Origin: Mycobacteriales bacterium
Lineage (GTDB): Bacteria; Actinomycetota; Actinomycetes; Mycobacteriales; SCTD01
Direction of reading: 5' to 3'
NCBI GenBank assembly: GCA_046593925.1
Contig: JBKJQN010000061.1
Location: forward strand, 2,410 to 66,409
DNA: 64,000 nt
Shown here: piece by piece, positions 1 to 64,000 of the stretch
Numbering within the stretch: position 1 is the stretch's first letter
How the letters are laid out: the number at the start of each line of letters is the position of its first letter
The notes under the pieces: model-generated
Database searches by the model: none
Seen by the model: the letters and a program-made list of their open reading frames with translations, nothing else
What the model was told of the DNA's origin: nothing
Position numbers and translations under genes: made by a program

Positions 1-1
1 C

Positions 2-305
2 GTCGACCGGCGCGCTTCGGGAACGCCGGTGGTCTTCGCGGCTGTGGGCGCTGGCCTGATTCTGGTCAACCTGCTGTTCCTTGGCCTACCAGTCGAGCGT
101 GCTCCCTCGGGTGATCGGCAGCCTGCTCGTCGTCGGTCTGGTCGTCAGCACGCTCGTCGGGTTCGTGCGGCCAGACCTGCCGGCGATCATCCCCAAAGCC
201 ATCGCTCCACCTCCCGTCGCGGACTTTTGGCTAGTCCTGTACCTGGTCACCAAGGCCGGACGCGTGCCGAGGCGGCCCGACCAGCTCACCAAGTCAGCTG
301 CGTGA
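2..305 (+). pseudogene. 3' part of a DUF4386-like integral membrane protein gene, apparently frameshifted near nt 78-82 (5' end outside window)
   Basis: Frame 2 (nt 2-80) reads ..VVFAAVGAGLILVNLLFLG. Frame 3 (81-305) continues LAYQSSVLPRVIGSLLVVGLVVSTLVGF...DFWLVLYLVTKAG. Joined they make one hydrophobic protein; neither frame is complete alone. Confidence 0.35.
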
Positions 306-319
306 GCATCATGATGCGA

Positions 320-347
320 CCGGTCGTCCACCAGCCGGTCATCCACC
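320..347. repeat. Two 13-nt direct repeats CCGGTC(G/A)TCCACC with 15-nt period, just beyond the 3' end of tRNA-Ser
   Basis: Read directly: ccggtcgtccacc (320-332) and ccggtcatccacc (335-347). Confidence 0.8.
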
Positions 348-361
348 ATCGTGCAGGTCAG

Positions 362-448
362 CGGAGGGCGTGGGATTCGAACCCACGAGGAGCTTGCACC
401 CCTAGCGGTTTTCAAGACCGCCGCCATCGGCCACTAGGCGAGCCCTCC
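362..448 (-). tRNA. tRNA-Ser (anticodon UGA), class II with long variable arm; CCA not encoded
   Basis: The reverse complement folds as a cloverleaf. Acceptor GGAGGGC/GCCCTCC, anticodon stem GCGGT/ACCGC with loop CTTGAAA, long variable arm, T arm GTGGG-TTCGAAT-CCCAC, 87 nt. Confidence 0.93.
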
Positions 449-650
449 TGGAACGGCACCCAGTCTGCCGCAGTGGGCGAGGCGCCCTCGACCCAGCCGG
501 TCAGGCGCGGCCGGGAAACAGCGCGGCACCAGCCGTAAAGGGACCTTCGCCTCTGACCGTGGCATCCGAACCTGCATAGCGTTCGACGTGCGCCCCAGCG
601 CCCGACCAGCCCGCCGGTCGGCATCGGGCCGCAGCAAGGGGGACGGGGTC

Positions 651-878
651 GTGAACCAGAAGCACTACTCCCTGATGATCGCTCTGCTCGTGGTCGGGTC
701 CGTGCTGTTCTTGTCCGGCGCAACAGTCGGCGGGGCGCTGTTCCTGCTCTGGCCGCTCGCCTGCATGAGCATGATGTTCATGATGATGCGGGGCATGACG
801 GGCGGCACCCGGCGCGGAACCACGGACGCGCACGGCGGCATGACGCACTCGCACGACGACGCCCCCACGCATTCGTAG
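651..878 (+). CDS. DUF2933-like small membrane protein, Met/His-rich
   Basis: ORF 588..878. Internal GTG at 651 follows AAGGGGGA. Hydrophobic helices, then MSMMFMMMRGM and an HGGMTHSHDD tail. Sits directly upstream of a Cu-ATPase, as is typical for this family. Confidence 0.7.
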   Translation: MNQKHYSLMIALLVVGSVLFLSGATVGGALFLLWPLACMSMMFMMMRGMTGGTRRGTTDAHGGMTHSHDDAPTHS

Positions 879-933
879 CTGCCCGCGGCACCCGCGCGAT
901 ACGTGAACGGCACCGGCCGCTGAGGAGTTGGGC

Positions 934-3519
934 ATGAGCGCTGCACAGATCGTCGTCACCCTGGCCGGTCTGACAACGGCAGTCGGCCTGGGCTGGTTCT
1001 TCTTTCGCGCCCGGACGGCGACCGACGCCGTCGAGCGGGGCGGCGTCCAGCAGGCGCGGGTGGTGGTCAGGGGCGGCTACTCGCCCGACGTCATCAAGGC
1101 GCGCGCCGGTGTCCCGCTGCGCATCACGTTCGACCGGCAGGAGGCCGGCGACTGCAGCGCCCGGGTCGTCTTCGCCGACCTCGCCCAGAGCGCCTGGCTG
1201 GCTCCACGCGCCGAGACGACGGTCGAGCTGGCGCTGGACCGACCGGGACAGGTCGACTTCTCCTGCGGCATGAACATGATCCACGGGACGGTCATCGTCG
1301 AGGGCGACATCAGCGACCCGGTGGACGGCGTCGCCACGGCCGACAGCGCGTCCGGGGGCGCCGGTCTGCCTGGCAGCACCAGCGACGGGGCGATGGCGCC
1401 GACAGCTGCCGACACGCAGGACCGGGAGGCAGCCGGCCGCCGGCGGGAGGTCAAGGACCTGACCCGCAGGCTGGTGGTCGGTGCCGTCCTGACGGTTCCG
1501 GTGTTCGCCGCGGTGATGGCGGACGGCCTCGGCGCCGGCTGGGTGCCGAGCGTGCTGCTGGACCGGTGGGTCCAGCTCGCGTTGATCGCACCGGTGATGG
1601 GGTGGGTCGGCTGGCCGATCCACCGCACCGGCTGGCTCGCGCTCGCGCACCGGGCCGCAGACATGAATAGCCTCATCACTCTCGGTACGGTCGCGGCGTT
1701 TGGCTACTCGACGGTGGTGACCGTCACTCCGGGCCTGGTCCCCCAGGACGTATGGGGGGTCTACTTCGAGGCCGTTGGCGTCATCATCACGTTGATCATG
1801 CTCGGCCGGCTGCTGGAGGCCCGGGCGAAGGCCGGCACCGGTGAGGCAATCCGCCGGCTGATCGGCCTGCAGCCGGCGATCGCCCGGGTGCTGCGCGACG
1901 GCGTCGAGGTGGAGGTCGAGGTCGCGGAGGTCATCGCCGGTGACATCGTGACGGTCCGGCCCGGCGAGAAGATTCCCGTGGACGGCACGGTCGTGGACGG
2001 CCGGTCCAGCGTCGACGAGTCGATGGTGACCGGTGAGTCCATGCCGGTCGGCAAGGCCGTCGGCGACTCGGTCGTCGGGGCGACGCTGAACCAGACCGGC
2101 GCCTTCAGCATGCGCACGACGAAGGTCGGCCGTGACTCGACGCTCGCCCAGATCGTCCGCCTCGTGCAGGCCGCGCAGAGCTCCAAGGCACCGATCCAGC
2201 GGACCGTCGACGCGATCTCGCGCTACTTCGTGCCGGCGGTGCTGCTGGTCGCGATAGCGAGCTTTGTCATCTGGTACGACGTCGGCCCCTCGCCGGCCCT
2301 CACGTTCGCACTGGTGTCCGCGGTGGCCGTACTGATCATCGCCTGCCCCTGTGCGCTGGGGTTGGCGACCCCGCTGTCGATCATGGTGTCGACCGGCAAG
2401 GGCGCGGAAGCCGGCGTGCTGATCCGCTCCGCCGCCGCGCTGGAGACCGCGCACCGGCTCGACACACTGGTCCTGGACAAGACCGGGACACTGACCCGGG
2501 GCCACCCCGAGCTCACTGACGTCATGACGGTCGGCGAGCTCGGCAGGGCCGAGCTACTGAGCTTTGTCGCGGTGGCCGAGCGGCGCTCCGAGCACCCGCT
2601 CGCCGGTGCGCTGGTCGCCGGCGCCCGGGACGAGGGCATCGAGCTGGGCGAGCCGGACGCGTTCGACTCCGTCACCGGCATGGGCATCCTCGCGACGGTC
2701 CGCGGCCACCGGGTCCACATCGGCAATGCCCGGCTGCTCACCGACGTGGGCATCGACCCGGCTCCAATGGCGGCGACGGCTGAGTCCCTCGCCGCTGACG
2801 GCAAGACCCCCATGCTCGTCGCGGTCGACGGCCGGCCCGCCGGCATCGTGGCGGTCGCGGACCGCATCAAGGACGACGCCGCCGCGGCGGTCGCTGCGCT
2901 CAAGCACCGCGGGATCGTGGTTGTCATGCTCACCGGGGACAACCGGCGGACCGCCGAGGCCGTCGGGCGAGTCGTGGGGGTGGACCGGGTCCTGGCCGAG
3001 GTCCTGCCCGGTGACAAGGTCGCCGAGGTCCGGCGCCTGCAGGCTGACGGCCGACTCGTCGGGATGGTCGGGGACGGCATCAACGACGCCCCGGCCCTGG
3101 CCCAGGCCGACGTCGGCATCGCGATCGGCACCGGCACCGACGTCGCTATCGAGGCCGCAGACATCACCCTCATGTCCGGGGCACTCACCGGGCTGGTCAC
3201 AGCCATCGCCCTGTCCGGGGAGACGATGCGCAACATCCGCCAGAACCTGGTGTTCGCGTTCGGGTACAACGCGCTGGGCATCCCGCTCGCCGCCGGCGCG
3301 CTGTATCCGTTCGTCGGCCTGCGTCTGAGCCCGATGATCGCGGCTGCGGCGATGGCTGCGAGCTCGCTGTCCGTCGTCACGAACGCCAACCGGCTGCGCC
3401 GGTTCCAGCCCCCGCGGCTCGTCGCGACGCAGCGCCCGGAGATACCGCCGAGCACCGCCGTACCGGGCCGACCCGACCTGCCGGAGCCGGTCCCCGCCCG
3501 AACCCGCGCCGGCGCGTGA
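934..3519 (+). CDS. copA: Copper-translocating P1B-type ATPase with N-terminal cupredoxin-like domain instead of a CxxC HMA domain
   Basis: ORF 928..3519; ATG 934 follows GAGGAG. Motifs: GDCSARVVF...[14 protein letters not shown] (cupredoxin-like), TM CPC ([12 protein letters not shown]), [15 protein letters not shown]. Confidence 0.9.
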
Positions 3520-6335
3520 CCGGCTGGGACCCAGCGGGGAACGCGCCCGGCGTCACCGCGGTCTCCGCGCTGCGCGCACCGGTGCACGCCGCGGGTGTTG
3601 CCGAGGTCACCGCGCTGCTGTGCACCGACGCCGCCCGCGGGCTCGCGGCCGGGTCGGCGGCAGAGCGACTCCTCGAGGTCGGGCCGAACGAGCTCGACGG
3701 CCAGGGGAAGGCGGGCTGGGCCGGCATCCTGTGGGGCCAGCTCAGCTCACCCATGATCGTCCTGCTGGCGGCGGCCGGGCTGTTGTCCGCATTGCTCGGC
3801 GACGTCACGGAGGCGGTCGTCATCTGCGGCGTCGTCCTGCTCAACACCGGTATCGGCTTTCGGCAGGAGTACCGGGCGCAGGCCGCGATGGCGTCGCTGC
3901 AGGTTCTGGCAATCCCCACGGTGAGCGTGGTGCGGGACGGCCGGGTGACGGAGGTCGTGGCCCGCGAGCTCGTACCCGGCGACCTGGTCCGGCTGGAGGC
4001 CGGCGTCCGGGTGCCCGCCGACGGGCGCCTGGTCGAGGCGTACGCACTTCGTGTGGAGGAAGCCACGCTGACCGGCGAGTCGGTCCCCGCGGACAAGGGC
4101 CGCGAGCCGGTTGCCCTGACGGCGCCACTGGCCGAGCGGGCGTCGATGGCGTACGCGGGGACCAGCGTGGCTTCGGGCCGCGGGTCGATGCTCGTCACGG
4201 CCACCGGCATGCGGGCCGAGCTCGGCCGGATCGCCGGGCTGCTGCGGGGCGCCGACCCGGGCCGGACCCCGCTGCAGCGGCGGCTCGACGTGCTGGTCCG
4301 GCGGCTCGCCCTGGTCACCGGCGGCGTGGTGCTGGTGGTCACCGGACTGGGTGTCCTGCAGGGGCAGAGCTTCGACAGGCTCGTCCTGACGGCGGTCAGC
4401 CTGGCCATCGCGGCCATCCCGGAGAGCCTGCCGGCGGTGGTGACGATCACCCTGGCGCTCGGGGCCCAGCGGATGCTGCGGCGCCGCGCGCTGGTGCGGC
4501 ACCTGTACGCCGTCGAGACCCTCGGGTCGGTGACGACGATCTGCTCGGACAAGACCGGCACGTTGACCCAGAACCGGATGGTCGTCACGGCTCTGGAGAC
4601 CGCGGACGACCACCGCGTCGTCCCTCCTGAGGTGGGTGATGCCGACCCGCAGGGGCTCGACACCGCAGCACTGCGGCTGCTCGTCGTGGGTGCCATCTTG
4701 TGCAACGACACCGTGACGGGCGAGGACGGCGGGCTCACCGGTGATCCCACCGAGACCGCGCTCGTGGTGGCCGGCCGGCGGTACGGGATGGACAAGCAGT
4801 CGCTGGACGCGGCGTGGCGTCGGGTGGGGGAGCTGCCCTTCGACGCCGATCGCAAGCGCATGACCACCGTCCACGCCCTGCCGTCCGGGCCGGACGTAGC
4901 GCCCACAGGGTGCGGCCTGGCTGTCCTGCAGGACGCCCCAGGCGGCCGGGTGGCGTTCACCAAGGGTGCGCTGGACGGCCTGCTGGAGTGCTGCGACACC
5001 GTCCTGGTCGACGGCCGGCCCGTACCGCTGGACGCCGGACGCCTCGCCGCTGCCCGCGCGGCCGGGGAGCGCCTCGCGGCGGACGGCCTCCGCGTGCTCG
5101 GCGTCGCCATGCGCGTCTGGCCGGCATCGCTCGAGGTCGACCATGACCTGTCCGTTGAGTCGTCGATGACCCTGCTCGGCGTACAGGGGATGATCGACCC
5201 GCCGCGCAGCGAGGTCGCCGCGTCCGTTGCCCTGTGCCGGGCGGCCGGTGTCCGCGCCGTCATGATCACCGGGGACCACCCACTCACGGCCCGCGCAGTC
5301 GCCCGTGAGCTCGGCATCGCCGACGTCGGGGATCACATCGTCACCGGTGCCGAGCTGGCCGCCCAGGATGACGACGAACTCGTGGCGACGGCACGTTCGA
5401 CGTCGGTGTACGCACGGGTGTCGCCGCAGGACAAGCTGCGGGTGGTCGAGGCGCTGCAGCGCGACGGCGGCATCGTGTCGATGACCGGGGATGGGGTCAA
5501 CGACGCCCCCGCGCTGAAGCAGGCCGACATCGGCGTTGCCATGGGCATCACCGGGACCGACATCAGCAAGGAGGCCGCCGACGTCGTCCTGCAGGACGAC
5601 GACTTCTCGACGATCGTCGGTGCGGTCCGCGAGGGCCGCACCGTCTTCGACAACATCAGGAAGTTCATTCGCAACATCCTCAGTGGCAACCTCGCCGAGG
5701 TGGCGATCATGGTCCTCGCCCCGCTGATCGGCATGCCCATCCCGTTGCTGCCGCTGCAGATCCTCTGGCTGAACCTCGCCACCGACGGCCTGCCGGCCAT
5801 CGCGCTGGCCGTCGAACCCGCCGAGCCCGACATCATGCGGCGACCGCCGACCGCCCGGGGCGCGAGCCTGTTCGGTGCCGACGGTGGCCGCCTCATCCTG
5901 GTGCGGGGCACGGTGCTGACGGTGCTGACGCTGGTCCCGACGTACCTGCTGTGGCGGGCCGGCGACGCCGCCTGGCAGACGGTGTTGTTCACCTCGATCG
6001 CCTTCGCCGAGCTTGCGGGTGGCTTCGCCATGCGCTCCGAGGACCGCCCGCTCTGGCGCCTGGGAGCCTTCTCGAACCGGTCGCTGGTCGGAGCCGTGAT
6101 GCTGACCGTGACGCTGCAGGTGCTGCTGGTCACGGTCCCGCCGGTCCGTGGCGTCCTCGGGCTGCGGGCAATGGGGCAGGCGCACTGGCTGCTCAGCGTG
6201 GTCATCGCGATGGGCTACCTCGCGGCGATCGAGGCCGACAAAGCGCTACGCCGGCGCCCCCCGACCCCGAACGAGCCGAGCCGGGACGTTCGGCCCTGGC
6301 GACCGGACGAGCCGCGGTTAAAAGGTGCAGCATGA
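3516..6335 (+). CDS. P2-type cation-transporting ATPase (CtpF / Ca2+-ATPase-like)
   Basis: The GTG overlaps the copA stop (GTGA). Motifs: [40 protein letters not shown]. Long C-terminal TM bundle, no CPC motif. Confidence 0.88.
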
Positions 6336-6352
6336 GCATGACCAGCATGGAG

Positions 6353-6391
6353 AGCAGTTCCGGTGAGCAGTTCCGGTGAGCAGCTCCGGCC
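6353..6391. repeat. 13-bp tandem repeat x3 (GAGCAGTTCCGGT, GAGCAGTTCCGGT, GAGCAGCTCCGGC)
   Basis: Read directly. Starts 18 nt after the ATPase stop and is preceded by GCATGA-GCATGA-(CCA)-GCATGG iterations (6330-6350). Confidence 0.9.
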
Positions 6392-6692
6392 GGGTAGGCG
6401 ACGTGCCCGCGCCCGCCGACTGGCGGCTGCCCGCGCTGCTGCTGGACGGGGTGGTCGGGGTGGGCTACCTGGCGGCCGGCACGCTCGCTGGGGCCGGGAC
6501 GAGCTCGGCACGGGGGAGATGTGGAACTCCAACTCGGTCACCTCCTGGTCTCTGGAACGCAGCGGCCTGGACCCGCTGGCGGTCGGCGTGCCACCCGGCG
6601 GCAGAGCGCCCGGATGGCGCGCCGGGGTCGACGCTGCCCGCGGCCTGCCATGACCTGCCCCCTCGGGCGCGACGGGGTCTGAGCTCGGCGAC

Positions 6693-6708
6693 CGGGACCT
6701 TGGTCCCG
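6693..6708. promoter_or_regulatory. DosR/DevR (OsdR)-type box: CGGGACC-TT-GGTCCCG
   Basis: Perfect 7-bp inverted arms around a TT centre, about 85 nt upstream of the USP start codon. Close to the mycobacterial consensus TTSGGGACTWWAGTCCCSAA. Confidence 0.55.
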
Positions 6709-6790
6709 ATCCTCGACAGCCGTACGACCCTTCCGGCACCGCGCCGCGGGGGACACGATCGAGTTATCCGTCAGCCAGGAAGAGGACACC

Positions 6791-7708
6791 ATGCGCGAGA
6801 TCGTGACCGGGGTGGACCAGGAAGCAGGCCGCGTGCTGGAGCGAGCCCTGCTCGAGGGCGAGACCACCGGGCGGCCGGTCCGGGTCGTGCACGTGTGGTC
6901 GACACCGACCTGGGCGGGTGGCCCCAGCGGCGGCTACGACCTGCCCGCGTTCGAGGACAGCGCCCGTTGGGCCAAGGACATCGCCGACGACCAGCTCGCG
7001 AAGGCGCTGCTGCAGCGCAGTTCCGATGTCGCCGTCAGCACCAGCACGCAGGCGGCGCAGGGCGACCCCGGCGACGTGTTGGCCCGCGCCGGTACCCATG
7101 CCGGCCTGGTCGTCGTCGGTGGCCGCAGCCACGGGGCCATGCTGAGCGCCGTGCTGGGCTCGGCGACCGCGCATGTCCTGCACTACTCAAGCGGCCCCGT
7201 CATGGTTGTCCCCGCCGGCGCCGCCCCCGGCTCCTACCGCCGGGTCGTCGTCGGCGTGGACGACTCGGACTGCTCCAGGGCGGCGCTGCGCTGGGCGCTG
7301 GACGCCGGTCGCCGCCACCGGTGCCCGGTCGTGGTGCTGCACGCGCTGGCGATGACCCCGTCGCCGGTGCCGATGTCGGCGCAGTTCACCGACGCCCACG
7401 AGGAGGCCGAGATCCGGGCGTGGCTGCAGGGCGAGGTCGACAGCGCGACGGGCGTCGCAGCCAACGTCGAGGTGACGACCGGGGCCCGTGACGGGGCGCC
7501 CTCGGCCGTCCTGCTGGGCGAGGCCGGCCCCGAGGACCTGCTCGTGGTCGGCTCGCGGGGCCGCGGCGGCTTCCTGGACCTGGTGCTGGGCTCGGTCGCG
7601 ACGCAGTGCTCCCAGCACGCCCGCGGGGTCGTCGTCGTCGTCCGTGCCGGGCAGGCTCGCTTGGCCGACGAGCCCGACCTTGCCGCGGCCACGGGGGACC
7701 ACGCCTGA
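6791..7708 (+). CDS. Universal stress protein with two tandem Usp domains
   Basis: Two repeats of the Usp pattern: IVTGVDQE...LVVVGGRSHGAMLSAVLGSATAHVLHYSSGPVMVVP and VVVGVDDSD...LLVVGSRGRGGFLDLVLGSVATQCSQHARGVVVVV. RBS GGAAGAGGA. Confidence 0.9.
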   Translation: MREIVTGVDQEAGRVLERALLEGETTGRPVRVVHVWSTPTWAGGPSGGYDLPAFEDSARWAKDIADDQLAKALLQRSSDVAVSTSTQAAQGDPGDVLARAGTHAGLVVVGGRSHGAMLSAVLGSATAHVLHYSSGPVMVVPAGAAPGSYRRVVVGVDDSDCSRAALRWALDAGRRHRCPVVVLHALAMTPSPVPMSAQFTDAHEEAEIRAWLQGEVDSATGVAANVEVTTGARDGAPSAVLLGEAGPEDLLVVGSRGRGGFLDLVLGSVATQCSQHARGVVVVVRAGQARLADEPDLAAATGDHA

Positions 7709-7737
7709 TGTCCTTCCTCGGGTAGGCACCCGCACCG

Positions 7738-8306
7738 GTGCACCTCGGAAAGGGGCCGACGCCGGCCCTGACGGCCCACCGGGTATCCCGACGCGATGTG
7801 CTGAAGGCCTTCGGCGTCGGAGGCGCCGCTGTGGTCGTCGTCGGTACGGGGGCGCCGAGCTACCGGGTGTTCGACAGCGGCGCCTTGGATCCGGGCAGCC
7901 GCGCGGCGTGCGACCCGTGGGACCACTGGCACGACCCGGGCCCGCTCGGGGCGATCGGCGCCGCTGTGCTGGCAGCGAGCCCGCACCGCACCCAGCTGCC
8001 GCCGTTCCACGTCACGGCCGGTGCGATCGACGTACACGTCGTCGCGTCGCGCAATCTCGGCTCCTGCTCGCCGGGCCGGCCCCGCCGCTCCTGCGCCAGG
8101 CCCCGGCGCGCTCGGCATCGAGATAGGCAGGCCGTTCCGCCCTGGCTATCGAGGTACGCCGGGCTGCCGGCGGCGACGCCGGCTTCCTGACCGAGATGCT
8201 CGTCGCCGGTGCGGACCAGCGGCCGGACGTGCCGACCGTGACACCCGCCCGGCGCGGTGCGCTGACGATGCTGCTGCCCCTGGACCGGCCGGAGAGCAGT
8301 CTGCGG
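7738..8306 (+). pseudogene. Remnant of an Acg-family (nitroreductase-like) FMN oxidoreductase with Tat-like signal; truncated and frame-broken
   Basis: N-terminus SRRDVLKAFGVGGAAVV...DPWDHWHDPGPLGAIGAAVLAASPHRTQLPPFHV..IDVHVVASRNLG fits the family. Similarity then scatters over three frames (e.g. GALGIEIG, FLTEMLVAG). Only about 190 codons of space remain before crcB. Confidence 0.45.
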
Positions 8307-8723
8307 TCAGAGCGCAGTCAGGCCGAGCCCGACGGCGGCCGCGACGGTCGTGACCGCGAGGGTGCCCAGCGCATTCCACGCGGCGAGGTCCACCCGACCG
8401 TCCTGGGCGAGCCTGACGCTGGTGACCGACACCGCCGAGAAGGTTGTGAAGCCACCGCAGAAGCCGGTGCCGAGCGCGACCCGCAGCAGATCCGGGGCGC
8501 CGCGGAACAGCACCAGCCCGGTGAGCAGGCCGAGCAGCAGACTGCCCAGCGTGTTGACCAGCAGCGTCGGCCAGGGGAAGACCGGCGGCCGCCGGACCAG
8601 CAGGGCGCCGTCGAGGACGACCCGGGCGACCGCGCCCAGCCCGCCCGCCAGCCCGACCGCGACCGTCAGGCCCACCGATACCTGCCCCGGCGCTCCGGCG
8701 GCCGCAACGAGCCCGGAACTCAC
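8307..8723 (-). CDS. crcB: Fluoride channel CrcB/FluC, downstream copy
   Basis: C-terminal part of ORF 8307..9020: FPWPTLLVNTLGSLLLG...GTGFCGGFTTFSAVS. The GTG at 8723 overlaps the stop of the upstream crcB (GTGA). Confidence 0.88.
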   Translation of the reverse strand: MSSGLVAAAGAPGQVSVGLTVAVGLAGGLGAVARVVLDGALLVRRPPVFPWPTLLVNTLGSLLLGLLTGLVLFRGAPDLLRVALGTGFCGGFTTFSAVSVTSVRLAQDGRVDLAAWNALGTLAVTTVAAAVGLGLTAL

Positions 8724-9160
8724 TGAGTTGGCCTGGGGACGAGCGCGGCGCCGAGCAACAGCCCGGCAGCCCCGGCGGCCAGGCCAGTGAGCGCGCTGCC
8801 CGTGCCGTAGGCGACTGCGAGCGCCGCGCGGTTGTCGCGCACCAGCAGCACCACCTCGACGGCGAGCGAGGAGTACGTGGTGAAGGCGCCGAGCACGCCG
8901 GCACCAAGTGCCAACCGCAGGGCGCGCCGGCGGCCTTCGTCGGGACCGCGCCTGGCCAGCCCCTCGAGCAGCACGCCCAGCAGCAGGGCGCCGGGAAGGT
9001 TGGCGAGCAGGGTCGCCCACGGCAGCGCGCCGGCTGGCACCGTGCGGATCAGGGCCCAGCGGAGCAGGGCACCCGCGCTGCCGCCGATGAGGACCAGGAC
9101 CAACAGACGTGGCTGCAGATGAGCCGGTTTCGGGTCAACGCGCTGCGGTTGGACGGGCAC
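8720..9160 (-). CDS. crcB: Fluoride channel CrcB/FluC, upstream copy
   Basis: C-terminal part of ORF 8720..9571: LPWATLLANLPGALLLG...GAGVLGAFTTYSSLA. The in-frame GTG at 9160 is my best start; the start is uncertain. Confidence 0.82.
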   Translation of the reverse strand: MPVQPQRVDPKPAHLQPRLLVLVLIGGSAGALLRWALIRTVPAGALPWATLLANLPGALLLGVLLEGLARRGPDEGRRRALRLALGAGVLGAFTTYSSLAVEVVLLVRDNRAALAVAYGTGSALTGLAAGAAGLLLGAALVPRPTQ

Positions 9161-9302
9161 GAGACATCCTCGCCCACCAGCCTCGCAGCGGGGCCGGAGG
9201 CGTACTCGCCACCCGATCGGCGGACAAGAGCGGCGTTCAGCCGGTCGACATGGACGTGGACCGGCCCCCGCCTCCTCGCCCTTCGCCGTTTCTGGAGCCC
9301 CT

Positions 9303-10271
9303 GTGACCACCTCCCGCCGCCTGCTCGCCACCCTGCTGACCCTCCCGCTCCTGGGCGCCGTCGCCTGGGCCGCTCCCGCCGGCGCCACGCCCGGTGCCGC
9401 CGACAGCGGCGCTGGGGCCGTGGCTACCCACAGTGCCCCGGCGCTCGCCGGTGCCTCTGTCGCCGGCAAGACCCTGTTCGGTGTGTCGCTGTCCCGGCAG
9501 GGATCGGAGACCCGCGCTGAGACGGTCGCCCGCAATGTGCGTACGTTCGGCTCGCTGCCGGTCGTCCGCATCTACGACGGCAAGCCGCCGACCACCTGGG
9601 CGGCCAACAGCTCTCTCTCGACGCTGCCCGCCGGCACGTCGGTGATCTACACCTTCTCGGTACCGGACATGACCGCTGCAGCCAACGGCGCGTACGACGC
9701 CAACGTCGCGTCGATGCTGGCCAGCCGCCCAGCCGGCAGCATCGTGTGGATGGGCCTGCAGCACGAGCCGGAGGGCCACGTCGCCGCCGGCGAGTTCACG
9801 GCAGCGCAGTACCGCGCGGCCACCTCCCACGTCGCGAAGGTGATCAAGGCCTACGGCGGGATCCCGACCACGGTGCTCACCGGCTCCACCGCCTACGCGG
9901 CAAGGGGACAGGGCTACCTGGACTACTACAGCCCCGACATCGACGTCCTCGCTTGGGACGCCTACAACAGCGGTCAGAGGAAGCCAGGCACCACTTACAG
10001 GGACGCCTCGCGCTTCCTTACCCCGGTCCTGCGGATCGCGGCAGAGACCGGCAAGCAGTACGGCTGGGCCGAGTTCGGGGCGCCGTGCATCGTCACCGAC
10101 CCCAGCTGCGCCGAGCGGTCCCGTTGGCTGCCGGTGCTCGGGCAGGGCCTGGCCGACGGCGGGGCGCAGTTCGTGTCGTACTGGAACCACCTGTCGCTCA
10201 ACGGGACCACTGACTACAGCCTCCTCGACGCAGCGTCGGTAGCAGCCTGGAAGGGCCTGATCGCCCGCTGA
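9303..10271 (+). CDS. Secreted TIM-barrel glycoside-hydrolase-like protein (GH26-like; function tentative)
   Basis: Signal peptide MTTSRRLLATLLTLPLLGAVAWAAPAGA. Candidate catalytic motifs GLQHEPEG and GWAEFG spaced as in clan GH-A enzymes. Confidence 0.6.
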   Translation: MTTSRRLLATLLTLPLLGAVAWAAPAGATPGAADSGAGAVATHSAPALAGASVAGKTLFGVSLSRQGSETRAETVARNVRTFGSLPVVRIYDGKPPTTWAANSSLSTLPAGTSVIYTFSVPDMTAAANGAYDANVASMLASRPAGSIVWMGLQHEPEGHVAAGEFTAAQYRAATSHVAKVIKAYGGIPTTVLTGSTAYAARGQGYLDYYSPDIDVLAWDAYNSGQRKPGTTYRDASRFLTPVLRIAAETGKQYGWAEFGAPCIVTDPSCAERSRWLPVLGQGLADGGAQFVSYWNHLSLNGTTDYSLLDAASVAAWKGLIAR

Positions 10272-10347
10272 CCGGCCGTGTTCGGGTCGTCCACAGCTTC
10301 GCCTGAACGCCGGTCGGCACGCGGCCGAGCGGGCTAGGGTCCGCCGC

Positions 10348-12393
10348 ATGCACCGGAGCACCCTGCGCCATTCCCGCGCCCGGCTCGTGCGGGCGACCGC
10401 CCTGGTGGCGGTTGCCCCGCTCGTGCTGCTGCTCACGGCCGCCGGGGCGGGCGCCTCGACGGTGTCGCAGGACGGCCTGCCGAGCGCGGTGCCGTCCGCG
10501 GCGACGCCGAACCTCAACGACGGCAACGTCTTTGCAATCACCCAGGTGGGCTCGAGGATGCTGCTGGGCGGCTCGTTCACCAGCGTCAGCCCGCCCGGCA
10601 GCATCAATGGCGCGGGCGCCGTGCCGCGACGCGGCGTGCTGGCTTTCGACGCGGGCAGCGGCGCCGTCGACGGGGGCTTCCACCCGCAGCTGGACGGCGA
10701 CGTCCAGGGCCTCGCGGCCGGCCCGACGCCCGGCACCGTCTACGTGGCCGGCACCTTCAACACCGTCAACGGCGCGGTGGCCAAGAGCATCGCGCTGCTC
10801 GACCTGTCCAACGGCCAGCTCGTGTCGGGCTTCTCGCCCGCCCCGATGAACGGCTCCGGCCAGGCCGTGCAGCTGGTCGGCGGCCATCTGATCCTGGCGG
10901 GCACCTTCACCACGGTCGGCGGCTCGGCGCACGGCGGGATCGTCTCGCTGGACCCGCGCTCCGGTGCGGTCGAGAGCTACCTGGGCATCCAGCTGGCCGG
11001 CCACCACAGCTTCACCGGCTTGCCGGGCCAGTCCAAGGCCCCCGTCGGCGGCCGAAAGATGGACATCAGCGCCGATGGAAGCCAGCTCGTCCTGGTCGGC
11101 AACTTCACCACCGCCAACGGGATGCCCCGTGACCAGATCCTGCGTCTCAACCTGGGTGCGGCCGCCGGCACCGTCGACGGCAGCTGGTCCACCCTGGCCT
11201 TCACGGCGATCTGTGGCCCCAAGTACGACACTTACGTACGTGACATCAGCTACTCACCGGACGGTTCGTACTTCATTGTCGCCACGACCGGCAGCGGGGG
11301 TCCCGGCGCGACCAACAATGACGGCAGCCGGGCGTTGTGCGACTCCGCGTCGAGGTTCAACAACGCGGCCAACGGGTCCAACGTCAAGCCGGCCTGGATC
11401 GACTACACCGGCAACGACTCGCTGGAGTCGGCGCTGTCCACCGGCGCCGTCGTCTACGTCGGCGGTCACCAGCGCTGGCTCAACAACGCCAACGGCAAGG
11501 ACAATGCCGGCGCCGGCGCCGTGCCCCGTCCCGGCATCGCCGCGCTCGACCCGGTCACCGGCCTGCCGCTGAGCTGGAACCCCGGCCGCAACCCCCGCGG
11601 CGCCGGGGCGTACGCGCTCTACGCCAGCCCGCAGGGCGTCTATGTCGGTAGCGACACCACCTTCATCGGCAACCGGCAGTACTACCGCGGCCGCATCGCC
11701 GCCTTCCCGCTGGCCGGCGGCAGCTCACTGCCGTCGACCGCGACCGCCGTGCTACCGGGCACCGTGTTCTCCGTCGGCCCGCTGACCGGGCCGCGCGACG
11801 CTCTGCGGGCCCGGAGCTTCGACGGCTCTGCCGCCGGCGCGGCGGGCAACGGCCCCGCCAGCTCGACCACCTGGAGCCAGGCCCGCGGGGCGGTGCTGAT
11901 CGGCAACCAGTTGTTCTACGGCTGGTCCGACGGCACGCTGCGCCAGCGGACGCTGTCCGGCGCCGCTCTCGGCAACCCGCAGTCGATCGACCCGTACAAC
12001 GACCCGTTCTGGTCGACCGTCCCGACCGGCAGCCGAGGCACCGTCTACCGGGGCACGGTCCCCACGCTGTACGGCGCGCCGATGAGGAGCGTCACCGGGA
12101 TGGTGTACGCCGCGGGGCGGCTGTACTACAGCATCGCGGGGCAGCCCCGGCTGAGGTCGCGGGCCTTCACCCCGGAGTCCGGCATCCTCGGGGCGACGGA
12201 GACCGTCGAGGGAGGATCGGTCGACCTGTCCGGGATCGCCGGGATGTTCCTGTCCGCGCAGACCTTGTACTACGCCGCGGCAAACGGCTCGCTGCACGCC
12301 GTGCCGTTCGCCCAGGGCTCGCCGACCACGGCAGGCGACAGGGTCGCCAACTCGACCACGAACTGGCGGGCCCACGGGCTGTTCCTGGGCTAG
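10348..12393 (+). CDS. Large secreted repeat (beta-propeller-like) protein, paralogue of 49628..51610
   Basis: Signal peptide. Recurring blade-like units (V.QVG.R.LLGG.FT.V; LVLVGNFTTANG; VYVGGHQRWLNN). Clear collinear similarity to the second copy, e.g. GIAALDPVTGLPLSWNPGRNPRG vs AIAALDPANGLPLSWNPSRDQRG. Confidence 0.75.
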   Translation: MHRSTLRHSRARLVRATALVAVAPLVLLLTAAGAGASTVSQDGLPSAVPSAATPNLNDGNVFAITQVGSRMLLGGSFTSVSPPGSINGAGAVPRRGVLAFDAGSGAVDGGFHPQLDGDVQGLAAGPTPGTVYVAGTFNTVNGAVAKSIALLDLSNGQLVSGFSPAPMNGSGQAVQLVGGHLILAGTFTTVGGSAHGGIVSLDPRSGAVESYLGIQLAGHHSFTGLPGQSKAPVGGRKMDISADGSQLVLVGNFTTANGMPRDQILRLNLGAAAGTVDGSWSTLAFTAICGPKYDTYVRDISYSPDGSYFIVATTGSGGPGATNNDGSRALCDSASRFNNAANGSNVKPAWIDYTGNDSLESALSTGAVVYVGGHQRWLNNANGKDNAGAGAVPRPGIAALDPVTGLPLSWNPGRNPRGAGAYALYASPQGVYVGSDTTFIGNRQYYRGRIAAFPLAGGSSLPSTATAVLPGTVFSVGPLTGPRDALRARSFDGSAAGAAGNGPASSTTWSQARGAVLIGNQLFYGWSDGTLRQRTLSGAALGNPQSIDPYNDPFWSTVPTGSRGTVYRGTVPTLYGAPMRSVTGMVYAAGRLYYSIAGQPRLRSRAFTPESGILGATETVEGGSVDLSGIAGMFLSAQTLYYAAANGSLHAVPFAQGSPTTAGDRVANSTTNWRAHGLFLG

Positions 12394-12462
12394 CGCAGCG
12401 GACAGGGCCGATCGAGCCGGGAACCCCCCGCTAGCCTCCCGGGCCTACCTGGAGGAGGCGAC

Positions 12463-14052
12463 GTGCACGCCCTCGGACCTGTGCTGCTCGTCGTGCTCGG
12501 CATCTGCCTTGCCGGCTTGATCGGCCGGCGGACCGGTATCCCGTCCCCGGTTCTGCTCGTCGTCGGTGGCCTCGCGGTCGCAGCGCTGCCCGGCTCCGCC
12601 ACCGTCGACCTGGACCCCGAGGTCGTGCTCGTCCTGGTGCTGCCGCCGCTGCTGTACAGCGCTGCGCTGGATGCCAGCCTGCTCGACATCCGGCGCAACG
12701 CGCGGCCGGTCGGGCTGCTGTCGGTGGGGCTGGTCGTGTTCACGGCCCTGACCGTCGGCACCGTCACGCACCTCGTCGTGCCCGGACTGCCCTGGGCCGC
12801 TGCCCTCGCCCTCGGCGCCATCGTCGCCCCGCCGGACGCCGTGGCAGCGATCTCGATCGGCCGCCGGGTCGGGATGCCCGCCCGGCTGCAGACCCTCATC
12901 GAGGGCGAAGGGCTCCTCAACGACGCGACCGCGCTCGTCCTGTACCAGGTCGCGGTCGCGGTTGCGGTCGGCGGGGACTTCTCCGCGCTCGATACCGCCG
13001 GGCTGCTCGTGCGGGCGTCCGTCGGCGGGCTGGCCGTCGGCCTGGCGGTCGCGTGGATCGTCAAGCAGGTACGGCGGCGCCTGGACGAGCCGCTGGTGGA
13101 AAACGTCCTGTCGCTCGCCACGCCGTTCCTGGCGTACCTGCCCGCCGAGCGGCTGCACGTCAGCGGCGTCCTCGCGGTCGTCGTCTGCGGGCTGGTGCTC
13201 GGGCACGCCAACCCGACCCTGCTGTCCTCGACCTCCCGGCTGCAGACCCAGCCGGTCTGGCGGGTCGTCGTCTTCCTGCTGGAGGGCGGCGTCTTCCTGC
13301 TGATCGGCCTGCAGCTGCCCGGGATCCTGGACGGGCTGGTCGCCTACGGCCTGGGCGAGCTGACGGCGTGGGGGCTCGCGGTCGTCCTGGCCGTGCTGGT
13401 GTCGCGTCCGCTGTGGGTCATACCGGCGACCTACCTTCCCCGGCGGCTCAACCGGCGCCTGCGCGAACGCGACCCAGCTCCCCCCGGCTCCGTGGTTGCC
13501 GCACTGAGCTGGTCGGGGATGCGCGGTGTCGTGTCACTCGCCGCAGCCTTCGCGCTGCCGCTACGAACCACCGCCGGCACGCCGTTCCCGCAGCGCGACC
13601 TCCTGCTGTTCTTGGTGTTCCTGGTCATCCTGTCCACCCTGGTTCTGCAGGGGCTGACCTTTGGTCGGCTGCTGCGGGCGCTGGGGCTTCGCCCGGACCG
13701 CCAGGGCCTGCTGCTCGCCCAGGCGTCGGCCCAGCAGTCGGCGGTGCGGGCCGCGCTCGCCCGGCTCGACGAGGCGGTGGCGACCGACCCCGACGACGCC
13801 CCGATCGCCGAGCGGCTCCGCCGGGTCGCCGAAGCACGCGCGGACGCCCGCTGGGAACGGCTCGCCGAGGTCGGCGATGCAGGGGGGACGGAGACCCCGT
13901 CGGCGAGGTGGCGGCGGCTGCGCGGCGTGATGCTCGAAGCGGAGCGCGCTGAGCTCCTGCGGCTGCGCGACAGCGGCCGGCTGCCGGACGAGGCGATGCG
14001 CGAGATGCAGCGGGCGCTCGACCTGGAGGAGGCGGCGCTCGGCCTGCCGTGA
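12463..14052 (+). CDS. Na+/H+ antiporter (CPA1/NhaP type) with cytoplasmic C-terminal tail
   Basis: GTG follows GGAGGAGG. Multi-TM N-terminal region with LIEGEGLLNDATALVLYQ, followed by a charged C-terminal domain. Confidence 0.85.
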   Translation: MHALGPVLLVVLGICLAGLIGRRTGIPSPVLLVVGGLAVAALPGSATVDLDPEVVLVLVLPPLLYSAALDASLLDIRRNARPVGLLSVGLVVFTALTVGTVTHLVVPGLPWAAALALGAIVAPPDAVAAISIGRRVGMPARLQTLIEGEGLLNDATALVLYQVAVAVAVGGDFSALDTAGLLVRASVGGLAVGLAVAWIVKQVRRRLDEPLVENVLSLATPFLAYLPAERLHVSGVLAVVVCGLVLGHANPTLLSSTSRLQTQPVWRVVVFLLEGGVFLLIGLQLPGILDGLVAYGLGELTAWGLAVVLAVLVSRPLWVIPATYLPRRLNRRLRERDPAPPGSVVAALSWSGMRGVVSLAAAFALPLRTTAGTPFPQRDLLLFLVFLVILSTLVLQGLTFGRLLRALGLRPDRQGLLLAQASAQQSAVRAALARLDEAVATDPDDAPIAERLRRVAEARADARWERLAEVGDAGGTETPSARWRRLRGVMLEAERAELLRLRDSGRLPDEAMREMQRALDLEEAALGLP

Positions 14053-14105
14053 CCGCGGCCATCGCCGGGCCGCACTGCGCAGGTCCTGCGACGCGCTTCG
14101 GGCCG

Positions 14106-14375
14106 TCAGCCGAGGAGTTCGTGCGGGTAGCACCAGCGCCAGGCTTCGCCCGGCTCGAACGACCGCATGACCGGGTGGCCGCTCAGCCCAGCGTGCTGCC
14201 GGGCGTGCCGGTACTCCCCGGAGTCGCAGCACCCGACGTGCCCGCAGGCCAGGCACATCCTCAGGTGCACCCAGCTGCTGCCCTGTGCAAGGCACTCGGC
14301 ACACCCCGTCGGGGTGCCGGGCTCGGCGTCGGCCGGGGCGTCGCGCAACTCGGCACACAGTCCGTCGTCGGTCAC
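14106..14375 (-). CDS. UBP-type zinc-finger domain protein
   Basis: CAECLAQGSSWVHLRMCLACGHVGCCDSGEYRHARQHAGLSGHPVMRSFEPGEAWRWCY. ORF 14106..14471; I prefer the GTG at 14375 as start (uncertain). Confidence 0.7.
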   Translation of the reverse strand: MTDDGLCAELRDAPADAEPGTPTGCAECLAQGSSWVHLRMCLACGHVGCCDSGEYRHARQHAGLSGHPVMRSFEPGEAWRWCYPHELLG

Positions 14376-14515
14376 CGCGGTCGGCCTGCTCGGCAGCAGG
14401 CGGCGAAGCGAACGCGGGCTCACGGTGGTCCTCCGGGGTGGGTGCGGGACGATCGACCCAGTCTCGCGCACCTGGGCGCGGATCGGCCCGGCGACGGGTA
14501 CCGGGAGGGGTTGTC

Positions 14516-15190
14516 ATGGGTCGGGTCGTGCTGGTCGTGCTGGACGTCAACGAGACGCTGTCGGACTTGGCGCCGCTGCGACAGCGATTCGTCGACGTCG
14601 GCGCCCCCGCCCACCTGCTGGACGTGTGGTTCGCCGGCACGCTGCGCGACGGGTTCGCCTTGGCCGTCACCGGGTCGGCGGCCAGCTTCCCCGACGTCGG
14701 GACCGGGGTCCTGAGGGCGCTGCTCACCCCGCTGGAGCTGACGATGGGCGTCGAGGAGGCGGCCCGACACGTCCTGGCCGGCTTCCCTGGCCTGCGCCTG
14801 CACCCCGATGTCGCGCCAGGTCTGCGCGCCCTGGCGGAGGCGGGCATCCGCCTGGTGACACTGACGAACGGCTCGGCCGCGGTCGCGGGGCGGCTGCTCG
14901 ACGAGGGCGGCGTCGCCGACCTGGTCGAGGCGCGGCTGTCGGTGGACGACGCCGGCCGCTGGAAGCCGCATCCGCAGGCGTACGGCTGGGCGCTCGAGCG
15001 ATGCCGGGTCGCGCCGGACCGGGCGGCGATGCTCGCTGTCCACCCGTGGGACCTCGAAGGCGCGAAGCAGGCCGGCCTGCTGACCGGCTGGGTCGACCGG
15101 GTCGGTGTGCCGTGGCCGAGCGTGTTCGTGCCGCCGGACGCGCGCGGCCGCGACCTGCCGGAGCTGGCTGTCAGCCTGACCGGGCTTTGA
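14516..15190 (+). CDS. HAD-superfamily hydrolase (type II haloacid dehalogenase-like)
   Basis: ATG 14516 follows GGAGGGG. Motifs: VVLDVNETL (DxD-variant motif I), VTLTNGS, RWKPHPQAY, HPWDLEGA. Confidence 0.8.
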   Translation: MGRVVLVVLDVNETLSDLAPLRQRFVDVGAPAHLLDVWFAGTLRDGFALAVTGSAASFPDVGTGVLRALLTPLELTMGVEEAARHVLAGFPGLRLHPDVAPGLRALAEAGIRLVTLTNGSAAVAGRLLDEGGVADLVEARLSVDDAGRWKPHPQAYGWALERCRVAPDRAAMLAVHPWDLEGAKQAGLLTGWVDRVGVPWPSVFVPPDARGRDLPELAVSLTGL

Positions 15191-15206
15191 CACCTATCCT
15201 CGACTG

Positions 15207-16028
15207 ATGTCTACCGAGATCTCCGCGGCGGCCGAGCTCGTCGCCGAGCTGCTGCCGGATGCCGTCACGCAGTCGTCGTTCGACCCGGTACCGGCGCCGG
15301 CCCACCACGAGCCCGCCTGGTGGGGCCGGCCGCTCGCCGAGGTGCGCTGGCAGGCCGAGCTCGCCCGGCTGCTGATCGACCCGGTCTACACCGGCAAGGG
15401 CGTCCCGCACGGCGACGGCGGTCCGGTGCTGCTGATCCCGGGGTTCCTGGCCGGAGACTCCTCGCTTTCGGTGATGTCCCGGTTCCTGCGCCGGATCGGG
15501 CACGACGCCCACGGTGCCGGCATCGTGGCGAACGTCGACTGCTCCGACCGGGCCGTCGACCGGCTCGAGCGGGTCCTGCTGCGCCTGCACGTGCGGACCG
15601 GCCGACCGGTGGCGATCGTCGGCCACAGCCGGGGCGGCCACTTCGCCAAGGCGCTCGCCGCGCGGCACCCGGATGGCGTCCGCGCGGTGGTGTCCCTCGG
15701 CGCCGGGCTCGACGAGCCGTTCGACATCTCGCTGCCCACCAAGGCCGCCGTCGCCGCGGTCCGCAGCGTGCTGCGCCGGGTCGACCCCAGCACCGCCGAC
15801 CGCGGCTGCCTGACGACGACCTGCGACTGCCCGTTCGTGCGCGACTACACGGCGCCCTGGCCGGCGACCGTGCCGATGACGTCCGTGTGGTCCAAGGGTG
15901 ACGGCGTGGTCCGCTGGCGATCCTGCGTGGTGCCCTACGCCCGCTCGGTGCAGGTGCGGGGCAGCCACGTCGGGCTGGCGTTCAACCGGCACGCCTACCG
16001 CGCGGTCGCCGAGGCCCTGGCCCCCTAG
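15207..16028 (+). CDS. Alpha/beta hydrolase (lipase/esterase-like)
   Basis: PVLLIPGFLAGD, nucleophile elbow GHSRGG. Confidence 0.75.
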   Translation: MSTEISAAAELVAELLPDAVTQSSFDPVPAPAHHEPAWWGRPLAEVRWQAELARLLIDPVYTGKGVPHGDGGPVLLIPGFLAGDSSLSVMSRFLRRIGHDAHGAGIVANVDCSDRAVDRLERVLLRLHVRTGRPVAIVGHSRGGHFAKALAARHPDGVRAVVSLGAGLDEPFDISLPTKAAVAAVRSVLRRVDPSTADRGCLTTTCDCPFVRDYTAPWPATVPMTSVWSKGDGVVRWRSCVVPYARSVQVRGSHVGLAFNRHAYRAVAEALAP

Positions 16029-16031
16029 CCG

Positions 16032-16955
16032 CTACCAGCGCCCGGTGATCACCTCGAGGGCGCTTCGCCCGGTGCGCAGTGCGCTGGCGGGCAGCCCCCG
16101 GTGCAGCGGCTCGACCCGTGCGGCGAGCCGCGACGGGGCGGTCCCGGGCAGGATCGGGCCGACCCGGTCGAGCCAGCCGGTGAACAGGTCGTACGCCACC
16201 TGCGGCGCCTCCAGCAGGTAGGCGTGGCCCGCCCCCGGCACGACGGCCAGCTCCGCGCCCGGGATGCGGCCGGCCAGTCGGCGCGCGGAGGCCAGCGGGG
16301 TCAGGCCGTCTTCGCCGCCGTGCATGACCAGTGTGGGCCGGGACAGGCCGGGCAGCCGTGACCAGGTGTCGTGGTAGACGCTGGCCCACCAGTGCGCGGC
16401 CACTCCCGCCGGCCGGGCGCGGTGCCGCGCGAAGTACGGCAGCAGCGCCCGCACCCGCTCCGGCTGGCGGTCCCGGAAGCCCGGCGAGAACAACGCAGCG
16501 GCCAGCGCCCGGCCACGGGCCCCCTCGAGCGGGCCTGGCAGGTGGCCGGCCAGCGCGGCGAGCTCGCGCAGCGGCAGGACGGCGTGCGGGCCGCCGGACG
16601 AGGTGCCTCCCAGGACGAGCCCGCGGACCCGGTCGGGAAAGCGCAGGGCCACCTCCTGGGCGACCATCCCACCCATCGACAGTCCGTAGACGTGGGCGCT
16701 GTCGATGCCCAGCGCGTCCATCAGCTCGACGGCGTCGGCGGCCAGCTGCCCCATCGACAGACCGGGCCGCGCACCCGAGCTGCGGCCCGCGCCGCGGTTG
16801 TCGTACGTCGTGACGGCGAAGCGCCGGGCGTACAGCGGGAGCACCGGTTCGAAGACCGCGGCGCTGATCGCGAAGCCGGTGATCAGCAGCAGTGGCTCGC
16901 CGGAGCCGACCTGCTCGACGTGCAGCCGGCCGCGGCGGACAGGGACGAGCGGCAC
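16032..16955 (-). CDS. Alpha/beta hydrolase
   Basis: PLLLITGFAIS, nucleophile elbow GLSMGG, C-terminal LVMHGGEDG...GAGH. Confidence 0.8.
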   Translation of the reverse strand: MPLVPVRRGRLHVEQVGSGEPLLLITGFAISAAVFEPVLPLYARRFAVTTYDNRGAGRSSGARPGLSMGQLAADAVELMDALGIDSAHVYGLSMGGMVAQEVALRFPDRVRGLVLGGTSSGGPHAVLPLRELAALAGHLPGPLEGARGRALAAALFSPGFRDRQPERVRALLPYFARHRARPAGVAAHWWASVYHDTWSRLPGLSRPTLVMHGGEDGLTPLASARRLAGRIPGAELAVVPGAGHAYLLEAPQVAYDLFTGWLDRVGPILPGTAPSRLAARVEPLHRGLPASALRTGRSALEVITGRW

Positions 16956-16965
16956 GCCGGCCCTG

Positions 16966-18663
16966 TCAGGTAACGAAGACGTAGGTACCGGGGGCCGCGC
17001 CGAGCGGCGGGTGCTGCGCGCTGCCGAGCTGGGCGGGCGGGTCGCCGAGCGCGCCCGCGCGGGCGGTGGCCCAGGCTGTCCAGTCGGGCCACCAGGAGCC
17101 CCGGTGCGTGGTGGCGGAAGCGAGCCACTGGTCCGGGTCGGCCGGCAGCTCGTCGGCGACCTGGAAGGTGGCCTTCGGGTTGCCGGGCGGGTTCACCAGG
17201 GCAGCGATGTGACCGCTGCTGGACAGTACGAAGCGCGGCCGGGAGCCGAACAGCCGGCCGCTGCGGTAGACGTTCTCCCACGGGCAGATGTGGTCGGCGA
17301 TGCCTGCGAGGTTGTAGGTGTCGACCTCCACCTTGGACAGGTCGACGGGGCTGCCGAGCACCACCGCCCGGCCGGGGTGCACCAGCGAGTTGGTCGTGGC
17401 CAGCTGCAGGAAGTCACCGTGCAGCCTGGCCGGCATGCGGGTGGTGTCGGCGTTCCAGAACAGCACGTCGAACGCGGGCGGCTTCTTGGCCAGCAGGTAG
17501 TTGTTGACCCAGTAGTTCCACACCAGGTCGTCGGGGCGCAGCCAGGCGAAGACCCCGGCCAGTGACCGGCCGTCGAGGTATCCGCGGCTGCGGGACTGCG
17601 CGGCGGCGGCCGCGGCGGTGGGGGCGTCGACCAGCGAGCCGATTGTGCCGGCGTGCTGCTGGTCCAGCACGGTGACGCCGAGGGTGAGCCCGGCGACGCG
17701 GTCCTGCCGGCCCGTGGCCACCAGGTGCGAGACGGCTGTGCTCGTGACGATCCCGCCGGCGCACAGCGCGAACAGCAGCGCCTGGTCCGCGCCGGTGATG
17801 TCCTCCAGGGCGTCCATCGCCGCGATCACCGAGCCGGCGTAGTCGTCGAGCCCGAGGTCGCGGTCGTCCGAGCTGGGGTTGACCCACGAGATCGCGAAGA
17901 CCTGCAGGCCCGCGTCGAGGAAGTGCTCGATCATGCTTCGGCCGGGCGCAAGGTCGGCGATGTAGTACTTGTTGATCATTGGCGGGACGACGAGCAGCGG
18001 CACGTGGTGGACCTGCGGCGTACGCGGCGTGTAGTGCAGCAGCTCGAAGACCCGGGTGCGCAGCACCACCTGGCCCTCGGTGACGGCGATGTCGCCGCCC
18101 ACCCTGAAGGCGTCCCGGTCGACCATCTGCGGGATCCGCGGCTTGGTGGCCATGTCCCTGACGAACTGCCGCCCGCCACGCAGGTAGTTCTGGCCACCGG
18201 TGTCCAGGCCGGCCTTGAGCGCGGCCGGGTTGAGGAGCGGGTTGTTGCTCGGCGCCAGCGCCGCCACCAGGTTCTCGACCACGAAGCGCATCCGCCGGTC
18301 GTCGCGCCAGTCCAGGTTGGCGTCGTCGAGCAGCTGCTCGACGGTGAGCCCGGCGGCGAGGTAGGCCTGTACGACCCTCCGCAGCACCGGATTTCCGGTC
18401 CAGGCCGGCTCGACGAAGCGCCGGTCCTTCTTGGCCGGCGCGAGTTCGGACCGTCCGGCGACGATTCGCGCGAGCTCCCGGGTCAGGCCGGCCGAGCGTC
18501 GGGTCACCGTCAGCGGGCGGGCGGCCAGCTTGGCGGCCATCACCAGTCCGGCCCGGCCGGGCAGGAACTGCCGTACCGAGGACCCCACGGAGTCCGACAG
18601 CAGCGCGTCCAGGCTGCCTGTGCCGACGGCACCGGCCGGCTCTGGCGCCGGCTCGGCCGTCAT
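16966..18663 (-). CDS. phaC: Class I poly(3-hydroxyalkanoate) synthase
   Basis: 565 aa. Lipase-box variant with Cys (FALCAGGIV), WNADTTRMP, and PhaC N-terminal region PAWTGNPVLRR. Confidence 0.85.
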   Translation of the reverse strand: MTAEPAPEPAGAVGTGSLDALLSDSVGSSVRQFLPGRAGLVMAAKLAARPLTVTRRSAGLTRELARIVAGRSELAPAKKDRRFVEPAWTGNPVLRRVVQAYLAAGLTVEQLLDDANLDWRDDRRMRFVVENLVAALAPSNNPLLNPAALKAGLDTGGQNYLRGGRQFVRDMATKPRIPQMVDRDAFRVGGDIAVTEGQVVLRTRVFELLHYTPRTPQVHHVPLLVVPPMINKYYIADLAPGRSMIEHFLDAGLQVFAISWVNPSSDDRDLGLDDYAGSVIAAMDALEDITGADQALLFALCAGGIVTSTAVSHLVATGRQDRVAGLTLGVTVLDQQHAGTIGSLVDAPTAAAAAAQSRSRGYLDGRSLAGVFAWLRPDDLVWNYWVNNYLLAKKPPAFDVLFWNADTTRMPARLHGDFLQLATTNSLVHPGRAVVLGSPVDLSKVEVDTYNLAGIADHICPWENVYRSGRLFGSRPRFVLSSSGHIAALVNPPGNPKATFQVADELPADPDQWLASATTHRGSWWPDWTAWATARAGALGDPPAQLGSAQHPPLGAAPGTYVFVT

Positions 18664-18791
18664 CGGGTGCCCTCCCTGGCGGTCTGGATACCTCTGTCGT
18701 TCACGTGGACCACCTCCGTCGCGGGCCGGCTATGACCCGGCGCACAGCCTAGGCTGAGGGTGCCTCGAATGCGGGGCCCGGGAGGACGCAC

Positions 18792-20189
18792 ATGAGCACC
18801 AGCAGGCATCGCGACGGCATCAGCAGGCACCGCGTCGTCGTGATCGGCTCCGGTTTCGGAGCTCTGTTCGCCACGAAGCGGCTGCGTCGGGCCGACGTCG
18901 ACGTGACGGTGGTCGCCCGTACTACGCACCACCTGTTCCAGCCGCTGCTCTATCAGGTAGCGACCGGGATCCTCTCCGAGGGCGAGATCGCGCCGGCTAC
19001 CCGCGAGGTGCTGCGCCGGCAGCGCAACGCCACGGTGCTGCTCGGCGAGGTCACCCATATCGACCTGGCGGCCCGCACCGTCACCTCGGTGAGCGTGCTC
19101 GGCGACACCGTCACGCCGTACGACAGCCTGATCGTCGCGGCGGGCTCCACCCAGTCCTACTTCGGCAACGACCGGTTCGCCGAGCACGCCCCCAGTCTGA
19201 AGAGCATCGACGACGCGCTGGAGCTGCGCGGGCGCATCTTCGGCGCCTTCGAGCTGGCCGAGCTGTCGGACGACCCCGCCCTGATCGACCGCCTGCTGAC
19301 CTTCGCGGTGATCGGCGCAGGCCCGACCGGGGTCGAGATGGCCGGCCAGATCGCCGAGCTGGCGCGGCGCGCACTGCCCGGCGACTTCCGCAGCATCGAC
19401 CCGCGTACGGCGCGCATCGTGCTGGTCGACGGCGCCGACGCCGTGCTCGGGTCGTTCGGCGGCAAGCTCTCCGCCAAGGCCGAGGCGCACCTGAAGGCGC
19501 TGGGCATCGAGGTGCAGCTCGGCGCGATGGTCGTCGACGTCGATGCGACCGGCCTGGTGGTAGAGGAGCGCGGCGGCAGGCGCCGACGGATCGAGGCGGT
19601 GACGAAGGTCTGGGCGGCCGGCGTCGCCGCGAGCCCGCTCGGTGCGCAGCTCGCCGAGAAGTCCGGGGCACGCACGGACCGGGCGGGCCGGGTCGAGGTG
19701 CTGTCGGACCTCACGCTGCCCGGCCACCCGGACGTCTTCGTGATCGGCGACATGGCCCTGCTGGAGCTGCCCGGGGTCGCGCAGGTGGCGATCCAGAGCG
19801 GCCGGCACGCGGCGGACACGATCATCGGACGGCAGAAGGGCGATGGACCGCAGGCGGCCTTCCGCTATCACGACAAGGGGAACATGGCGACGATCTCGCG
19901 GTTCCAGGCCGTCGCCGCCATCGGCGAACACATCCGGCTGGCCGGGTTCATCGCCTGGCTGATGTGGCTCGCGGTGCACCTGGTGTACATCATCGGCTTC
20001 AAGAACCGGCTGACCACGCTGCTGCACTGGACGGTCAGCTTCCTGGGGCGGGGCCGCGCCGAGCGCACCGCGACGCAGCAGCAGGTCGCTGCCCGGATCG
20101 CCCTGGTACGTCTCGGGCGGCCCGGTCCACTCGGAGCCGACCAGGTCATCCGCGAGTCCGCCGAGCGCTCGGTGGCCCGCGGGGCCTAG
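18792..20189 (+). CDS. ndh: Type II NADH dehydrogenase (NDH-2)
   Basis: VVVIGSGFGALFATKRL...HHLFQPLLYQVATG, second dinucleotide fold VIGAGPTGVEMAG. Confidence 0.88.
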   Translation: MSTSRHRDGISRHRVVVIGSGFGALFATKRLRRADVDVTVVARTTHHLFQPLLYQVATGILSEGEIAPATREVLRRQRNATVLLGEVTHIDLAARTVTSVSVLGDTVTPYDSLIVAAGSTQSYFGNDRFAEHAPSLKSIDDALELRGRIFGAFELAELSDDPALIDRLLTFAVIGAGPTGVEMAGQIAELARRALPGDFRSIDPRTARIVLVDGADAVLGSFGGKLSAKAEAHLKALGIEVQLGAMVVDVDATGLVVEERGGRRRRIEAVTKVWAAGVAASPLGAQLAEKSGARTDRAGRVEVLSDLTLPGHPDVFVIGDMALLELPGVAQVAIQSGRHAADTIIGRQKGDGPQAAFRYHDKGNMATISRFQAVAAIGEHIRLAGFIAWLMWLAVHLVYIIGFKNRLTTLLHWTVSFLGRGRAERTATQQQVAARIALVRLGRPGPLGADQVIRESAERSVARGA

Positions 20190-20219
20190 TGACCTGCGGG
20201 CAGTAGTCGCGTGGTCGCG

Positions 20220-20966
20220 TCAGGTGAGGGCCGCCCAGCCGGGGCTCACGACCTGCCGACCGTCGTCGGTCACCAGCAGCCACTCGTAGCCGGGGTGCTC
20301 CACGAGCAGATCCGGCGCGCCGACGGCCCCCGCAGCCAGCGCGGCCGTCGCAAGCACGTCGGCCCGCAGCAGGGACGGCCCGACGACGGTCGCACCGGCC
20401 AGGCCGCCGGCCGGCCGGCCGGTCCGCGGGTCGAGGACGTGGCCGCCACGTTCGGCGGTCCCCGAGGTGGCGACACCGCCCGTCTCGAGTCGGACGGCCG
20501 CCAGCAGGCTGCCGGGGTGCAGCGGGTCGGCGACCCCGACCCGCCAGGGCCGCCCCGGCTCGGGGCCGAGCCCAACCGCGACGTCACCGCCGCCGTTGAC
20601 GCTGTGCCGCGAGCTGCCCGCCGCGACCAGCAGGGCGGCGGCGCGCTCCACCGCCCAGCCCTTGACCACCCCGGACGGGTCGAACCGGCCGTCGGCGGCA
20701 GCGTCGAACCAACCGCCGGTGAGCTCGCGGGCCTGGTCGCACAGCTCGGCTGCCGTACGCACCTCGGGGTCGGCGTGCGCGAGCTCCAGCTCACCGCGGC
20801 GCAGTCGGCTCACCTCGCTGTCCGGCCGGTAGGTGCTGCACAGCTCGTCGAGCCGGTGCAGCATCGCCACGACCGCCTCGACCGTGCCGGTCGGCACCGG
20901 ATCCCGCAGGTCCAGGCTGAAAACGGTGCCCATCACGTGCTCGACGTGCACCGCGCCGGCCGTCAC
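20220..20966 (-). CDS. apbE: FAD:protein FMN transferase (ApbE family)
   Basis: HVMGTVFSLDL...STYRPDSEVSRLRRGEL...DPSGVVKGWAVERAA...GGDVAV. The GTG at 20966 overlaps the stop of the upstream reading frame (GTGA). Confidence 0.85.
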   Translation of the reverse strand: MTAGAVHVEHVMGTVFSLDLRDPVPTGTVEAVVAMLHRLDELCSTYRPDSEVSRLRRGELELAHADPEVRTAAELCDQARELTGGWFDAAADGRFDPSGVVKGWAVERAAALLVAAGSSRHSVNGGGDVAVGLGPEPGRPWRVGVADPLHPGSLLAAVRLETGGVATSGTAERGGHVLDPRTGRPAGGLAGATVVGPSLLRADVLATAALAAGAVGAPDLLVEHPGYEWLLVTDDGRQVVSPGWAALT

Positions 20967-21900
20967 CGCTGGTCCAGGGCGGACTGCAGGGAGGTCCGGT
21001 AGGCGGCCTCCAGCGCGAAGGACTCCGCGTGCGCCTGGCGGCTCGGTACGCCGGCCGCCCGCAGGGCCCGTCCGGCGACGGCGGTGAAGCCGTCCGGCCC
21101 GCACAGGTGGACGTCGCGCTCGGCGACGTCCGGGACGAGCGCGAGCAGGTCGACCTCCGCGCGCAGCGCCAGGTCCTCGCTGCGGCTGGCACGCCGGACC
21201 AGCACCACATCGCCGGTCAGCTCCTCCAACAGCGCCGGCAGCGGGGTGATGCCGATGCCAGCACCGAGCAGCGGCAGCACCTTGGGCTGCGTACGAAGTG
21301 CTGCGGTGAGCGCGCCGTACGGCGCCTCCAGCGACACCCGGGTGCCGGCCGCGGCCCGGCGAGCCGCCGGCTCGCGTCGCCGACCGCGGCTGCCGCGTAC
21401 AGCAGCGACCACAGCACCCCGGCGAGCCGGTCGTCGATGAACGCCGACCCGGTGGCAAGGGCCAGCGCTATCGCCAGGTAGGTGGAGAAGTGCAGCCAGT
21501 GCCAGGTCTCGTACGCCATCCGGCTCCGCGCGATGTACCGACATCGCGGCGACCGCGAGGAGCAGCCCGAGGCCGACGGTGGCGGCCGGCACCTCCGGGT
21601 AGCGGGTCACCAGCGTCCAGGCCTCGCCCGGTACCCCGGCCCGTGCGGTCAGGGTGTACCCCCAGGTGATCAGGGGCGCGTGGGCGGCGAGCAGGCCGAC
21701 GGTCCACCGGCCGCCGCGGCCGCGCCAGCGGGGGAGCCGATCGGCGCCGACCCCCCGTTCGACCCAGCGGCCCCGGGCCATCATCAGCACGAGGACCACC
21801 ACGGCGTCACCGCCCAGCAGTCGGCGCTGACCAAGGGCGGCCCGCTGCTGTATCGGGGTTCTCGGAGGTGCAGCAGCGCCGGTCGTGGGGCCTCCCCTGT
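20963..21900 (-). pseudogene. Ferric-reductase-like TM / FAD-NAD oxidoreductase gene with frameshifts and an internal deletion
   Basis: The TM part is in one frame (TVGLLAAHAPLITWGY...LLLAVAAMS). The conserved RMAYETWHWLHFSTYLAIALA is in another (ORF 21217..21519). The NAD part (GTRVSLEAPYG...LLGAGIGITPLPALL) returns to the first frame. Most of the FAD-binding domain is missing. The 5' limit is approximate. Confidence 0.6.
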
Positions 21901-21961
21901 CGCTGACTGGTAACCACGGTGACGGGGGAGGCTGGGACCGGGCTGCGCGCGGTCTGCGGGT

Positions 21962-22319
21962 GAGGACGTCGCGACGTGGGCCCAGCGTATCGACCGGGGC
22001 GTCGTCAGGATCACCACGGTCACCCGGCTGGAGATCGGCTAGTCGGCCCCGTTCGGGTCTGGACCTGCGCACGGCCGGTGGGCGGCCACCCCTGTCAGCC
22101 ATGCCGCTGGAGTACCAGACCCCCTCGACCGAGAATCGCGCCGTCGAGGTGCAGGCGCTGCTCGCGGAGCGCGGACAGCGCCGAGCCTCTTCGGTTCCCG
22201 ACCTGATCCTGGCCGCGACCGCCGAGCTGGCAGGTCTCACTGTCCTGCACCTCGACCAGGCCTTCGATGTCATCGCAGAGGTCACCGGGCAGCCGACCGA
22301 GCGCCTGACGACGGACTGA
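21962..22319 (+). pseudogene. VapC-type PIN-domain toxin remnant (N-terminus missing, in-frame TAG at 22040-22042, then frameshift)
   Basis: [31 protein letters not shown], then in another frame RSGLDL...[32 protein letters not shown]. No antitoxin ORF upstream. Confidence 0.55.
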
Positions 22320-22347
22320 GCCAACCGTCCCAGGACCACCGAGGAGT

Positions 22348-22359
22348 TTGTGTGCTGGC
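22348..22359 (+). repeat. Motif copy TTGTGTGCTGGC (identical 12-mer at 63407..63418)
   Basis: Read directly, 29 nt after the vapC remnant stop. Preceded by GAGGAG. Confidence 0.85.
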
Positions 22360-22430
22360 GCCGCGGGCGGGACACCCGAACCCGGTCGCGCCGGGCCGTC
22401 CGCAGGCTCAACGAGGCCCGCGGAGGATGA

Positions 22431-22462
22431 CATTGTGTGCTCAGTTTCCTGAGCAGGCACAC
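22431..22462 (+). repeat. Motif copy CATTGTGTGCT embedded in an imperfect hairpin (TGTGTGCTCAG-tttc-CTGAGCAGGCACAC)
   Basis: Read directly. Perfect inner stem TGCTCAG/CTGAGCA, with outer TGTG/CACA arms offset by a GG bulge. Preceded by GGAGGA. Confidence 0.8.
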
Positions 22463-22518
22463 GATGTCGGAGGGGCAGCCGTCGAGAACCCGAGAGCACC
22501 ACGCGACGAGCCCCGATC

Positions 22519-23027
22519 GTGACCTATCCGGTTGACGCAGTCCGGCCGCGCCCGCAGGACCGGGAGCCGAACACCGAGGACACCCGAGGGGACGAGGCCG
22601 AGACCGTCGCCCTCCTCGCTGGGTTGGCCGGGCAGCGGGCCGTTCTGGAGCTGGCCGTGGGCACGGGACGGATCGGCCTTGCCGCTGGCAGCGGCCGGGG
22701 TGCCGGTGGACGGCATCGAGCTGGCCCCGGGACCTGGTGTACCTGGTCTTCAACACCATCGGCAATCTGCCCGCGCAGGACGACCAGGTCCGGTGCTGCC
22801 AGAACGCCGCCCGGCACCTCGACGACGACGGGGTGTTCGACCTGGAGCGCCGGGTGCCGGCCGCACCACCGGAGCTCGACCTGACGGCCGGCATCGCCGG
22901 GCTCCGGCCGCGCGACCGGTGGGGTGGCTGGGAGGCGGAGCCGTTCACGGCGACACGTCAGCGTCCACGAACGCGGGCCGGCCTGACCCGAACCCCGCCT
23001 CAGGCCGAGGGCACCCGCAGGACGTAG
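22519..23027 (+). pseudogene. Class I SAM-dependent methyltransferase gene with frameshifts and an internal deletion
   Basis: Motif I LELAVGTGRIG is in one frame and LPLAAAGVPVDGIELAPG in a second. That is joined directly to DLVYLVFNTIGNLPAQDDQVRCCQNAARHLDDDGVF in a third. About 40 residues expected between these blocks are absent. Confidence 0.6.
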
Positions 23028-23722
23028 CCCACGCCGCGCAGCGTGTGCAGCAGCCGGGGCTCGGTGGTGTCAACCTTGCGGCGCAGGTAGGAGACGTAGG
23101 ACTCCACGACGTTGGCCTCGCCGCCGAAGTCGTAGTGCCAGACGTGGTCAAGGATCTGGGCCTTGCTGAGGACCCGGCCGGGGTTCTGCATGAAGTACCG
23201 CAGCAGGTTGAACTCTGTCGGGGAAAGCGGCACCGACGTACCGGCTTTCCAGACCTCGTGGCTGTCCTCGTCGAGCTCGACGTCGGCGAACACCAGCCGT
23301 GAGCCGGCAGGCTGGGCGGCCGCCCCGCCGCGGCGCAGCACCGCCCGGATCCGGGCGACCACCTCCTCCAGGCTGAACGGCTTGGTGACGTAGTCGTCGC
23401 CACCGAGCGTCAGGCCGGTCACCTTGTCCTCGGTGCCGTCCTTCGCTGTGAGGAACAGCACCGGCACCCGGGTGCCTTCGCCCCGCAGCCGGCGGACGAC
23501 CTCGAACCCGTCGAGCTCGGGCATCATCACGTCCAGCACGACGAGGTCGGGCTTGAAGCTGCGGGCCGTGGTCAGTGCCTGTTGGCCATTGATGGCGGTA
23601 GCGACCTCGAAGCCGTTGAAGCGCAGCGCGACGCTCAGCAGCTCCAGGATGTTCGGCTCGTCGTCCACGACCAGCAGGCGTGCCTCGGCGGTGGCCACGC
23701 GTGCTCCTGTGCTCGTCGTCAT
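23000..23722 (-). CDS. OmpR/PhoB-family response regulator
   Basis: LLVVDDEPNI...DLVVLDVMMPELDGF...LFLTAK receiver domain. Winged-helix C-terminus LSPTEFNLLRYF...TLRGVGYVLR. ATG at 23722 preferred. Confidence 0.9.
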   Translation of the reverse strand: MTTSTGARVATAEARLLVVDDEPNILELLSVALRFNGFEVATAINGQQALTTARSFKPDLVVLDVMMPELDGFEVVRRLRGEGTRVPVLFLTAKDGTEDKVTGLTLGGDDYVTKPFSLEEVVARIRAVLRRGGAAAQPAGSRLVFADVELDEDSHEVWKAGTSVPLSPTEFNLLRYFMQNPGRVLSKAQILDHVWHYDFGGEANVVESYVSYLRRKVDTTEPRLLHTLRGVGYVLRVPSA

Positions 23723-23755
23723 GAAACGCAGCATGGCGCCCCGGGCTGGCAGTGC

Positions 23756-23772
23756 GCTGTACGTCCGCTGTC
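23756..23772. promoter_or_regulatory. Direct repeats GCTGTA / GCTGTC with 11-bp period in the RR-HK divergent intergenic region
   Basis: Read directly (gctgtacgtccgctgtc). The one-helical-turn period is the geometry used by OmpR-family regulators. Confidence 0.3.
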
Positions 23773-23837
23773 AAAGCCCTGCGCGGCGCCCAGCCCGCTC
23801 ACAGCCTGCTCCCAGGCCTACGCGGCACACTCGCCGT

Positions 23838-25268
23838 GTGAGGAGGCCTGCCCGCCCCGGCCCACGGGGGCGCCTCGCGCTGGTGCCACTGCGCGTCACG
23901 CTGGTGGCGTCCGTGCTCGTCCTCGTGGCGATCGGGCTGGCCCTGTCCGGCGTGGCTGCGACGACCGTCCTGCGCAACTACCTGCTGGAACGGCTCGACA
24001 GGGACCTCGTCGGCGCGGTGGCGGCGGCGTCGCCCGGCCTGCGGGACGGGCCGGGGCGACCGCGGCCGCGCGGCGACGTCAGCCAGCTCAACCGCTTCTA
24101 CATCCTCGTGACCGACCCGGGCGGCACGCCGGACGAGGTGCCGCTCGGTGTTCCGGCGCCGAAGCTGCCGGCGGACCCGCCGGTCGGCAGGCCCTTCAGC
24201 ACCGGCGCCGTGTCCGGCGACGGCCACTGGCGGGCCATCGTGTACGCCGCCCCGAACGGGAGCACCGTCGTCTTCGGGTCCCCGCTGTCGGCGGTGGACG
24301 ACCCGGTCGCCAACCTGGTCAAGACCGAGGCCGTCGTGGCGCTCGCTGTCCTGGTGCTGCTCGCCGGGGTGGCGTACGGCGTCGTCCGCACCAGCCTGCG
24401 ACCGTTGCGCGAGGTGGAGCGGACCGCTGCGGCCATCGCCGGGGGTGACCTGTCGCTGCGGGTGCCCCGCCAGGACGACCGCACCGAGGTGGGCCGCCTC
24501 GCGTTGGCGTTCAACTCCATGCTGGGCCGGATCGAGGGGGCGTTCGGGGCGCAGGCAGCGTCGGAGGCGGCTGCCCGGGAGTCCGAGGCCCGGCTGCGCC
24601 GGTTCGTCGCGGACGCCAGCCACGAGCTGCGGACCCCGCTGACCAGCATCCGCGGTTTCGCTGAGCTGTACCGGCAGGGCGGCGTACCGGTCGGTGCGGA
24701 CCTGGACCGGGTGATGGGCCGGGTCGAGGGCGAGGCGAGGCGGATGGGGAACCTGGTCGAGGAGATGCTGCTGCTGGCCCGGCTGGACCAGCAGCGCCCG
24801 CTCGACAGCGTCCGTGTCGACCTGCTGCAGCTGGCGGCCGACGCGGTGCACGACGCGCAGGCGGTCGCGCCGGACCGCACGATCCGGCTGGAGGTCGCAC
24901 CGCACTGCGCTGCGCCCGTCGTCATGGGTGACGAGGCCCGGCTCCGGCAGGTGCTCGTCAACCTGCTGGGCAATGCCGTCACGCACACGCCACCCGGCAC
25001 CGCGGTGGCCGTCCGGCTGCACACCGCGCACCGGCAAGCGGTCCTGGAGGTCGCCGACCACGGCGCCGGGCTGACCCCGGGACAGGCCGGGAAGGTGTTC
25101 GAGCGCTTCTACCGCGTCGACACGGCCCGCACCCGGGCCAGCGGCGGCAGCGGGCTGGGCCTGTCGATCGTGCGGGCCGTGGTCGAGGCGCACGGCGGTC
25201 GGGTGGGCGTACGAAGCCCGCCCGGCGAGGGTGCGACCTTCGTGGTCGAGCTGCCGCTCGCGGTGTAG
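23838..25268 (+). CDS. Sensor histidine kinase (two TM segments, HAMP, HisKA, HATPase_c)
   Basis: Within ORF 23424..25268, start at GTG 23838. H-box FVADASHELRTPLTSIRGF, N-box LVNLLGNAVTHTP, G-boxes VADHGAGL and GGSGLGLSIV. Confidence 0.9.
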   Translation: MRRPARPGPRGRLALVPLRVTLVASVLVLVAIGLALSGVAATTVLRNYLLERLDRDLVGAVAAASPGLRDGPGRPRPRGDVSQLNRFYILVTDPGGTPDEVPLGVPAPKLPADPPVGRPFSTGAVSGDGHWRAIVYAAPNGSTVVFGSPLSAVDDPVANLVKTEAVVALAVLVLLAGVAYGVVRTSLRPLREVERTAAAIAGGDLSLRVPRQDDRTEVGRLALAFNSMLGRIEGAFGAQAASEAAARESEARLRRFVADASHELRTPLTSIRGFAELYRQGGVPVGADLDRVMGRVEGEARRMGNLVEEMLLLARLDQQRPLDSVRVDLLQLAADAVHDAQAVAPDRTIRLEVAPHCAAPVVMGDEARLRQVLVNLLGNAVTHTPPGTAVAVRLHTAHRQAVLEVADHGAGLTPGQAGKVFERFYRVDTARTRASGGSGLGLSIVRAVVEAHGGRVGVRSPPGEGATFVVELPLAV

Positions 25269-25503
25269 CGCGGCCAGCGCGGAGCGGGTGGACTTGCGGA
25301 AGGCCTCGACCGGCCGGCGGTCCGGGTCGACGAGCAGCAGCCGGGCGGTGCCTTCGGCGAGGGTGAAGACGGCGGGGGCGAACAGGTCGGAACCGCAACA
25401 GCGCGCTGTGGCCGACGTTCACGTCCGCCATCCGCAGCCGGCTCAGGCGCTTCCCGGCCGGGTCGTAGGATTTCCAGGTGCGTTCGACCCGGCAGGTAGC
25501 GGC

Positions 25504-26331
25504 ATGAGCGGGCAGCCTTCGGTCGCCGGCAAGGTCGTCGTCATCACCGGCGCGGCGCGCGGCATCGGTGCCGAGCTGGCCCGGGTGCTCACCGCCCGCG
25601 GCGCCCGGGTGGCCCTGCTCGGCTTGGAGCCGGTCGAGCTGGCCGCGGTCAGCGCGCGCCTGCCCGGCAGCGCTGCGTACGAGGTCGACGTGACGGACTC
25701 CGCGGCGCTCGACGGATCGGCCGCCCGGGTGCTCGCCGACTTCGGCCGGGTCGACGTCGTGGTCGCCAACGCGGGGATCGGCGACGGCGGACCGCTGCTG
25801 GACAGCGACCCGCGGTCCTACGACCGGATCATCGAGGTGAACCTGCTGGGCAGCGTGCGCACGGTGCGGGCGTTCCTGCCCGCAGTCGTGGCCAGTCGCG
25901 GCTACGTGCTGCAGGTCGCGTCGCTCGCCGCCCTCATCCCGTCGCCGATGATGAGCGCTTACTGCGCGAGCAAGTCGGGCGCCGAGGCCTTCGCCCACTC
26001 GTTGCGCTGCGAGGTACGCCACCACGGCGTCGACGTCGGGGTGGCGTACCTGAGCTGGACCGACACCGACATGGTGCGCGCGGCGGACGCCCGCCCCGGG
26101 CTCGGTGAGATGCGGGCCCGACTGCCCTGGGTGCTCGGCCGCACCTATCCGCTGGGCCCCGCTGTCGTCCGGCTCGCCGACGGCCTCGCCGCCCGTAGGG
26201 CACATGTCTACGGGCAGGGCTGGCTGCGGCTGCTGCCCGCGGTCCGCGGCGCCTTGCCGAAGCTGGCACTGCTTGGCGCCCGGGACGTACCGCAGGTCGA
26301 GGCGGCGATCCGGGCAGCCGGGCCACGCTGA
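25504..26331 (+). CDS. Short-chain dehydrogenase/reductase
   Basis: Within ORF 25231..26331, ATG 25504. Motifs: VVVITGAARGIGAE, NAGIG, YCASKSGAEAF. Confidence 0.85.
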   Translation: MSGQPSVAGKVVVITGAARGIGAELARVLTARGARVALLGLEPVELAAVSARLPGSAAYEVDVTDSAALDGSAARVLADFGRVDVVVANAGIGDGGPLLDSDPRSYDRIIEVNLLGSVRTVRAFLPAVVASRGYVLQVASLAALIPSPMMSAYCASKSGAEAFAHSLRCEVRHHGVDVGVAYLSWTDTDMVRAADARPGLGEMRARLPWVLGRTYPLGPAVVRLADGLAARRAHVYGQGWLRLLPAVRGALPKLALLGARDVPQVEAAIRAAGPR

Positions 26332-26350
26332 CGCCGGGCCCGTTGCGCTC

Positions 26351-27142
26351 TTACGGCGGCGCGGCCCGCGGGGCGACCAGTAGCGACTGCGCGCCGACGC
26401 CGAGCGGTCCGAGCCGGTCGGACAGGACGCTGGTCGCCAGCCCCACGCCGCCCTTCGAGATGGCCGTCGCGGCGTCCAGGGAGATCCACTCGCCGACGGC
26501 CTCGCGGTGCACGTGGACGGTCAGCTCGGGGTTGATGAAGTGCCAGTCCGCAAGGTCGAGCTCGGCGGACAGGCCGTTGCCGCTGTCGGCGACGGCGAGC
26601 ACCCGCTGCAGGGGACTGAGCGGCTCCCCGTCGACCAGTGGGTGCCTTAGCCGCGTCCAGGCAGCCCCGGGTCCCGGCGACAGGAAGCCCGCGCCCCGCA
26701 CCACCCGCCACTCGACGGCCTGCAGGTAGCCGCCGCCCCACAGGCCGGTCGTCCCGGCGGCCGCTGTCGGCAGCGGCTCGGGCGTGACGTGCCGGTCAGG
26801 CACCGGCTCGCCCGACGTGCGCTGCACCCGCCAGCCGCTGGCCCGCGCGACGTCGCGGCCACCCGCCGACAACGCCGCCTCGACCAGCTCGACGCTGCGG
26901 CCCGGCCTGACCACCCGGACGCGCAACGCCAGCTCGGCGACCGGCACCGGGCCGAGCAGCTCGACGGTCACCCTGGCGACCATCGTGTCGTCGCGCCGCT
27001 CGCACCCCTCGAGGGCCCGGCCGAGCAGTGCACTCGGCGGCCCGGCGTGCTGGAAGCGCTGGTCCCATGGCCCGACGGTGTGCGACGTCGCGCGAAATCG
27101 GTTGCCCTCGGCATCGAGCGGTAGGTAGAAGCAGTCGGTCAC
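26351..27142 (-). CDS. Double hot-dog thioesterase family protein (TesB-like)
   Basis: 263 aa. N-terminal FRATSHTVGPWDQRFQHAGPPSALLGRAL is typical of the acyl-CoA thioesterase-like family. Confidence 0.7.
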   Translation of the reverse strand: MTDCFYLPLDAEGNRFRATSHTVGPWDQRFQHAGPPSALLGRALEGCERRDDTMVARVTVELLGPVPVAELALRVRVVRPGRSVELVEAALSAGGRDVARASGWRVQRTSGEPVPDRHVTPEPLPTAAAGTTGLWGGGYLQAVEWRVVRGAGFLSPGPGAAWTRLRHPLVDGEPLSPLQRVLAVADSGNGLSAELDLADWHFINPELTVHVHREAVGEWISLDAATAISKGGVGLATSVLSDRLGPLGVGAQSLLVAPRAAPP

Positions 27143-27164
27143 AGCGCGACCCTAGGGTGGCTGC

Positions 27165-28136
27165 ATGAAGGCGATCACCATCCCGATCCCCGGCGGCCCC
27201 GACGCGCTCGTGCTTGCCGACGTCGACGACCCGGTGGCCGGCCCCGGTGAGGTGCTCGTGGACGTCGCCGCGACCGCGGTCAACCGCGCCGACCTGATGC
27301 AGCGGATGGGGCACTACCCGCCGCCGCAGGGGGCGCCGCCCTACCCCGGCCTGGAGTGCTCGGGCACCGTCGCCGCCCTGGGGGAGGGCGTCGCGGGTTG
27401 GGCGGTCGGCGACGAGGTCTGTGCGCTGCTGGCCGGCGGCGGGTACGCGGAGCGGGTCGCCGTCCCCACGGGGCAGCTGCTCCCGGTGCCGGCCGGGCTG
27501 ACCCTCGTACAGGCTGCGGCGCTGCCGGAGGTCGCCTGCACCGTGTGGAGCAACGTGTTCATGCGGGCCGACCTGCAGCCCGGCGAGGTGCTGCTGGTGC
27601 ATGGCGGCGCCTCGGGCATCGGGACGTTGGCGGTACAGCTCGGCGCCCGGTACGGCGCGCGGGTGTTCGCGACCGTCGGGTCGGCGGCCAAGGCTGCGCG
27701 CGTACGCGAGCTGGGCGCCGAGCGCTGCGTGCTGTATCGCGACGAGGACTTCGTGGCGGTGCTGCGGGAAACCGGTGGCGCCGACGTCATCCTGGACGTG
27801 ATGGGGGCGTCGTACCTCACCCGCAACGTCGCGGCGCTGGCCGACGGTGGCCGGCTGGTGGTCATCGGGCTGCAGGGTGGCGCGAAGGCCGAGCTCGACC
27901 TGGGCGCCCTGCTCGCCAAGCGTGGCTCCGTGCACGCGACCGCCCTGCGGTCCCGGCCGGCAAGGCAGAAGGCCGCGATCGTTCAGGCGGTGCTCGCGGG
28001 GGTCTGGCCGGCGGTCGAGGCGGGCGAGGTGCGCCCGGTCGTCGACCGGGTGCTGCCGCTGGCCGAGGCCGGCGAGGCGCACCGGGTTGTCGAGGCGTCC
28101 GAGCACATCGGCAAGGTGGTCCTGCAGGTGCGCTGA
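27165..28136 (+). CDS. NAD(P)H:quinone oxidoreductase (zeta-crystallin / MDR family)
   Basis: VNRADLMQRMGHYPPP...PGLECSG...LVHGGASGIGT...SEHIGKVVL. Confidence 0.85.
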   Translation: MKAITIPIPGGPDALVLADVDDPVAGPGEVLVDVAATAVNRADLMQRMGHYPPPQGAPPYPGLECSGTVAALGEGVAGWAVGDEVCALLAGGGYAERVAVPTGQLLPVPAGLTLVQAAALPEVACTVWSNVFMRADLQPGEVLLVHGGASGIGTLAVQLGARYGARVFATVGSAAKAARVRELGAERCVLYRDEDFVAVLRETGGADVILDVMGASYLTRNVAALADGGRLVVIGLQGGAKAELDLGALLAKRGSVHATALRSRPARQKAAIVQAVLAGVWPAVEAGEVRPVVDRVLPLAEAGEAHRVVEASEHIGKVVLQVR

Positions 28137-28141
28137 CCCGG

Positions 28142-28585
28142 TCAGTCGAGCGTGGCGGGCGACACCACCCGGAAGCGGTCCTCCCGGCACAGGTCGCTCC
28201 ACGCGGCCGCGACGACGTAGCCGCGGGTGAGCGCCGACACCGACCCCAGCGGGCCGTCGGGCTCCGCCTGGAGGTAGCGGCTGGTCATCGCCGGCAGGCT
28301 GCTCGCACCCGACGGGTCGACGTGCGGCGCCGACGGCTGGCCGGGCAGCCAGTGACAGGCCAGGTCGCCCTCGGCCAGCACCAGGTCGGGGTGCGCCCGC
28401 AGGAACACGTCGTCCGTGACCTGCCGGTCGGTGGTTTCCTGCGCCGGCAGCGCGTGGCTCCGGAAGGCGGCGACGTCGCGCGGGAAGCGGTTGGCTGTCG
28501 GCGCCAGCATCACGAACAGCCCGGTCGCGACGCTCGACACGGCGACCAGCACGACACCGGCCCGGCCCGCAGCGCTCACCCGCAT
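28142..28585 (-). CDS. Hypothetical membrane-anchored protein
   Basis: Within ORF 28142..28801. ATG 28585 gives MRVSAAGRAGVVLVAVSSVATGLFVML (an N-terminal TM helix) plus a soluble domain with two Cys. No family recognised. Confidence 0.5.
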   Translation of the reverse strand: MRVSAAGRAGVVLVAVSSVATGLFVMLAPTANRFPRDVAAFRSHALPAQETTDRQVTDDVFLRAHPDLVLAEGDLACHWLPGQPSAPHVDPSGASSLPAMTSRYLQAEPDGPLGSVSALTRGYVVAAAWSDLCREDRFRVVSPATLD

Positions 28586-28592
28586 ACGGTAA

Positions 28593-29810
<1,218 letters not shown>

Positions 29811-29820
29811 CGCCGAGCTG

Positions 29821-30999
29821 ATGGCGCACTACCGACGGGTCGGCAACGTCCCCCACAAGCGGCACACCCAGCACCGACGACCCGACGGCGGGCTGTACGC
29901 CGAGGAGCTGATGGGCGAGGAGGGCTTCTCCTCGGACTCATCGCTGCTCTACCACCGGCACCTGCCCAGTGCGCTCGTCGACGCCCGGCCGTGGGAGCTT
30001 CCGGACCAGGCCACCGTGCCCAACGAGCCGCTGTTGCCGCGCCACCTGCGTCTTCACGACCTGACGTACCGGCCGGGCGCGGACCCGGTGCGCGACCGGC
30101 GGCTGGTGCTCGCCAACGCCGATGTCCGGATCTCCTACGTCGTCGCGAGCGCGCCGAGCCCGCTGTACCGCAACGCCACCGGCGACGAGTGCCTCTTCGT
30201 CGAGGCCGGGTCCGGGGTCGTCGAGACGGTGTTCGGCCCGCTGGCGGTGCACGCCGGTGACCACGTCGTCCTGCCCCGGGCCACGACGCACCGGTGGGTG
30301 CCGGACGGCGAGCTGCGGCTGTACGCAGTCGAGGCGAACGGCCACATCGCCCCGCCGCACCGCTACCTCTCGCGATACGGCCAGCTGCTGGAGTCCGCGC
30401 CGTACTGCGAGCGCGACCTGCGGCCACCCGCCGACCTGGTGACCGTCGAGGAGCGCGACGTCGAGGTGTACGTCAAGCACCGGGGCAGCCGCGGGCTGAC
30501 CGGCACGGTGCACGTGCTGCCGGAGCACCCGTTCGATCTGGTCGGCTGGGACGGCTGCCTCTACCCGTACGCCTTCGACGTCGCGGACTTCGAGCCGATC
30601 ACCGGGCGGGTGCACCAGCCGCCACCGGTGCACCAGGTGTTCGAGGGGCCCGGCTTCGTGCTCTGCGCCTTCGTCCCGCGCAAGGTCGACTACCACCCGC
30701 TGGCCGTGCCGGTGCCGTACTACCACTCCAACGTCGACAGCGACGAGGTGATGTTCTACGTCGCCGGCGACTACGAGGCCCGCCGCGGCTCCGGGATCGG
30801 CCGGGGCTCGGTGTCGCTGCACCCGGGTGGGCACAGCCACGGGCCACAGCCCGGCGCGGTCGAGGCGACGCTCGGGGCGGAGCGGTTCGATGAGCTGGCC
30901 ATCATGGTCGACACCTTCCGGCCGCTGGAGCTGGGTGCAGCCGGTACGGCCTGTGACGACGGCGTGTACGCCTGGTCCTGGGCCGGCGGCCGGCGTTGA
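29821..30999 (+). CDS. hmgA: Homogentisate 1,2-dioxygenase (short bacterial type)
   Basis: HKRHTQHRRPDGGLYAEELMGEEGFSSDSSLLYHRHLP...VPYYHSNVDSDEVMFY...SLHPGGHSHGP. Sits between hppD and fahA. Confidence 0.85.
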   Translation: MAHYRRVGNVPHKRHTQHRRPDGGLYAEELMGEEGFSSDSSLLYHRHLPSALVDARPWELPDQATVPNEPLLPRHLRLHDLTYRPGADPVRDRRLVLANADVRISYVVASAPSPLYRNATGDECLFVEAGSGVVETVFGPLAVHAGDHVVLPRATTHRWVPDGELRLYAVEANGHIAPPHRYLSRYGQLLESAPYCERDLRPPADLVTVEERDVEVYVKHRGSRGLTGTVHVLPEHPFDLVGWDGCLYPYAFDVADFEPITGRVHQPPPVHQVFEGPGFVLCAFVPRKVDYHPLAVPVPYYHSNVDSDEVMFYVAGDYEARRGSGIGRGSVSLHPGGHSHGPQPGAVEATLGAERFDELAIMVDTFRPLELGAAGTACDDGVYAWSWAGGRR

Positions 31000-32135
31000 G
31001 CGGGTACGGCTCGTTCAGCAGCGGCCGGCATGCCGGCCGGCGGGTCGGCGTGCGGGTCGGCGCCGAGGTGCTCGACCTGACCGGGGCGGCCGCCCGGCTG
31101 CTGCCGCAGCGGGCGACGCTGTTCGCCAACGGGACCCTGGACGCCCTGCTGGCGGCCGGGCCGGCGGTCTGGGCGGAGGTGGCCGCGGCGGTGGCCGGCT
31201 GGGTCGAGCGCGGGTCGGAGCACCTGCTGCCGCTCGCCGACGTCGGCATGCACCTGCCGTACACGGTCGCCGACTACGTCGACTTCTACTCCAGCGAGCA
31301 CCACGCAACCCTCGTCGGTCAGCTCATGCGGCCGGGGACCGATCCGCTGCCGGCCAACTGGAAGCACCTGCCGGTCGGCTACCACGGGCGCGCCGGCACG
31401 GTCGTCGTGTCCGGTACGCCCATCGTGCGGCCGTCGGGTCAAGTCCGGTCTGACGGCGAGGTGGTCTTCGGCCCGACGGCCCGGCTCGACCTCGAGGCTG
31501 AGGTCGGGTTCGTGGTCGGGGTGCCCGCCACCGGCCCGGTGCCCAAGGAGCGCTTCGCCGAGCACGTCTTCGGGGTCTGCCTGGTCAACGACTGGTCGGC
31601 CCGTGACGTCCAGGGCTGGGAGTCGCTCCCGCTCGGGCCGTTCCTGGGCAAGTCCTTCGCGACCTCGGTCTCGCCGTGGGTGGTGCCGCTGGCCGACCTC
31701 GACCCTGCCCGCGTCCCGCCGCCGCCCCGCGACACCCCCCTGCTGCCCTACCTCGACGACGCCAGCGACCCGCCGTGGGGGCTGGACCTGGCACTGTCGT
31801 TGAGGATCAACGGCCACGAGGTGTCCCGGCCGCCGCTGCGTACGACGTACTGGACGGGCGCCCAGCAGCTCGCGCACCTGACCGTCAACGGCGCGACCCT
31901 GCGCACCGGTGACCTGTACGCCTCCGGGACCGTCAGCGGCCCGGCGAGCGACGAGCGCGGCTGCCTCCTCGAGCTGACCAAGGCCGGCACGGAGCCGCTG
32001 GCGCTGCCGGACGGGACGACCCGCGCGTGGCTCGAGGACGGCGACGAGGTCGTGATCACCGCGACCGCGCCGGGATCCAGCGGCACCGTGGTCGATCTCG
32101 GCGAGGTACGTGGCCGGGTGCTGCCGGCGCCCTGA
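30996..32135 (+). CDS. fahA: Fumarylacetoacetase
   Basis: The TTG start overlaps the hmgA stop. Motifs: DYVDFYSSEHHATLVG...LDLEAEVGFVVG...LVNDWSARDVQGWE..PLGPFLGKSFATSVSPWVVPL. Confidence 0.88.
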   Translation: MSGYGSFSSGRHAGRRVGVRVGAEVLDLTGAAARLLPQRATLFANGTLDALLAAGPAVWAEVAAAVAGWVERGSEHLLPLADVGMHLPYTVADYVDFYSSEHHATLVGQLMRPGTDPLPANWKHLPVGYHGRAGTVVVSGTPIVRPSGQVRSDGEVVFGPTARLDLEAEVGFVVGVPATGPVPKERFAEHVFGVCLVNDWSARDVQGWESLPLGPFLGKSFATSVSPWVVPLADLDPARVPPPPRDTPLLPYLDDASDPPWGLDLALSLRINGHEVSRPPLRTTYWTGAQQLAHLTVNGATLRTGDLYASGTVSGPASDERGCLLELTKAGTEPLALPDGTTRAWLEDGDEVVITATAPGSSGTVVDLGEVRGRVLPAP

Positions 32136-32159
32136 GCCAGACCGCCGGCGACAGGAGGG

Positions 32160-32993
32160 TCAGCCGGCGAGAAAGCCGAGCAGCGCGGTGTTGAACTCCT
32201 GCGCGTGCGAGGCGTTGATGCCGTGCGGGCCGCCGGTGATGACGTGCAGCTGCGCGCCCTTGATGAGCTCGGCGGAGCGCTTGCCACTGACCTCGAACGG
32301 CACGACTCCGTCGCTGTCGCCGTGGATGACCAGCGTCGGCACGGTGACCTTCTCGAGGTCGCCGCGGAAGTCGGTACGGCCGAAGGCGGCGATGCAGTCC
32401 AGGGTGCCCTTCGGCGAGGCGATCGCGGCGATGGACAGGGCGTACACCCGCTGCGGCTCGCTGACCTTGATCTGGTCACCGGCGGTGAAGAAACCGGTCG
32501 CGAAGCCGTCGAGGAACGCCGGCCGGTCGCCCTTCACGCCCGCCTCGAAGCCGGCGATGGCCTCGTCGTTGAGCCCGCCATCGGGGTTGTCGTCGCTCCT
32601 GAACAGGAACGGCGGCACGGCCGAGGCGAGCACCGCCTTGGCGACCCGGGTGGTGCCGTACGTGGCGATGTAGCGCACCACCTCGCCGCCGCCCATCGAG
32701 AAGCCGACCAGCGTCGCGCCGGTCAGGTCCAGGGTGGTCATCAGCACGTCGAGGTCGGCCGCGAATGTGTCGTAGTCGTAGCCGCTCCACGGCTGCGAGG
32801 ACTCGCCGAAGCCGCGGCGGTCGTAGGTGATGACGCGGTGGCCGGCCTCGACGAGGGCGGGCACCTGCGCCTCCCAGGAACGGCCCGACAGCGGCCAGCC
32901 GTGGATCAGCACGACGGGGGCGCCGGTCCCCTGGTCGGTGTAGTTGAGCTCGACGGGGTGGCCGTTCTCGGTACCAACAGTGATCTTCGTCAT
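32160..32993 (-). CDS. Alpha/beta hydrolase (non-haem haloperoxidase / arylesterase family)
   Basis: Within ORF 32160..33647. ATG 32993 follows GTGGAGGAA. Motifs: VVLIHGWPLSGRSWE, GFSMGGGEV, IHGDSD, GGPHG. Confidence 0.88.
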   Translation of the reverse strand: MTKITVGTENGHPVELNYTDQGTGAPVVLIHGWPLSGRSWEAQVPALVEAGHRVITYDRRGFGESSQPWSGYDYDTFAADLDVLMTTLDLTGATLVGFSMGGGEVVRYIATYGTTRVAKAVLASAVPPFLFRSDDNPDGGLNDEAIAGFEAGVKGDRPAFLDGFATGFFTAGDQIKVSEPQRVYALSIAAIASPKGTLDCIAAFGRTDFRGDLEKVTVPTLVIHGDSDGVVPFEVSGKRSAELIKGAQLHVITGGPHGINASHAQEFNTALLGFLAG

Positions 32994-33114
32994 GGGTTCC
33001 TCCACGGGGTCGGGGTGTGAGGTGCTGCCTGCCGGTGCAGCTGGTGGTGGCTCACGAGACCTTCCCGTGACACCGCGCCCCACACGTGTCGGTGCCCCGC
33101 CGTACGGTCGTGCG

Positions 33115-34308
33115 GTGACCTCCAGACCCGGAACGGGCCGGCTGACCGGGCTGGTGGTGGGGGGTGCCGGTGCCCGGGGGGCGTACGAGGCCGGGGCGCT
33201 GTCCGTGCTGGTGCCCCGGCTGGCGGCCGACGACGGTGTGCCCCCGATCATGGTCGGCACCAGCGCCGGCGCGCTCAACGTCGTCGGGCTCGCGGGCCTG
33301 CTGCACCTGGGCGTCAACGCCGCGCTCGACGCTCTCGTGGCGCTGTGGGGCGCCGTCCGGCTGGGCGACGTCGTCGATGTGGCCGGCACCCTTGCGGGGG
33401 GTCTGTCGTACGCCGGGCGGGTGGTCGGGCTGCCGACCCGGCTGCCGAGCCTGCTGGACACCTCGCCGCAGCGCGCGACCCTCGAGCGACTGCTCGACCT
33501 CGACCGGGTGCACGAGGCCGTCCGCAGCGGGCCGGTCGATGCGCTCGCCGTCGTCACGACGTCGGTGCACACCGGCGGCACGGTCGTCTTCGTCGAGCGC
33601 AAGCAAGGGGTCGCGCTGCCGCCGCCGGACGCCGACCGGGCGATCACCTACGTCGACACCGAGCTCACCGTCGAGCACGTGCTGGCGTCCGCTGCCGTCC
33701 CCGCGGCGTTCGCACCGGTCCTTGTCACGACCCCGGCCGCCTGGGCGGGCTGGTACGTCGACGGCGGGCTGCGCCTCAACGTCCCGCTCAAGCCCGCGCT
33801 GGACCTCGGCGCCGAACGGCTCGGCGTCGTCTCGACCCAGCCCTCCTCGTACGGCACGCAAGCACCCGGTCCGGTCGGCCGAACACCCGATGTCCAGCCC
33901 CCCGACGTCGCGGCCGTGGCGGCCCTGGCGCTGCGGTCGCTGCTCGCCGACCGGATGGTCGAGGACCTGCGGGTGCTGTCCACGGTCAACCGGCTGGTGG
34001 CTGCCGGGGCCACCGGCACCGGCGACCGCGAGGTGCCGTTCATGTTCGCCGGGCCAGGGCCGGGCCAGGGACGCGACCTGGCTCGGCTCGCGTCGACGTC
34101 CTACCGCGAGGCGTACGGCGGGGCCAAGGCGCTCCGGCAGCCGGCGCTCGCCGTCCTGGAGCGCCTGCTGGGCGGCTCCTCCGACGACAACGGCGAGCTG
34201 CTCAGCTACCTGTTCTTCGACCCGGCGTTCACCGTGGCGGCTGCCGCGCTCGGGGCAGCGCAGGCGAGCGCTGCCGGGCCGGGCTGGCGCACCAACAGCC
34301 GGGCCTGA
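33115..34308 (+). CDS. Patatin-like phospholipase
   Basis: Within ORF 32944..34308, GTG 33115. Motifs: GGAGARGAYEAG (oxyanion), GTSAG (GxSxG), YVDGG (Asp of the dyad). Confidence 0.85.
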   Translation: MTSRPGTGRLTGLVVGGAGARGAYEAGALSVLVPRLAADDGVPPIMVGTSAGALNVVGLAGLLHLGVNAALDALVALWGAVRLGDVVDVAGTLAGGLSYAGRVVGLPTRLPSLLDTSPQRATLERLLDLDRVHEAVRSGPVDALAVVTTSVHTGGTVVFVERKQGVALPPPDADRAITYVDTELTVEHVLASAAVPAAFAPVLVTTPAAWAGWYVDGGLRLNVPLKPALDLGAERLGVVSTQPSSYGTQAPGPVGRTPDVQPPDVAAVAALALRSLLADRMVEDLRVLSTVNRLVAAGATGTGDREVPFMFAGPGPGQGRDLARLASTSYREAYGGAKALRQPALAVLERLLGGSSDDNGELLSYLFFDPAFTVAAAALGAAQASAAGPGWRTNSRA

Positions 34309-34333
34309 GCCGAGCTCGGGGACCGACAGCGGC

Positions 34334-35770
34334 TCAGGCGTCGATCGCGCTCATCACGTGCTTGACGCGGGTGTAGTCCTCGAACCCGTACATCGACAGG
34401 TCCTTGCCGTAGCCGGAGGAGCCGAAGCCGCCGTGCGGCATCTCGGCGACCAGCGGGATGTGCGTGTTGATCCACACGCAGCCGAAGTCCATCGCCCGGG
34501 CCATCCGCATCGCCCGGCCGTGGTCGCGGGTCCAGACACTGGACGCTAGGCCGTATCGGCTGGCGTTGGCCCAGCGCAGCGCCTCGGCCTCGTCGGTGAA
34601 CTGCTGGACCGTGATGACCGGCCCGAAGATCTCGTCGGTGACGATCTCGTCGCCCTGAACCAGCCCGCCGACGACGGTCGGCTCGTAGAAGTAGCCGGCC
34701 GTCCCCTGCCGGGCGCCACCGGTGGTGACCGTCGCATGGTCCGGCAGCCGGTCCACGAAACCGCCGACCCGGGACAGCTGGCCGGCGTTGTTGAGCGGCC
34801 CGTACAGCACGTCCTCGTCGTCCGGCATCCCGGTGCGGGTCTGCCGGGCCTGCTCGGTCAGCGCGTCGAGCAGGTCCTGGTGCACCCGCGGGCCGGCCAG
34901 CACCCGGGTTGCCGCGGTGCAGTCCTGGCCGCCGTTGAAGTAGCCGGCCATCGCGATCGCCTCGGCGGCCGCCGCGATGTCGGCGTCGTCGAACACCACG
35001 ACCGGCGCCTTGCCGCCGAGCTCCAGGTGCACCCGCTTGACCTGGCGGGACGCTCTCTCGGCGACCGCCATCCCCGCCCGCACCGAGCCGGTGATCGACA
35101 CCATCGCCGGCACCTCGTCGTCGACCAACAGCGCGCCGGTGTCACGGTCGCCGCAGACCACGTTGAACACCCCCGGCGGCAGGAACTCCGCCGCGATCTC
35201 GGCGAGCAGCGCGGTGGTGACCGGCGTCGTGTCGCTGGGCTTGAGCACGACGGTGTTGCCGGCCGCGAGCGCCGGCGCAAACTTCCAGACAGCCATCATC
35301 ATCGGATAGTTCCAGGGCGTGACCTGGGCGCACACCCCGATCGGCTCACGTCGTACGAAGGACGTGTGTCCGGCGAGGTACTCCCCTGCAGAACGGCCCT
35401 CGAGCACCCGGGCGGCGCCGGCGAAGAACCGGATCTGGTCGACCATCGGCGGCACCTCCTCACTCGCTGTCAGCGCCAATGGCTTGCCGGTGTTGCGGCT
35501 CTCGGCGGCGACCAGCTCCTGCGAACGGGCCTCGATGGCGTCGGCGATCCGCAGCAGCGCCAGCTGCCGCTCCGACGGTGTCGTCCACCGCCAGGTCTCG
35601 AACGCACGGCCCGCCGCGGCGGTCGCCGCCGCGACGTCAGAGGCGCCCGACAGCGCCGCCGTTCCGTACGCCGTGCCGGTGGTCGGGTCGATCAGCTCGG
35701 TGGTGCGGCCGTCGGCGGTCCCGACCCGCTTGCCGTCGACAAGATTCTGGACCTCGACCGACCCGCTCAC
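34334..35770 (-). CDS. NAD-dependent aldehyde dehydrogenase (aminobutyraldehyde dehydrogenase-like)
   Basis: 478 aa. Motifs: [30 protein letters not shown]. Confidence 0.88.
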
Positions 35771-37182
35771 AGCTTGGTCCAGGCGGTCGTCAGGACGCTG
35801 CGCAGGATCGACTCGATCTCATCGAAGTGGCGCTGGTCGCAGCCCAGCGGCGGGGCGAGCTGCACGACCGGGTCACCGCGGTCGTCGGCCCGGCAGTACA
35901 GCCCCCCGTCGAACAGCGCCTTGGACAGGAACCCGCGCAGCAGCCGCTCGGACTCGTCGTCGTCGAAGGTCTGCTTGGTGGCCTTGTCCTTGACCAGCTC
36001 GATGCCGTAGAAGTAGCCGTCGCCGCGCACGTCGCCGACGATCGGCAGGTCGAGCAGCCGCTCCAGGGTGGTCCGGAACGCCTTCTCGTTGTCCAGGACG
36101 TTCTGGTTCAGCTGCTCACGGTCGAAGATGTCGAGGTTGGCCATCGCGACAGCCGCCGACACCGGGTGGCCGCCGAAGGTGTAGCCGTGCGCGAAGTAGT
36201 CGGTGCCGGTCTTGAACGGCTCGAAGAGCCGGTCACTGGCGATCATCGCCCCGATCGGCGAGTAGCCCGACGTCATCCCCTTCGCGCAGGTGATGATGTC
36301 AGGGATGTAGTCGAGCTTGTCGCAGGCGAACGTCGTGCCCAGCCGGCCGAAGGCGCAGATGACCTCGTCGGAGACCAGCAGCACGTCGTGCCGGTCGCAG
36401 ATCTCGCGCAGCCGCGCGAAGTAGCCCGGCGGCGGTGGGAAGCAGCCGCCGGAGTTCTGGACCGGCTCGACGAAGACGGCCGCGACGGTGTCGGGCCCCT
36501 CCATCTCGATCGCGATCTCGATCTGGTCGGCGGCCCACCGGCCGAACGCCTCGAGATCGTCGCCGTGCTCGGGCGCCCGGTAGAAGTTGGTGTTGGCAGC
36601 CTTGTGCGCGCCAGGCACCAGCGGCTCGAACCACTTCTTGGCGTCCGGGATGCCGGTGATCGACAGCGCCCCCTGCGGGGTGCCGTGGTACGCCACTGCC
36701 CTGCTGATGACCTTGTGCTTCATCGGCTTGCCGGTCAGCTTGAAGTACTGCTTGGCCAGCTTCCAGGCACTCTCCACCGCCTCGCCGCCGCCGGTGGTGA
36801 AGAAGACCCGATTGAGGTCACCGGGCGTCAGCGAGGCCAGCCGCTCGGCGAGCTGCACGGCCTCCGGGTGCGCGTACGACCACAGCGGGAAGAAGGCGAG
36901 CTCACCGGCTTGCTTGGCGGCGGCGTGGGCGAGCTCGCGGCGGCCGTGGCCGGCCTGTACGACGAACAGCCCGGACAGCCCGTCGAGGTAGCGCCGGCCC
37001 CGGTCGTCCCAGATGTAGGCGCCCTCGCCCCTGGTGATGACCGGCACCGAGCCGCCCTGCTCGTAGGTCGAGTGCCGCGTGAAGTGCATCCACAGGTGGT
37101 CGCGGGCGGACGCGGCGAGGGCGCTCTCGGGCAGTCGTTGATAGCCAGCCGTCGGCGGGCCTTCCTGCGGGGCAATGGTCAT
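35767..37182 (-). CDS. Class III (omega) aminotransferase, putrescine/beta-alanine:pyruvate type
   Basis: Within ORF 35767..37998. ATG 37182 overlaps the ald stop (ATGA), and its stop overlaps the ALDH start. Motifs: [54 protein letters not shown]. Confidence 0.88.
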
Positions 37183-38303
37183 GCGGCGCCTCCCAGGACG
37201 TCGGACAGCGGGGTCACGGGCAGGCCGTGCGCCTCGGCGACGGGCGCCGAGACGAGCTCCCCGCCGGTGGCGGACAACCCGGCGGCGAGCGTCGGGTCGG
37301 CCGCGCAGGCGCCCCGCCAGCCGTGGTCGGCGAGCGCGAGCACGTACGGCAGCGTGACGTTGGTCAGCGCGTAGGTGGAAGTGTGCGGGACCGCGCCCGG
37401 CATGTTGGCCACGCAGTAGAACGTCGACGCGTGCACCCGGAACACCGGGTCGTCGTGCGTCGTCGGCCGGGTGTCCTCGAAGCAGCCGCCCTGGTCGACC
37501 GAGATGTCGACCAGCACCGAACCGGGCTTCATCCTGCTGACCAGGGCGTTGCTCACCAGCACCGGGGCCTTTGCGCCGGCGACGAGAACCGCCCCGATGA
37601 CCAGGTCGGCGTCGAGCACCGCGCGCTCGACCTCGAAGCCGTTGCTGGCGATGGTCTGCATGTGGCCCTGGTAGATGCGGTCGACCTCGCGAAGCCGGGC
37701 GACGTTCCGGTCCAGCAGCAGCACTTCGGCCTGCATGCCGAGCGCAATCGCGGCGGCGTTCATCCCGGAGACGCCGGCGCCGAGGACCACGACCTTCGCG
37801 GCGTACACGCCGGACACGCCGCCCATCAGTACCCCGCGGCCGCCCTGCGCGCGCTCCAGGAAGTGAGCCCCGGCCTGCGGCGCCATCCGGCCGGCGACCT
37901 CCGACATCGGGGCCAGCAGCGGGAGCGAGCCGTCGGGCAGCTGCACCGTCTCGTACGCGATGGCGGTGGTCCCGCTGGACAGGATGGCGTCGGTGCACGG
38001 CCGGGACGCCGCCAGGTGCAGGTAGGTGAACAGCACCTGGTCGGGCCGCATCCGCTCGTACTCGTCCGCGATCGGCTCCTTGACCTTGAGCACCAGCTCG
38101 GCGGTGCCCCAGACGTCGTCGGCGCTGTCGACGACCTTCGCGCCGGCAGCGGCGTAGTCCTCGTCCGGGATCGAGGAGCCCAGGCCGGCGCCACGCTGCA
38201 CGGCGACCTCGTGGCCGTGCACCACCAGCTCGTGCACCCCGGACGGGGTGACCGCGACCCGGTACTCGTGGTTCTTGACCTCGCTCGGGACGCCGACCCG
38301 CAT
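37179..38303 (-). CDS. ald: L-alanine dehydrogenase
   Basis: [23 protein letters not shown]...[14 protein letters not shown]...[11 protein letters not shown]. Confidence 0.92.
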
Positions 38304-38346
38304 GACCTGGTGCTCCTCGCTCGTTGGGCTGGTGACCTACTGTGCG

Positions 38347-38367
38347 TGACGACGATCACCGTCGTCA
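38347..38367 (-). terminator. Hairpin TGACGACG-atcac-CGTCGTCA overlapping the permease stop codon (terminator or operator upstream of ald)
   Basis: Perfect 8-bp inverted repeat read directly. No U-tract. Confidence 0.3.
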
Positions 38368-39915
38368 AGGAGCGGGCGTGACGCGGTTCTCGTCGTGGAG
38401 CTGGATTTGGTCAGCGGATACCGAATCGGCAGCCCGGTCGGACCGTGCACCGGACAGCCCGGTACGGCCGCGGAAGAAGTCCGGCATCCGGAGCTCGCAG
38501 AGCGCCATCACCAACACCCCCAGCACCAGCGACCCGATGCCGAGGATGAACACCCCGCCGATGCCGGCGAAGGAGGTGTTGCCGTAGTCGCCGGCGTACA
38601 TGTCCTTGGCGCTCTTGACGAAGCACAGCGTGAGGATGACCGCGCCGACCAGTGGCAGGACCAGGCGCACCAGCACCTCGCGCGGGGTGCGCAGCTGGCT
38701 GCGGAAGTGCCAGGCGCAGGCGTAGCCGGTGAGCCCGTAGTAGAAGGCGATCATCAGGCCGAGCGCCGCGATCGAGTCGGCCAGCACGTTGCCGCTGACC
38801 AGGACCAGCCCGACGTAGAAGCCCACGGACGCGATGCCCATCGCGATCGTGGACGTCGTCGGGGTCTGGAAGCGCGGGTGGATCGCGGAGAACGCCTTCG
38901 GGATCGCCCGGTGCGCCGCCATCGACAGCGTGGTGCGGGCGGTCGGAAGGATCGTCGTCTGCGTCGACGCCGCGGCCGAGCTCAGCACGGCCAGGATCAG
39001 GATCTTGCCGAACGTCGAGCCGAGCACCTGGTCGCCGACCACCGCGAGCACGTCGCCCTGGTTGGCCGGGTCGGTCAGCACGTCGACACCCGCCCAGCTC
39101 ACGCAGGCGACCGCGACCAGCACGTAGATGCCCAGCAGCAGGACCGTGGAGATCACCGCGGCCCGGCCCGGGGTGCGCTCCTTGTCCCGGGTCTCCTCAT
39201 TGACGGAGACGGCCGAGTCCCAGCCCCAGTAGATGAACACCGCGAGCAGCACACCCTGGGAGAGCGCGCTGAACGAGCCGATCGCCGTCGGGTCGAACCA
39301 CGACAGCGACGGCGTCACCGACGTGTCGGGGGCGTGCCCGGTGGCGACCCGGATGAGCGCGATGAGGGCGAACACCGCGAGCGCGACGAGCTCGACGGCC
39401 AGCAGGACGTACTGCACGCGCGCCGAGAGCTCGATCCCGCGGTAGCAGATGTAGGTCAGGCCGATGATCCACAGCGAGCCCACCAGCGTCGTCCAGAAGC
39501 TGCTCGCCGCCAGGCCGTCGGCGCCGAACAGCAGAAATCCGTACTGCCCGGCGATCTGCGCCAGGTTGGCCATCACGACGACGTCGGCGACGATGATGCC
39601 CCAGCCGCCCATCCAGCCGGTACGCGGACCGAAAGCCTTGGCGGCCCAGGTGAACGTCGTGCCGCAGTCCGGGTCGACCTCGTTGAGCTCGCGGTAGGCG
39701 TAGGCGATGCAGAACATCGGGATGAACGCCAGCAGCAGGACCGCCGGCGTCTGGAAGGCGACAGCTGCCGCCACGAACCCGATCGTCGCGGCCAGGCTGT
39801 AGCCGGGGGCGGTCGACGACACCCCGATCACCACGCTCGAGAGCAGGCCGAGCGCACCCGTCCTGAGCCCCTTGTCGCCGTCACCGAGCTGGGGCTGCCA
39901 TTGCGTCTGGGTCAC
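38365..39915 (-). CDS. APC-superfamily amino acid/amine permease
   Basis: ORF 38365..40008. GTG 39915 follows GACGGAGGCACG and is preferred over the GTG at 40008, which has no RBS. 12-TM pattern: LGLLSSVVIGVSSTAPGYSLAAT... Confidence 0.85.
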   Translation of the reverse strand: MTQTQWQPQLGDGDKGLRTGALGLLSSVVIGVSSTAPGYSLAATIGFVAAAVAFQTPAVLLLAFIPMFCIAYAYRELNEVDPDCGTTFTWAAKAFGPRTGWMGGWGIIVADVVVMANLAQIAGQYGFLLFGADGLAASSFWTTLVGSLWIIGLTYICYRGIELSARVQYVLLAVELVALAVFALIALIRVATGHAPDTSVTPSLSWFDPTAIGSFSALSQGVLLAVFIYWGWDSAVSVNEETRDKERTPGRAAVISTVLLLGIYVLVAVACVSWAGVDVLTDPANQGDVLAVVGDQVLGSTFGKILILAVLSSAAASTQTTILPTARTTLSMAAHRAIPKAFSAIHPRFQTPTTSTIAMGIASVGFYVGLVLVSGNVLADSIAALGLMIAFYYGLTGYACAWHFRSQLRTPREVLVRLVLPLVGAVILTLCFVKSAKDMYAGDYGNTSFAGIGGVFILGIGSLVLGVLVMALCELRMPDFFRGRTGLSGARSDRAADSVSADQIQLHDENRVTPAP

Positions 39916-39984
39916 CGTGCCTCCGTCCGAGTAGTCGTCCAGCACGTCGTGTCGAAGACGGTTCTCGCAGATGGATGCCGGTTT

Positions 39985-40035
39985 GACAAGCAGTTCCGTC
40001 GTCTCCACCCCGTTGGGGGTACCGGAGTGCTTGTC
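39985..40035. promoter_or_regulatory. 51-nt nested inverted repeat in the permease / lrp divergent intergenic region
   Basis: GACAAGCAGTTCCG..ACCCCgttgGGGGT..CGGAGTGCTTGTC. Outer 8-bp perfect arms plus TCCG/CGGA; inner 5-bp stem. Confidence 0.4.
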
Positions 40036-40083
40036 GCGGGCGGTCGCCGCGGGCAGGATGGGCCGCCCCTACCAGGAGGCCGC

Positions 40084-40581
40084 ATGCCGCCCGCGCCCCG
40101 CCGATCCCGCCTCGTGCTCGCCCCGGCGACGGGCCCGCTGCTCGACGACATCGGCAAGGCGATCCTGCGCGAGCTGCAGGAGGACGGCCGCCGTTCCTAC
40201 ACCGCCATCTCCGGCGCGGTCGGGCTGTCTGAAGCTGCTGTGCGGCAGCGCGTGAAGGCGCTCGTGGACAGCGGCGTGATGCAGATCGTGGCCGTCACCG
40301 ACCCGCTGACGCTCGGCTTCGGGGTGATGGCGAGCATCGGCGTGATGGTCACCGGCGACTCGCGCGAGGTCGCCGACATGCTCAGTGAGATCGACGAGGT
40401 CGACTACTGCGTCCTGACCTCGGGCCGGTACGACCTGCAGCTGGAGGTCGTCTGCCGCGACAACGAGCACCTGCTGACCATCATCAATGACCGGATCCGC
40501 ACGGTGCCCGGTGTCCGGGAGACCGAGACCTCGATCTGCCTGCGCGTACACAAACAGACCTACAACTACGGGACGCCCTGA
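40084..40581 (+). CDS. Lrp/AsnC-family transcriptional regulator
   Basis: Tail of ORF 38395..40581, ATG 40084. Motifs: LDDIGKAILRELQEDGRRSYTAISGAVGLSEAAVRQRVKALVDSGVMQIV plus a RAM domain. Confidence 0.88.
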   Translation: MPPAPRRSRLVLAPATGPLLDDIGKAILRELQEDGRRSYTAISGAVGLSEAAVRQRVKALVDSGVMQIVAVTDPLTLGFGVMASIGVMVTGDSREVADMLSEIDEVDYCVLTSGRYDLQLEVVCRDNEHLLTIINDRIRTVPGVRETETSICLRVHKQTYNYGTP

Positions 40582-41810
40582 TGAGCCATCCCCTGCCGGC
40601 GCTGCTGCACCCGTTCGCCCGGCCCGCCGCGCCCGCCGACGGCTTCGTGCGGATGGTGCGCGGAGAGGGGGCGCTGGTCTTCGACGGGGCCGGCCGGCGC
40701 TACGTCGACGCGATGGCCTCGCTCTGGTACTGCAACGTCGGCCACGGCCGGGCGGAGGTTGCCGACGCGGTCGCCCGCCAGCTGCGCGAGCTCGAGACCT
40801 ACCACTGCTTCGAGCGCTTCGCGGGGCCCGGTGCGGAGGAGCTCGCGGAGCGACTGGTGTCGATCGCGCCGATGCCCGGCAGCCGGGTCTTCCTCACCAG
40901 CGGCGGCTCGGAGGCCGTCGACACCGCGCTCAAGCTCAGCCGGGCCGCACACACCCAGGCGGGACACCCGGAGCGCACGATCGTCGTCAGCCGCGCGCCG
41001 AGCTACCACGGGGTGACGTACGGGGCGATGGCGCTGACCGGGCTGCCCGCGAACCGGGCGGGCTTCGGGCGCGGGATGGCCGACGTCGTGCACGTGCCGA
41101 AGGACGACCTGGACGCGGTGCGGGCCGTCCTGGCTGCGCACCCGGGGCAGGTCGCGGCGGTCTTCGCCGAGCCCGTGATCGGGGCCGGAGGCGTCTGGCC
41201 GCCCGCGCCGGGCTACCTGCAGGGCCTGCGCGCACTGTGCGACGCGGCCGGCGCCCACCTGGTGCTCGACGAAGTGATCACCGGCTTCGGCCGGCTCGGC
41301 AGCCTGTTCGGCGGCGGGCACTACGGCGTGCAGGCCGACCTCATGACCTTCGCGAAGGGGGTGACGAGCGGCTACGTCCCGCTCGGCGGGGTGCTCGTCG
41401 CGCCGTCGGTGCACGAGCCGCTGGCCGCCGACCCGGCGTACGTCCTGCGGCACGGCTACACCTACTCCGGCCACGCGGCAGCCTGCGTGGCGGCGCTGGC
41501 GTGCCTGGACATCACCGAGCGGGAGGGCCTGGTCGAGCGGGCGAGGCTGATCGGCGCCCGGCTCGGCCCGCAGCTCGAGGCGCTGCTGGCCGACGGCCTG
41601 GTCGCCGACGTCCGCGGGGAGGGGGCTCTGTGGGCGGTCTCCGTGCCGGACGGCGTCGACCCGGTGGCCGTCCGCGACCGGATGCTCGACCTCGGGGTCG
41701 TCGTACGGCCGATCGCGCCGACCACGCTCGCGATCTGCCCGCCGCTGGTGATCACCGACGACGACCTCGACGCCGTACCCGCCGCGCTGCGAGCGGCGCT
41801 GGCGACGTGA
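40581..41810 (+). CDS. Class III aminotransferase (second copy)
   Basis: The ATG overlaps the lrp stop (TGATG). Motifs: LWYCNVGHGR, FLTSGGSEAVDTALK, LVLDEVITGFGR, MTFAKGVTSGY. Confidence 0.88.
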   Translation: MSHPLPALLHPFARPAAPADGFVRMVRGEGALVFDGAGRRYVDAMASLWYCNVGHGRAEVADAVARQLRELETYHCFERFAGPGAEELAERLVSIAPMPGSRVFLTSGGSEAVDTALKLSRAAHTQAGHPERTIVVSRAPSYHGVTYGAMALTGLPANRAGFGRGMADVVHVPKDDLDAVRAVLAAHPGQVAAVFAEPVIGAGGVWPPAPGYLQGLRALCDAAGAHLVLDEVITGFGRLGSLFGGGHYGVQADLMTFAKGVTSGYVPLGGVLVAPSVHEPLAADPAYVLRHGYTYSGHAAACVAALACLDITEREGLVERARLIGARLGPQLEALLADGLVADVRGEGALWAVSVPDGVDPVAVRDRMLDLGVVVRPIAPTTLAICPPLVITDDDLDAVPAALRAALAT

Positions 41811-43201
41811 CCGCCACCGATGCCGGCCGGGCGTACCGCGGCTTGAGCCTGTGGCACGACCTGCTACCGAGCCCGCTCGACCCGCGTGACCCGCTGCCGG
41901 GCGACACCGCCGTCGACGTCGCCATCGTCGGGGCCGGCTACACCGGGCTGTGGACGGCGTACTGGCTGCTGCGGCACGACCCGACGCTGCGGGTCGCCGT
42001 GTTGGAGCGGGAGGTCGCCGGCTTCGGTGCCTCGGGGCGCAACGGCGGCTGGTGCTCGGCACTGTTCCCGGCCTCGTGGCGGCGGCTCGCCCGCGACGGC
42101 GGCCATGACAGCGCGCGGGCGATGCAGCGGGCCCTGGACGAGACCGTCGCAGCAGTCGGGCGCGACAGCATGGACGAAGGCATCGACTGCGCGTACGTCC
42201 GCGGGGGCATGGTGTCGCTGGCCCGCGGGACGGCCCAGCTGGCCAGGGCGCGCGCCCACGTCGCGGACGCCAGGGCGTACGGCTTCGGGCCGGACACCCT
42301 GGACCTGCTCGACGGCGACCAGGCGGTGCGGCGCGTGGCGGCCACCCGCGTTTCGGGGGCGGTGACCAGCGCGCACTGCGCGGCGCTCGACCCGGCGCGG
42401 CTGGTGCGCGGGTTGGCCGAGGCGGTCGAGCGCCGGGGCGGCACGGTGTACGAGCGGACCGCCGCGCTGTCGGTCGAACCCGGCCGGGTCGTCACCGACC
42501 ACGGGACGGTACGCGCCGACGTCGTGCTGCCGGCGGTGGAGGGCTATCTCGCTCAGCTGCCCGGGCGGCGGCGCGAGCTCGCGCCGGTCTATTCGCTGAT
42601 GCTCGCGACCGAGCAGCTACCCGACGAGGTATGGGCGCAGATCGGGCTCGCCGACCGGGCGACCTTCACCGACGAGCGGCATCTGACCGTGTACGGCCAG
42701 CGCACCGCCGACGGGCGGCTGGCGTTCGGCGGCCGCGGCGCGCCCTACCACTGGGGGTCCAAGGTCTCGCCGGTGTACGACCGGGTGGAGCGGGTGCACG
42801 CGGCTCTTCGGGAGACGCTGGTCGAGATGTTCCCGCTGCTGCGCGACGCGGCCGTCACGCACACCTGGGGTGGCAACCTCGGGGTCCCCCGCGACTGGTT
42901 CCCCAGCGTCGGGTTCGACCCCACCACCGGGCTGGCCTGGGCGGGCGGCTACGTCGGCGACGGCGTCGCGACCTCGCACCTGGCCGGTCGTACCGTCGCC
43001 GACCTGGTGCTGGGCCGGGACACCGAGCGCACCCGCCTGCCGTGGGTACGGCCGCGGGTGAAGCGCTGGGAGCCCGAACCGCTGCGTTGGGCCGGCGTCA
43101 ACGCCGTCACCGCCCTGATGACCCGCGCCGACCGCACCGAGGCCCGCACCGGCCGGCCGTCCCGGGCCGCCGCGGCCTTCTGGCGGTCGCTCGGCGACTG
43201 A
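41807..43201 (+). CDS. FAD-dependent oxidoreductase (DAO family, gamma-glutamylputrescine-oxidase-like)
   Basis: Part of ORF 40487..43201. The GTG at 41807 overlaps the aminotransferase stop (GTGA). Motifs: VDVAIVGAGYTGLWTAYWL...FGASGRNGGW. Confidence 0.82.
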   Translation: MTATDAGRAYRGLSLWHDLLPSPLDPRDPLPGDTAVDVAIVGAGYTGLWTAYWLLRHDPTLRVAVLEREVAGFGASGRNGGWCSALFPASWRRLARDGGHDSARAMQRALDETVAAVGRDSMDEGIDCAYVRGGMVSLARGTAQLARARAHVADARAYGFGPDTLDLLDGDQAVRRVAATRVSGAVTSAHCAALDPARLVRGLAEAVERRGGTVYERTAALSVEPGRVVTDHGTVRADVVLPAVEGYLAQLPGRRRELAPVYSLMLATEQLPDEVWAQIGLADRATFTDERHLTVYGQRTADGRLAFGGRGAPYHWGSKVSPVYDRVERVHAALRETLVEMFPLLRDAAVTHTWGGNLGVPRDWFPSVGFDPTTGLAWAGGYVGDGVATSHLAGRTVADLVLGRDTERTRLPWVRPRVKRWEPEPLRWAGVNAVTALMTRADRTEARTGRPSRAAAAFWRSLGD

Positions 43202-43244
43202 GGGCTCGCGGATACGGTTTGGGCATCCGATCCGGGAGGCCCGC

Positions 43245-43469
43245 ATGTGCCGCAGCATCAAGACCCTGCGTCCGCCGTACGCCGACGACGTCACCCCGGC
43301 GGACGTCGACGCGGCGGCCCTGCAGTACGTCCGCAAGATCGCCGGGATGCGGTCCCCGTCGGCCCGCAACGCGCCCGCCTTCGAGACGGCCGTCACGGCC
43401 GTGGCCGCAGCCACCCGGGACCTGCTCGAGGACTTGGTCGTACGTCCGACCCCGGTACGCGCCGACTGA
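43245..43469 (+). CDS. DUF2277-like small protein
   Basis: MCRSIKTLRPPYADDVTPADVDAAALQYVRKIAGMRSPS. RBS GGGAGG. Confidence 0.7.
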   Translation: MCRSIKTLRPPYADDVTPADVDAAALQYVRKIAGMRSPSARNAPAFETAVTAVAAATRDLLEDLVVRPTPVRAD

Positions 43470-43520
43470 ACGCTGCTGCCTGCCAGCGTGTGCGGGCCAG
43501 GATGCGCACGGGTTCACGAG

Positions 43521-43539
43521 GACCGGTCGGCAGCCGGTC
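43521..43539. terminator. Small hairpin GACCGG-tcggcag-CCGGTC between convergent genes
   Basis: Read directly. 6-bp stem, overlaps the ABC ATPase stop codon. Weak. Confidence 0.2.
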
Positions 43540-44605
43540 AGGCGGGCAGGGCCGCCAGCATGGCGGCGGAGGCGTCGACGTCCAGGCCGACCTCGGCGGC
43601 GGCCGGGTGGTCACCGGCACGGTCGGACGGCACGTCGACGCGGACCAGGTCGCCGGAGCCCGCCAGCCGCACGGTGATCCGGGTCACCGGGCCCAGGAAG
43701 CTGTGCGTCAGCACGGTGCCGGTGAGGGTCGCACCGGCAACGGCCCGCAGCCGGACGCTGTCGGGGCGCACCAGGACCCGCACCGGCGCGCCGTCGGGGC
43801 TGCCGTTCACCACGGCGGCGGGCAGCCGTCGACCGCCGGCGAGCAGGACCGCGCCGCCCGCGGCGGTGCCGCTGAACGCGTTCGTGACGCCCACGAACTC
43901 GGCCACGAACGGCGAGGCCGGCCGCTGGTAGACCGTCGCCGGCGTGTCGAGCTGCTCCAGCCGTCCGTTCGCCATCACGCCGACCCGGTCGGAGATGGCG
44001 AGCGCCTCCTCCTGGTCGTGGGTGACGAACAGCGTGGTGATCTCCAGCTCGGTCTGCAGCCGGCGGATCTCCTCGCGCAGCTGGACGCGGACCTTGGCGT
44101 CCAGCGCCGACAGCGGCTCGTCGAGCAGCAGCACCTGCGGGCGGATCGCCAGCGCGCGGGCCAGTGCGACGCGCTGCTGCTGTCCGCCGGACATCTGGTG
44201 CGGGTACTTCGCGGCCTGCGACGACAACCCGACCAGCTCGAGCATTTCGCCGGCCTGCCTGGCCCGTTCGCTGCCGCCGATGCCGCGCAGCCGCAGGCCG
44301 AAGCCGACGTTGTCGCGCGCGGTCAGGTTCGGAAACAGGCTGTAGGCCTGGAAGACCATGCCCATGTCGCGCTTGTTGGCCGGCAGCCCGCCGACGTCGC
44401 GGCCACCGACCAGTACCGCGCCGCTGTCGGCGGTCTCCAGGCCCGCGAGCACCCGCAGGGCGGTGGTCTTGCCGCAGCCCGACGGACCGAGCAGCGACAC
44501 GAACTCGCCGGGCTCGAGCGCGAGGTCCAGGCCATCGAGCGCAGGCACGCCCGCGTACGAGCGGTGCAGGTCGCGCAGCACGACGGCGACGCCGGTACGG
44601 CTCAT
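43538..44605 (-). CDS. ABC transporter ATP-binding protein (PotA/polyamine-iron(III) importer type with C-terminal TOBE-like domain)
   Basis: Within ORF 43538..44929, ATG 44605. Motifs: GPSGCGKTT, LSGGQQQRVALARA, LLLDEPLSALD. Confidence 0.9.
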   Translation of the reverse strand: MSRTGVAVVLRDLHRSYAGVPALDGLDLALEPGEFVSLLGPSGCGKTTALRVLAGLETADSGAVLVGGRDVGGLPANKRDMGMVFQAYSLFPNLTARDNVGFGLRLRGIGGSERARQAGEMLELVGLSSQAAKYPHQMSGGQQQRVALARALAIRPQVLLLDEPLSALDAKVRVQLREEIRRLQTELEITTLFVTHDQEEALAISDRVGVMANGRLEQLDTPATVYQRPASPFVAEFVGVTNAFSGTAAGGAVLLAGGRRLPAAVVNGSPDGAPVRVLVRPDSVRLRAVAGATLTGTVLTHSFLGPVTRITVRLAGSGDLVRVDVPSDRAGDHPAAAEVGLDVDASAAMLAALPA

Positions 44606-45459
44606 CGGGCACCCGCGACGCTGAGTGGCGCCGCACCCACGGTGTCGGCGGCGAGGGGCTCCGCGACCCGGCCGGTGCGCCGCCGACCGGCGACCAGCGA
44701 CACGGCGAGCAGCAGCACGAACGCAAACACCAGCGAGGCCAGCGATACGGCGATCGACAGCGACGCGTCGCGCTTGCCGATGAAGGCGATATCGACCTGC
44801 AGGGTCGTGAAGTTCAGCAGCGACGCGATCGTGAACTCCCCCAGGACGAGGGCGACCGACAGCAGCCCGGCCGACAGGACGGCACTGCGAACATTGGGCA
44901 GCACGACCCGCAGCAGCACAGTGGCCCACGACGCCCCCAGGCTGCGGGCGGCCTCGGACAGCGTGCGCAGGTCGACCGCGGTCAGCCCCGACTCGATGGC
45001 GCGGTAGGCGTACGGCAGGACCAGGATGACGTAGACGAAGGTCAGCGTGAGCGGCGAGTCGCCGAGGAAGTACGTCACCCAGGTGTACAGCGACGCAATG
45101 CCGACCACCAGCACGATCGCCGGGATGACCAGCGGCAGCAGGCAGAGGGCCTCGATCAGCCGCTTGACCCGCGGCAAGCGCAGATGCACCCAGGTCATCG
45201 TCGGCACGAGCAGCACCAGCATCAGCAGCGCGGTCAGCACCGCGAGCTCGAGCGAGGTGGCGATGGCGTGCAGCAGCTCGCTGTCGGCGCCGATCGCCCG
45301 CCAGGACGTCAGGGTGCGGGAGCCGCCCGGGCCCCGGGTGGAGAACTCCAGCATCGCCAGCAGCGGCAGCGCGAAGTACGCACCGAGCACCGTCAAGATG
45401 GTCCAGCGCAGGGCCGTCGTCCGGCGGCGGCGACCTGCGGCCGTCGGGGCGCCGGCCAT
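44602..45459 (-). CDS. ABC transporter permease (PotC-like)
   Basis: Within ORF 44602..46071. ATG 45459 overlaps the upstream permease stop (ATGA). Contains an EAA-type loop, LSEAARSLGASWATVLLRVVLP. Confidence 0.85.
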   Translation of the reverse strand: MAGAPTAAGRRRRTTALRWTILTVLGAYFALPLLAMLEFSTRGPGGSRTLTSWRAIGADSELLHAIATSLELAVLTALLMLVLLVPTMTWVHLRLPRVKRLIEALCLLPLVIPAIVLVVGIASLYTWVTYFLGDSPLTLTFVYVILVLPYAYRAIESGLTAVDLRTLSEAARSLGASWATVLLRVVLPNVRSAVLSAGLLSVALVLGEFTIASLLNFTTLQVDIAFIGKRDASLSIAVSLASLVFAFVLLLAVSLVAGRRRTGRVAEPLAADTVGAAPLSVAGAR

Positions 45460-46388
45460 CAGCGCAGCCACCGGCTGGTCCGGCGCTGCAGCAGCGCGTA
45501 CACCGTCATGACGACAGCGACCACGACGATCATGCCCAGGCCCAGCGCCTTGCCCTGGCCCTGCTGGCCGAGCAGCACCTCGCCGGTCTGCAGGGCCCGG
45601 ATCTGCAGCGGGATGAGCGTCGCACCCTGGCTGATCAGCACGGCGGCGGTGGCGTACGCGGAGAAGGCGTTGGCGAACAGCAGCAGCGTCGACCCGGTGA
45701 ACGCGGGGGTGAGGATCGGGCCGGCGACGTGCCGCAGGTAGGTCCAGCCGGTGCCGCCCAGGCTTTCGGAGGCCTCGCGCCACTGCGGGCGCAGGCCGTC
45801 CAGCGCCGGCAGGAAGACGATGACCATCAGCGGGATCTGGAAGTAGGAGTAGAGCAGCACCAGGCCCGGGAGCTCGAAGATCCAGGCGCTGCCGGCGAAG
45901 ATGTCGAGCCCGGCGTGGTCGCGCAGGAACACCGTGACCAGGCCCTCGAAGCCAATGGTTGCGAGGTAGGCGAAGGCCAGCGGCACGCCGCCGAACTGCG
46001 CCAGCACGCTGGCGACGGAGGTGACGAACCGGCGCAGCGCCGAGTCCGGCCGGCCGCTGACGACCGCCCACGCCAGGGCCGCACCCAGCACGGCACCGAC
46101 CACGGCGGTGATCGCCGACAGCTCGATGCTGCGGACGAACGCCTCCCGGTACGGTGAGCGGAAGATGCCGGTGACGTTGGCCAGGGTCAGCCCGCCAGCG
46201 CCGTCGGAGAACGCGCCGCCGACGACCGCAAGGGTCGGCCAGAGCAGGAACACCGCGACGAAGGCGAGGAACGGCAGCGTGAGGAGGTGGTCCAGGACCT
46301 GCCGCCTGCGACGGATGGAGCCGCGGGTGGGTGCGGGCGCGTCGACGGGTCCGCTGCGCAGGAGCGCCGCGGACCCGCCCGCAGTCAC
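45459..46388 (-). CDS. ABC transporter permease (PotB-like)
   Basis: 309 aa, multi-TM. EAA-type loop WREASESLGGTGWTYLRHVAGP. Confidence 0.85.
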   Translation of the reverse strand: MTAGGSAALLRSGPVDAPAPTRGSIRRRRQVLDHLLTLPFLAFVAVFLLWPTLAVVGGAFSDGAGGLTLANVTGIFRSPYREAFVRSIELSAITAVVGAVLGAALAWAVVSGRPDSALRRFVTSVASVLAQFGGVPLAFAYLATIGFEGLVTVFLRDHAGLDIFAGSAWIFELPGLVLLYSYFQIPLMVIVFLPALDGLRPQWREASESLGGTGWTYLRHVAGPILTPAFTGSTLLLFANAFSAYATAAVLISQGATLIPLQIRALQTGEVLLGQQGQGKALGLGMIVVVAVVMTVYALLQRRTSRWLR

Positions 46389-46393
46389 ACTGC

Positions 46394-47587
46394 TCAGCTG
46401 ACGGCCTTGGCGTAGTTGGCCGCGAGGTAGGTCTTCGCCTTGGCCGTCTGGGCGTCGGTCAGGAACACCGCGCTGCCCTCGGCCTGCGGCAGGGCGGCGA
46501 AGGCCGCCTTGTCGATGGTGCCTGCCTTGGCCATCGCATCGGCGCGCACCGGGCGCCCGAAGCCCTTGAGCCAGAGGTTCTGGCCGGCATCGGAGTAGAG
46601 GTACTCCTGCCAGAGCCGGGCCGCCGCCGGGTGCGGGGCGTCCTTGTTGATCGCCTGCTGGTAGTAGGAGCCCACCACGGCACCGGCGGGCACGACGACC
46701 TTCCAGTCCTTGCTGCCCTTGAGCTTCGCGGTCTGAGCGGCGTTGGTGTAGTCCCAGTCGATGACGACCGGGGTCTGGCCGGAGGCGATCGTGGCGGGGC
46801 TCGGGTCGACGGGCAGGAAGTTGCCGGCCTTCTTGAGCTGGCCGAAGAAGTCGACGCCCTTGCTGATGTCGTCGGCCGAGCCGCCGTTACCGAGTGCCGC
46901 CATGACGACGCCGGTGAAGGCGGCGCCGGCGGTCGTCGGGTCGCCGTTGAGGGCGACCTTGCCCTTGTACTCGGGCTTGAGCAGGTCGGCGACGGCCGCC
47001 GGGGCCGGCACCTTCGAGGCGTCGTACCCGATCGACATATAGCCGCCGTAGTCGCTGACGTACGTGCCGGTGGGCTCCTTGAGCTGCGCCGGGATGTCGG
47101 CCCAGGTCGACACCTGGTAGGGCGCGAACATCGCGGTGTTGGCGGTGGCGACGGCCGCGCCGAGGTCGAACACGTCCGGCGCGCGGTCGGTGCCCTTGAG
47201 CTGGTTGGCGGCGTTGATCTCGTCCTGGCTCGACCCGTCCGGCTGCGCGGAGTTAATCTTGATTCCGTACTTGCTCTCGAAGGTGGAGATCACCTCGGCG
47301 TAGTTGGTCCAGTCCGGCGGCAGCGCGATGACGTTGAGGGTGCCTTCCTTCTTGGCGGCGGCGACCAGGGCGTCCATGCCGCCGAGCGCCTTGGCCGACG
47401 TCGCGGTGGCAGCGCTGGCGGGTGCTCCGGACGAGCTGGCCGGCGAGCTGGTCTTGGCCGGCGCGTTGCCGCACGCACTGGCGGCCAGTGCGGCGGCGAG
47501 CGCGACGGTCAGGCCGAGGCGCCGGCGCGGGCCACCGGGACGCGCCGGATGGTCGGTCTGACGGAGGGTGCGGATGGCGGCCTTCAC
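46394..47587 (-). CDS. ABC transporter periplasmic-type substrate-binding lipoprotein
   Basis: Signal plus lipobox-like LAASAC. Family-1 solute-binding protein pattern. First gene of the importer operon. Confidence 0.85.
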   Translation of the reverse strand: MKAAIRTLRQTDHPARPGGPRRRLGLTVALAAALAASACGNAPAKTSSPASSSGAPASAATATSAKALGGMDALVAAAKKEGTLNVIALPPDWTNYAEVISTFESKYGIKINSAQPDGSSQDEINAANQLKGTDRAPDVFDLGAAVATANTAMFAPYQVSTWADIPAQLKEPTGTYVSDYGGYMSIGYDASKVPAPAAVADLLKPEYKGKVALNGDPTTAGAAFTGVVMAALGNGGSADDISKGVDFFGQLKKAGNFLPVDPSPATIASGQTPVVIDWDYTNAAQTAKLKGSKDWKVVVPAGAVVGSYYQQAINKDAPHPAAARLWQEYLYSDAGQNLWLKGFGRPVRADAMAKAGTIDKAAFAALPQAEGSAVFLTDAQTAKAKTYLAANYAKAVS

Positions 47588-47660
47588 GGGGTCTCCTCAG
47601 GAGGGGGCCCGCGGCGGGCCACTCGGCCGGAAGGTAGCGCAGCGCCGGGCGGGTCCGGAG

Positions 47661-47704
47661 CGTTGCTGAGCAACGGTCGCGCAACGGTCGAGTGAACGGT
47701 GCGG
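47661..47704. promoter_or_regulatory. Palindrome CGTTGC-tga-GCAACG followed by phased direct repeats GCAACGGTCG / GCAACGGTCG / TGAACGGTGC (11-12 bp period)
   Basis: Read directly in the 127-bp region upstream of the ABC operon. A fourth degenerate copy, TCAACGGAT, lies at 47713-47721. Confidence 0.45.
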
Positions 47705-47714
47705 GGCGGAAAGG

Positions 47715-48560
47715 TCAACGGATGCCGAGCCCGCCACCATCGACGACAGCAGCGGTCAGTGGTCGGACCAGCCGACGCAGCCGCCTCGCGCCGTCCTCGC
47801 CGAGCGCCTCCCAGGCGGGCAGGGCGAGCCGGTCGGTGGCGTCCTCGACCCGCTGGCGGTGCGCTTGGCCCGCGTCGGTGAACCGGGCGTCCGGGGTCAG
47901 CCAGCCCCGAGCCACCAGAGCGGCGACCGCACCGTCCCACTCCTCGTCGGAGTAGGCCCGGGTGGCCTGCAGGCCCTTGCGCGTCCAACTGTCGCCGAGC
48001 GCGACGTGCAGGACCGCCGCCTCCAGCCCGGTGATGCCCTCACCCACCAGCGCGGCCACGTGTCCGTCGCCGCGGAACTCGCGCAGCAGGGTGACCGCGT
48101 GCCACAGCGCGAGGTGCGGTGGGTCCGGCCAGGGCAGGTCGGCGTGGGCGGCGTACAGCGGGCGGCCGTACGGCGTGCAGCCGGTCGTCGCGGTCCGGGC
48201 CAGTGCGGCGGCCTCCGCGACCGACGGGTCGTTGAGCAGGTCGCCGCACAACCGCCGCAGCGCCCTGTCGGCGCCGCGCAGGCGCGCAGCGAGCAGCTGC
48301 TCGGGCCCGGCCACGTCCCAGGCACCGGCGAGGCCGAAATCGACGGCGAGCCGGGAGAAGTTGAAGAAGGTGGCCTGTACGACGCCCGGGCCGACTCGGC
48401 CCATCGCGGCGGCCCGCGCCGGGAAGTAGCCGACGGCCCGGTTGGCCGCCACGTCGAAGCCGAGTGCGGTGTACTCCTCCTGCGGCTCCCGCGCGAAGTA
48501 GATCATCGCGTGGTAGGGCTCCATGGCTCGCCAGCTCCGACGTGCGATGTCGGGCTCCAC
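47715..48560 (-). CDS. Conserved actinobacterial hypothetical protein (resembles what I recall as the SCO6745 family)
   Basis: 281 aa: MEPYHAMIYFAREPQEEYTALG...YFPARAAAMG...LREFRGDGHVAAL. Family name from memory only. Confidence 0.6.
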   Translation of the reverse strand: MEPDIARRSWRAMEPYHAMIYFAREPQEEYTALGFDVAANRAVGYFPARAAAMGRVGPGVVQATFFNFSRLAVDFGLAGAWDVAGPEQLLAARLRGADRALRRLCGDLLNDPSVAEAAALARTATTGCTPYGRPLYAAHADLPWPDPPHLALWHAVTLLREFRGDGHVAALVGEGITGLEAAVLHVALGDSWTRKGLQATRAYSDEEWDGAVAALVARGWLTPDARFTDAGQAHRQRVEDATDRLALPAWEALGEDGARRLRRLVRPLTAAVVDGGGLGIR

Positions 48561-48643
48561 GGTGCCTCCTGCGGTCGGCGAGCGTGCAGTGGACCACGCC
48601 GGGCAGCGGGCGTGGTGCGGCGTCGGCAGGGCAGGATCGGTTC

Positions 48644-49213
48644 GTGACCCAGCCTTCGCAGCAGCAGTCCGAGCCGGACGACCCGGCCACGCACCAGGTC
48701 GTCGTCATCGGCCCCGACGGGCAGCCGATCGTCACCGCCGAGGTGCCGGCCGCCGACAGGACCGAGGAGAAGAATCCGGCCGAGATGGTGGAGCAGCCCG
48801 CGAAGGTCATGCGGATCGGGTCGATGGTCAAGCAGCTGCTGGAGGAGGTCCGCGCCGCGCCGCTCGACGACGCGGCGCGCGAGCGGCTGGCGGCCATCCA
48901 CACCACCTCGGTACGCGAGCTGTCGGAGGGTCTGGCTCCCGAGCTCCGCGAGGGGCTCGGCCGGCTGACCCTGCCGTTCGGCGACAACGCACCCTCCGAC
49001 GCCGAGCTGCGGGTAGCGCAGGCCCAGCTGGTCGGCTGGCTCGAGGGGTTGTTCCACGGCATCCAGACCGCGCTGTTCGCCCAGCAGATGGCGGCGAAGA
49101 TGCAGCTCGAGCAGGCGCAGGGACGCGGCCGACCGGCCATCGAGGGGCCGCCGATGGGCCCCGGTGGCCAGTCGGCGCTCGGCCCGACCAGCGGGACCGG
49201 GCAATACCTCTAG
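48644..49213 (+). CDS. bpa: Bacterial proteasome activator (Bpa/PafE family)
   Basis: Part of ORF 48464..49213, GTG 48644. Helical core MRIGSMVKQLLEEVR...QLVGWLEGLFHGIQTALFAQQM, disordered tail ending in GQYL. Confidence 0.8.
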   Translation: MTQPSQQQSEPDDPATHQVVVIGPDGQPIVTAEVPAADRTEEKNPAEMVEQPAKVMRIGSMVKQLLEEVRAAPLDDAARERLAAIHTTSVRELSEGLAPELREGLGRLTLPFGDNAPSDAELRVAQAQLVGWLEGLFHGIQTALFAQQMAAKMQLEQAQGRGRPAIEGPPMGPGGQSALGPTSGTGQYL

Positions 49214-49255
49214 CAGCACCTGCAGCGGCTCCTCCAGGCTAGTTCGGGTAACTAC

Positions 49256-49271
49256 GGTCGGGGGCCCGACC
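49256..49271 (+). terminator. GC-rich hairpin GGTCGG-gggc-CCGACC downstream of bpa
   Basis: Read directly, 43 nt after the bpa stop, in a locally less GC-rich stretch. No clear U-tract. Confidence 0.3.
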
Positions 49272-49322
49272 GAGCGGGTCGGACTATCACTTCTGACCAA
49301 TCCGGCCAAGCGCGGTGGCCGG

Positions 49323-49550
49323 GTGGGGGTGGAAGCGGAAGGCTGGCTCGTGGCCAGCGGACAGCAGACGTCGGGGCGCCCGAGATGGCGAGTCCTCAGT
49401 CAGCACGAGGTGCGCAGGATCGTGCTGTGGTGCGGTGGCTGCGACGCCGAGCTGCCCCTGCCGACGGAGGACCCGGCCTTCGAGCATCGGCTGGCAGGGT
49501 TCTTCGAGGATCACGCGACGTGCCGGACGACGCTGACCATGCCGGCGTGA
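49323..49550 (+). CDS. Small hypothetical Cys-containing protein (possible zinc-ribbon-like)
   Basis: Tail of ORF 49164..49550, start at GTG 49323 or 49329. Motifs: LWCGGCDAELPLP...FEDHATC. Third codon positions are mostly G/C, consistent with real coding. Confidence 0.4.
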   Translation: MGVEAEGWLVASGQQTSGRPRWRVLSQHEVRRIVLWCGGCDAELPLPTEDPAFEHRLAGFFEDHATCRTTLTMPA

Positions 49551-49627
49551 GGGCCGGCCACCCGCCGTGGAGGTTAACCTTGCCCGGACGAACACGGGTG
49601 TCGGCCCGGTCGGATCGAGGAGGATCA

Positions 49628-51610
49628 GTGCGGCTGCGCCGGCAGCAGGGTGTCCGGCCCGTGGCGCTGCTCGCCGCGCCCGTCCTGGTGGCTGCGGTCG
49701 GCCTCGTCGTGGGGCTCGGGCCGTCGCCCACACCGGCGGCGGCGGGGGTCGTGCAGAGCACCCTGGTCTCGGACAAGCCGGCCGGCCTGACCCCGCAGGT
49801 GCTGGACGGCTCCGTGAATGCCATCGTGCAGGTCGGCAACCGGATCATGCTCGGCGGCACGTTCACCCAGGTGCAGGACAACGCCGCCGGGTCGCCCGTG
49901 CTCACCCGCCAGGGCCTGCTGGCTTTCGATGCCACCACCGGAGTCGTCGACCGGAACTTCGATCCGGCGCTCCCAGCCACCGCCATCACGTCGCTGGAGA
50001 CCGACGCGGGCCAGACGGCGCTGTGGGTCGGCGGACAGTTCAGCAGCGCGCCCCTGTCGCGGCTGCTGAAGCTGTCGCCAGCGACGGGAGCCCCCGTCGC
50101 GGGGTTCGACGCGCCGGTCGACCTGCTGGTGACCGACCTGGTGGTGCGCGGCCAGCGGCTGTACGTCGGTGGTCAGTTCACCAGCATCTCCGGGGCGAGC
50201 CGTGGCGGCCTGGCCGCTGTCGACAAGGACAGCGGGGCTGTCTCGGCCGACCTCGACCTGCCGATCAGCGGACGCAACCACGGCGGCCCGACCGGGATCA
50301 TCAAGTTCGACGTCACACCCGATGGGCGCACCCTCGTCGCCGTCGGCAACTTCACTGCCGTGGCCGGCCGCACCCGCGGGCAGATGGTCATGGTCGACCT
50401 GCCGGTCGCCGGCCCAGCTCGGGTAACGCCCTGGGCGACGCTCCGCCTCGGCGACGTGTGCAACGCCGAGTTCCCGACCTACCTGCGCAACCTCGACATC
50501 GCCCCCGACGGCTCATACGTGGTCGTGTCGACCACCGGCGGAGCGCACCCGGGCACCCTGTGCGATAGCACCTCGCGTTGGGAGATCGGTCCGGCCAACC
50601 CGGACGCGGAGCCCAGCTGGGTCGACTCGACGGGTGGGGACACCACGTATGGGGTATCGGTGACCGGCGCCGCGGTCTACCTCGGGGGCCATTTCCGGTG
50701 GGAGAACAACCCGGGTGGTGCCGACTTCCCGGGCCCCGGTGCGGTCGCCCGCGAAGCCATCGCGGCCCTTGACCCGGCGAACGGCCTGCCGCTCTCCTGG
50801 AACCCCTCACGCGACCAGCGAGGCGTCGGCGCGCAGGCGATGTATGCCACAAGTACGGGGCTATGGGTGGGCAGCGACACCGAGCTGATTGGGCAACCGC
50901 CGGAGCGGCACGCTCGGATCGCCTTCTTCCCTCTTGCGGGCGGTGAGGTGCTGCCGGACGTGCGGCCCGCGAGCTGGCCCGGCAACGCCTTCCAGTTCAG
51001 CCAGGGCACGTTGACCACGCGCCCGGTCGGCGCGTCAGGTGTCGCGACGGGGCCGGCAACGACCGTGCCGCAGTCGCCGGCTGTCGACTGGTCTGCCGAC
51101 GGTGGGCCGTTCGTCGTCACCAGGGGTGCCGGCAGCACGCTCTACTACGGGGGGGCTGACGGTGGCCTGTACGCCCGCACGTACGACCCCACCTCCGCCG
51201 CCGTAGGCCCCGAGCGGGCCGTCAACCCCTACGACCCCGCGGCTCGGCTGCTGCCCTTCGCCGCCGCCTCCCCATCCTCAGCCTCCCAGCTCGTCGGTGC
51301 CTTCTACGACCCGGCGGGCCATCGGCTGTACTACCTGCTGGTAGGCGATCCGGCGCTGCACTACCGATACTTCTCGCCCGAGAGCGAGGTCGTCAGCGCC
51401 CAGCAGATGACGGCCCCGAGCCCCGGCGTCGACTTGCGCGGCGCGACCGGGCTCGCCCTGGTCGGCAGCCGGGTGTACGTCACCGGCGCCGACGGCGCGC
51501 TCCGCTCGGTGCTGTTCGCACGCGGCGCCATCGCTGGCAGCGCGGTCGTCGTCGAACCGCCCGGCGCCTGGACCGGCCGCGGCCTGTTCGCCGCGCCGGC
51601 GCCGTCGTGA
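49628..51610 (+). CDS. Large secreted repeat (beta-propeller-like) protein, paralogue of 10348..12393
   Basis: Part of ORF 49385..51610. GTG 49628 follows GAGGAGGA. N-terminal signal/anchor LLAAPVLVAAVGLVVGLG. Collinear similarity to the first copy along the whole length. Confidence 0.75.
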   Translation: MRLRRQQGVRPVALLAAPVLVAAVGLVVGLGPSPTPAAAGVVQSTLVSDKPAGLTPQVLDGSVNAIVQVGNRIMLGGTFTQVQDNAAGSPVLTRQGLLAFDATTGVVDRNFDPALPATAITSLETDAGQTALWVGGQFSSAPLSRLLKLSPATGAPVAGFDAPVDLLVTDLVVRGQRLYVGGQFTSISGASRGGLAAVDKDSGAVSADLDLPISGRNHGGPTGIIKFDVTPDGRTLVAVGNFTAVAGRTRGQMVMVDLPVAGPARVTPWATLRLGDVCNAEFPTYLRNLDIAPDGSYVVVSTTGGAHPGTLCDSTSRWEIGPANPDAEPSWVDSTGGDTTYGVSVTGAAVYLGGHFRWENNPGGADFPGPGAVAREAIAALDPANGLPLSWNPSRDQRGVGAQAMYATSTGLWVGSDTELIGQPPERHARIAFFPLAGGEVLPDVRPASWPGNAFQFSQGTLTTRPVGASGVATGPATTVPQSPAVDWSADGGPFVVTRGAGSTLYYGGADGGLYARTYDPTSAAVGPERAVNPYDPAARLLPFAAASPSSASQLVGAFYDPAGHRLYYLLVGDPALHYRYFSPESEVVSAQQMTAPSPGVDLRGATGLALVGSRVYVTGADGALRSVLFARGAIAGSAVVVEPPGAWTGRGLFAAPAPS

Positions 51611-53154
51611 AGCTCCTGCGCCGGTTTGCCGCCGGCCTGGCGCTGGCCGTGCTCGCGACCACGGTGCTCGGACCGTCGGCGCCGGCCAAGGCCGCCACGC
51701 CGGTCTGGACAGTGACCTATCAGGGCACGCCGCCGGCCGCCGCCCAAGCCGCCGTGCAGCGGGCGGTTGACGCCTGGGCCGCGGTTTTCCCGTCGACCCG
51801 GCCGGTCAGCGTCCAGGTCACCTGGGGGGCGCTGCCGGTCGGCACGCTGGCGGTCGGCGCCCCCGCGGACGTCGTGGTGCACCGGCCCGATACGGGGGTG
51901 CTCTACCCCATCGCACTGGAGGAGGCCACTGCCGGCACCGACCTGAACGCCGGTGCCCCCGACGTCACCATCGCCCTCCAGGGTGACGACGCACTCTGGT
52001 CCTACACCACAACCCCCGACCCGACGCGCTACGACCTCGCGACGCTGACGATGCGAGCGCTGGGTACCGGGCTGGGGATCGGCAGCGGCACGGCAGTGCG
52101 GTCGGGCCTGGGCAGCTATGGCGCCGACGACAACGGCGACGGTGCGGGTGACGGCGGCTACCCACCGGTGTACGACGCCCTCGTCGCGGGCTCCGCTCCC
52201 CGACCCGCGGCGCTGCTCGACCAGCCGAACGGCTCGGCGGTGCTGGCGACGGCTCTGACGTCGGGCGCGCTGACCTGGACCGGGGCTCAGGCGACCGCAG
52301 TGACAGGCAGCGCCCCCGTGCTGGCGACCCCGGCGAACTGGACGGCCGGGGTGACCGGGTCTTACCTGGACGAGACGCGCTACCCCCGTGGGAGCGCCGA
52401 CGCCCTGATGACCCCCGTCATAGATCGGGGTGAGGTGGTGTCAGCGCCGGGTCCGGTCGCGACGGCGATGCTGCGAGACATGATCAACGACCCGGGAGCG
52501 GTCGGTGCGCCGGTACGGCACTACGTGAACGAGCTCTACCACTCCTTCCTGTACCGCGACGTCGACCCCACCGGGCTGCCCTACTGGACGGCGCAGCTCG
52601 TGACCGGACAACTGAACCGCCTGCAGGTCGCGGTCGCGCTGAGCCAGAGCCAGGAGTACCTCCAAGCCGTCGTCACCGTCCTGTACAACGACGTGCTCGG
52701 CCGCGCCCCCGACGCCGCCGGCCTGCAGGGCTGGGTCTCCCTCATCCAGGGCGGGCTGCCCATTGCGACGGTGGGAGCGAGCTTCTACGCGTCCGATGAG
52801 AATTATGCGCGCACAGGAGGCACGGCGGGAGCACCCGGGCCCTGGGTCGAGGGGCTCTACCGCGCCCTGCTCGGCCGGGCGTCGGACCCGGCCGGCAAGG
52901 CGTACTGGTCGGGGCAGGCCAAGACGCAGGGCCGGCTGTTCGTCACGACCCAGTTCTACGCCAGCAACGAGACGCTGGCCCGGCGCGTCAGCATGCTGTA
53001 CCTGGCGCTGCTCGACCGCGACGTCGACCCGGTCGGGCTGGCGTACTGGCCCGCTGTCGTACGCGACCAGGGGGACCTCGCGCTGGCGGCGGTGCTCGCT
53101 ACCTCCGACGAGTATTACCAGCGTGCGCTGAGCTATCCGCTGCCCTCCCCCTGA
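51607..53154 (+). CDS. Secreted protein: N-terminal metzincin-like domain with degenerate active-site motif plus four C-terminal DUF4214 repeats
   Basis: The GTG overlaps the upstream stop (GTGA). Signal peptide ...GPSAPAKA. DUF4214 units: LYHSFLYRDVDPTGLPYW, LYNDVLGRAPDAAGLQGW, LYRALLGRASDPAGKAYW, LYLALLDRDVDPVGLAYW. Confidence 0.75.
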   Translation: MKLLRRFAAGLALAVLATTVLGPSAPAKAATPVWTVTYQGTPPAAAQAAVQRAVDAWAAVFPSTRPVSVQVTWGALPVGTLAVGAPADVVVHRPDTGVLYPIALEEATAGTDLNAGAPDVTIALQGDDALWSYTTTPDPTRYDLATLTMRALGTGLGIGSGTAVRSGLGSYGADDNGDGAGDGGYPPVYDALVAGSAPRPAALLDQPNGSAVLATALTSGALTWTGAQATAVTGSAPVLATPANWTAGVTGSYLDETRYPRGSADALMTPVIDRGEVVSAPGPVATAMLRDMINDPGAVGAPVRHYVNELYHSFLYRDVDPTGLPYWTAQLVTGQLNRLQVAVALSQSQEYLQAVVTVLYNDVLGRAPDAAGLQGWVSLIQGGLPIATVGASFYASDENYARTGGTAGAPGPWVEGLYRALLGRASDPAGKAYWSGQAKTQGRLFVTTQFYASNETLARRVSMLYLALLDRDVDPVGLAYWPAVVRDQGDLALAAVLATSDEYYQRALSYPLPSP

Positions 53155-53164
53155 CCAGGAGCCA

Positions 53165-53929
53165 TTGATGAGCGTGCTGGACCGGTTCTCGCTGGAGGGC
53201 AAAGTCGCGGTGGTGACGGGGGCGTCCTCCGGGCTCGGCGTCGCGTTCGCCCAGGCGCTGGCGGAGGCCGGTGCCGACCTCGCGCTCGGCGCGCGCCGCG
53301 CCGAACGGCTTGCTGACACCGCCGGCCTGGTACGCGCCGCCGGCCGGCGCAGCATCGAGGTCGCCACGGACGTGTCCAGCCAGCCTGACTGCCAGGCGCT
53401 CGTGGACGAGGCGATGGCGGCGTACGGCAAGGTCGATGTGCTGGTCAACAACGCCGGGATCGGCACTGCCGTACCCGCGACCCGGGAGACCGTCGAGCAG
53501 TTCGAGCAGGTCATCGACGTCAACCTGAACGGCTGCTACTGGATGGCGCAGGCCTGTGGCCGCGTGATGCAGCCGGGCAGCAGCATCATCAACATCAGCA
53601 GCGTCCTGGGCATCACCACGGCCGGGCTACCGCAGGCCGCGTACGCCGCGAGCAAGGCCGGCCTGATCGGGCTGACCCGCGACCTGGCCCAGCAGTGGGG
53701 TGCGCGCAAGGGCATCCGGGTCAATTCGCTGGCGCCGGGCTTCTTCGCCTCCGAGATGAGCGACCAGTACGCCCCCGGGTATCTGGACCAGATGATGACC
53801 AGGGTGCCGATGGGTCGAAAGGGCGATCCCGAGGAACTCGCTGCGGCGCTGGTTTTCCTGGCCAGTGCCGCCGGCGCGTACGTGACCGGACAGACCCTGG
53901 CGGTCGACGGCGGCCTGACGATCACCTGA
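53165..53929 (+). CDS. SDR-family oxidoreductase (FabG-like)
   Basis: VAVVTGASSGLG, NNAGIG, YAASKAGLIGLT. The start is TTG 53165 or ATG 53168. Confidence 0.88.
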   Translation: MMSVLDRFSLEGKVAVVTGASSGLGVAFAQALAEAGADLALGARRAERLADTAGLVRAAGRRSIEVATDVSSQPDCQALVDEAMAAYGKVDVLVNNAGIGTAVPATRETVEQFEQVIDVNLNGCYWMAQACGRVMQPGSSIINISSVLGITTAGLPQAAYAASKAGLIGLTRDLAQQWGARKGIRVNSLAPGFFASEMSDQYAPGYLDQMMTRVPMGRKGDPEELAAALVFLASAAGAYVTGQTLAVDGGLTIT

Positions 53930-53945
53930 CCGGCGGCTGCGATCG

Positions 53946-55577
53946 TCAGTGCACGAGCTGGTTGGGCCCGGTGCTCACGCCGGCGTCGCCGGCCTCGGCG
54001 GTGTAGTCGTCGGGATGTGTGGCGTCCGCTGGCTCAGCGACCCGGCCGCGCAGCAGCAGGGTCCCGACGAGGCAGACGGCGAGGTTGGCCAGGACGGCCA
54101 GCACCCCGGCGTACAGGGTGGTGGTGGTGTCCAGGCCGAGCTTCGACAGCGGGAACGCGGAGCCGCCGAAGTGCGCCTTGGTGACCGTCACGACACCGCC
54201 CGCGGCGAACGCCTTCTGCGGCACCTGGTACAGCGACCAGATCCCGACGGCCATGCCGACCGCCCAGCCGGCGATCAGGGCCCTGCTGTGCAGCCACCGG
54301 GTGTAGAGCGCGACCGCCACGGCAGGCAGGGTCTGCAGGATCAGGACGCCGCCGATGAGCTGCAGGTCGATGGAGAACTGCGGGTCCAGGGTCAGGATCG
54401 CGACCAGAGCGCCGACCTTCACGACCAGCGAGGCGAGCTTGCTGCTGCGGGCCTCCTGCTTCGGGGTGGCGTCGCGGTTGAGGTACTCCTTGTAGATGTT
54501 GCGGGTCCACAGGTTCGCGGCAGCGATCGACATGATCGCGGCCGGGACCAGGGCACCGATGCCGATCGCTGCGAACGCGACGCCGGCGAACCAGGCGGGG
54601 AACTGCTGGTCGAACAGCAGCGGGACGACGGTGTTGCCGTCGGGCTTGCCGTTGCTGCCGACCAGCGGCTTGACGCCCGACGCGATGGCCATGTATCCCA
54701 GCAGCGCGAGCAGCCCCAGGACGAAGGAGTACGCCGGTAGCGCCGCCATGTTCTTCTTGATCGTGTTCCGGCTCCTGGCGGCGAAGACGCCGGTGAGGCT
54801 GTGCGGGTAGAGGAACAGCGCCAGCGCCGAGCCGAGCGCAAGGGTGGCGTACTGCAGCTGCGCGGGGCCGCCGAGCACGATGCCGTCGCCCGGGTTGGGG
54901 CTGGCGGTGAACTTCTTGTCAGCGGCCGCGAAGATGTCACCGAAGCCGCCGAGCTTGATCGGTATGACGACGATGGCCACCAGGACGACGACGTAGATGA
55001 GCGCGTCCTTGACGAAGGCGATCAGGGCCGGTGCCCGCAGCCCGGAGTTGTAGGTGTAGGCCGCGAGGATGGTGAAGGCGACGATGATTGGCAGGTGGCC
55101 GGTGACGCCCATCGCCTTGAGCACGGCTTCGATGCCGACCAGCTGCAGCGCGATGTACGGCATCGTCGCGACGATGCCGGTCAGCGCGACCAGCAGCGCG
55201 AGGGTCGGCGAGCCGGAGCGGGCACGGACGAAGTCGGCGGGGGTGACGAAGCCGTGCCGGTGGCTCACCGACCACAGCCGGGCCAGCACGACGAACACGA
55301 TCGGGTAGACCACGATCGTGTACGGGACGGCAAAGAAGCCGACCGCGCCGGCGCCGAACACCAGTGCCGGCACCGCGACGAAGGTGTAGGCGGTGTAGAG
55401 GTCGCCGCCGATCAGGAACCAGGTGATCCAGCCCCCGAAGCTGCGGCCGCCGAGCCCCCACTCGTCCAGGCTGTCCAGGTGCTCGCCGCGCCGCCATCGG
55501 CTGGCGAAGAAGCCCAGCGCGCTCACCGCCAGGAAGAGCAGGGTGAAGACCGCCAGCTCAGTGCCCTTGATGGCCAC
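53946..55577 (-). CDS. Sodium:solute symporter family monocarboxylate permease (MctP/ActP-like)
   Basis: 543 aa, about 13 TM: GGRSFGGWITWFLIGGDLYTAYTFVAVP. Preceded by its usual small DUF3311 partner. Confidence 0.85.
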   Translation of the reverse strand: MAIKGTELAVFTLLFLAVSALGFFASRWRRGEHLDSLDEWGLGGRSFGGWITWFLIGGDLYTAYTFVAVPALVFGAGAVGFFAVPYTIVVYPIVFVVLARLWSVSHRHGFVTPADFVRARSGSPTLALLVALTGIVATMPYIALQLVGIEAVLKAMGVTGHLPIIVAFTILAAYTYNSGLRAPALIAFVKDALIYVVVLVAIVVIPIKLGGFGDIFAAADKKFTASPNPGDGIVLGGPAQLQYATLALGSALALFLYPHSLTGVFAARSRNTIKKNMAALPAYSFVLGLLALLGYMAIASGVKPLVGSNGKPDGNTVVPLLFDQQFPAWFAGVAFAAIGIGALVPAAIMSIAAANLWTRNIYKEYLNRDATPKQEARSSKLASLVVKVGALVAILTLDPQFSIDLQLIGGVLILQTLPAVAVALYTRWLHSRALIAGWAVGMAVGIWSLYQVPQKAFAAGGVVTVTKAHFGGSAFPLSKLGLDTTTTLYAGVLAVLANLAVCLVGTLLLRGRVAEPADATHPDDYTAEAGDAGVSTGPNQLVH

Positions 55578-55578
55578 G

Positions 55579-55815
55579 TCAGCCCCTCGTCCGGCGGTAG
55601 ACGACGTACGTGCAGGCGACCCCGATGCTGATCACGGCCAGCTGGTACCAGTAGAAGAACGGGATCCCGGCGAGCTCGGGGGTACGCCGGTTGTACAGCG
55701 GCGGGTAGAGCGTCACCAGCAGCGGGACGAGCAGCACCCAGTTCCAGGGACTGCGGTCGCTGCGCCGGACGCGGTCACGGGCCGGCTGCTCTCCGGTCGG
55801 GGTACGGGAGGACAC
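55579..55815 (-). CDS. DUF3311-like small membrane protein
   Basis: 78 aa, two TM: WNWVLLVPLLVTLYPPLYNR...IPFFYWYQL. Confidence 0.75.
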   Translation of the reverse strand: MSSRTPTGEQPARDRVRRSDRSPWNWVLLVPLLVTLYPPLYNRRTPELAGIPFFYWYQLAVISIGVACTYVVYRRTRG

Positions 55816-55821
55816 CGGCGG

Positions 55822-57123
55822 TTACCAGAGCTCGATCGAGCCCGTGAAGATCCGGGCGACGTCGTCCTCGGTGACCTCGCGGGGCGCGACGGCCAGGATG
55901 CGCTGCTGCTTCATGGTGCCCTCGACCAGGTCGTCGATGTCCCCCTTGCCGTACCCGATGCCGCCGATGCCGTTGGGGATGCCGATGTCTCGCATCAGCG
56001 CGAGCAGCGCCGAGGGCAGCTGCTCGGCCGGGTCGTCGGTGCGGGGGAGGTCCGGGGCCAGCAGCGACGCCGCGCGCAGGTGCCGTTGCGGCGACGCCTC
56101 GAAGGTGAAGCGGAAGGCCTCCGGCGCAGTGAGCGAGACCGACATCCCGTGCGGGACCATCGGCTCGGCGCCGGGGTAGCCGGCCGGGTGGTAGTCCTTG
56201 ACGCGGCCGGCGATCGGGTAGGCGTTGGCGTGCGGGATGTGTACGCCGGCGTTGCCGAAGCCCATCCCGGCAAAGGTTGCCGCCATGGCCATGTCCATCC
56301 GGGCGGCCTCGTCGTCGCCGTCACGCACGCTGTTGCGGAAGGAGGCGGCGAGCAGGGTCAGTGCCTTCTCTGACCACATGTCGGCGACCGGGTTGGAGCC
56401 GCAGTACGGGACCCGCTGCTCGGCGGTCTTCCTCGGAAACGCGGTGTACGGCTTGGCGGTGTAGCTCTCCAGCGCGTGGCACAGGATGTCCATGCCGGAG
56501 GCGGCGGTCACCATGGCCGGCTGGGTGCGGGTCAGCCGGGGGTCGACGACGGCCAGCGTCGGCCGCAGCCGGGCGTGGCTGATCCCGGTCTTGACCTTCA
56601 GCGCCAGCACGTCCATAACGCAGATGGTCGTGCTCTCCGAGCCGGTGCCGGTGGTGGTGGGTACCGCGACCAACGGCTTGAGCGGCAGGCTTGGCGCCCG
56701 ACCACCGCCTACCGGCTTGTTGATGTAGTCCATCAGCTCACCGGGGTTGGTGGTGAGCAGGTTGATGGCCTTGGCGGTGTCGATACAAGACCCGCCGCCG
56801 ACCGCCACGTAGGCGTCCCAGGGTCCGCTGGCCTTCGCGGCGTCGATGGCCTGCTGCAGGCTGACGTCGGTGGGCTCGACGTGGACGCCGTCCCAGACCT
56901 GCGCTTCGACGCCGTACGCCCGCATCGCGTCGGCGACCCGCTGCGGGGAGCCGGTCGCCGAGACACCCGCGTCGGTGACCACCAGCACCCGCTTGGCGCC
57001 CAGCGACGCGAGGTCGAAGCCGATCTCCTCGCTGGCGCCCGGCCCGAACTTCAGACTCGGTGAGCCGTAGGTGAAGACGGCATCGTGGGTGTAGTCGGCA
57101 TCGTGGATGAAGCCGGCGGTCAT
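55822..57123 (-). CDS. Iron-containing alcohol dehydrogenase (hydroxyacid-oxoacid transhydrogenase-like)
   Basis: 433 aa: VAVGGGSCIDTAKA, metal-site histidines in CHALESY and GVHIPHANAYP. Confidence 0.85.
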   Translation of the reverse strand: MTAGFIHDADYTHDAVFTYGSPSLKFGPGASEEIGFDLASLGAKRVLVVTDAGVSATGSPQRVADAMRAYGVEAQVWDGVHVEPTDVSLQQAIDAAKASGPWDAYVAVGGGSCIDTAKAINLLTTNPGELMDYINKPVGGGRAPSLPLKPLVAVPTTTGTGSESTTICVMDVLALKVKTGISHARLRPTLAVVDPRLTRTQPAMVTAASGMDILCHALESYTAKPYTAFPRKTAEQRVPYCGSNPVADMWSEKALTLLAASFRNSVRDGDDEAARMDMAMAATFAGMGFGNAGVHIPHANAYPIAGRVKDYHPAGYPGAEPMVPHGMSVSLTAPEAFRFTFEASPQRHLRAASLLAPDLPRTDDPAEQLPSALLALMRDIGIPNGIGGIGYGKGDIDDLVEGTMKQQRILAVAPREVTEDDVARIFTGSIELW

Positions 57124-58766
57124 GTGCGCAGCTCGCGGCGCAGGATCTTACCGGTGACGGTCTTCGGCAGCTCGTCCATCAGCACCACGCTGCGCGGGTA
57201 CTTGTATGCCGCCATCCGCTCCTTGCAGTGCGCGATCAGCTCCTCAGGGGTAGCCGTGGCGCCTGCCTTCAGGCTGACGAAGGCCTTGACGGTCTCGCCG
57301 CGCTTCTCGTCCGGGACGCCGACCACCGCCGACTCCCGGACCGACGGGTGCTCGGCCAGGACGTCCTCGACCTCACGCGGCCAGACCTTGTAGCCCGACG
57401 CGTTGATCATGTCCTTCTTGCGGTCGACGATGAAGACCCAGCCCTCGGGGCTCATGAAACCGACGTCACCGCTCTTCAGAGCGCCGCCCGGCAGGTTGGC
57501 GGCCGTCTCCTCGGGCTTGCCCCAGTAGCCGGCGATGACCTGCGGACCGTCGGCGACGATCTCGCCCACCTCGCCGATCGGAAGGTCCGTGCCGTCGTCG
57601 GACTGGATCCGGACGATGGTGTTGGGCGCGGGTACGCCCACCGACAGCGCGCCGGACGTCGGGTCGACCGGGGACGGCGAGCCGAACGGCGTGACCGTCA
57701 TCGGCGAGGTCGTCTCGGTCAGCCCGTAGGCGTTGTGGACCTGCTTGCCGGTGGCGTCCAGGAACGCCTTCTCCGCCGTCGGCGAGATCGCCGCGCCACC
57801 GGAGTAGATCGAGGAGAACGATGCGAAGTGGTCCTTGGTGAAGCCCGGTGCGTTGAGCAGGGCGCTGAACGCCGTGATCGCCCCGATGGTGAACGTCGGT
57901 CGGTGTTCTAGCAGGGCGTCGAGGACGACCTGTGGCTCGAAGCGGTACGCCAGCACCAGCGGCGCCGGCGTCAGCATGCTCACCGCGACGTGGCCGATCA
58001 GCCCGGTGATGTGAAACAGCGGCGCCACCCCGAAGACCGGGCCGGCGCCGTCGACGTGCACCCAGTCGCGGTAGACCTGCGCGGTGAACACCACGTTGCG
58101 GTGCGTGTTCATGGCCCCCTTGGGCACGCCGGTCGTGCCGGAGGTGTAGGTCAGGAAGGCGACGTCTTCAGCGGTCAGCGTCACCGGCGGCGGGACCTCG
58201 CCGCGATGCTGCGCGATCAGCTCGCCGAAGTCGGTGGTGCCCTCGTGTCGCTGCCTGGTCATGCCCTTGAACAACCGCTCGTCCGCGCGCGTCTGGTAGT
58301 CCAGCTCGCTCGTGGTCAGCACCAGCTCGACGTCGGTGTCGGGGACGACCTGCCGCCCGATCTCGTCGTACAGCGACTCGAGGGCCACCAGCACCTTCGC
58401 GCCGGAGTCCTTCAGCAGGTACGACAGCTCGCGCACCCGGCTCATCGGGTTGATGGACACCATCACCCCGCCGGCCTTCCAGGTGGCCACCATCGAGATG
58501 ACGAACTGCGGCACGTTCTGCAGGTACACAGCCAGCCGGTCGCCGCTGGTGAAGCCGGCTGCCAGCAGCGCGCTGGCCAGGGCGTCGCTCTGCTCGTCTA
58601 GCTCGCGCCGCGTGATGACCCCGTCGAAGTAGCGGATCGCCTCCGCGGACGGGTCCTTTGCCACGCCGGCCCGGAACATGTCCAGCGCGTTCTCGAACTC
58701 GATCTGGTAGTCGGGCGCCTGGTTGCCGTACAGCGCAAGCCAGGGCCGGTCGTCGTACGTGCTCAT
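57120..58766 (-). CDS. AMP-dependent acyl-CoA synthetase/ligase
   Basis: 548 aa: LTYTSGTTGVPKGAM, YGLTET, GDVGFMSPEGWVFIVDRKKDMI. The stop overlaps the ADH start (ATGA). Confidence 0.9.
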   Translation of the reverse strand: MSTYDDRPWLALYGNQAPDYQIEFENALDMFRAGVAKDPSAEAIRYFDGVITRRELDEQSDALASALLAAGFTSGDRLAVYLQNVPQFVISMVATWKAGGVMVSINPMSRVRELSYLLKDSGAKVLVALESLYDEIGRQVVPDTDVELVLTTSELDYQTRADERLFKGMTRQRHEGTTDFGELIAQHRGEVPPPVTLTAEDVAFLTYTSGTTGVPKGAMNTHRNVVFTAQVYRDWVHVDGAGPVFGVAPLFHITGLIGHVAVSMLTPAPLVLAYRFEPQVVLDALLEHRPTFTIGAITAFSALLNAPGFTKDHFASFSSIYSGGAAISPTAEKAFLDATGKQVHNAYGLTETTSPMTVTPFGSPSPVDPTSGALSVGVPAPNTIVRIQSDDGTDLPIGEVGEIVADGPQVIAGYWGKPEETAANLPGGALKSGDVGFMSPEGWVFIVDRKKDMINASGYKVWPREVEDVLAEHPSVRESAVVGVPDEKRGETVKAFVSLKAGATATPEELIAHCKERMAAYKYPRSVVLMDELPKTVTGKILRRELRT

Positions 58767-58773
58767 CGGGCTC

Positions 58774-59742
58774 CTACTTGATGACGACGGGGTTGACCGG
58801 CGAACCGCTGCCCTTGGCGACCTTGAGCGGCGCCGCGACGTAGAGGAAGGCGTACTGCTTGTCGGCCGCGCAGTCCTCAGCGAGCAGCTCGAGGTCGGCG
58901 ATCTCGGTCAGCGTGACACCGAGGTTGCGCATGAGCGCGTTGTGCAGGACCAGGGCGACGCCGTTATGGGGGTCGAAGGTGACCTCGTTGGCGATGGTGT
59001 CGGTGACCAGGTTGGGGATCTCCATGTCCTGGAACCACTGCACGAGCTCGGGGCTGTAGACCAGGCCGGGCTCGCAGAACCCCTCGTAGAACGCGTCACC
59101 GAGGTCGAAGAACAACTTCAGGAAGTTCGTCCGGATGATGAGGATGTCGCGCTTCTCGATGGTGACGCCCTGCGCCTTGGCGCAAGCCTGCAGGTCCTCG
59201 TGGGTGAACGTCTCGGCGCTGGCGAGGTTGTCCTTGCCGAGGAACCGGGCCATGTCGAGCAGGACGGCGCGACCGACGATGCCGCGCTCGGCGATCGGCT
59301 GGACGCTGGCCTTCTGGAGGCCGCCGATCGTGGTGCGGGCGTCATAGCCGTTCCAGATCTTGCCGTCGAACCACACGTGGCCCAGTGCGTCGTACTGCGT
59401 GGAGCCCTGCAGGAAGGCGTTGATCTTGTCGTCGGCATAGTGCAGGCCGCCGGGGTACGCCGGTCCGCCGGCGCCCTCGTCCCAGTTGGACTCGTCCAGG
59501 ATCTGGGTCCGCTCGGCGGGCGTACGTCCCGGCCACACCGGGTCGCCCTTCGGGTCGCCGATCAGTCGCTGCAGGGTGAAGGTCTTGCCCGAGGTGACCA
59601 GCCGGGCCGCCGCGAGCACCTGCTCCGGACCGAGGTAGTTCAGCGAGCCGACCTCGTCGTCCGGACCCCATTTTCCCCAGTTGCTCGGCGCGTCCGCGAG
59701 CAGGTCGGTGAGGTCGGGCGCGGTGGTCGGGGTCTCGGTCAC
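58774..59742 (-). CDS. Cyclase-family protein (kynurenine-formamidase-like fold)
   Basis: 322 aa: SNWGKWGPDDEVGSLNYL...GSTQYDALGHVW. GTG follows GGAGG. Confidence 0.78.
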   Translation of the reverse strand: MTETPTTAPDLTDLLADAPSNWGKWGPDDEVGSLNYLGPEQVLAAARLVTSGKTFTLQRLIGDPKGDPVWPGRTPAERTQILDESNWDEGAGGPAYPGGLHYADDKINAFLQGSTQYDALGHVWFDGKIWNGYDARTTIGGLQKASVQPIAERGIVGRAVLLDMARFLGKDNLASAETFTHEDLQACAKAQGVTIEKRDILIIRTNFLKLFFDLGDAFYEGFCEPGLVYSPELVQWFQDMEIPNLVTDTIANEVTFDPHNGVALVLHNALMRNLGVTLTEIADLELLAEDCAADKQYAFLYVAAPLKVAKGSGSPVNPVVIK

Positions 59743-59767
59743 GGGGCCTCCAGGGCAACGGCCAACT

Positions 59768-59785
59768 CCCGAGCGATCGCTCGGG
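59768..59785. promoter_or_regulatory. Perfect 18-bp palindrome CCCGAGCGATCGCTCGGG in the leader of the five-gene operon
   Basis: Read directly. Lies 26 nt upstream of the cyclase GTG, just 5' of its SD, in the divergent region shared with the regulator gene. Confidence 0.45.
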
Positions 59786-59882
59786 ATGCGGTGGTGTCAG
59801 GGCAGTCTGCGGACGTCGGCGCGTGGTGTCAATCACAGTCAGGGACGTAGGCTGAGCGCAGAGGACAGGCAAGACCGGTGGG

Positions 59883-59934
59883 GAACGCGATGTAGCGCGT
59901 TCAGGTCCGCCGAACGCGCCGGCGCCCGCGGACC
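59883..59934. promoter_or_regulatory. Two adjacent inverted repeats (GAACGCG-atgtag-CGCGTTC and GGTCCGC-N17-GCGGACC), the second containing GCCGAACGC
   Basis: Read directly, 13-64 nt upstream of the regulator start. The GCCGAACGC 9-mer recurs at 60901-60909 upstream of paaI. Confidence 0.35.
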
Positions 59935-59946
59935 GACTGTACGGAG

Positions 59947-60816
59947 GTGCTCGTGCAGAGCGTGCCGCCGGTCGCCGACGTACTGCTGGGCGAACGGGTC
60001 CGCGCAGCCCGTGGCGCGCAGGGCCTGAGCCTGCGCGCGCTCGCGGGGCGGCTCGGGGTGAGCCCGGCCACCCTCAGCGAGGTGGAGCGCGGCCGGACTG
60101 GGCTGTCCGCGGTCCGGCTCGCCCGCATCGCCGAGCTGCTCGACGTCCCTGTCGAGCAGCTGCTGGTACGCCGACCGGCCCCGCGGCGTGCGGTCGGGAC
60201 GACCCGCCCACCCGACGACGGGGCGGGCTGGCGTTCGTACCCCCCCTTGCAGCTCGAGCTACCGCTGGCCGGCGCCCTCGCCGCCTTCCTCGAGCTCGGC
60301 TACTCCGGCGCGTCGATGCGCGACATCGGCCGGCGGGCCGGGCTGTCGGTGCCGGGGCTCTACCACTACCACCCGAGCAAGCAGGACCTGCTCGTCGCGC
60401 TGCTCGACCTGACGATGAGCGACCTGTTGGCGCGCAGCCGCGCCGCCAGGGCCGAGGGCGAGGGGCCGGTGCAGCGCTTCCGGCTGCTGGTGGAGTGCCT
60501 CGCGCTGTTCCACACGCACCGGCGCGAGCTGGGCTTCATCGGGGCGAGCGAGATGCGCAGCGTCGAGCCGGCTGCCCGGGCCCGGGTCGCGGCTGCCCGT
60601 CGAGAGCAGCAGCGGATGGTCGACGACGAGGTGGTGGCCGGCTGCCGGGCAGGGCGGTTCGGCACCAACCGGCCGGCCGAGGCGTCCAGGGCCGTCGTCA
60701 CCATGTGCACAGCACTACCGCAGTGGTTCTCCCCGGGCGGTCCGGCCACCGCCGAGCAGGTCGCGGCGCAGTACGTCGACTTCGCGCTCGGTGTCGTGCT
60801 CGCCCGCGGTACCTAG
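59947..60816 (+). CDS. Transcriptional regulator with two DNA-binding domains: N-terminal XRE (Cro/C1) HTH fused to a complete TetR-family module
   Basis: LGERVRAARGAQGLSLRALAGRLGVSPATLSEVERGRTGLSAVRLARIAELLDV (XRE), Pro/Arg linker, then FLELGYSGASMRDIGRRAGLSVPGLYHYHPSKQDLL plus a TetR C-domain. The start may be GTG 59953. Confidence 0.8.
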   Translation: MLVQSVPPVADVLLGERVRAARGAQGLSLRALAGRLGVSPATLSEVERGRTGLSAVRLARIAELLDVPVEQLLVRRPAPRRAVGTTRPPDDGAGWRSYPPLQLELPLAGALAAFLELGYSGASMRDIGRRAGLSVPGLYHYHPSKQDLLVALLDLTMSDLLARSRAARAEGEGPVQRFRLLVECLALFHTHRRELGFIGASEMRSVEPAARARVAAARREQQRMVDDEVVAGCRAGRFGTNRPAEASRAVVTMCTALPQWFSPGGPATAEQVAAQYVDFALGVVLARGT

Positions 60817-60869
60817 GACCGGCCACGAGGCGAAGATCACTGGCCGACGCACCGGGGGTCAGCCGGTGC

Positions 60870-60916
60870 TTGCGCCGCGGCCCGGCAGCACGCGAGGATC
60901 GCCGAACGCTCGTCGG
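60870..60916 (+). promoter_or_regulatory. Candidate paaI promoter (TTGCGC-N18-GAGGAT) with adjacent operator-like CCGAACGCTCGTCGG
   Basis: Read directly. Same layout as upstream of paaA: a -10-like GAG(G/T)AT, then CGAACG(Y)TCG, then a G-rich SD. Confidence 0.35.
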
Positions 60917-60929
60917 GGGAGGAGCCCGT

Positions 60930-61352
60930 GTGCCGCAGGACCAGCAGGCCCAAGCCCAGGCCCAGGCCGCGGCGATGTGGGCGGGCGACCGCGCGACGCA
61001 GGGCTTGGGCATCGTGCTGTCCGGCGTCGGACCCGGCCGGGCGACCGCGACGATGACCGTCACCGCCGGCCAGCTCAACGGCCACGGCAGCTGCCACGGC
61101 GGCTACCTGTTCCTGCTCGCCGACACCGCATTCGCCTTCGCCTGCAACACCCGCGGCGCCGCCGCAGTCGCGTCCGGAGCCGACGTCAGCTTCCTCGCGG
61201 CGGTCGCCGAGGGTGACGTCCTGGTTGCCGAGGCCGTCGAGCGGGCCGTCCGCGGGCGCAGCGGGCTGTACGACGTGACGGTCCGCCGCGGCGACGAGCC
61301 GGTGCTGGAGTTCCGCGGGCGCAGCCGGACCGTGTCGCCCCCGGGACCCTGA
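60930..61352 (+). CDS. paaI: Hydroxyphenylacetyl-CoA thioesterase PaaI
   Basis: Tail of ORF 60495..61352. GTG 60930 follows GGGGGAGGAG. Motifs: MWAGDRATQGLGI...NGHGSCHGGYLFLLADTAFAFACN. Confidence 0.82.
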   Translation: MPQDQQAQAQAQAAAMWAGDRATQGLGIVLSGVGPGRATATMTVTAGQLNGHGSCHGGYLFLLADTAFAFACNTRGAAAVASGADVSFLAAVAEGDVLVAEAVERAVRGRSGLYDVTVRRGDEPVLEFRGRSRTVSPPGP

Positions 61353-61353
61353 C

Positions 61354-62655
61354 GTGCGTGACCTGACGCCCGACCGCGCGAGCCTGGACCCGATCGAGGT
61401 CGCGAGCCGCGACGAGATCACCGCCCTGCAGGTGACCCGGCTGCGCTGGTCGCTGCGGCACGCGTACGAGAACGTCCCGCACTACCGCCGGGCGTTCGAC
61501 GAGGCCGGCGTCGCGCCGGGCGACCTGGCCGAACTCGCCGACCTGCGGCACTTCCCGCTCACGGTGAAGGCGCAGCTACGCGAGGGCTACCCGTACGGGA
61601 TGTTCGCTGTGCCGCACGAGCAGGTGACCCGGCTGCACGCGAGCAGCGGCACCACCGGCGAGCCGACGGTGGTCGGTTACACCGCGGGCGACGTCTCCAT
61701 GTGGGCGGACGTCGTTGCGCGGTCGCTGCGCGCGGCCGGTATCCGGCCGGGTTGGAAGCTGCACAACGCGTACGGCTACGGGCTGTTCACCGGCGGGTTG
61801 GGGGCGCACTACGGCGCGGAGCGGCTCGGCTGCATGGTCATCCCGGTCTCGGGCGGGCAGACTGAGCGTCAGGCACGGCTCGTCCAGGACCTCCGGCCCG
61901 ACGCCATCATGGTGACCCCGTCGTACATGCTGGCGCTGCTCGACGAGCTGGAGCGCCAGGGCATCGACCCTCGGAGCACGTCGCTGCAGGTGGGGGTCTT
62001 CGGGGCTGAGCCGTGGACGGAGGACATGCGGCGCGAGGTTGAGCAGCGCGCCGACCTGCACGCCGTCGACATCTACGGCCTGTCGGAGGTGATCGGACCG
62101 GGGGTCGCCAGCGAGTGCGTGGAGACCAAGGACGGCCTGCACGTGTGGGAGGACCACTTCTACCCGGAAGTCATCGACCCCGAGACCGGCGAGGTGCTCC
62201 CCGACGGGGAGTACGGCGAGCTGGTGTTCACCTCACTGACCAAGCAGGCGATGCCGGTCGTGCGGTACCGCACCCGGGACCTGACCCGGCTGCTGCCGGG
62301 CACGGCGCGGTCGATGCGGCGGATCGAGAAGATCACCGGGCGCACCGACGACATGATCATCCTGCGGGGGGTCAACGTCTTCCCGACCCAGGTCGAGGAG
62401 TTGCTGCTGCGCGTCGAGGGTCTATCGCCGCACTACCAGCTGGTGCTCTCGCGGCCGCACCGGCTGGACGAGATGACCGTCCGGGTCGAGTCGCGGCCGG
62501 ACCGCTCGGCGGCCGAGCGGGCCGTGCTCGGCGACCGGCTGTGCCGGCTGGTCAAGGACCACATCGGGGTGACGGTGACCTGCGACGTCGTCGAGCCCGG
62601 GACCGTCGAGCGGTCCCAGGGCAAGGCTGTGCGGGTGGTCGACCGGCGGGGCTAG
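61354..62655 (+). CDS. paaK: Phenylacetate-CoA ligase
   Basis: 433 aa: LHASSGTTGEPTVVGYT, YGLSEVIGPGVA, RTDDMIILRGVNVFP. Confidence 0.92.
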   Translation: MRDLTPDRASLDPIEVASRDEITALQVTRLRWSLRHAYENVPHYRRAFDEAGVAPGDLAELADLRHFPLTVKAQLREGYPYGMFAVPHEQVTRLHASSGTTGEPTVVGYTAGDVSMWADVVARSLRAAGIRPGWKLHNAYGYGLFTGGLGAHYGAERLGCMVIPVSGGQTERQARLVQDLRPDAIMVTPSYMLALLDELERQGIDPRSTSLQVGVFGAEPWTEDMRREVEQRADLHAVDIYGLSEVIGPGVASECVETKDGLHVWEDHFYPEVIDPETGEVLPDGEYGELVFTSLTKQAMPVVRYRTRDLTRLLPGTARSMRRIEKITGRTDDMIILRGVNVFPTQVEELLLRVEGLSPHYQLVLSRPHRLDEMTVRVESRPDRSAAERAVLGDRLCRLVKDHIGVTVTCDVVEPGTVERSQGKAVRVVDRRG

Positions 62656-62681
62656 TCTTCCGCGCGGCACCTGGAGGAATC

Positions 62682-63110
62682 ATGGCTGACGAAGAAGCTC
62701 TCGCGCGACCGATCGGCTGGTGGCTCAAGGAGGCCGACGCCCGCCTCGACGCGGCCTTCGACGGGGCCGTCCAGGACGCGGGCATCGACCGGCGGGGCTG
62801 GCAGGTGCTCAGCGTGGTCGCGGTCCGGCCGACCGCCCGGACGACGATCCTCGCGGCCCTGTCGGCGTTCGACTCCCCGGAGGCGGTCGGCTCCGCGGTA
62901 CAGGAGCTGATCACGCAGGGCCTGGTCGAGGACGACAAGGGGATGCTCCGGCTCACCCTCGACGGAGCACGCCGGCACGCCGAGCTCTCGCCGCTCGTCG
63001 ATGCTGTACGTCAGAAGGTCCGCGACGCCCTCCCGCAGGACGACTACACCGCGCTGGTGGCGCTGCTCGCGCGGCTCGCCGAGGCCCTGGAGCCCGTGCG
63101 CCCCGCCTGA
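62682..63110 (+). CDS. MarR-family transcriptional regulator
   Basis: Tail of ORF 62115..63110. ATG 62682 follows GGAGGAA. 142 aa with a winged-helix core, GWQVLSVVAVRP...ELITQGLVEDD. Confidence 0.7.
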   Translation: MADEEALARPIGWWLKEADARLDAAFDGAVQDAGIDRRGWQVLSVVAVRPTARTTILAALSAFDSPEAVGSAVQELITQGLVEDDKGMLRLTLDGARRHAELSPLVDAVRQKVRDALPQDDYTALVALLARLAEALEPVRPA

Positions 63111-63325
63111 CCGGGTGTGCCGCCTGACTCCTGGTCTGCCGGCCAGGGGCGCCTCGACCTGCAGGTCGGCGGGTGACGCGCCGGCTCGCAGCACGCCACG
63201 GTGCACCGCCATGGTCATGGCGACCTCCCGGAGGTGGTTGCCCCAGGAAGCACCGCCCCGGCCTCGACGGCACGGATCTCGGGTGCCGCCCGCCTCGCGC
63301 CCCCGGCCCCGCGTTCGGTAGATCA

Positions 63326-63351
63326 TGTGCTTACGCTTGAGGTGAAGCACA
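63326..63351. repeat. Hairpin TGTGCTT-N12-AAGCACA in a locally less GC-rich stretch
   Basis: Read directly. Preceded by GCGTTCGGTA (63311-63320), which repeats the right half of the paaA operator. Confidence 0.6.
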
Positions 63352-63406
63352 CAACGTCCCGAGGTTTCGCGGCCGCCCAGCGTGGGGGGCCAGGAGGGGA
63401 CGACCA

Positions 63407-63437
63407 TTGTGTGCTGGCAGTCCGGCGGCCGCACACA
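63407..63437. repeat. Motif copy TTGTGTGCTGGC with inverted partner GCACACA 16 nt downstream
   Basis: Read directly. The 12-mer is identical to 22348..22359, and CATTGTGTGCT is shared with 22431..22441. Preceded by AGGAGG. Confidence 0.8.
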
Positions 63438-63475
63438 AAGTCAGCCGGGGCGGACGGGCGGGGCACGCTGGCACG

Positions 63476-63504
63476 TTGACAGGGGAGCTGCGTCGGGGGA
63501 GTAT
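63476..63504 (+). promoter_or_regulatory. Candidate paaA promoter TTGACA-N17-GAGTAT
   Basis: Perfect -35 hexamer and a -10 with the conserved A2 and T6, 34 nt upstream of the paaA GTG. Confidence 0.45.
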
Positions 63505-63507
63505 CTG

Positions 63508-63521
63508 AACGAACGTTCGGT
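63508..63521. promoter_or_regulatory. PaaR-type operator candidate AACGAACGTTCGGT (core CGAACGTTCG is a perfect palindrome)
   Basis: Matches the core ACCGNNCGNNCGGT, as I recall the corynebacterial PaaR motif, at 9 of 10 specified positions. Lies immediately after the -10 element. Confidence 0.5.
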
Positions 63522-63537
63522 ATCATGGGGAGGGGCC

Positions 63538-64000
63538 GTGGGCAGCACACTCGAGCAGGACTTCCAGGCATGCGTGGACGCCGACGGGCGGATCGAGCCG
63601 CGCGACTGGATGCCGGAGGGCTACCGACGCACCCTGATCAGGCAGATCGCCCAGCATGCGCACTCTGAGATCATCGGGATGCAGCCTGAGGGCAACTGGA
63701 TCACCCGTGCGCCGTCGCTGCGCCGCAAGTGCATCCTGGTCGCAAAGGTCCAGGACGAGGCGGGGCACGGCCTCTACCTCTACGGGGCCGCGGAGACCCT
63801 CGGGGTCGACCGCGACGAGCTGCTGGACCTGCTGCACCGCGGCAAGCAGAAGTACTCCACGATCTTCAACTACCCCACCACGAGCTGGTCCGACGTCTCG
63901 GCTATCGGCTGGCTCGTCGACGGCGCAGCGATCATGAACCAGGTGCCGCTCACGCGCTGCTCGTACGGCCCGTACGCCCGGGCGATGGTCCGGGTCTGCA
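63538..64000 (+). CDS. paaA: 1,2-phenylacetyl-CoA epoxidase subunit A (5' part; continues beyond window)
   Basis: Not in the ORF track because there is no stop in the window. GTG 63538 follows GGGGAGGGG. Translation [10 protein letters not shown]...[64 protein letters not shown]. Confidence 0.9.

What the first reader, a model, noticed from the sequence alone, without database searches (positions are those of the whole stretch)
6693..6708. Near-perfect DosR/OsdR-type box in front of a dormancy-like gene set
CGGGACC-TT-GGTCCCG has perfect 7-bp arms and lies about 85 nt upstream of a tandem-domain USP gene. That gene is followed 30 nt later by an Acg-type nitroreductase remnant and preceded by a CtpF-like P2-ATPase. 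USPs, Acg and CtpF are classic members of the mycobacterial DosR regulon, and the Streptomyces OsdR regulon uses a very similar motif. No NarL-type DevR/DevS pair lies in this window, so the regulator would act in trans.
Basis: partly seen in the sequence, partly recalled or inferred. Interest (0 to 1): 0.6.

Follow-up and report, generated by a model that had tools for sequence, protein, structure and literature searches.

The report
DosR-type operator upstream of USP gene
The palindrome is real and is most likely a binding site for a DevR/DosR-type hypoxia regulator in front of a stress-protein gene, which makes it an ordinary new example of a well-known bacterial dormancy switch, here in a partly eroded locus.

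Summary
CGGGACCTTGGTCCCG sits at 6693-6708, 83 nt upstream of an intact tandem-domain USP gene (6791-7708).

Evidence that it is a DevR/DosR/OsdR-type operator:
- A weight matrix built from 35 sites in other loci ranks it first in the window (18.1 bits). About 0.01 such hits are expected per window.
- An unbiased scan of inverted repeats upstream of 57 related USP genes puts GGGAC-N4-GTCCC first (p 7e-9).
- USP orthologues in relatives carry such boxes 77-134 nt upstream.
- In three more distant lineages those USP genes lie 3-6 kb from true DevR and DevS/DosT orthologues.

- An equally strong box at 6282-6297.
- A degenerate proximal box at 6716-6731.
- Erosion of the locus. The Acg gene is cut to about 115 of 430 residues. 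An upstream operon has collapsed to a remnant.
- The two P-type ATPases belong to a 5.8-kb segment that the nearest relatives lack, and no convincing box precedes them.

No DevR/DevS gene lies in the window, and the source genome could not be retrieved, so the regulator remains inferred. This is a new member of a known kind, of low to moderate interest.

The parts
6693..6708 (.). Box A: CGGGACCTTGGTCCCG, a perfect DevR/DosR/OsdR-type palindrome and the likely primary site. It lies at -98 to -83 from the USP ATG.
   Evidence: Sequence read. It scores 18.1 bits and is rank 1 in the window, with 0.01 expected per shuffle. The 13-nt core GGGACCTTGGTCC is identical in relatives whose USP is 86% identical.
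6716..6731 (.). Box B: ACAGCCGTACGACCCT, a degenerate proximal (secondary-type) box whose centre is 23 bp from that of box A.
   Evidence: It scores 7.1 bits, rank 23. It keeps the G and C that Chauhan 2011 found essential in each half-site. It occupies the same position (core start at -74) as the proximal boxes of the orthologues in L004, L010, L014 and L015, which start at -74 to -80. In L004 the equivalent sequence is ACCGACGTTCGGCCCT.
6282..6297 (.). Box 1: CGGGACGTTCGGCCCT, a second strong DevR-type box. It was formerly the operator of an upstream operon. It now lies inside the last 18 codons of the ATPase ORF and 35 nt before the remnant's ATG at 6332.
   Evidence: It scores 17.2 bits with the S. 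coelicolor OsdR matrix, the best hit in the window, and 18.0 bits with the lineage matrix, rank 2. A stretch of 23 nt is identical to the relatives, where it precedes a 94/146-aa gene.
6303..6308 (.). Half-site CCGGAC, 21 bp downstream of the left half of box 1. It reads CGGGAC in the relatives.
   Evidence: Seen in the alignment. The right half does not match, and the 16-mer scores -9 bits.
6791..7708 (+). Tandem-domain universal stress protein gene, intact, and the likely regulated target.
   Evidence: Pfam Usp matches twice, E 2e-39. GC3 is 0.93. Orthologues exist at 86%, 63%, 56% and 54% identity.
7738..8190 (+). Remnant of an Acg-family nitroreductase gene: a TAT-like signal plus the first part of the domain. 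The rest has been deleted.
   Evidence: tblastn aligns 7735-8079 with residues 31-145 of the 430-aa L004 protein at 75% identity. That protein passes NF047509. blastn homology stops at 8061.
6332..6653 (+). Collapsed remnant of the operon that box 1 precedes in relatives: pieces of a 146-aa and a 203-aa gene. The amino-acid permease and SulP/STAS genes are missing. A 13-nt unit is repeated about 3 times at 6352-6389.
   Evidence: blastn finds the pieces 6281-6351, 6416-6480 and 6488-6649 in L004-L008. The alignment is and the translation.
3516..6335 (+). P2-type (SERCA/PMR1-like, CtpF-class) cation ATPase. It is context only and is not shown to be box-controlled here.
   Evidence: Pfam Cation_ATPase_N, E1-E2, Hydrolase and Cation_ATPase_C all match. 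The best NCBIfam hits are below their cut-offs. The gene lies in the segment 480-6281, which the nearest relatives lack.
928..3519 (+). Copper-type P1B ATPase with a cupredoxin-like N-terminal domain. Its end overlaps the start of the P2 ATPase gene by 4 nt.

Best explanation
Box A is an operator for a DevR/DosR (OsdR)-family response regulator that is encoded elsewhere in the genome. The proposed mechanism is as follows. Under hypoxia, NO, CO or redox stress, a heme-GAF kinase of the DevS/DosT type phosphorylates the regulator. A regulator dimer binds the strong palindrome through the GGGAC/GTCCC half-sites. It then recruits a second dimer to the weak proximal box B, 23 bp downstream, and activates transcription of the USP gene, which was formerly a usp-acg operon. 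A second strong box at 6282-6297 belonged to an upstream operon that has since collapsed. A transcript started there would now run through a 350-nt remnant into the same USP gene. What is shown: the sequence match, its statistical rarity, its conservation, family-wide enrichment of the motif upstream of this USP family, and DevR and DevS/DosT orthologues beside USP orthologues in relatives. What is inferred: presence of the regulator in this genome, actual binding, activation rather than repression, the promoter position, and the inducing signal.
For: (1) Motif. The site matches M. tuberculosis TTSGGGACTWWAGTCCCSAA (from my own knowledge) and S. coelicolor AGGGCCGATCGGCCCT. Published OsdR sites include CGGGACCTTCGGCCCT (SCO5979, with EMSA-bound intergenic probe) and AGGGACCTTCGGCCCC (the USP gene SCO0167 and narG2). 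(2) Rarity. The lineage matrix gives 18.1 bits for box A and 18.0 for box 1. They are ranks 1 and 2 in 64 kb, lie 411 bp apart, and 0.01 and 0.015 such hits are expected per shuffled window. (3) Unbiased test. Among all 5-mer inverted repeats with spacers of 0-8, GGGAC-N4-GTCCC is the most enriched in the 200 nt upstream of 57 related USP genes, with the window excluded: 12 against 51 elsewhere, 9.9-fold, p 6.7e-9 over 2,623 tests. The second is GGACC-N2-GGTCC, which is the same motif shifted by one base. The box pattern GGG[A/C]C-N4-G[G/T]CCC with at most 1 mismatch has a density of 1.68 per kb upstream against 0.36 per kb elsewhere. (4) Orthologous promoters in L010, L012, L014, L015, L002 and L003 have boxes at -77 to -134. 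(5) Regulator in relatives. L010/L011, L012 and L014 encode a response regulator plus a GAF-GAF-HisKA_3 kinase 3-6 kb from the USP orthologue. The best PDB hit of the L010 regulator is M. tuberculosis DevR 3c3w, E 5e-77, against 138 bits for the next hit. Its recognition helix EKTVKNYVS is identical. The kinase GAF-A domain matches DosT and DevS at E 1e-42. (6) The closest relatives keep three box clusters in 5 kb, upstream of the 94/146-aa gene, the amino-acid permease and usp-acg. No regulator gene is called on the parts of their contigs that were read, which reach about 10 kb downstream but only 3-5 kb upstream of the USP gene. This is consistent with control in trans. (7) Tandem strong-plus-weak boxes are the hallmark of M. 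tuberculosis DevR promoters.
Against: No DevR/DevS gene lies in the 64-kb window, and the source genome could not be retrieved. The S. coelicolor-only matrix scores box A at just 5.3 bits, because of C and G at positions 7 and 10. The bare core pattern is not rare in this G+C-rich DNA. In the 86% relatives the right arm is weakened to GTCCT. The box A to box B spacing is 23 bp, not the 21 bp shown to be optimal in M. tuberculosis. No sigma-70-like promoter was found. The locus is eroding, with acg truncated and the upstream operon lost, which could mean relaxed selection on the whole regulon. The training sites for the lineage matrix were chosen with a consensus-derived pattern, so the high scores are partly built in.
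Confidence: 0.74

Rival explanations
1. The box is a relic operator. It was a DevR site in the ancestor, but in this lineage the regulator has been lost or the locus is being dismantled, so the box no longer controls anything.
For: Several deletions have hit the same locus. Acg is cut to about 115 of 430 residues. The upstream operon is reduced to fragments with a 13-nt repeat that shifts the frame. The permease and SulP genes are gone. No regulator gene lies in the window.
Against: The USP gene is intact with strong codon bias. Box A is a perfect palindrome here, better than in the relatives. Box 1 is identical over 23 nt, although 4-fold degenerate sites in the USP gene are only 67% identical. 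DevR orthologues of 75-86% identity are very common in this clade.
Confidence: 0.12
2. The box is the operator of a different palindrome-binding regulator, such as another LuxR/NarL-family or TetR-family protein, that happens to resemble the DevR motif.
For: The regulator is not identified in this genome. Short G+C-rich palindromes are used by many regulators.
Against: The same motif flanks devR itself and acg genes in relatives. It is also the top enriched repeat upstream of this USP family. The DevR recognition helix is identical to that of M. tuberculosis.
Confidence: 0.06
3. The box acts as an RNA stem-loop, either a factor-independent terminator or stabiliser for the upstream gene, or a 5' UTR structure, rather than as a DNA site.
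For: In relatives the box begins 12 nt after the SulP stop codon. Their two C-to-T changes would still allow G-U pairs.
Against: No T-run follows, and the scan found no terminator-like site. Folding energy is not better than shuffles (z -0.9 in the window, 0.0 in L004), and in L004 the hairpin is not part of the minimum-energy fold. Orthologous boxes conserve GGGnC and GnCCC but not arm complementarity. No Rfam family matches.
Confidence: 0.04
4. The box is a chance palindrome in G+C-rich DNA.
For: The 10-base core is expected 0.32 times per window, and the degenerate pattern GGG[A/C]C-N4-G[G/T]CCC 2.1 times.
Against: The only two perfect matches in 64 kb lie within 411 bp, just upstream of the USP gene. 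The matrix-based expectation is 0.01 per window. The core is conserved in relatives.
Confidence: 0.03

Closest known systems
M. tuberculosis DevR (DosR) 'Dev boxes', for example at Rv1996-ctpF, Rv2623 and acg-hspX (Chauhan et al. 2011, PMC3177182)
   Same: Both are inverted repeats with GGGAC/GTCCC half-sites and a 4-nt centre. Both pair a strong primary box with a poorly conserved adjacent box. Both lie tens of nt upstream of USP and Acg-type nitroreductase genes. The proximal box lies 26-93 nt from the start codon in M. tuberculosis, and box B ends 59 nt before the ATG here.
   Different: Positions 7 and 10 are C and G here, against T and A in M. tuberculosis. The T/A-rich flanks are absent. 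The centre-to-centre spacing is 23 bp, against 21 bp. The regulator is not encoded nearby. The acg partner gene is truncated.
S. coelicolor OsdR (SCO0204) binding sites (Urem et al. 2016, PMC5069765)
   Same: Both are 16-nt palindromes of the form nGGGnC-N4-GnCCCn. The first 9 nt are identical to the site listed for SCO5979 (CGGGACCTTCGGCCCT), and the SCO5978-SCO5979 intergenic probe was bound by OsdR in EMSA. Typical positions of -80 to -100 from the start codon match. USP and nitroreductase genes are targets.
   Different: The S. coelicolor consensus prefers GGGCC-GATC-GGCCC. A matrix built only from those sites scores box A at 5.3 bits but box 1 at 17.2 bits. In S. coelicolor most targets cluster around osdRK, which is not the case here.
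DevR-DevS/DosT islands of uncultured Frankiales/Mycobacteriales genomes
   Same: They contain the same USP orthologue family, the usp-acg unit, the same box type with GGGACC and GACCC half-sites, and recurrent neighbours such as a P2 ATPase, XFP phosphoketolase and acetate kinase.
   Different: Those loci carry the regulator and kinase. The window and its nearest relatives do not within the sequence available, and the window has lost several of the island's genes.

Membership tests
DevR/DosR/OsdR operator (Dev box) | Inverted repeat nGGG(A/C)C-N4-G(T/G)CCCn, with the inner G and the C of each half-site present. These two bases are essential for binding in M. tuberculosis. | tested here: met
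   CGGGAC-CTTG-GTCCCG.
DevR/DosR/OsdR operator (Dev box) | Statistically unusual match to a matrix built from independent sites. | tested here: met
   18.1 bits, rank 1, 0.01 expected per window. However, the S. coelicolor-only matrix gives just 5.3 bits.
DevR/DosR/OsdR operator (Dev box) | Located in the promoter region of a typical regulon gene (USP, Acg nitroreductase). | tested here: met
   The box ends 82 nt before the ATG of a tandem USP gene, which is followed by an acg remnant.
DevR/DosR/OsdR operator (Dev box) | Tandem arrangement with at least one further box in helical phase (about 21 bp centre to centre). | tested here: inconclusive
   Box B lies at 23 bp, scores 7.1 bits and keeps the essential G and C. 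Its position is conserved in orthologues. The spacing is 2 bp off the M. tuberculosis optimum. Spacings of 22, 23 and 25 bp occur in relatives.
DevR/DosR/OsdR operator (Dev box) | Conservation or enrichment of the motif upstream of orthologous genes. | tested here: met
DevR/DosR/OsdR operator (Dev box) | Cognate DevR-type regulator and heme-GAF kinase encoded in the same genome. | not testable with these tools
   Both are absent from the window. The source contig and genome could not be retrieved. Both are present beside USP orthologues in L010, L012 and L014.
DevR/DosR/OsdR operator (Dev box) | Binding by the phosphorylated regulator, and induction by hypoxia or NO. | not testable with these tools
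   This needs EMSA or footprinting and expression data.
Acg family FMN-binding oxidoreductase (NF047509), for ORF 7738-8190 | Full-length match to the family model above its cut-off. | tested here: not met
   The window ORF matches only a TAT signal. The full-length orthologue in L004 scores 222 bits against a cut-off of 199. The window keeps only the equivalent of residues 31-145, so it is a remnant and not a functional member.
CtpF-like P2 ATPase as a member of the DevR regulon | P2-type domain set (Cation_ATPase_N, E1-E2, HAD, Cation_ATPase_C). | tested here: met
   The NCBIfam Ca-ATPase equivalogs are below their cut-offs, for example 636 bits against 798.
CtpF-like P2 ATPase as a member of the DevR regulon | A Dev box upstream of the gene or its operon. 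| tested here: not met
   There is no hit above 10 bits between 1 and 6281. The only candidate is AGGGACCTTCGCCTCT at 539-554, at 10.0 bits and within chance range. The segment is absent from the nearest relatives. P2 ATPases do neighbour USP genes in 7 other loci.

The most novel reading that the evidence does not exclude
The locus may be a snapshot of a DevR-controlled island being rewired. After deletions and the arrival of a copper/P2-ATPase cassette next to tRNA-Ser, the strong box 1 lies inside the last codons of the ATPase gene. A regulator bound there could couple the two units. It could block or terminate ATPase-operon transcription under hypoxia. Alternatively, metal-induced read-through could feed into the USP gene. 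Together with box A, this would give the USP gene two DevR-dependent inputs.
Probability: 0.1. Interest if true: 0.4.

Novelty: new member of a known kind. Interest (0 to 1): 0.27.

Why it matters
The finding extends the DevR/DosR/OsdR dormancy circuit, which is known from mycobacteria and Streptomyces, to an uncultured Frankiales-like soil actinobacterium. The usp-acg unit there keeps its operator even when the regulator is encoded elsewhere and parts of the island decay. That is useful for regulon reconstruction in metagenome-assembled genomes, and it gives a small case study of regulon erosion. It does not change what is known about the mechanism.

Tried and rejected
- Retrieving the source contig or genome by exact protein look-up failed three times. 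The scan of GTDB species representatives returned only three Micromonosporaceae loci at about 30% identity.
- The S. coelicolor-only matrix under-scored box A at 5.3 bits. I replaced it with a matrix from lineage sites and recorded the circularity caveat.
- A scan restricted to strictly perfect palindromes had too few counts to be useful.
- The ORF 6363-6653 was tested as a possible small gene downstream of box 1. It has no Pfam match, even as a frame-corrected composite. It proved to be fused fragments of two genes seen intact in relatives.
- The terminator or RNA-hairpin reading was rejected.
- I tried to link a DevR orthologue to the same metagenomes as the nearest relatives. The contigs carrying P0158 come from other samples, so no link could be made.
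- The candidate third box at 14445-14460 scores 13.8 bits, which is within the range of shuffle maxima. Its arm spacing is not kept in relatives, so I did not include it.
- No -10 or -35 elements could be assigned with confidence.

Full report
**Observation.** The window reads CGGGACC-TT-GGTCCCG at 6693-6708, a 16-nt palindrome with perfect 7-bp arms. The next gene downstream starts at ATG 6791, preceded by the ribosome-binding site GGAAGAGGA. It encodes a 305-aa protein with two Pfam Usp domains (E 2e-39) and has GC3 of 0.93. The window is 72.5% G+C. The bare core GGGACN4GTCCC occurs once, against 0.32 expected, and 27 of 100 shuffles have at least one. The degenerate form GGG[A/C]C-N4-G[G/T]CCC occurs twice, against 2.1 expected. 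The core alone is therefore not significant, and the case has to rest on position, flanking bases and comparison with other loci.

**Surroundings.**
- Upstream lie a copper-type P1B ATPase (928-3519, with a cupredoxin-like N-terminal domain) and a P2-type cation ATPase (3516-6335). The two genes overlap by 4 nt.
- Downstream, an ORF starts 29 nt after the USP stop codon, at 7738. It matches only a TAT signal in Pfam and NCBIfam.
- Two crcB genes follow on the minus strand.
- The rest of the window encodes ordinary metabolism and one OmpR-type two-component system at 23000-25268. There is no NarL-type regulator and no GAF kinase. tblastn with DevR- and DevS-like proteins from relatives finds nothing in the window.

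**Closest relatives.**
- The USP protein is in the database from an NCBI contig of 78.6 kb, but that contig could not be fetched.
- Metagenome contigs with an 86% identical USP (L004-L009) are syntenic with the window. Their gene order is tRNA, then a 94/146-aa gene, a 203/210-aa gene, an amino-acid permease, SulP/STAS, USP, a 430-aa protein, two crcB genes and a Na/H exchanger.
- The 430-aa protein passes NCBIfam NF047509, 'Acg family FMN-binding oxidoreductase' (222 bits, cut-off 199). Window 7735-8079 aligns with its residues 31-145 at 75% identity and then homology stops.

**How the window differs from those relatives.**
- Window 480-6281, which holds both ATPases and a small Met/His-rich membrane ORF at 651-878, is absent from the relatives. 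It sits next to tRNA-Ser at 361-448.
- The two small genes survive only as fused fragments between 6281 and 6653, with a 13-nt unit repeated about three times at 6352-6389.
- The permease and SulP genes are missing.
- Window 9181-12416 is extra relative to the relatives.

**A second and a third box.**
- A matrix built from the 25 published S. coelicolor OsdR sites scores box A at only 5.3 bits. It also reveals CGGGACGTTCGGCCCT at 6282-6297, at 17.2 bits, the best hit in the window.
- This 'box 1' is identical over 23 nt to the relatives, where it lies just upstream of the first small gene. In the window it falls inside the last 18 codons of the ATPase ORF, and the ATPase stop codon overlaps the old ATG at 6332.
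- Between box A and the USP gene lies ACAGCCGTACGACCCT at 6716-6731. The relatives have ACCGACGTTCGGCCCT at the same place.
- In the relatives box A reads TGGGACCTTGGTCCTG, so the 13-nt core is unchanged.
- For scale, 4-fold degenerate sites of the USP gene are 67% identical between the two lineages, and the USP intergenic region is 77% identical.

**More distant orthologues.**
- L010/L011 (63% USP identity), L012 (56%, a Frankiales MAG) and L014 (54%) each encode a Response_reg+GerE regulator and a GAF-GAF-HisKA_3 kinase 3-6 kb from the USP orthologue. They also encode Acg-type nitroreductases, further USPs, CBS proteins, XFP phosphoketolase, acetate kinase and, in L014, a P2 ATPase.
- L015 has a USP-USP-P2 ATPase operon next to cydAB.
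- The best PDB match of the L010 regulator is M. tuberculosis DevR (3c3w, E 5e-77, 261 bits, against 138 bits for the next hit). Its recognition helix EKTVKNYVS is identical. From my own knowledge, this helix holds the DNA-contacting residues Lys179, Lys182 and Asn183.
- The kinase GAF-A domain matches DosT and DevS at E 1e-42.
- DevR orthologues of 75-86% identity are very common in this clade.

**Boxes in those loci.**
- Boxes of the type GGG(A/C)C-N4-G(G/T)CCC lie in the devR-acg and devR-usp intergenic regions: L010 at 6711 and 6733, L012 at 15754 and 15779, and CGGGACCAAAGACCCG in L097.
- They also lie upstream of the USP orthologues, at -132 and -77 in L010, -116 in L012, -134 and -78 in L014, and -121 and -80 in L015. 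Three tandem boxes occur in L003.
- The proximal box keeps its position, with its core starting at -74 to -80. Box B of the window is its most degenerate version.
- In the nearest relatives, the three best matrix hits in 16 kb all lie in the 5 kb upstream of the USP gene. One is a 23-bp-spaced pair in front of the permease.

**Statistics.**
- A matrix from 35 sites outside the window scores box A at 18.1 bits and box 1 at 18.0 bits. They are ranks 1 and 2 in the window, with 0.01 and 0.015 hits expected per shuffled window. Box B scores 7.1 bits, rank 23. The training sites were picked with a consensus-derived pattern, so this test is partly circular.
- Two tests are less circular. In 50 distant tandem-USP loci from metagenomes, the box pattern GGG[A/C]C-N4-G[G/T]CCC with at most 1 mismatch is 4.6-fold denser in the 200 nt upstream than elsewhere, and perfect boxes are 14-fold denser.
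- In an unbiased scan of every 5-mer inverted repeat with spacers 0-8, GGGAC-N4-GTCCC is the most enriched repeat upstream of 57 USP genes, with the window excluded (12 against 51, 9.9-fold, p 6.7e-9, 2,623 tests). GGACC-N2-GGTCC is second.

**Mechanism.**
- Published work shows that OsdR~P binds M. tuberculosis Dev boxes and S. coelicolor sites such as CGGGACCTTCGGCCCT, which lie mostly 50-100 nt upstream of USP, nitroreductase and nar genes.
- Every M. tuberculosis DevR promoter has two to four tandem boxes. A conserved primary box nucleates cooperative binding to weak neighbours. One G and one C per half-site are essential, and helical phasing matters.
- Box A followed by box B fits this 'primary-secondary' design, although the spacing is 23 bp rather than 21 bp.
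- I therefore infer activation of the USP gene by a DevR-type regulator encoded elsewhere. The promoter itself was not found.

**Rivals.**
- An RNA hairpin or terminator is unlikely. There is no T-run, folding is no better than shuffles, the hairpin is not kept in the fold of the relatives, and no Rfam family matches.
- Chance is unlikely given the position, the matrix score and the conservation.
- The main alternative is a relic operator in an eroding locus. This cannot be excluded without the genome.

**The ATPase.**
- P2 ATPases neighbour tandem USP genes in seven other loci, at 37-47% identity to the window's enzyme. From my own knowledge, this echoes the Rv1996-ctpF pair of M. tuberculosis.
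- In this window, however, the ATPase belongs to an inserted cassette. The only candidate box before that cassette is weak (539-554, 10 bits). Its membership of the regulon is not supported here.

**Verdict.** This is a genuine DosR/OsdR-type operator, probably still in use, in front of a USP gene. It is accompanied by a second strong box and a weak proximal box, in a dormancy island that has lost several genes. It is a new member of a known kind.

Noticed in passing
window 480-6281, with tRNA-Ser at 361-448 (-): A 5.8-kb segment is absent from the nearest relatives and sits right beside a tRNA-Ser gene. It carries a small Met/His-rich membrane ORF (651-878), a copper-type P1B ATPase with a cupredoxin-like rather than HMA N-terminal domain, and a P2 ATPase. 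Its right-hand junction falls inside the ATPase C-terminal tail, at box 1.
   Followed up: partly
window 6352-6389: A 13-nt unit, GAGCAGTTCCGGT, is repeated about three times in the remnant of the first small gene. The relatives have a single related copy, and the repeat breaks the reading frame.
   Followed up: partly
window 9181-12416: An extra segment relative to the nearest relatives lies between crcB and the Na/H exchanger gene. It holds two genes (9303-10271 and 10348-12393), the second with DUF5122 beta-propeller repeats. A similar DUF5122 gene lies at 49385-51610.
   Followed up: no
window 14445-14460: CGGGACGATCGACCCA scores 13.8 bits and is the third-best matrix hit. It lies in the 95-nt divergent region between a zf-UBP-like gene (-) and a HAD hydrolase gene (ATG 14517). 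In relatives one base is missing, so the arm spacing is not kept. It is within chance range.
   Followed up: partly
window 539-554: AGGGACCTTCGCCTCT has a perfect left half-site but scores only 10 bits. It lies about 100 nt upstream of the small ORF that heads the ATPase operon. It is not significant alone, and no comparative data exist because the segment is unique to the window.
   Followed up: partly
L004 2044-2082 (and the same region in L005-L008): In the nearest relatives a pair of boxes 23 bp apart (CGGGACTTTCGTCCTG and CGGGACCTCGGGCCAT) sits directly in front of the amino-acid permease-SulP/STAS genes. These transporters would thus join the putative regulon there. The whole segment is deleted in the window.
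   Followed up: partly
window about 8300-9300 (-): Two adjacent crcB fluoride-channel genes are present, but no fluoride riboswitch or other Rfam family reaches the gathering score upstream of them.
   Followed up: partly
window 59947-60816: A 289-aa regulator combines an N-terminal XRE-type HTH (HTH_3/HTH_31) with a complete TetR_N plus TetR_C_24 module. It lies next to paaK- and paaA-like genes. A protein with two HTH domains is an unusual fusion. The Frankiales locus L012 also places a TetR gene and paa genes just after its DevRS island.
   Followed up: no

Follow-up and report, generated by a model that had tools for sequence, protein, structure and literature searches.

Matrix metalloproteinases combine a catalytic metzincin domain with a 4-bladed hemopexin beta-propeller. 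The family of proteins related to the NCBIfam model NF038122, with more than 5,700 representatives, carries the motif HELGHGLG, a distal His within SHLDE and a Met-turn of the form LMTP; a His at such a distance behind HExxH is reminiscent of leishmanolysin. DUF4214 repeats are found in the RTX-DUF4214 protein Psh of Pseudomonas putida, which binds the O-antigen of LPS, and DUF4214 proteins have been reported with "cargo" domains that include metallopeptidases (preprint 10.64898/2026.09.02.748959). In segmented filamentous bacteria (SFB), DUF4214 has been proposed as the domain by which surface proteins are anchored (PMC12780176).

The window, i.e., the whole 64-kb stretch of DNA analysed here, contains two adjacent genes (gene 2 and gene 3, Table 1) whose products can be compared with each of these systems. 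The first domain of gene 3 has the same predicted fold as the leishmanolysin/matrixin-type metzincins (Foldseek) and is homologous to the NF038122-type proteases, from which it differs by the loss of HExxH and of the distal His and by an extra fusion to DUF4214. Gene 3 shares DUF4214 with Psh and the SFB surface proteins: its exported product carries four such repeats C-terminally. In contrast to Psh and the SFB proteins, the host is here of the Gram-positive type with high GC, the cargo is a protease predicted to be inactivated, and there is a propeller partner, either separate or fused. A Pfam search of gene 3 found no RTX/HemolysinCabind repeats, and Sec-type leaders are present instead. 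Gene 2 resembles the DUF5122 (PF17164) proteins in its repeat-level similarity and in its all-beta propeller model, with a score below the cut-off. Its database relatives (41-52% identity) are named DUF5122 or malectin-type carbohydrate-binding proteins of Actinomycetota, but gene 2 lacks the malectin insert of the latter. The combination of a metzincin with a beta-propeller, found in a single chain in a fusion protein from another locus (P0230), recalls the matrix metalloproteinases as an analogy only: the order in P0230 is reversed (propeller first), its protease is predicted to be dead, and the propeller of gene 2 has about seven blades and an extra domain instead of four blades, with no detectable sequence relation to hemopexin.

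Table 1. Features of the locus and of its paralogue, in coordinates of the window.
Feature	Position	Strand	Basis
Secreted GH26-like protein, partner of the paralogue, HEPE and AEFG motifs	9303..10271	+	Profile search
Gene 2 paralogue, 681 aa	10348..12393	+	36% identity over full length, E 6e-108
Orphan ORF, 75 codons, CxxC...HxxC	49323..49550	+	Open reading frame and GC3
Shine-Dalgarno-like GAGGAGGA, 3 nt upstream of the gene 2 GTG start	49617..49624	+	Read from sequence
Gene 2, secreted 660-aa double beta-domain protein	49628..51610	+	ORF, homologues, AF2 model
Gene 2 signal peptide, about aa 1-39, MRLRRQQGVRP, hydrophobic core, PAAA↓G	49628..49744	+	Read from sequence
Predicted N-terminal beta-propeller, about seven blades, aa 57-445	49796..50962	+	DSSP strands, blade motifs
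Predicted C-terminal all-beta domain, about 200 aa, aa 452-656	50981..51595	+	Strands from AF2 model
GTGA, gene 3 start overlapping gene 2 stop (translational coupling)	51607..51610	+	Sequence
Gene 3, secreted, 515 aa: signal peptide, predicted dead metzincin-fold domain, four DUF4214 repeats	51607..53154	+	
Gene 3 signal peptide, aa 1-29, MKLLRRF, hydrophobic core, AKA↓A	51607..51693	+	Read from sequence
Predicted metzincin-fold domain without active site, aa 30-300	51694..52506	+	Profile search, AF2, Foldseek
Degenerate zinc-binding helix MRALGTGLG (family LHELGHGLG), aa 149-157	52051..52077	+	Alignment
SYLDE (family SHLDE), aa 252-256	52360..52374	+	Alignment
DALMTP, retained Met-turn, M268	52399..52416	+	Alignment
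Four DUF4214 repeats, aa 304-352, 353-401, 413-459, 461-507	52516..53127	+	Pfam PF13946

The conserved unit comprises two genes

An earlier note on this DNA had proposed a module of three secreted proteins, with a small Cys protein encoded upstream of genes 2 and 3. Several of its observations hold: the sizes of genes 2 and 3, the secreted nature of their products (both have Sec-like leaders), the DUF4214 assignment of gene 3 (in agreement with Pfam), the GTGA overlap, and the 75-codon ORF with its CGGC...H..C motif, which ends 77 nt before the GTG at 49628. This ORF is the 3' portion of a longer ORF of 128 codons (49164-49550). In favour of a module of three, it lies on the same strand as gene 2, its GC3 is coding-like (0.86-0.90) and the protein database contains a 75-aa entry of NCBI origin with the same sequence. 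Yet that entry is its sole match, with no relatives, among 5.8 billion (5.8e9) proteins, and it has no signal peptide. Searches of the ORF with Pfam, NCBIfam and PADLOC gave no matches, nor did an Rfam search of 48900-49900 give any family match. The synteny survey points the same way: genes 2 and 3 are kept together in two other loci (L001 and L006) and are fused in a third (L086), and upstream of the pair the small ORF has no counterpart in any of the three, where the genes differ from those of the window. The small ORF is an unrelated orphan outside the conserved unit, and the module is of two genes, not three. The three-gene reading is already largely refuted and we regard it as extremely improbable.

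Gene 3 carries a metzincin fold predicted to be inactive

The N-terminal half of gene 3, to which no family had previously been assigned, is a metzincin protease fold with a destroyed active site, predicted from its model and alignment to be inactive. The profile search with this domain retrieved 5703 cluster representatives at E<=1e-3. In its AF2 model, most residues of aa 30-300 have a pLDDT above 90, and the best Foldseek matches in the PDB are all metzincins (1lml, 4in9, 1you, 5th9; probability 0.98-1.00), the first being leishmanolysin (1lml, E 5.5e-3, probability 1.00, 240 columns), with karilysin, MMP-13, MMP-9, ADAMs and BMP1 among the further top matches. The E-values are weak (5.5e-3 to 2.8e-2), yet the matches agree with each other. 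The family profile touches MMP-16 where the HExxH helix lies (E 0.009), and active relatives of the domain match NF038122 (metallo_LGF) with 69-84 bits, one of them above the curated cut-off of 80 bits; gene 3 itself has no match to this model at E<=0.1.

We aligned 170 domains of the family. In the HExxH columns, the first His is present in 162 domains, the Glu in 164 and the second His in 164; of the 164 domains that span both motifs, 160 have the complete set of three His and one Glu. Gene 3 has replacements at each HExxH position (H150R, E151A, H154T), and the same degenerate helix, MRALG[TA]GLG, is found in P0230 and L001. The column of Tyr253, which judging from the alignment would hold the third zinc ligand of the family, is His in 162 of the 164 non-gap domains, Met in P0230 and Phe in L001. 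With R150, A151, T154 and Y253 in the places of these three His and the Glu, the domain is expected neither to bind zinc nor to be catalytic. The Met-turn column is Met in all 160 non-gap domains, including that of the window, and M268, T269 and P270 show little or no variation in one alignment (A4). Between the three full-length copies (window, P0230 and L001) the identity of the dead domain is 56-60%, and over the 50 aa visible in L006 it is 80%. This identity, together with the GC3 of 0.89 of gene 3, indicates that the domain is maintained and not decaying.

Loss of catalysis with retention of the fold is a common trait of pseudoenzymes that continue to bind their substrate. As the protease fold and the Met-turn are kept here, the dead metzincin could retain a cleft for peptides and recognise the stem peptides of peptidoglycan or another protein, with a function at the cell wall as a decoy, an inhibitor or a targeting device, with the propeller as an accessory; a LytR_cpsA_psr gene near the pair in L001 would fit such a role. 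However, this LCP neighbour was seen only once, and all the available functional context of the propeller family points to glycans, which makes a peptide role quite unlikely in our assessment.

The remainder of gene 3 matches PF13946 in four stretches (117.7 bits against a gathering cut-off of 23.2; E 2.3e-34), and these repeats align to each other. The AF2 model is poor over this part (pLDDT <50), probably owing to a thin alignment. Among the best 150 family representatives, a fusion of the metzincin domain to DUF4214 is found, besides the window, only in P0230. By analogy with other phyla, on the basis of one preprint and of genomic inference, DUF4214 may serve gene 3 as a glycan anchor. DUF4214 is also what gene 3 has in common with Psh, and a surface-exposed propeller is what the pair would share with EsrA, a surface beta-propeller threat sensor; the two proteins might then act in biological conflict, as a mask of phage receptors like Psh or as a sensor like EsrA. 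Against this stand the absence of RTX repeats and of a T1SS, the absence of MoxR, vWA, FHA and kinase genes among the examined genes immediately flanking the pair, the lack of any PADLOC match, and a propeller clade that is not notably hypervariable (54-80% identity). We consider a shield or sensor very unlikely.

Gene 2 encodes a predicted beta-propeller with a second all-beta domain

The ribosome-binding motif of gene 2 (Table 1) has comparable counterparts (GGAGGA or GAGGAG) upstream of the orthologous starts in L001 and L006, and the GC3 of the gene is 0.89. We identified the leaders of both genes by eye, from an n-region with Arg/Lys, a hydrophobic core and the sites AAA↓G and AKA↓A; the corresponding residues have low pLDDT in the AF2 models (<50 for residues 1-36 of gene 2 and 1-23 of gene 3), and the consensus of the propeller family shows a leader and AxA pattern as in gene 2.

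The AF2 model of gene 2 is all-beta (pLDDT 86, pTM 0.87) and suggests a beta-propeller fold of roughly seven blades followed by a C-terminal all-beta domain. The blade count was inferred from the strands and from seven GG-F/VG-type motifs located in the N-terminal propeller; the C-terminal domain contains three blade-like repeats (LYY/VYV..G.DG.L..R). Foldseek against the PDB returned only generic tandem propellers (probability 1.00, TM just 0.2-0.39), and a search for sequence relatives in the PDB found none. The match to DUF5122 reaches 22 bits, below the cut-off of 27, with a repeat-level E of 2e-4, and the Pfam search found no malectin domain (PF11721). The invariant columns of the family, computed from 59 sequences, form a patch on the propeller (R287, D313, R317, D338, Y351, H355, R357, N361, R375, D382, R395, D417). 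The protein has exactly two Cys, C278 and C312, both conserved in the family.

The pair recurs and has fused in nature

Genes 2 and 3 form a genuine two-gene unit. Two other loci have the pair, each with an overlap of 4 nt: L006 (ATGA; propeller 80% identical) and L001 (GTGA; 59%). In L086, the single protein P0230 (1,162 aa) is an in-frame fusion of propeller, linker, dead metzincin and four DUF4214 repeats, with 54% identity to the window in the propeller part and 58% to gene 3 in the C-terminal half; a Pro-rich linker (PPPPAPAPA) takes the place of the gene 3 signal peptide and there is no internal leader. The four propellers (window, L001, L006 and P0230) are monophyletic in a neighbour-joining tree. 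This clade is small (n=4), and among its members one comes from a short contig, one is frameshifted and one is the fusion, from a MAG.

The two proteins could also share an operon and act independently, their adjacency reflecting co-regulated secretion only and no complex. Most members of the propeller family have no such partner, and tight spacing alone means little, given that an SDR gene not conserved with the pair lies only 10-13 nt downstream of it. What argues against independent action is the overlap kept in three loci, the fusion in which the second signal peptide was removed, and the monophyly of the linked propellers. We regard independent action as unlikely and favour joint action of the two proteins.

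Relatives of the propeller occur in polysaccharide loci

Gene 2 belongs to a large uncharacterised actinobacterial family, for which at least 1395 homologues and, in GTDB species genomes, at least 585 loci were found. The majority of the propeller relatives do without a DUF4214 partner. Some homologues have a precomputed PF17164 match, and malectin inserts or PKD domains are frequent among the relatives. The insert lies immediately N-terminal to the C-terminal all-beta domain; in the alignment with P0024 it spans about 190 aa, between positions equivalent to aa ~455 and 486 of gene 2, where gene 2 has none.

We searched 78 GTDB propeller loci for recurring neighbour clusters, which were found beside the propeller gene in 44. 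Those named by Pfam include a sulfotransferase, GH26, CBM96 with a GH26-like domain, a WecG/TagA glycosyltransferase and a flippase; one cluster, distinct from the type of the 9303-10271 protein, passes the Pfam cut-off for GH26 (21.2 vs 20.2). The polymer interaction that the earlier note had considered fits these neighbours (GH26, CBM96, sulfotransferase, WecG) and the malectin/PKD fusions. A DUF4214 or dead-protease neighbour was found in 0 of the 78 loci, and the pairing is therefore one clade-specific invention. The partner-swapping system that had been suggested is at odds with this count and with most family members being solitary or in polysaccharide loci. No polysaccharide genes lie near the pair in the window, where it is surrounded by Bpa, HTH_67, an ABC transporter, the SDR and a symporter.

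Proposed function of the pair

We infer that the products of genes 2 and 3 make up a surface-tethered, glycan-interacting complex with a DUF4214 anchor, a dead-protease adaptor and a propeller head, a reading to which we give an even chance. The translationally coupled genes would yield two exported proteins acting together outside the cell, presumably in physical contact. Gene 3 would provide both the adaptor and the anchor: through the four DUF4214 repeats it would attach non-covalently to cell-envelope glycan, and the metzincin-fold domain, no longer able to bind zinc or to catalyse, would offer a surface for binding. The working part would be gene 2, which would bind or possibly cut an extracellular polysaccharide through the conserved Arg/His/Tyr/Asp patch of its N-terminal propeller. 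Several points weigh against this reading: the clade is small, the window has no polysaccharide genes close to the pair, most relatives of the propeller lack a DUF4214 partner, the anchoring role of DUF4214 comes from one preprint and from genomic inference in other phyla, the AF2 model of the repeats is poor, and the Foldseek E-values for the metzincin fold are weak.

More speculatively, the beta-propeller family could be a new extracellular class acting on polysaccharides, to which this clade added a pseudoprotease-based surface display via DUF4214. This is a long shot. If true, the family could comprise, e.g., a beta-propeller lyase or hydrolase of acidic or sulfated actinobacterial exopolysaccharide working through the invariant patch, and a metzincin stripped of catalysis would have been turned into a docking adaptor dedicated to holding the enzyme at the cell envelope.

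A paralogue lies beside a GH26-like gene

The window holds two copies of the gene 2 type only. The paralogue keeps the invariant patch of the family and, as had been noticed before, adjoins a gene for another kind of secreted protein (9303-10271). Searches with the latter alone gave no match in Pfam or the PDB, but the profile built from it and five homologues matches GH26 structures (4zxo, 3.1e-5; Man26A), a further link of the propeller family to glycans. Two Glu, E155 (HEPE) and E257 (AEFG), do not vary, and the second aligns with the ETG motif of the GH26 chain 4zxo; from what is known of clan GH-A, both are putative catalytic residues. Among the fetched GTDB loci, tblastn places homologues of this protein within a few kb of a propeller gene in 15, and clustering does so in 17; in those loci they carry an N-terminal CBM96.

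The propeller gene and the DUF4214 gene

The GC content of the window is ~72% throughout, and its coding frames are clearly marked by third-position GC. An earlier note described here a candidate secreted module of three genes: a small cysteine-containing ORF, gene 2 (a secreted repeat protein), and gene 3 (a secreted DUF4214 protein). Its reading of the sequence holds. The small ORF has 75 codons with the pattern WCGGC...H..HATC and is the 3' part of an ORF of 128 codons. Its end is separated by 77 nt from the GTG of gene 2, which is preceded by GAGGAGGA, and genes 2 and 3 overlap by GTGA. The second copy of gene 2 is also confirmed: it aligns along its entire length at 36% identity (E 6e-108) and is the only other copy in the window. 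Both genes of the overlapping pair have a GC3 of 0.89. Read by eye, both N-termini are Sec-like, with a basic n-region, a hydrophobic core, and the sites AAA|G (gene 2) and AKA|A (gene 3); in both structure models, these leaders correspond to N-termini modelled with low confidence.

Features of the window discussed in the text
Feature	Positions	Strand	Remarks
GH26-like protein gene	9303-10271	+	secreted; upstream neighbour of the gene 2 paralogue
Gene 2 paralogue	10348-12393	+	
HTH_67 regulator, divergent from bpa	47715-48560	-	Pfam 5e-97
Bpa/PafE bacterial proteasome activator	48464-49213	+	Pfam BPA 1e-66; protein C-terminus GQYL
Orphan ORF	49164-49550	+	128 codons
Small ORF	49323-49550	+	75 codons
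Gene 2	49628-51610	+	660 aa; GTG start
Gene 3	51607-53154	+	515 aa
Short-chain dehydrogenase gene	53165-53929	+	10-13 nt past the gene 3 stop; GGAG ahead of ATG 53168

The small ORF did not retain its place in the module. Its GC3 (0.86-0.90) suggests that it may be translated, and an identical 75-aa protein of NCBI source is on record in the protein database. Across 5.8 billion proteins the ORF matched nothing but this record, none of the Pfam, NCBIfam, or PADLOC models matched it, and it has no signal peptide. The DNA upstream of the pair also differs between related loci. At L006, where the propeller is 80% identical, the similarity to the window ends upstream of ~49605 and a different gene is found there. 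L001 has an unrelated 78-aa ORF upstream of the pair, and L086 has unrelated ORFs of 128 and 129 aa upstream of a propeller-protease fusion. We conclude that the small ORF is outside the gene 2/gene 3 unit, which makes the three-gene module very improbable.

Gene 3 and the metzincin-like family

Pfam recognised four DUF4214 repeats in gene 3 (aa 304-507) and nothing else. A word-indexed protein search with the N-terminal 300 residues returned only the query and one active relative, P0122, whose HELGHGLGF aligns with MRALGTGLGI of gene 3. Because this search gave nearly nothing, an exhaustive HMMER search was needed. The profile of the N-terminal domain then matched 5703 cluster representatives at E<=1e-3 (1807 at 1e-30), a metzincin-like family for which Pfam has no model. 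We aligned 170 domains from the best 150 of these 5703 representatives. The His, Glu, and His and the distal His (SHLDE) are found in 160 of the 164 domains that span both motifs, and the Met of the LMTP turn is present in all aligned domains (160/160 non-gap). At the first four positions gene 3 has R150, A151, T154, and Y253; the Met of the turn is kept (M268).

AlphaFold2 modelled aa 30-300 with confidence (pLDDT mostly >90), and the best PDB matches of this model in Foldseek are all metzincins: leishmanolysin, karilysin, MMP-13, and MMP-9, then ADAMs and astacins, with E-values that are weak and matches that are mutually consistent. The family profile reaches the catalytic domains of MMPs at the HExxH helix. 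Active relatives match the NCBIfam model NF038122 ("metallo_LGF"), one of them over the cut-off, and gene 3 does not; we found no mention of NF038122 or metallo_LGF in the literature. For gene 3 itself, direct search of PDB sequences gave nothing, the scan of GTDB genomes gave no relative, and the metagenome scan gave one distant match (36% identity) to the metzincin-like domain. The replacement of the active-site residues on a predicted metzincin fold, together with the DUF4214 repeats, indicates that gene 3 encodes a pseudoprotease fused to DUF4214. We rejected the possibility that gene 3 is a decaying pseudogene, given its intact ORF, its normal codon bias, and its conservation in relatives.

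Origin of the pair and a natural fusion

A propeller gene followed by a dead-metzincin/DUF4214 gene is also found at L006 and L001, and the 4-nt overlap is kept in both (ATGA and GTGA). At L001 the gene 3 orthologue (7959-9547) is split by one frameshift into ORFs of 281 and 248 aa, which may reflect an error of long-read assembly or real decay. At L086, an NCBI MAG contig, the two genes correspond to a single protein of 1,162 aa (P0230) that comprises the propeller, a linker (GPPPPAPAPAS), the dead metzincin (carrying the MRALGTGLG seen in gene 3), and four DUF4214 repeats; the second signal peptide is absent. Its identity to the window proteins is 54% in the propeller and 58% in the dead metzincin and DUF4214 part. 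Among the best 150 of the 5703 representatives, P0230 is the only protein besides gene 3 in which the protease domain is joined to DUF4214. A sequencing artefact was rejected as the source of the fusion, because an error of one base would not delete a signal peptide and add a proline-rich linker.

In the NJ tree, the four linked propellers (window, L006, L001, and P0230) form one clade, whose sister is P0004, a protein with PKD domains and no DUF4214 neighbour. In the 78 GTDB loci, no relative of gene 3 lies within 8 kb of the propeller gene. The association of the propeller with the dead protease is rare and of single origin, and all known members of the clade retain it. The fusion and the coupled translation argue for two products that act at a fixed ratio and probably in contact. 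That they are independent proteins is unlikely when set against this fusion and the retained overlap.

The propeller family and its neighbourhoods

For gene 2 we found at least 1395 homologues, of which almost none is named. In GTDB species genomes the family occupies at least 585 loci, almost all of them labelled Actinomycetota (Nocardioidaceae, Actinomadura, Kribbella, Nonomuraea, Pseudokineococcus, and others). AlphaFold2 produced from an alignment of 59 sequences a confident all-beta model (pLDDT 86, pTM 0.87). Its strands, together with seven recurring GG-F/VG motifs, indicate that aa 57-445 form an N-terminal propeller with roughly seven blades; a C-terminal beta domain of 200 aa follows, with three LYY..G.DG.L..R repeats. 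Foldseek matched the model only to generic tandem propellers of the PDB, with low TM-scores, and neither the direct PDB search nor a profile (A3) search against the PDB, which returned a chance-level match only, gave a sequence-related solved structure. The Pfam match to DUF5122 falls below threshold, and our literature search on DUF5122 gave a single paper with an incidental mention. Twelve residues of blades 5-7 are invariant in the family (R287, D313, R317, D338, Y351, H355 of GGHxRWxNN, R357, N361, R375, D382, R395, and D417), and the only cysteines of gene 2, C278 and C312, are a pair conserved across it. This patch and the cysteine pair are consistent with a protein that is extracytoplasmic and has a defined ligand or active site. 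In many relatives a malectin domain is inserted precisely at the junction of the two beta domains, and others have C-terminal PKD domains; gene 2 itself has neither.

Genes were called in the GTDB loci and in the propeller loci collected before them, 78 usable loci in all; we then clustered three neighbours per side and identified the clusters with Pfam. The most frequent neighbour is another propeller paralogue (38 of 78 loci), followed by an unassigned 466-aa protein (28), an unassigned multipass membrane protein (27), a sulfotransferase (23), a CBM96 + GH26-like protein (17), a protein with a weak Wzz match (16), GH26 (12), a WecG/TagA glycosyltransferase (11), a Laminin-G/ConA-like protein (8), TauE (8), and a polysaccharide flippase (4). 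At least one of eight recurring clusters (the sulfotransferase, both GH26 types, WecG/TagA, the flippase, the weak-Wzz protein, and the two unassigned proteins) is present in 44 of the 78 loci.

The neighbour of the gene 2 paralogue in the window belongs to a GH26-like group. It has no Pfam match and gave nothing in a direct search of PDB sequences; a six-sequence profile of its group matches GH26 structures (4zxo at 3.1e-5, Man26A), and the Glu of HEPE and the Glu of AEFG are invariant in the group. In 15-17 further genomes (Actinomadura, Spirillospora, and others), members of this family that carry an extra CBM96 adjoin propeller genes. These polysaccharide-type neighbours and the domain fusions tie the propeller family to the synthesis or processing of extracellular polysaccharide. 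A pseudoprotease with a peptide or cell-wall role would suit the metzincin fold of gene 3 and sits poorly with this setting; we regard it as rather improbable.

The recurring neighbourhood resembles a possibly sulfated exopolysaccharide locus, of which we found no description.

A possible role at envelope glycans

In Pseudomonas putida, the RTX-DUF4214 protein Psh binds the LPS O-antigen, and DUF4214 proteins elsewhere bear cargo domains such as metallopeptidases (10.64898/2026.09.02.748959, a 2026 preprint). DUF4214 has been proposed as a surface-anchoring domain in segmented filamentous bacteria (PMC12780176). Our analyses establish the anatomy, dead active site, fold, synteny, fusion, and family context; the complex, its anchoring, and the ligand are inferred. 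Taking the DUF4214 literature together with the glycan setting of the propeller family, gene 3 would be both anchor and adaptor, its DUF4214 repeats sitting on an envelope glycan and its dead protease acting as a platform for binding, and gene 2 would be the head that binds or cuts glycan. We give this picture of a surface-anchored adaptor with a glycan-acting head an even chance. The narrower proposal, in which a pseudoprotease displays a new polysaccharide-acting propeller enzyme on the surface, is doubtful, and would be of real interest if true. A conflict-related shield or sensor, for a pair of secreted proteins in a window with zero matches in the PADLOC defence-system scan, is less probable still. 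An EsrA-like threat sensor was rejected, as the examined genes that flank the pair include no MoxR, vWA, or FHA gene.

The beta-propeller, the metzincin fold, DUF4214, and pseudoenzymes are known kinds, and the literature already notes protease domains with DUF4214. What is new is their combination: one clade of an uncharacterised, polysaccharide-associated double-propeller family is coupled or fused to a metzincin-like protein that is inactivated and whose family is undescribed. Two large families without a studied member thereby gain an initial anatomy and a hypothesis that can be tested: the secreted double propeller of hundreds of actinomycete species, often within polysaccharide loci, and the metzincin-like family of >5,700 cluster representatives. 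It is also a clean natural case of a bacterial pseudoprotease under selection, bound to a fixed partner via operon and fusion, and a Gram-positive-type setting for testing DUF4214 as a general anchor to envelope glycans. Current views are not overturned; what the finding offers is annotation and a pointer to a probable surface-display or polysaccharide-processing module.

Flanking genes and other family members

The bpa gene is just upstream of the small ORF and gene 2, and its presence marks the window as actinomycete DNA. As listed, it overlaps the 5' end of the divergent HTH_67 gene by ~97 nt, so the true start of one of them is probably further in. No Rfam family (riboswitch or leader) matched in 48900-49900, a stretch that takes in the 414 nt separating bpa from gene 2, and the scan of 48900-53600 for sigma-70 promoters and terminators found none, a result that is uninformative at 72% GC. 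The short-chain dehydrogenase gene may be co-transcribed with gene 3 in the window; it does not adjoin the pair in L001 or L086. At L001, a LytR_cpsA_psr gene lies downstream of the split gene 3 orthologue, on the opposite strand.

The 128-codon orphan ORF has a C2HC-type spacing (CxxC, ~27 residues, then HxxC), which by its pattern could bind zinc. Its coding-like GC3 is confined to the 3' two-thirds, so an internal GTG (49350, 49410, or 49422) may be the true start.

In the metzincin-like family, P0123-P0126 are giant proteins of ~5,000 aa with five copies of the domain each. The HExxH is degenerate in some copies (LRALAQGLG, LVELARGLG, LGEMARGLG), which implies that the active site was lost more than once in the family. 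At L004 (2017-4544) and at L005, two active genes of the family stand in tandem, the stop of the first overlapping the start of the second. P0122, the examined member of these tandems, terminates in a T9SS sorting domain, and the active family thus uses another export route in a different phylum.
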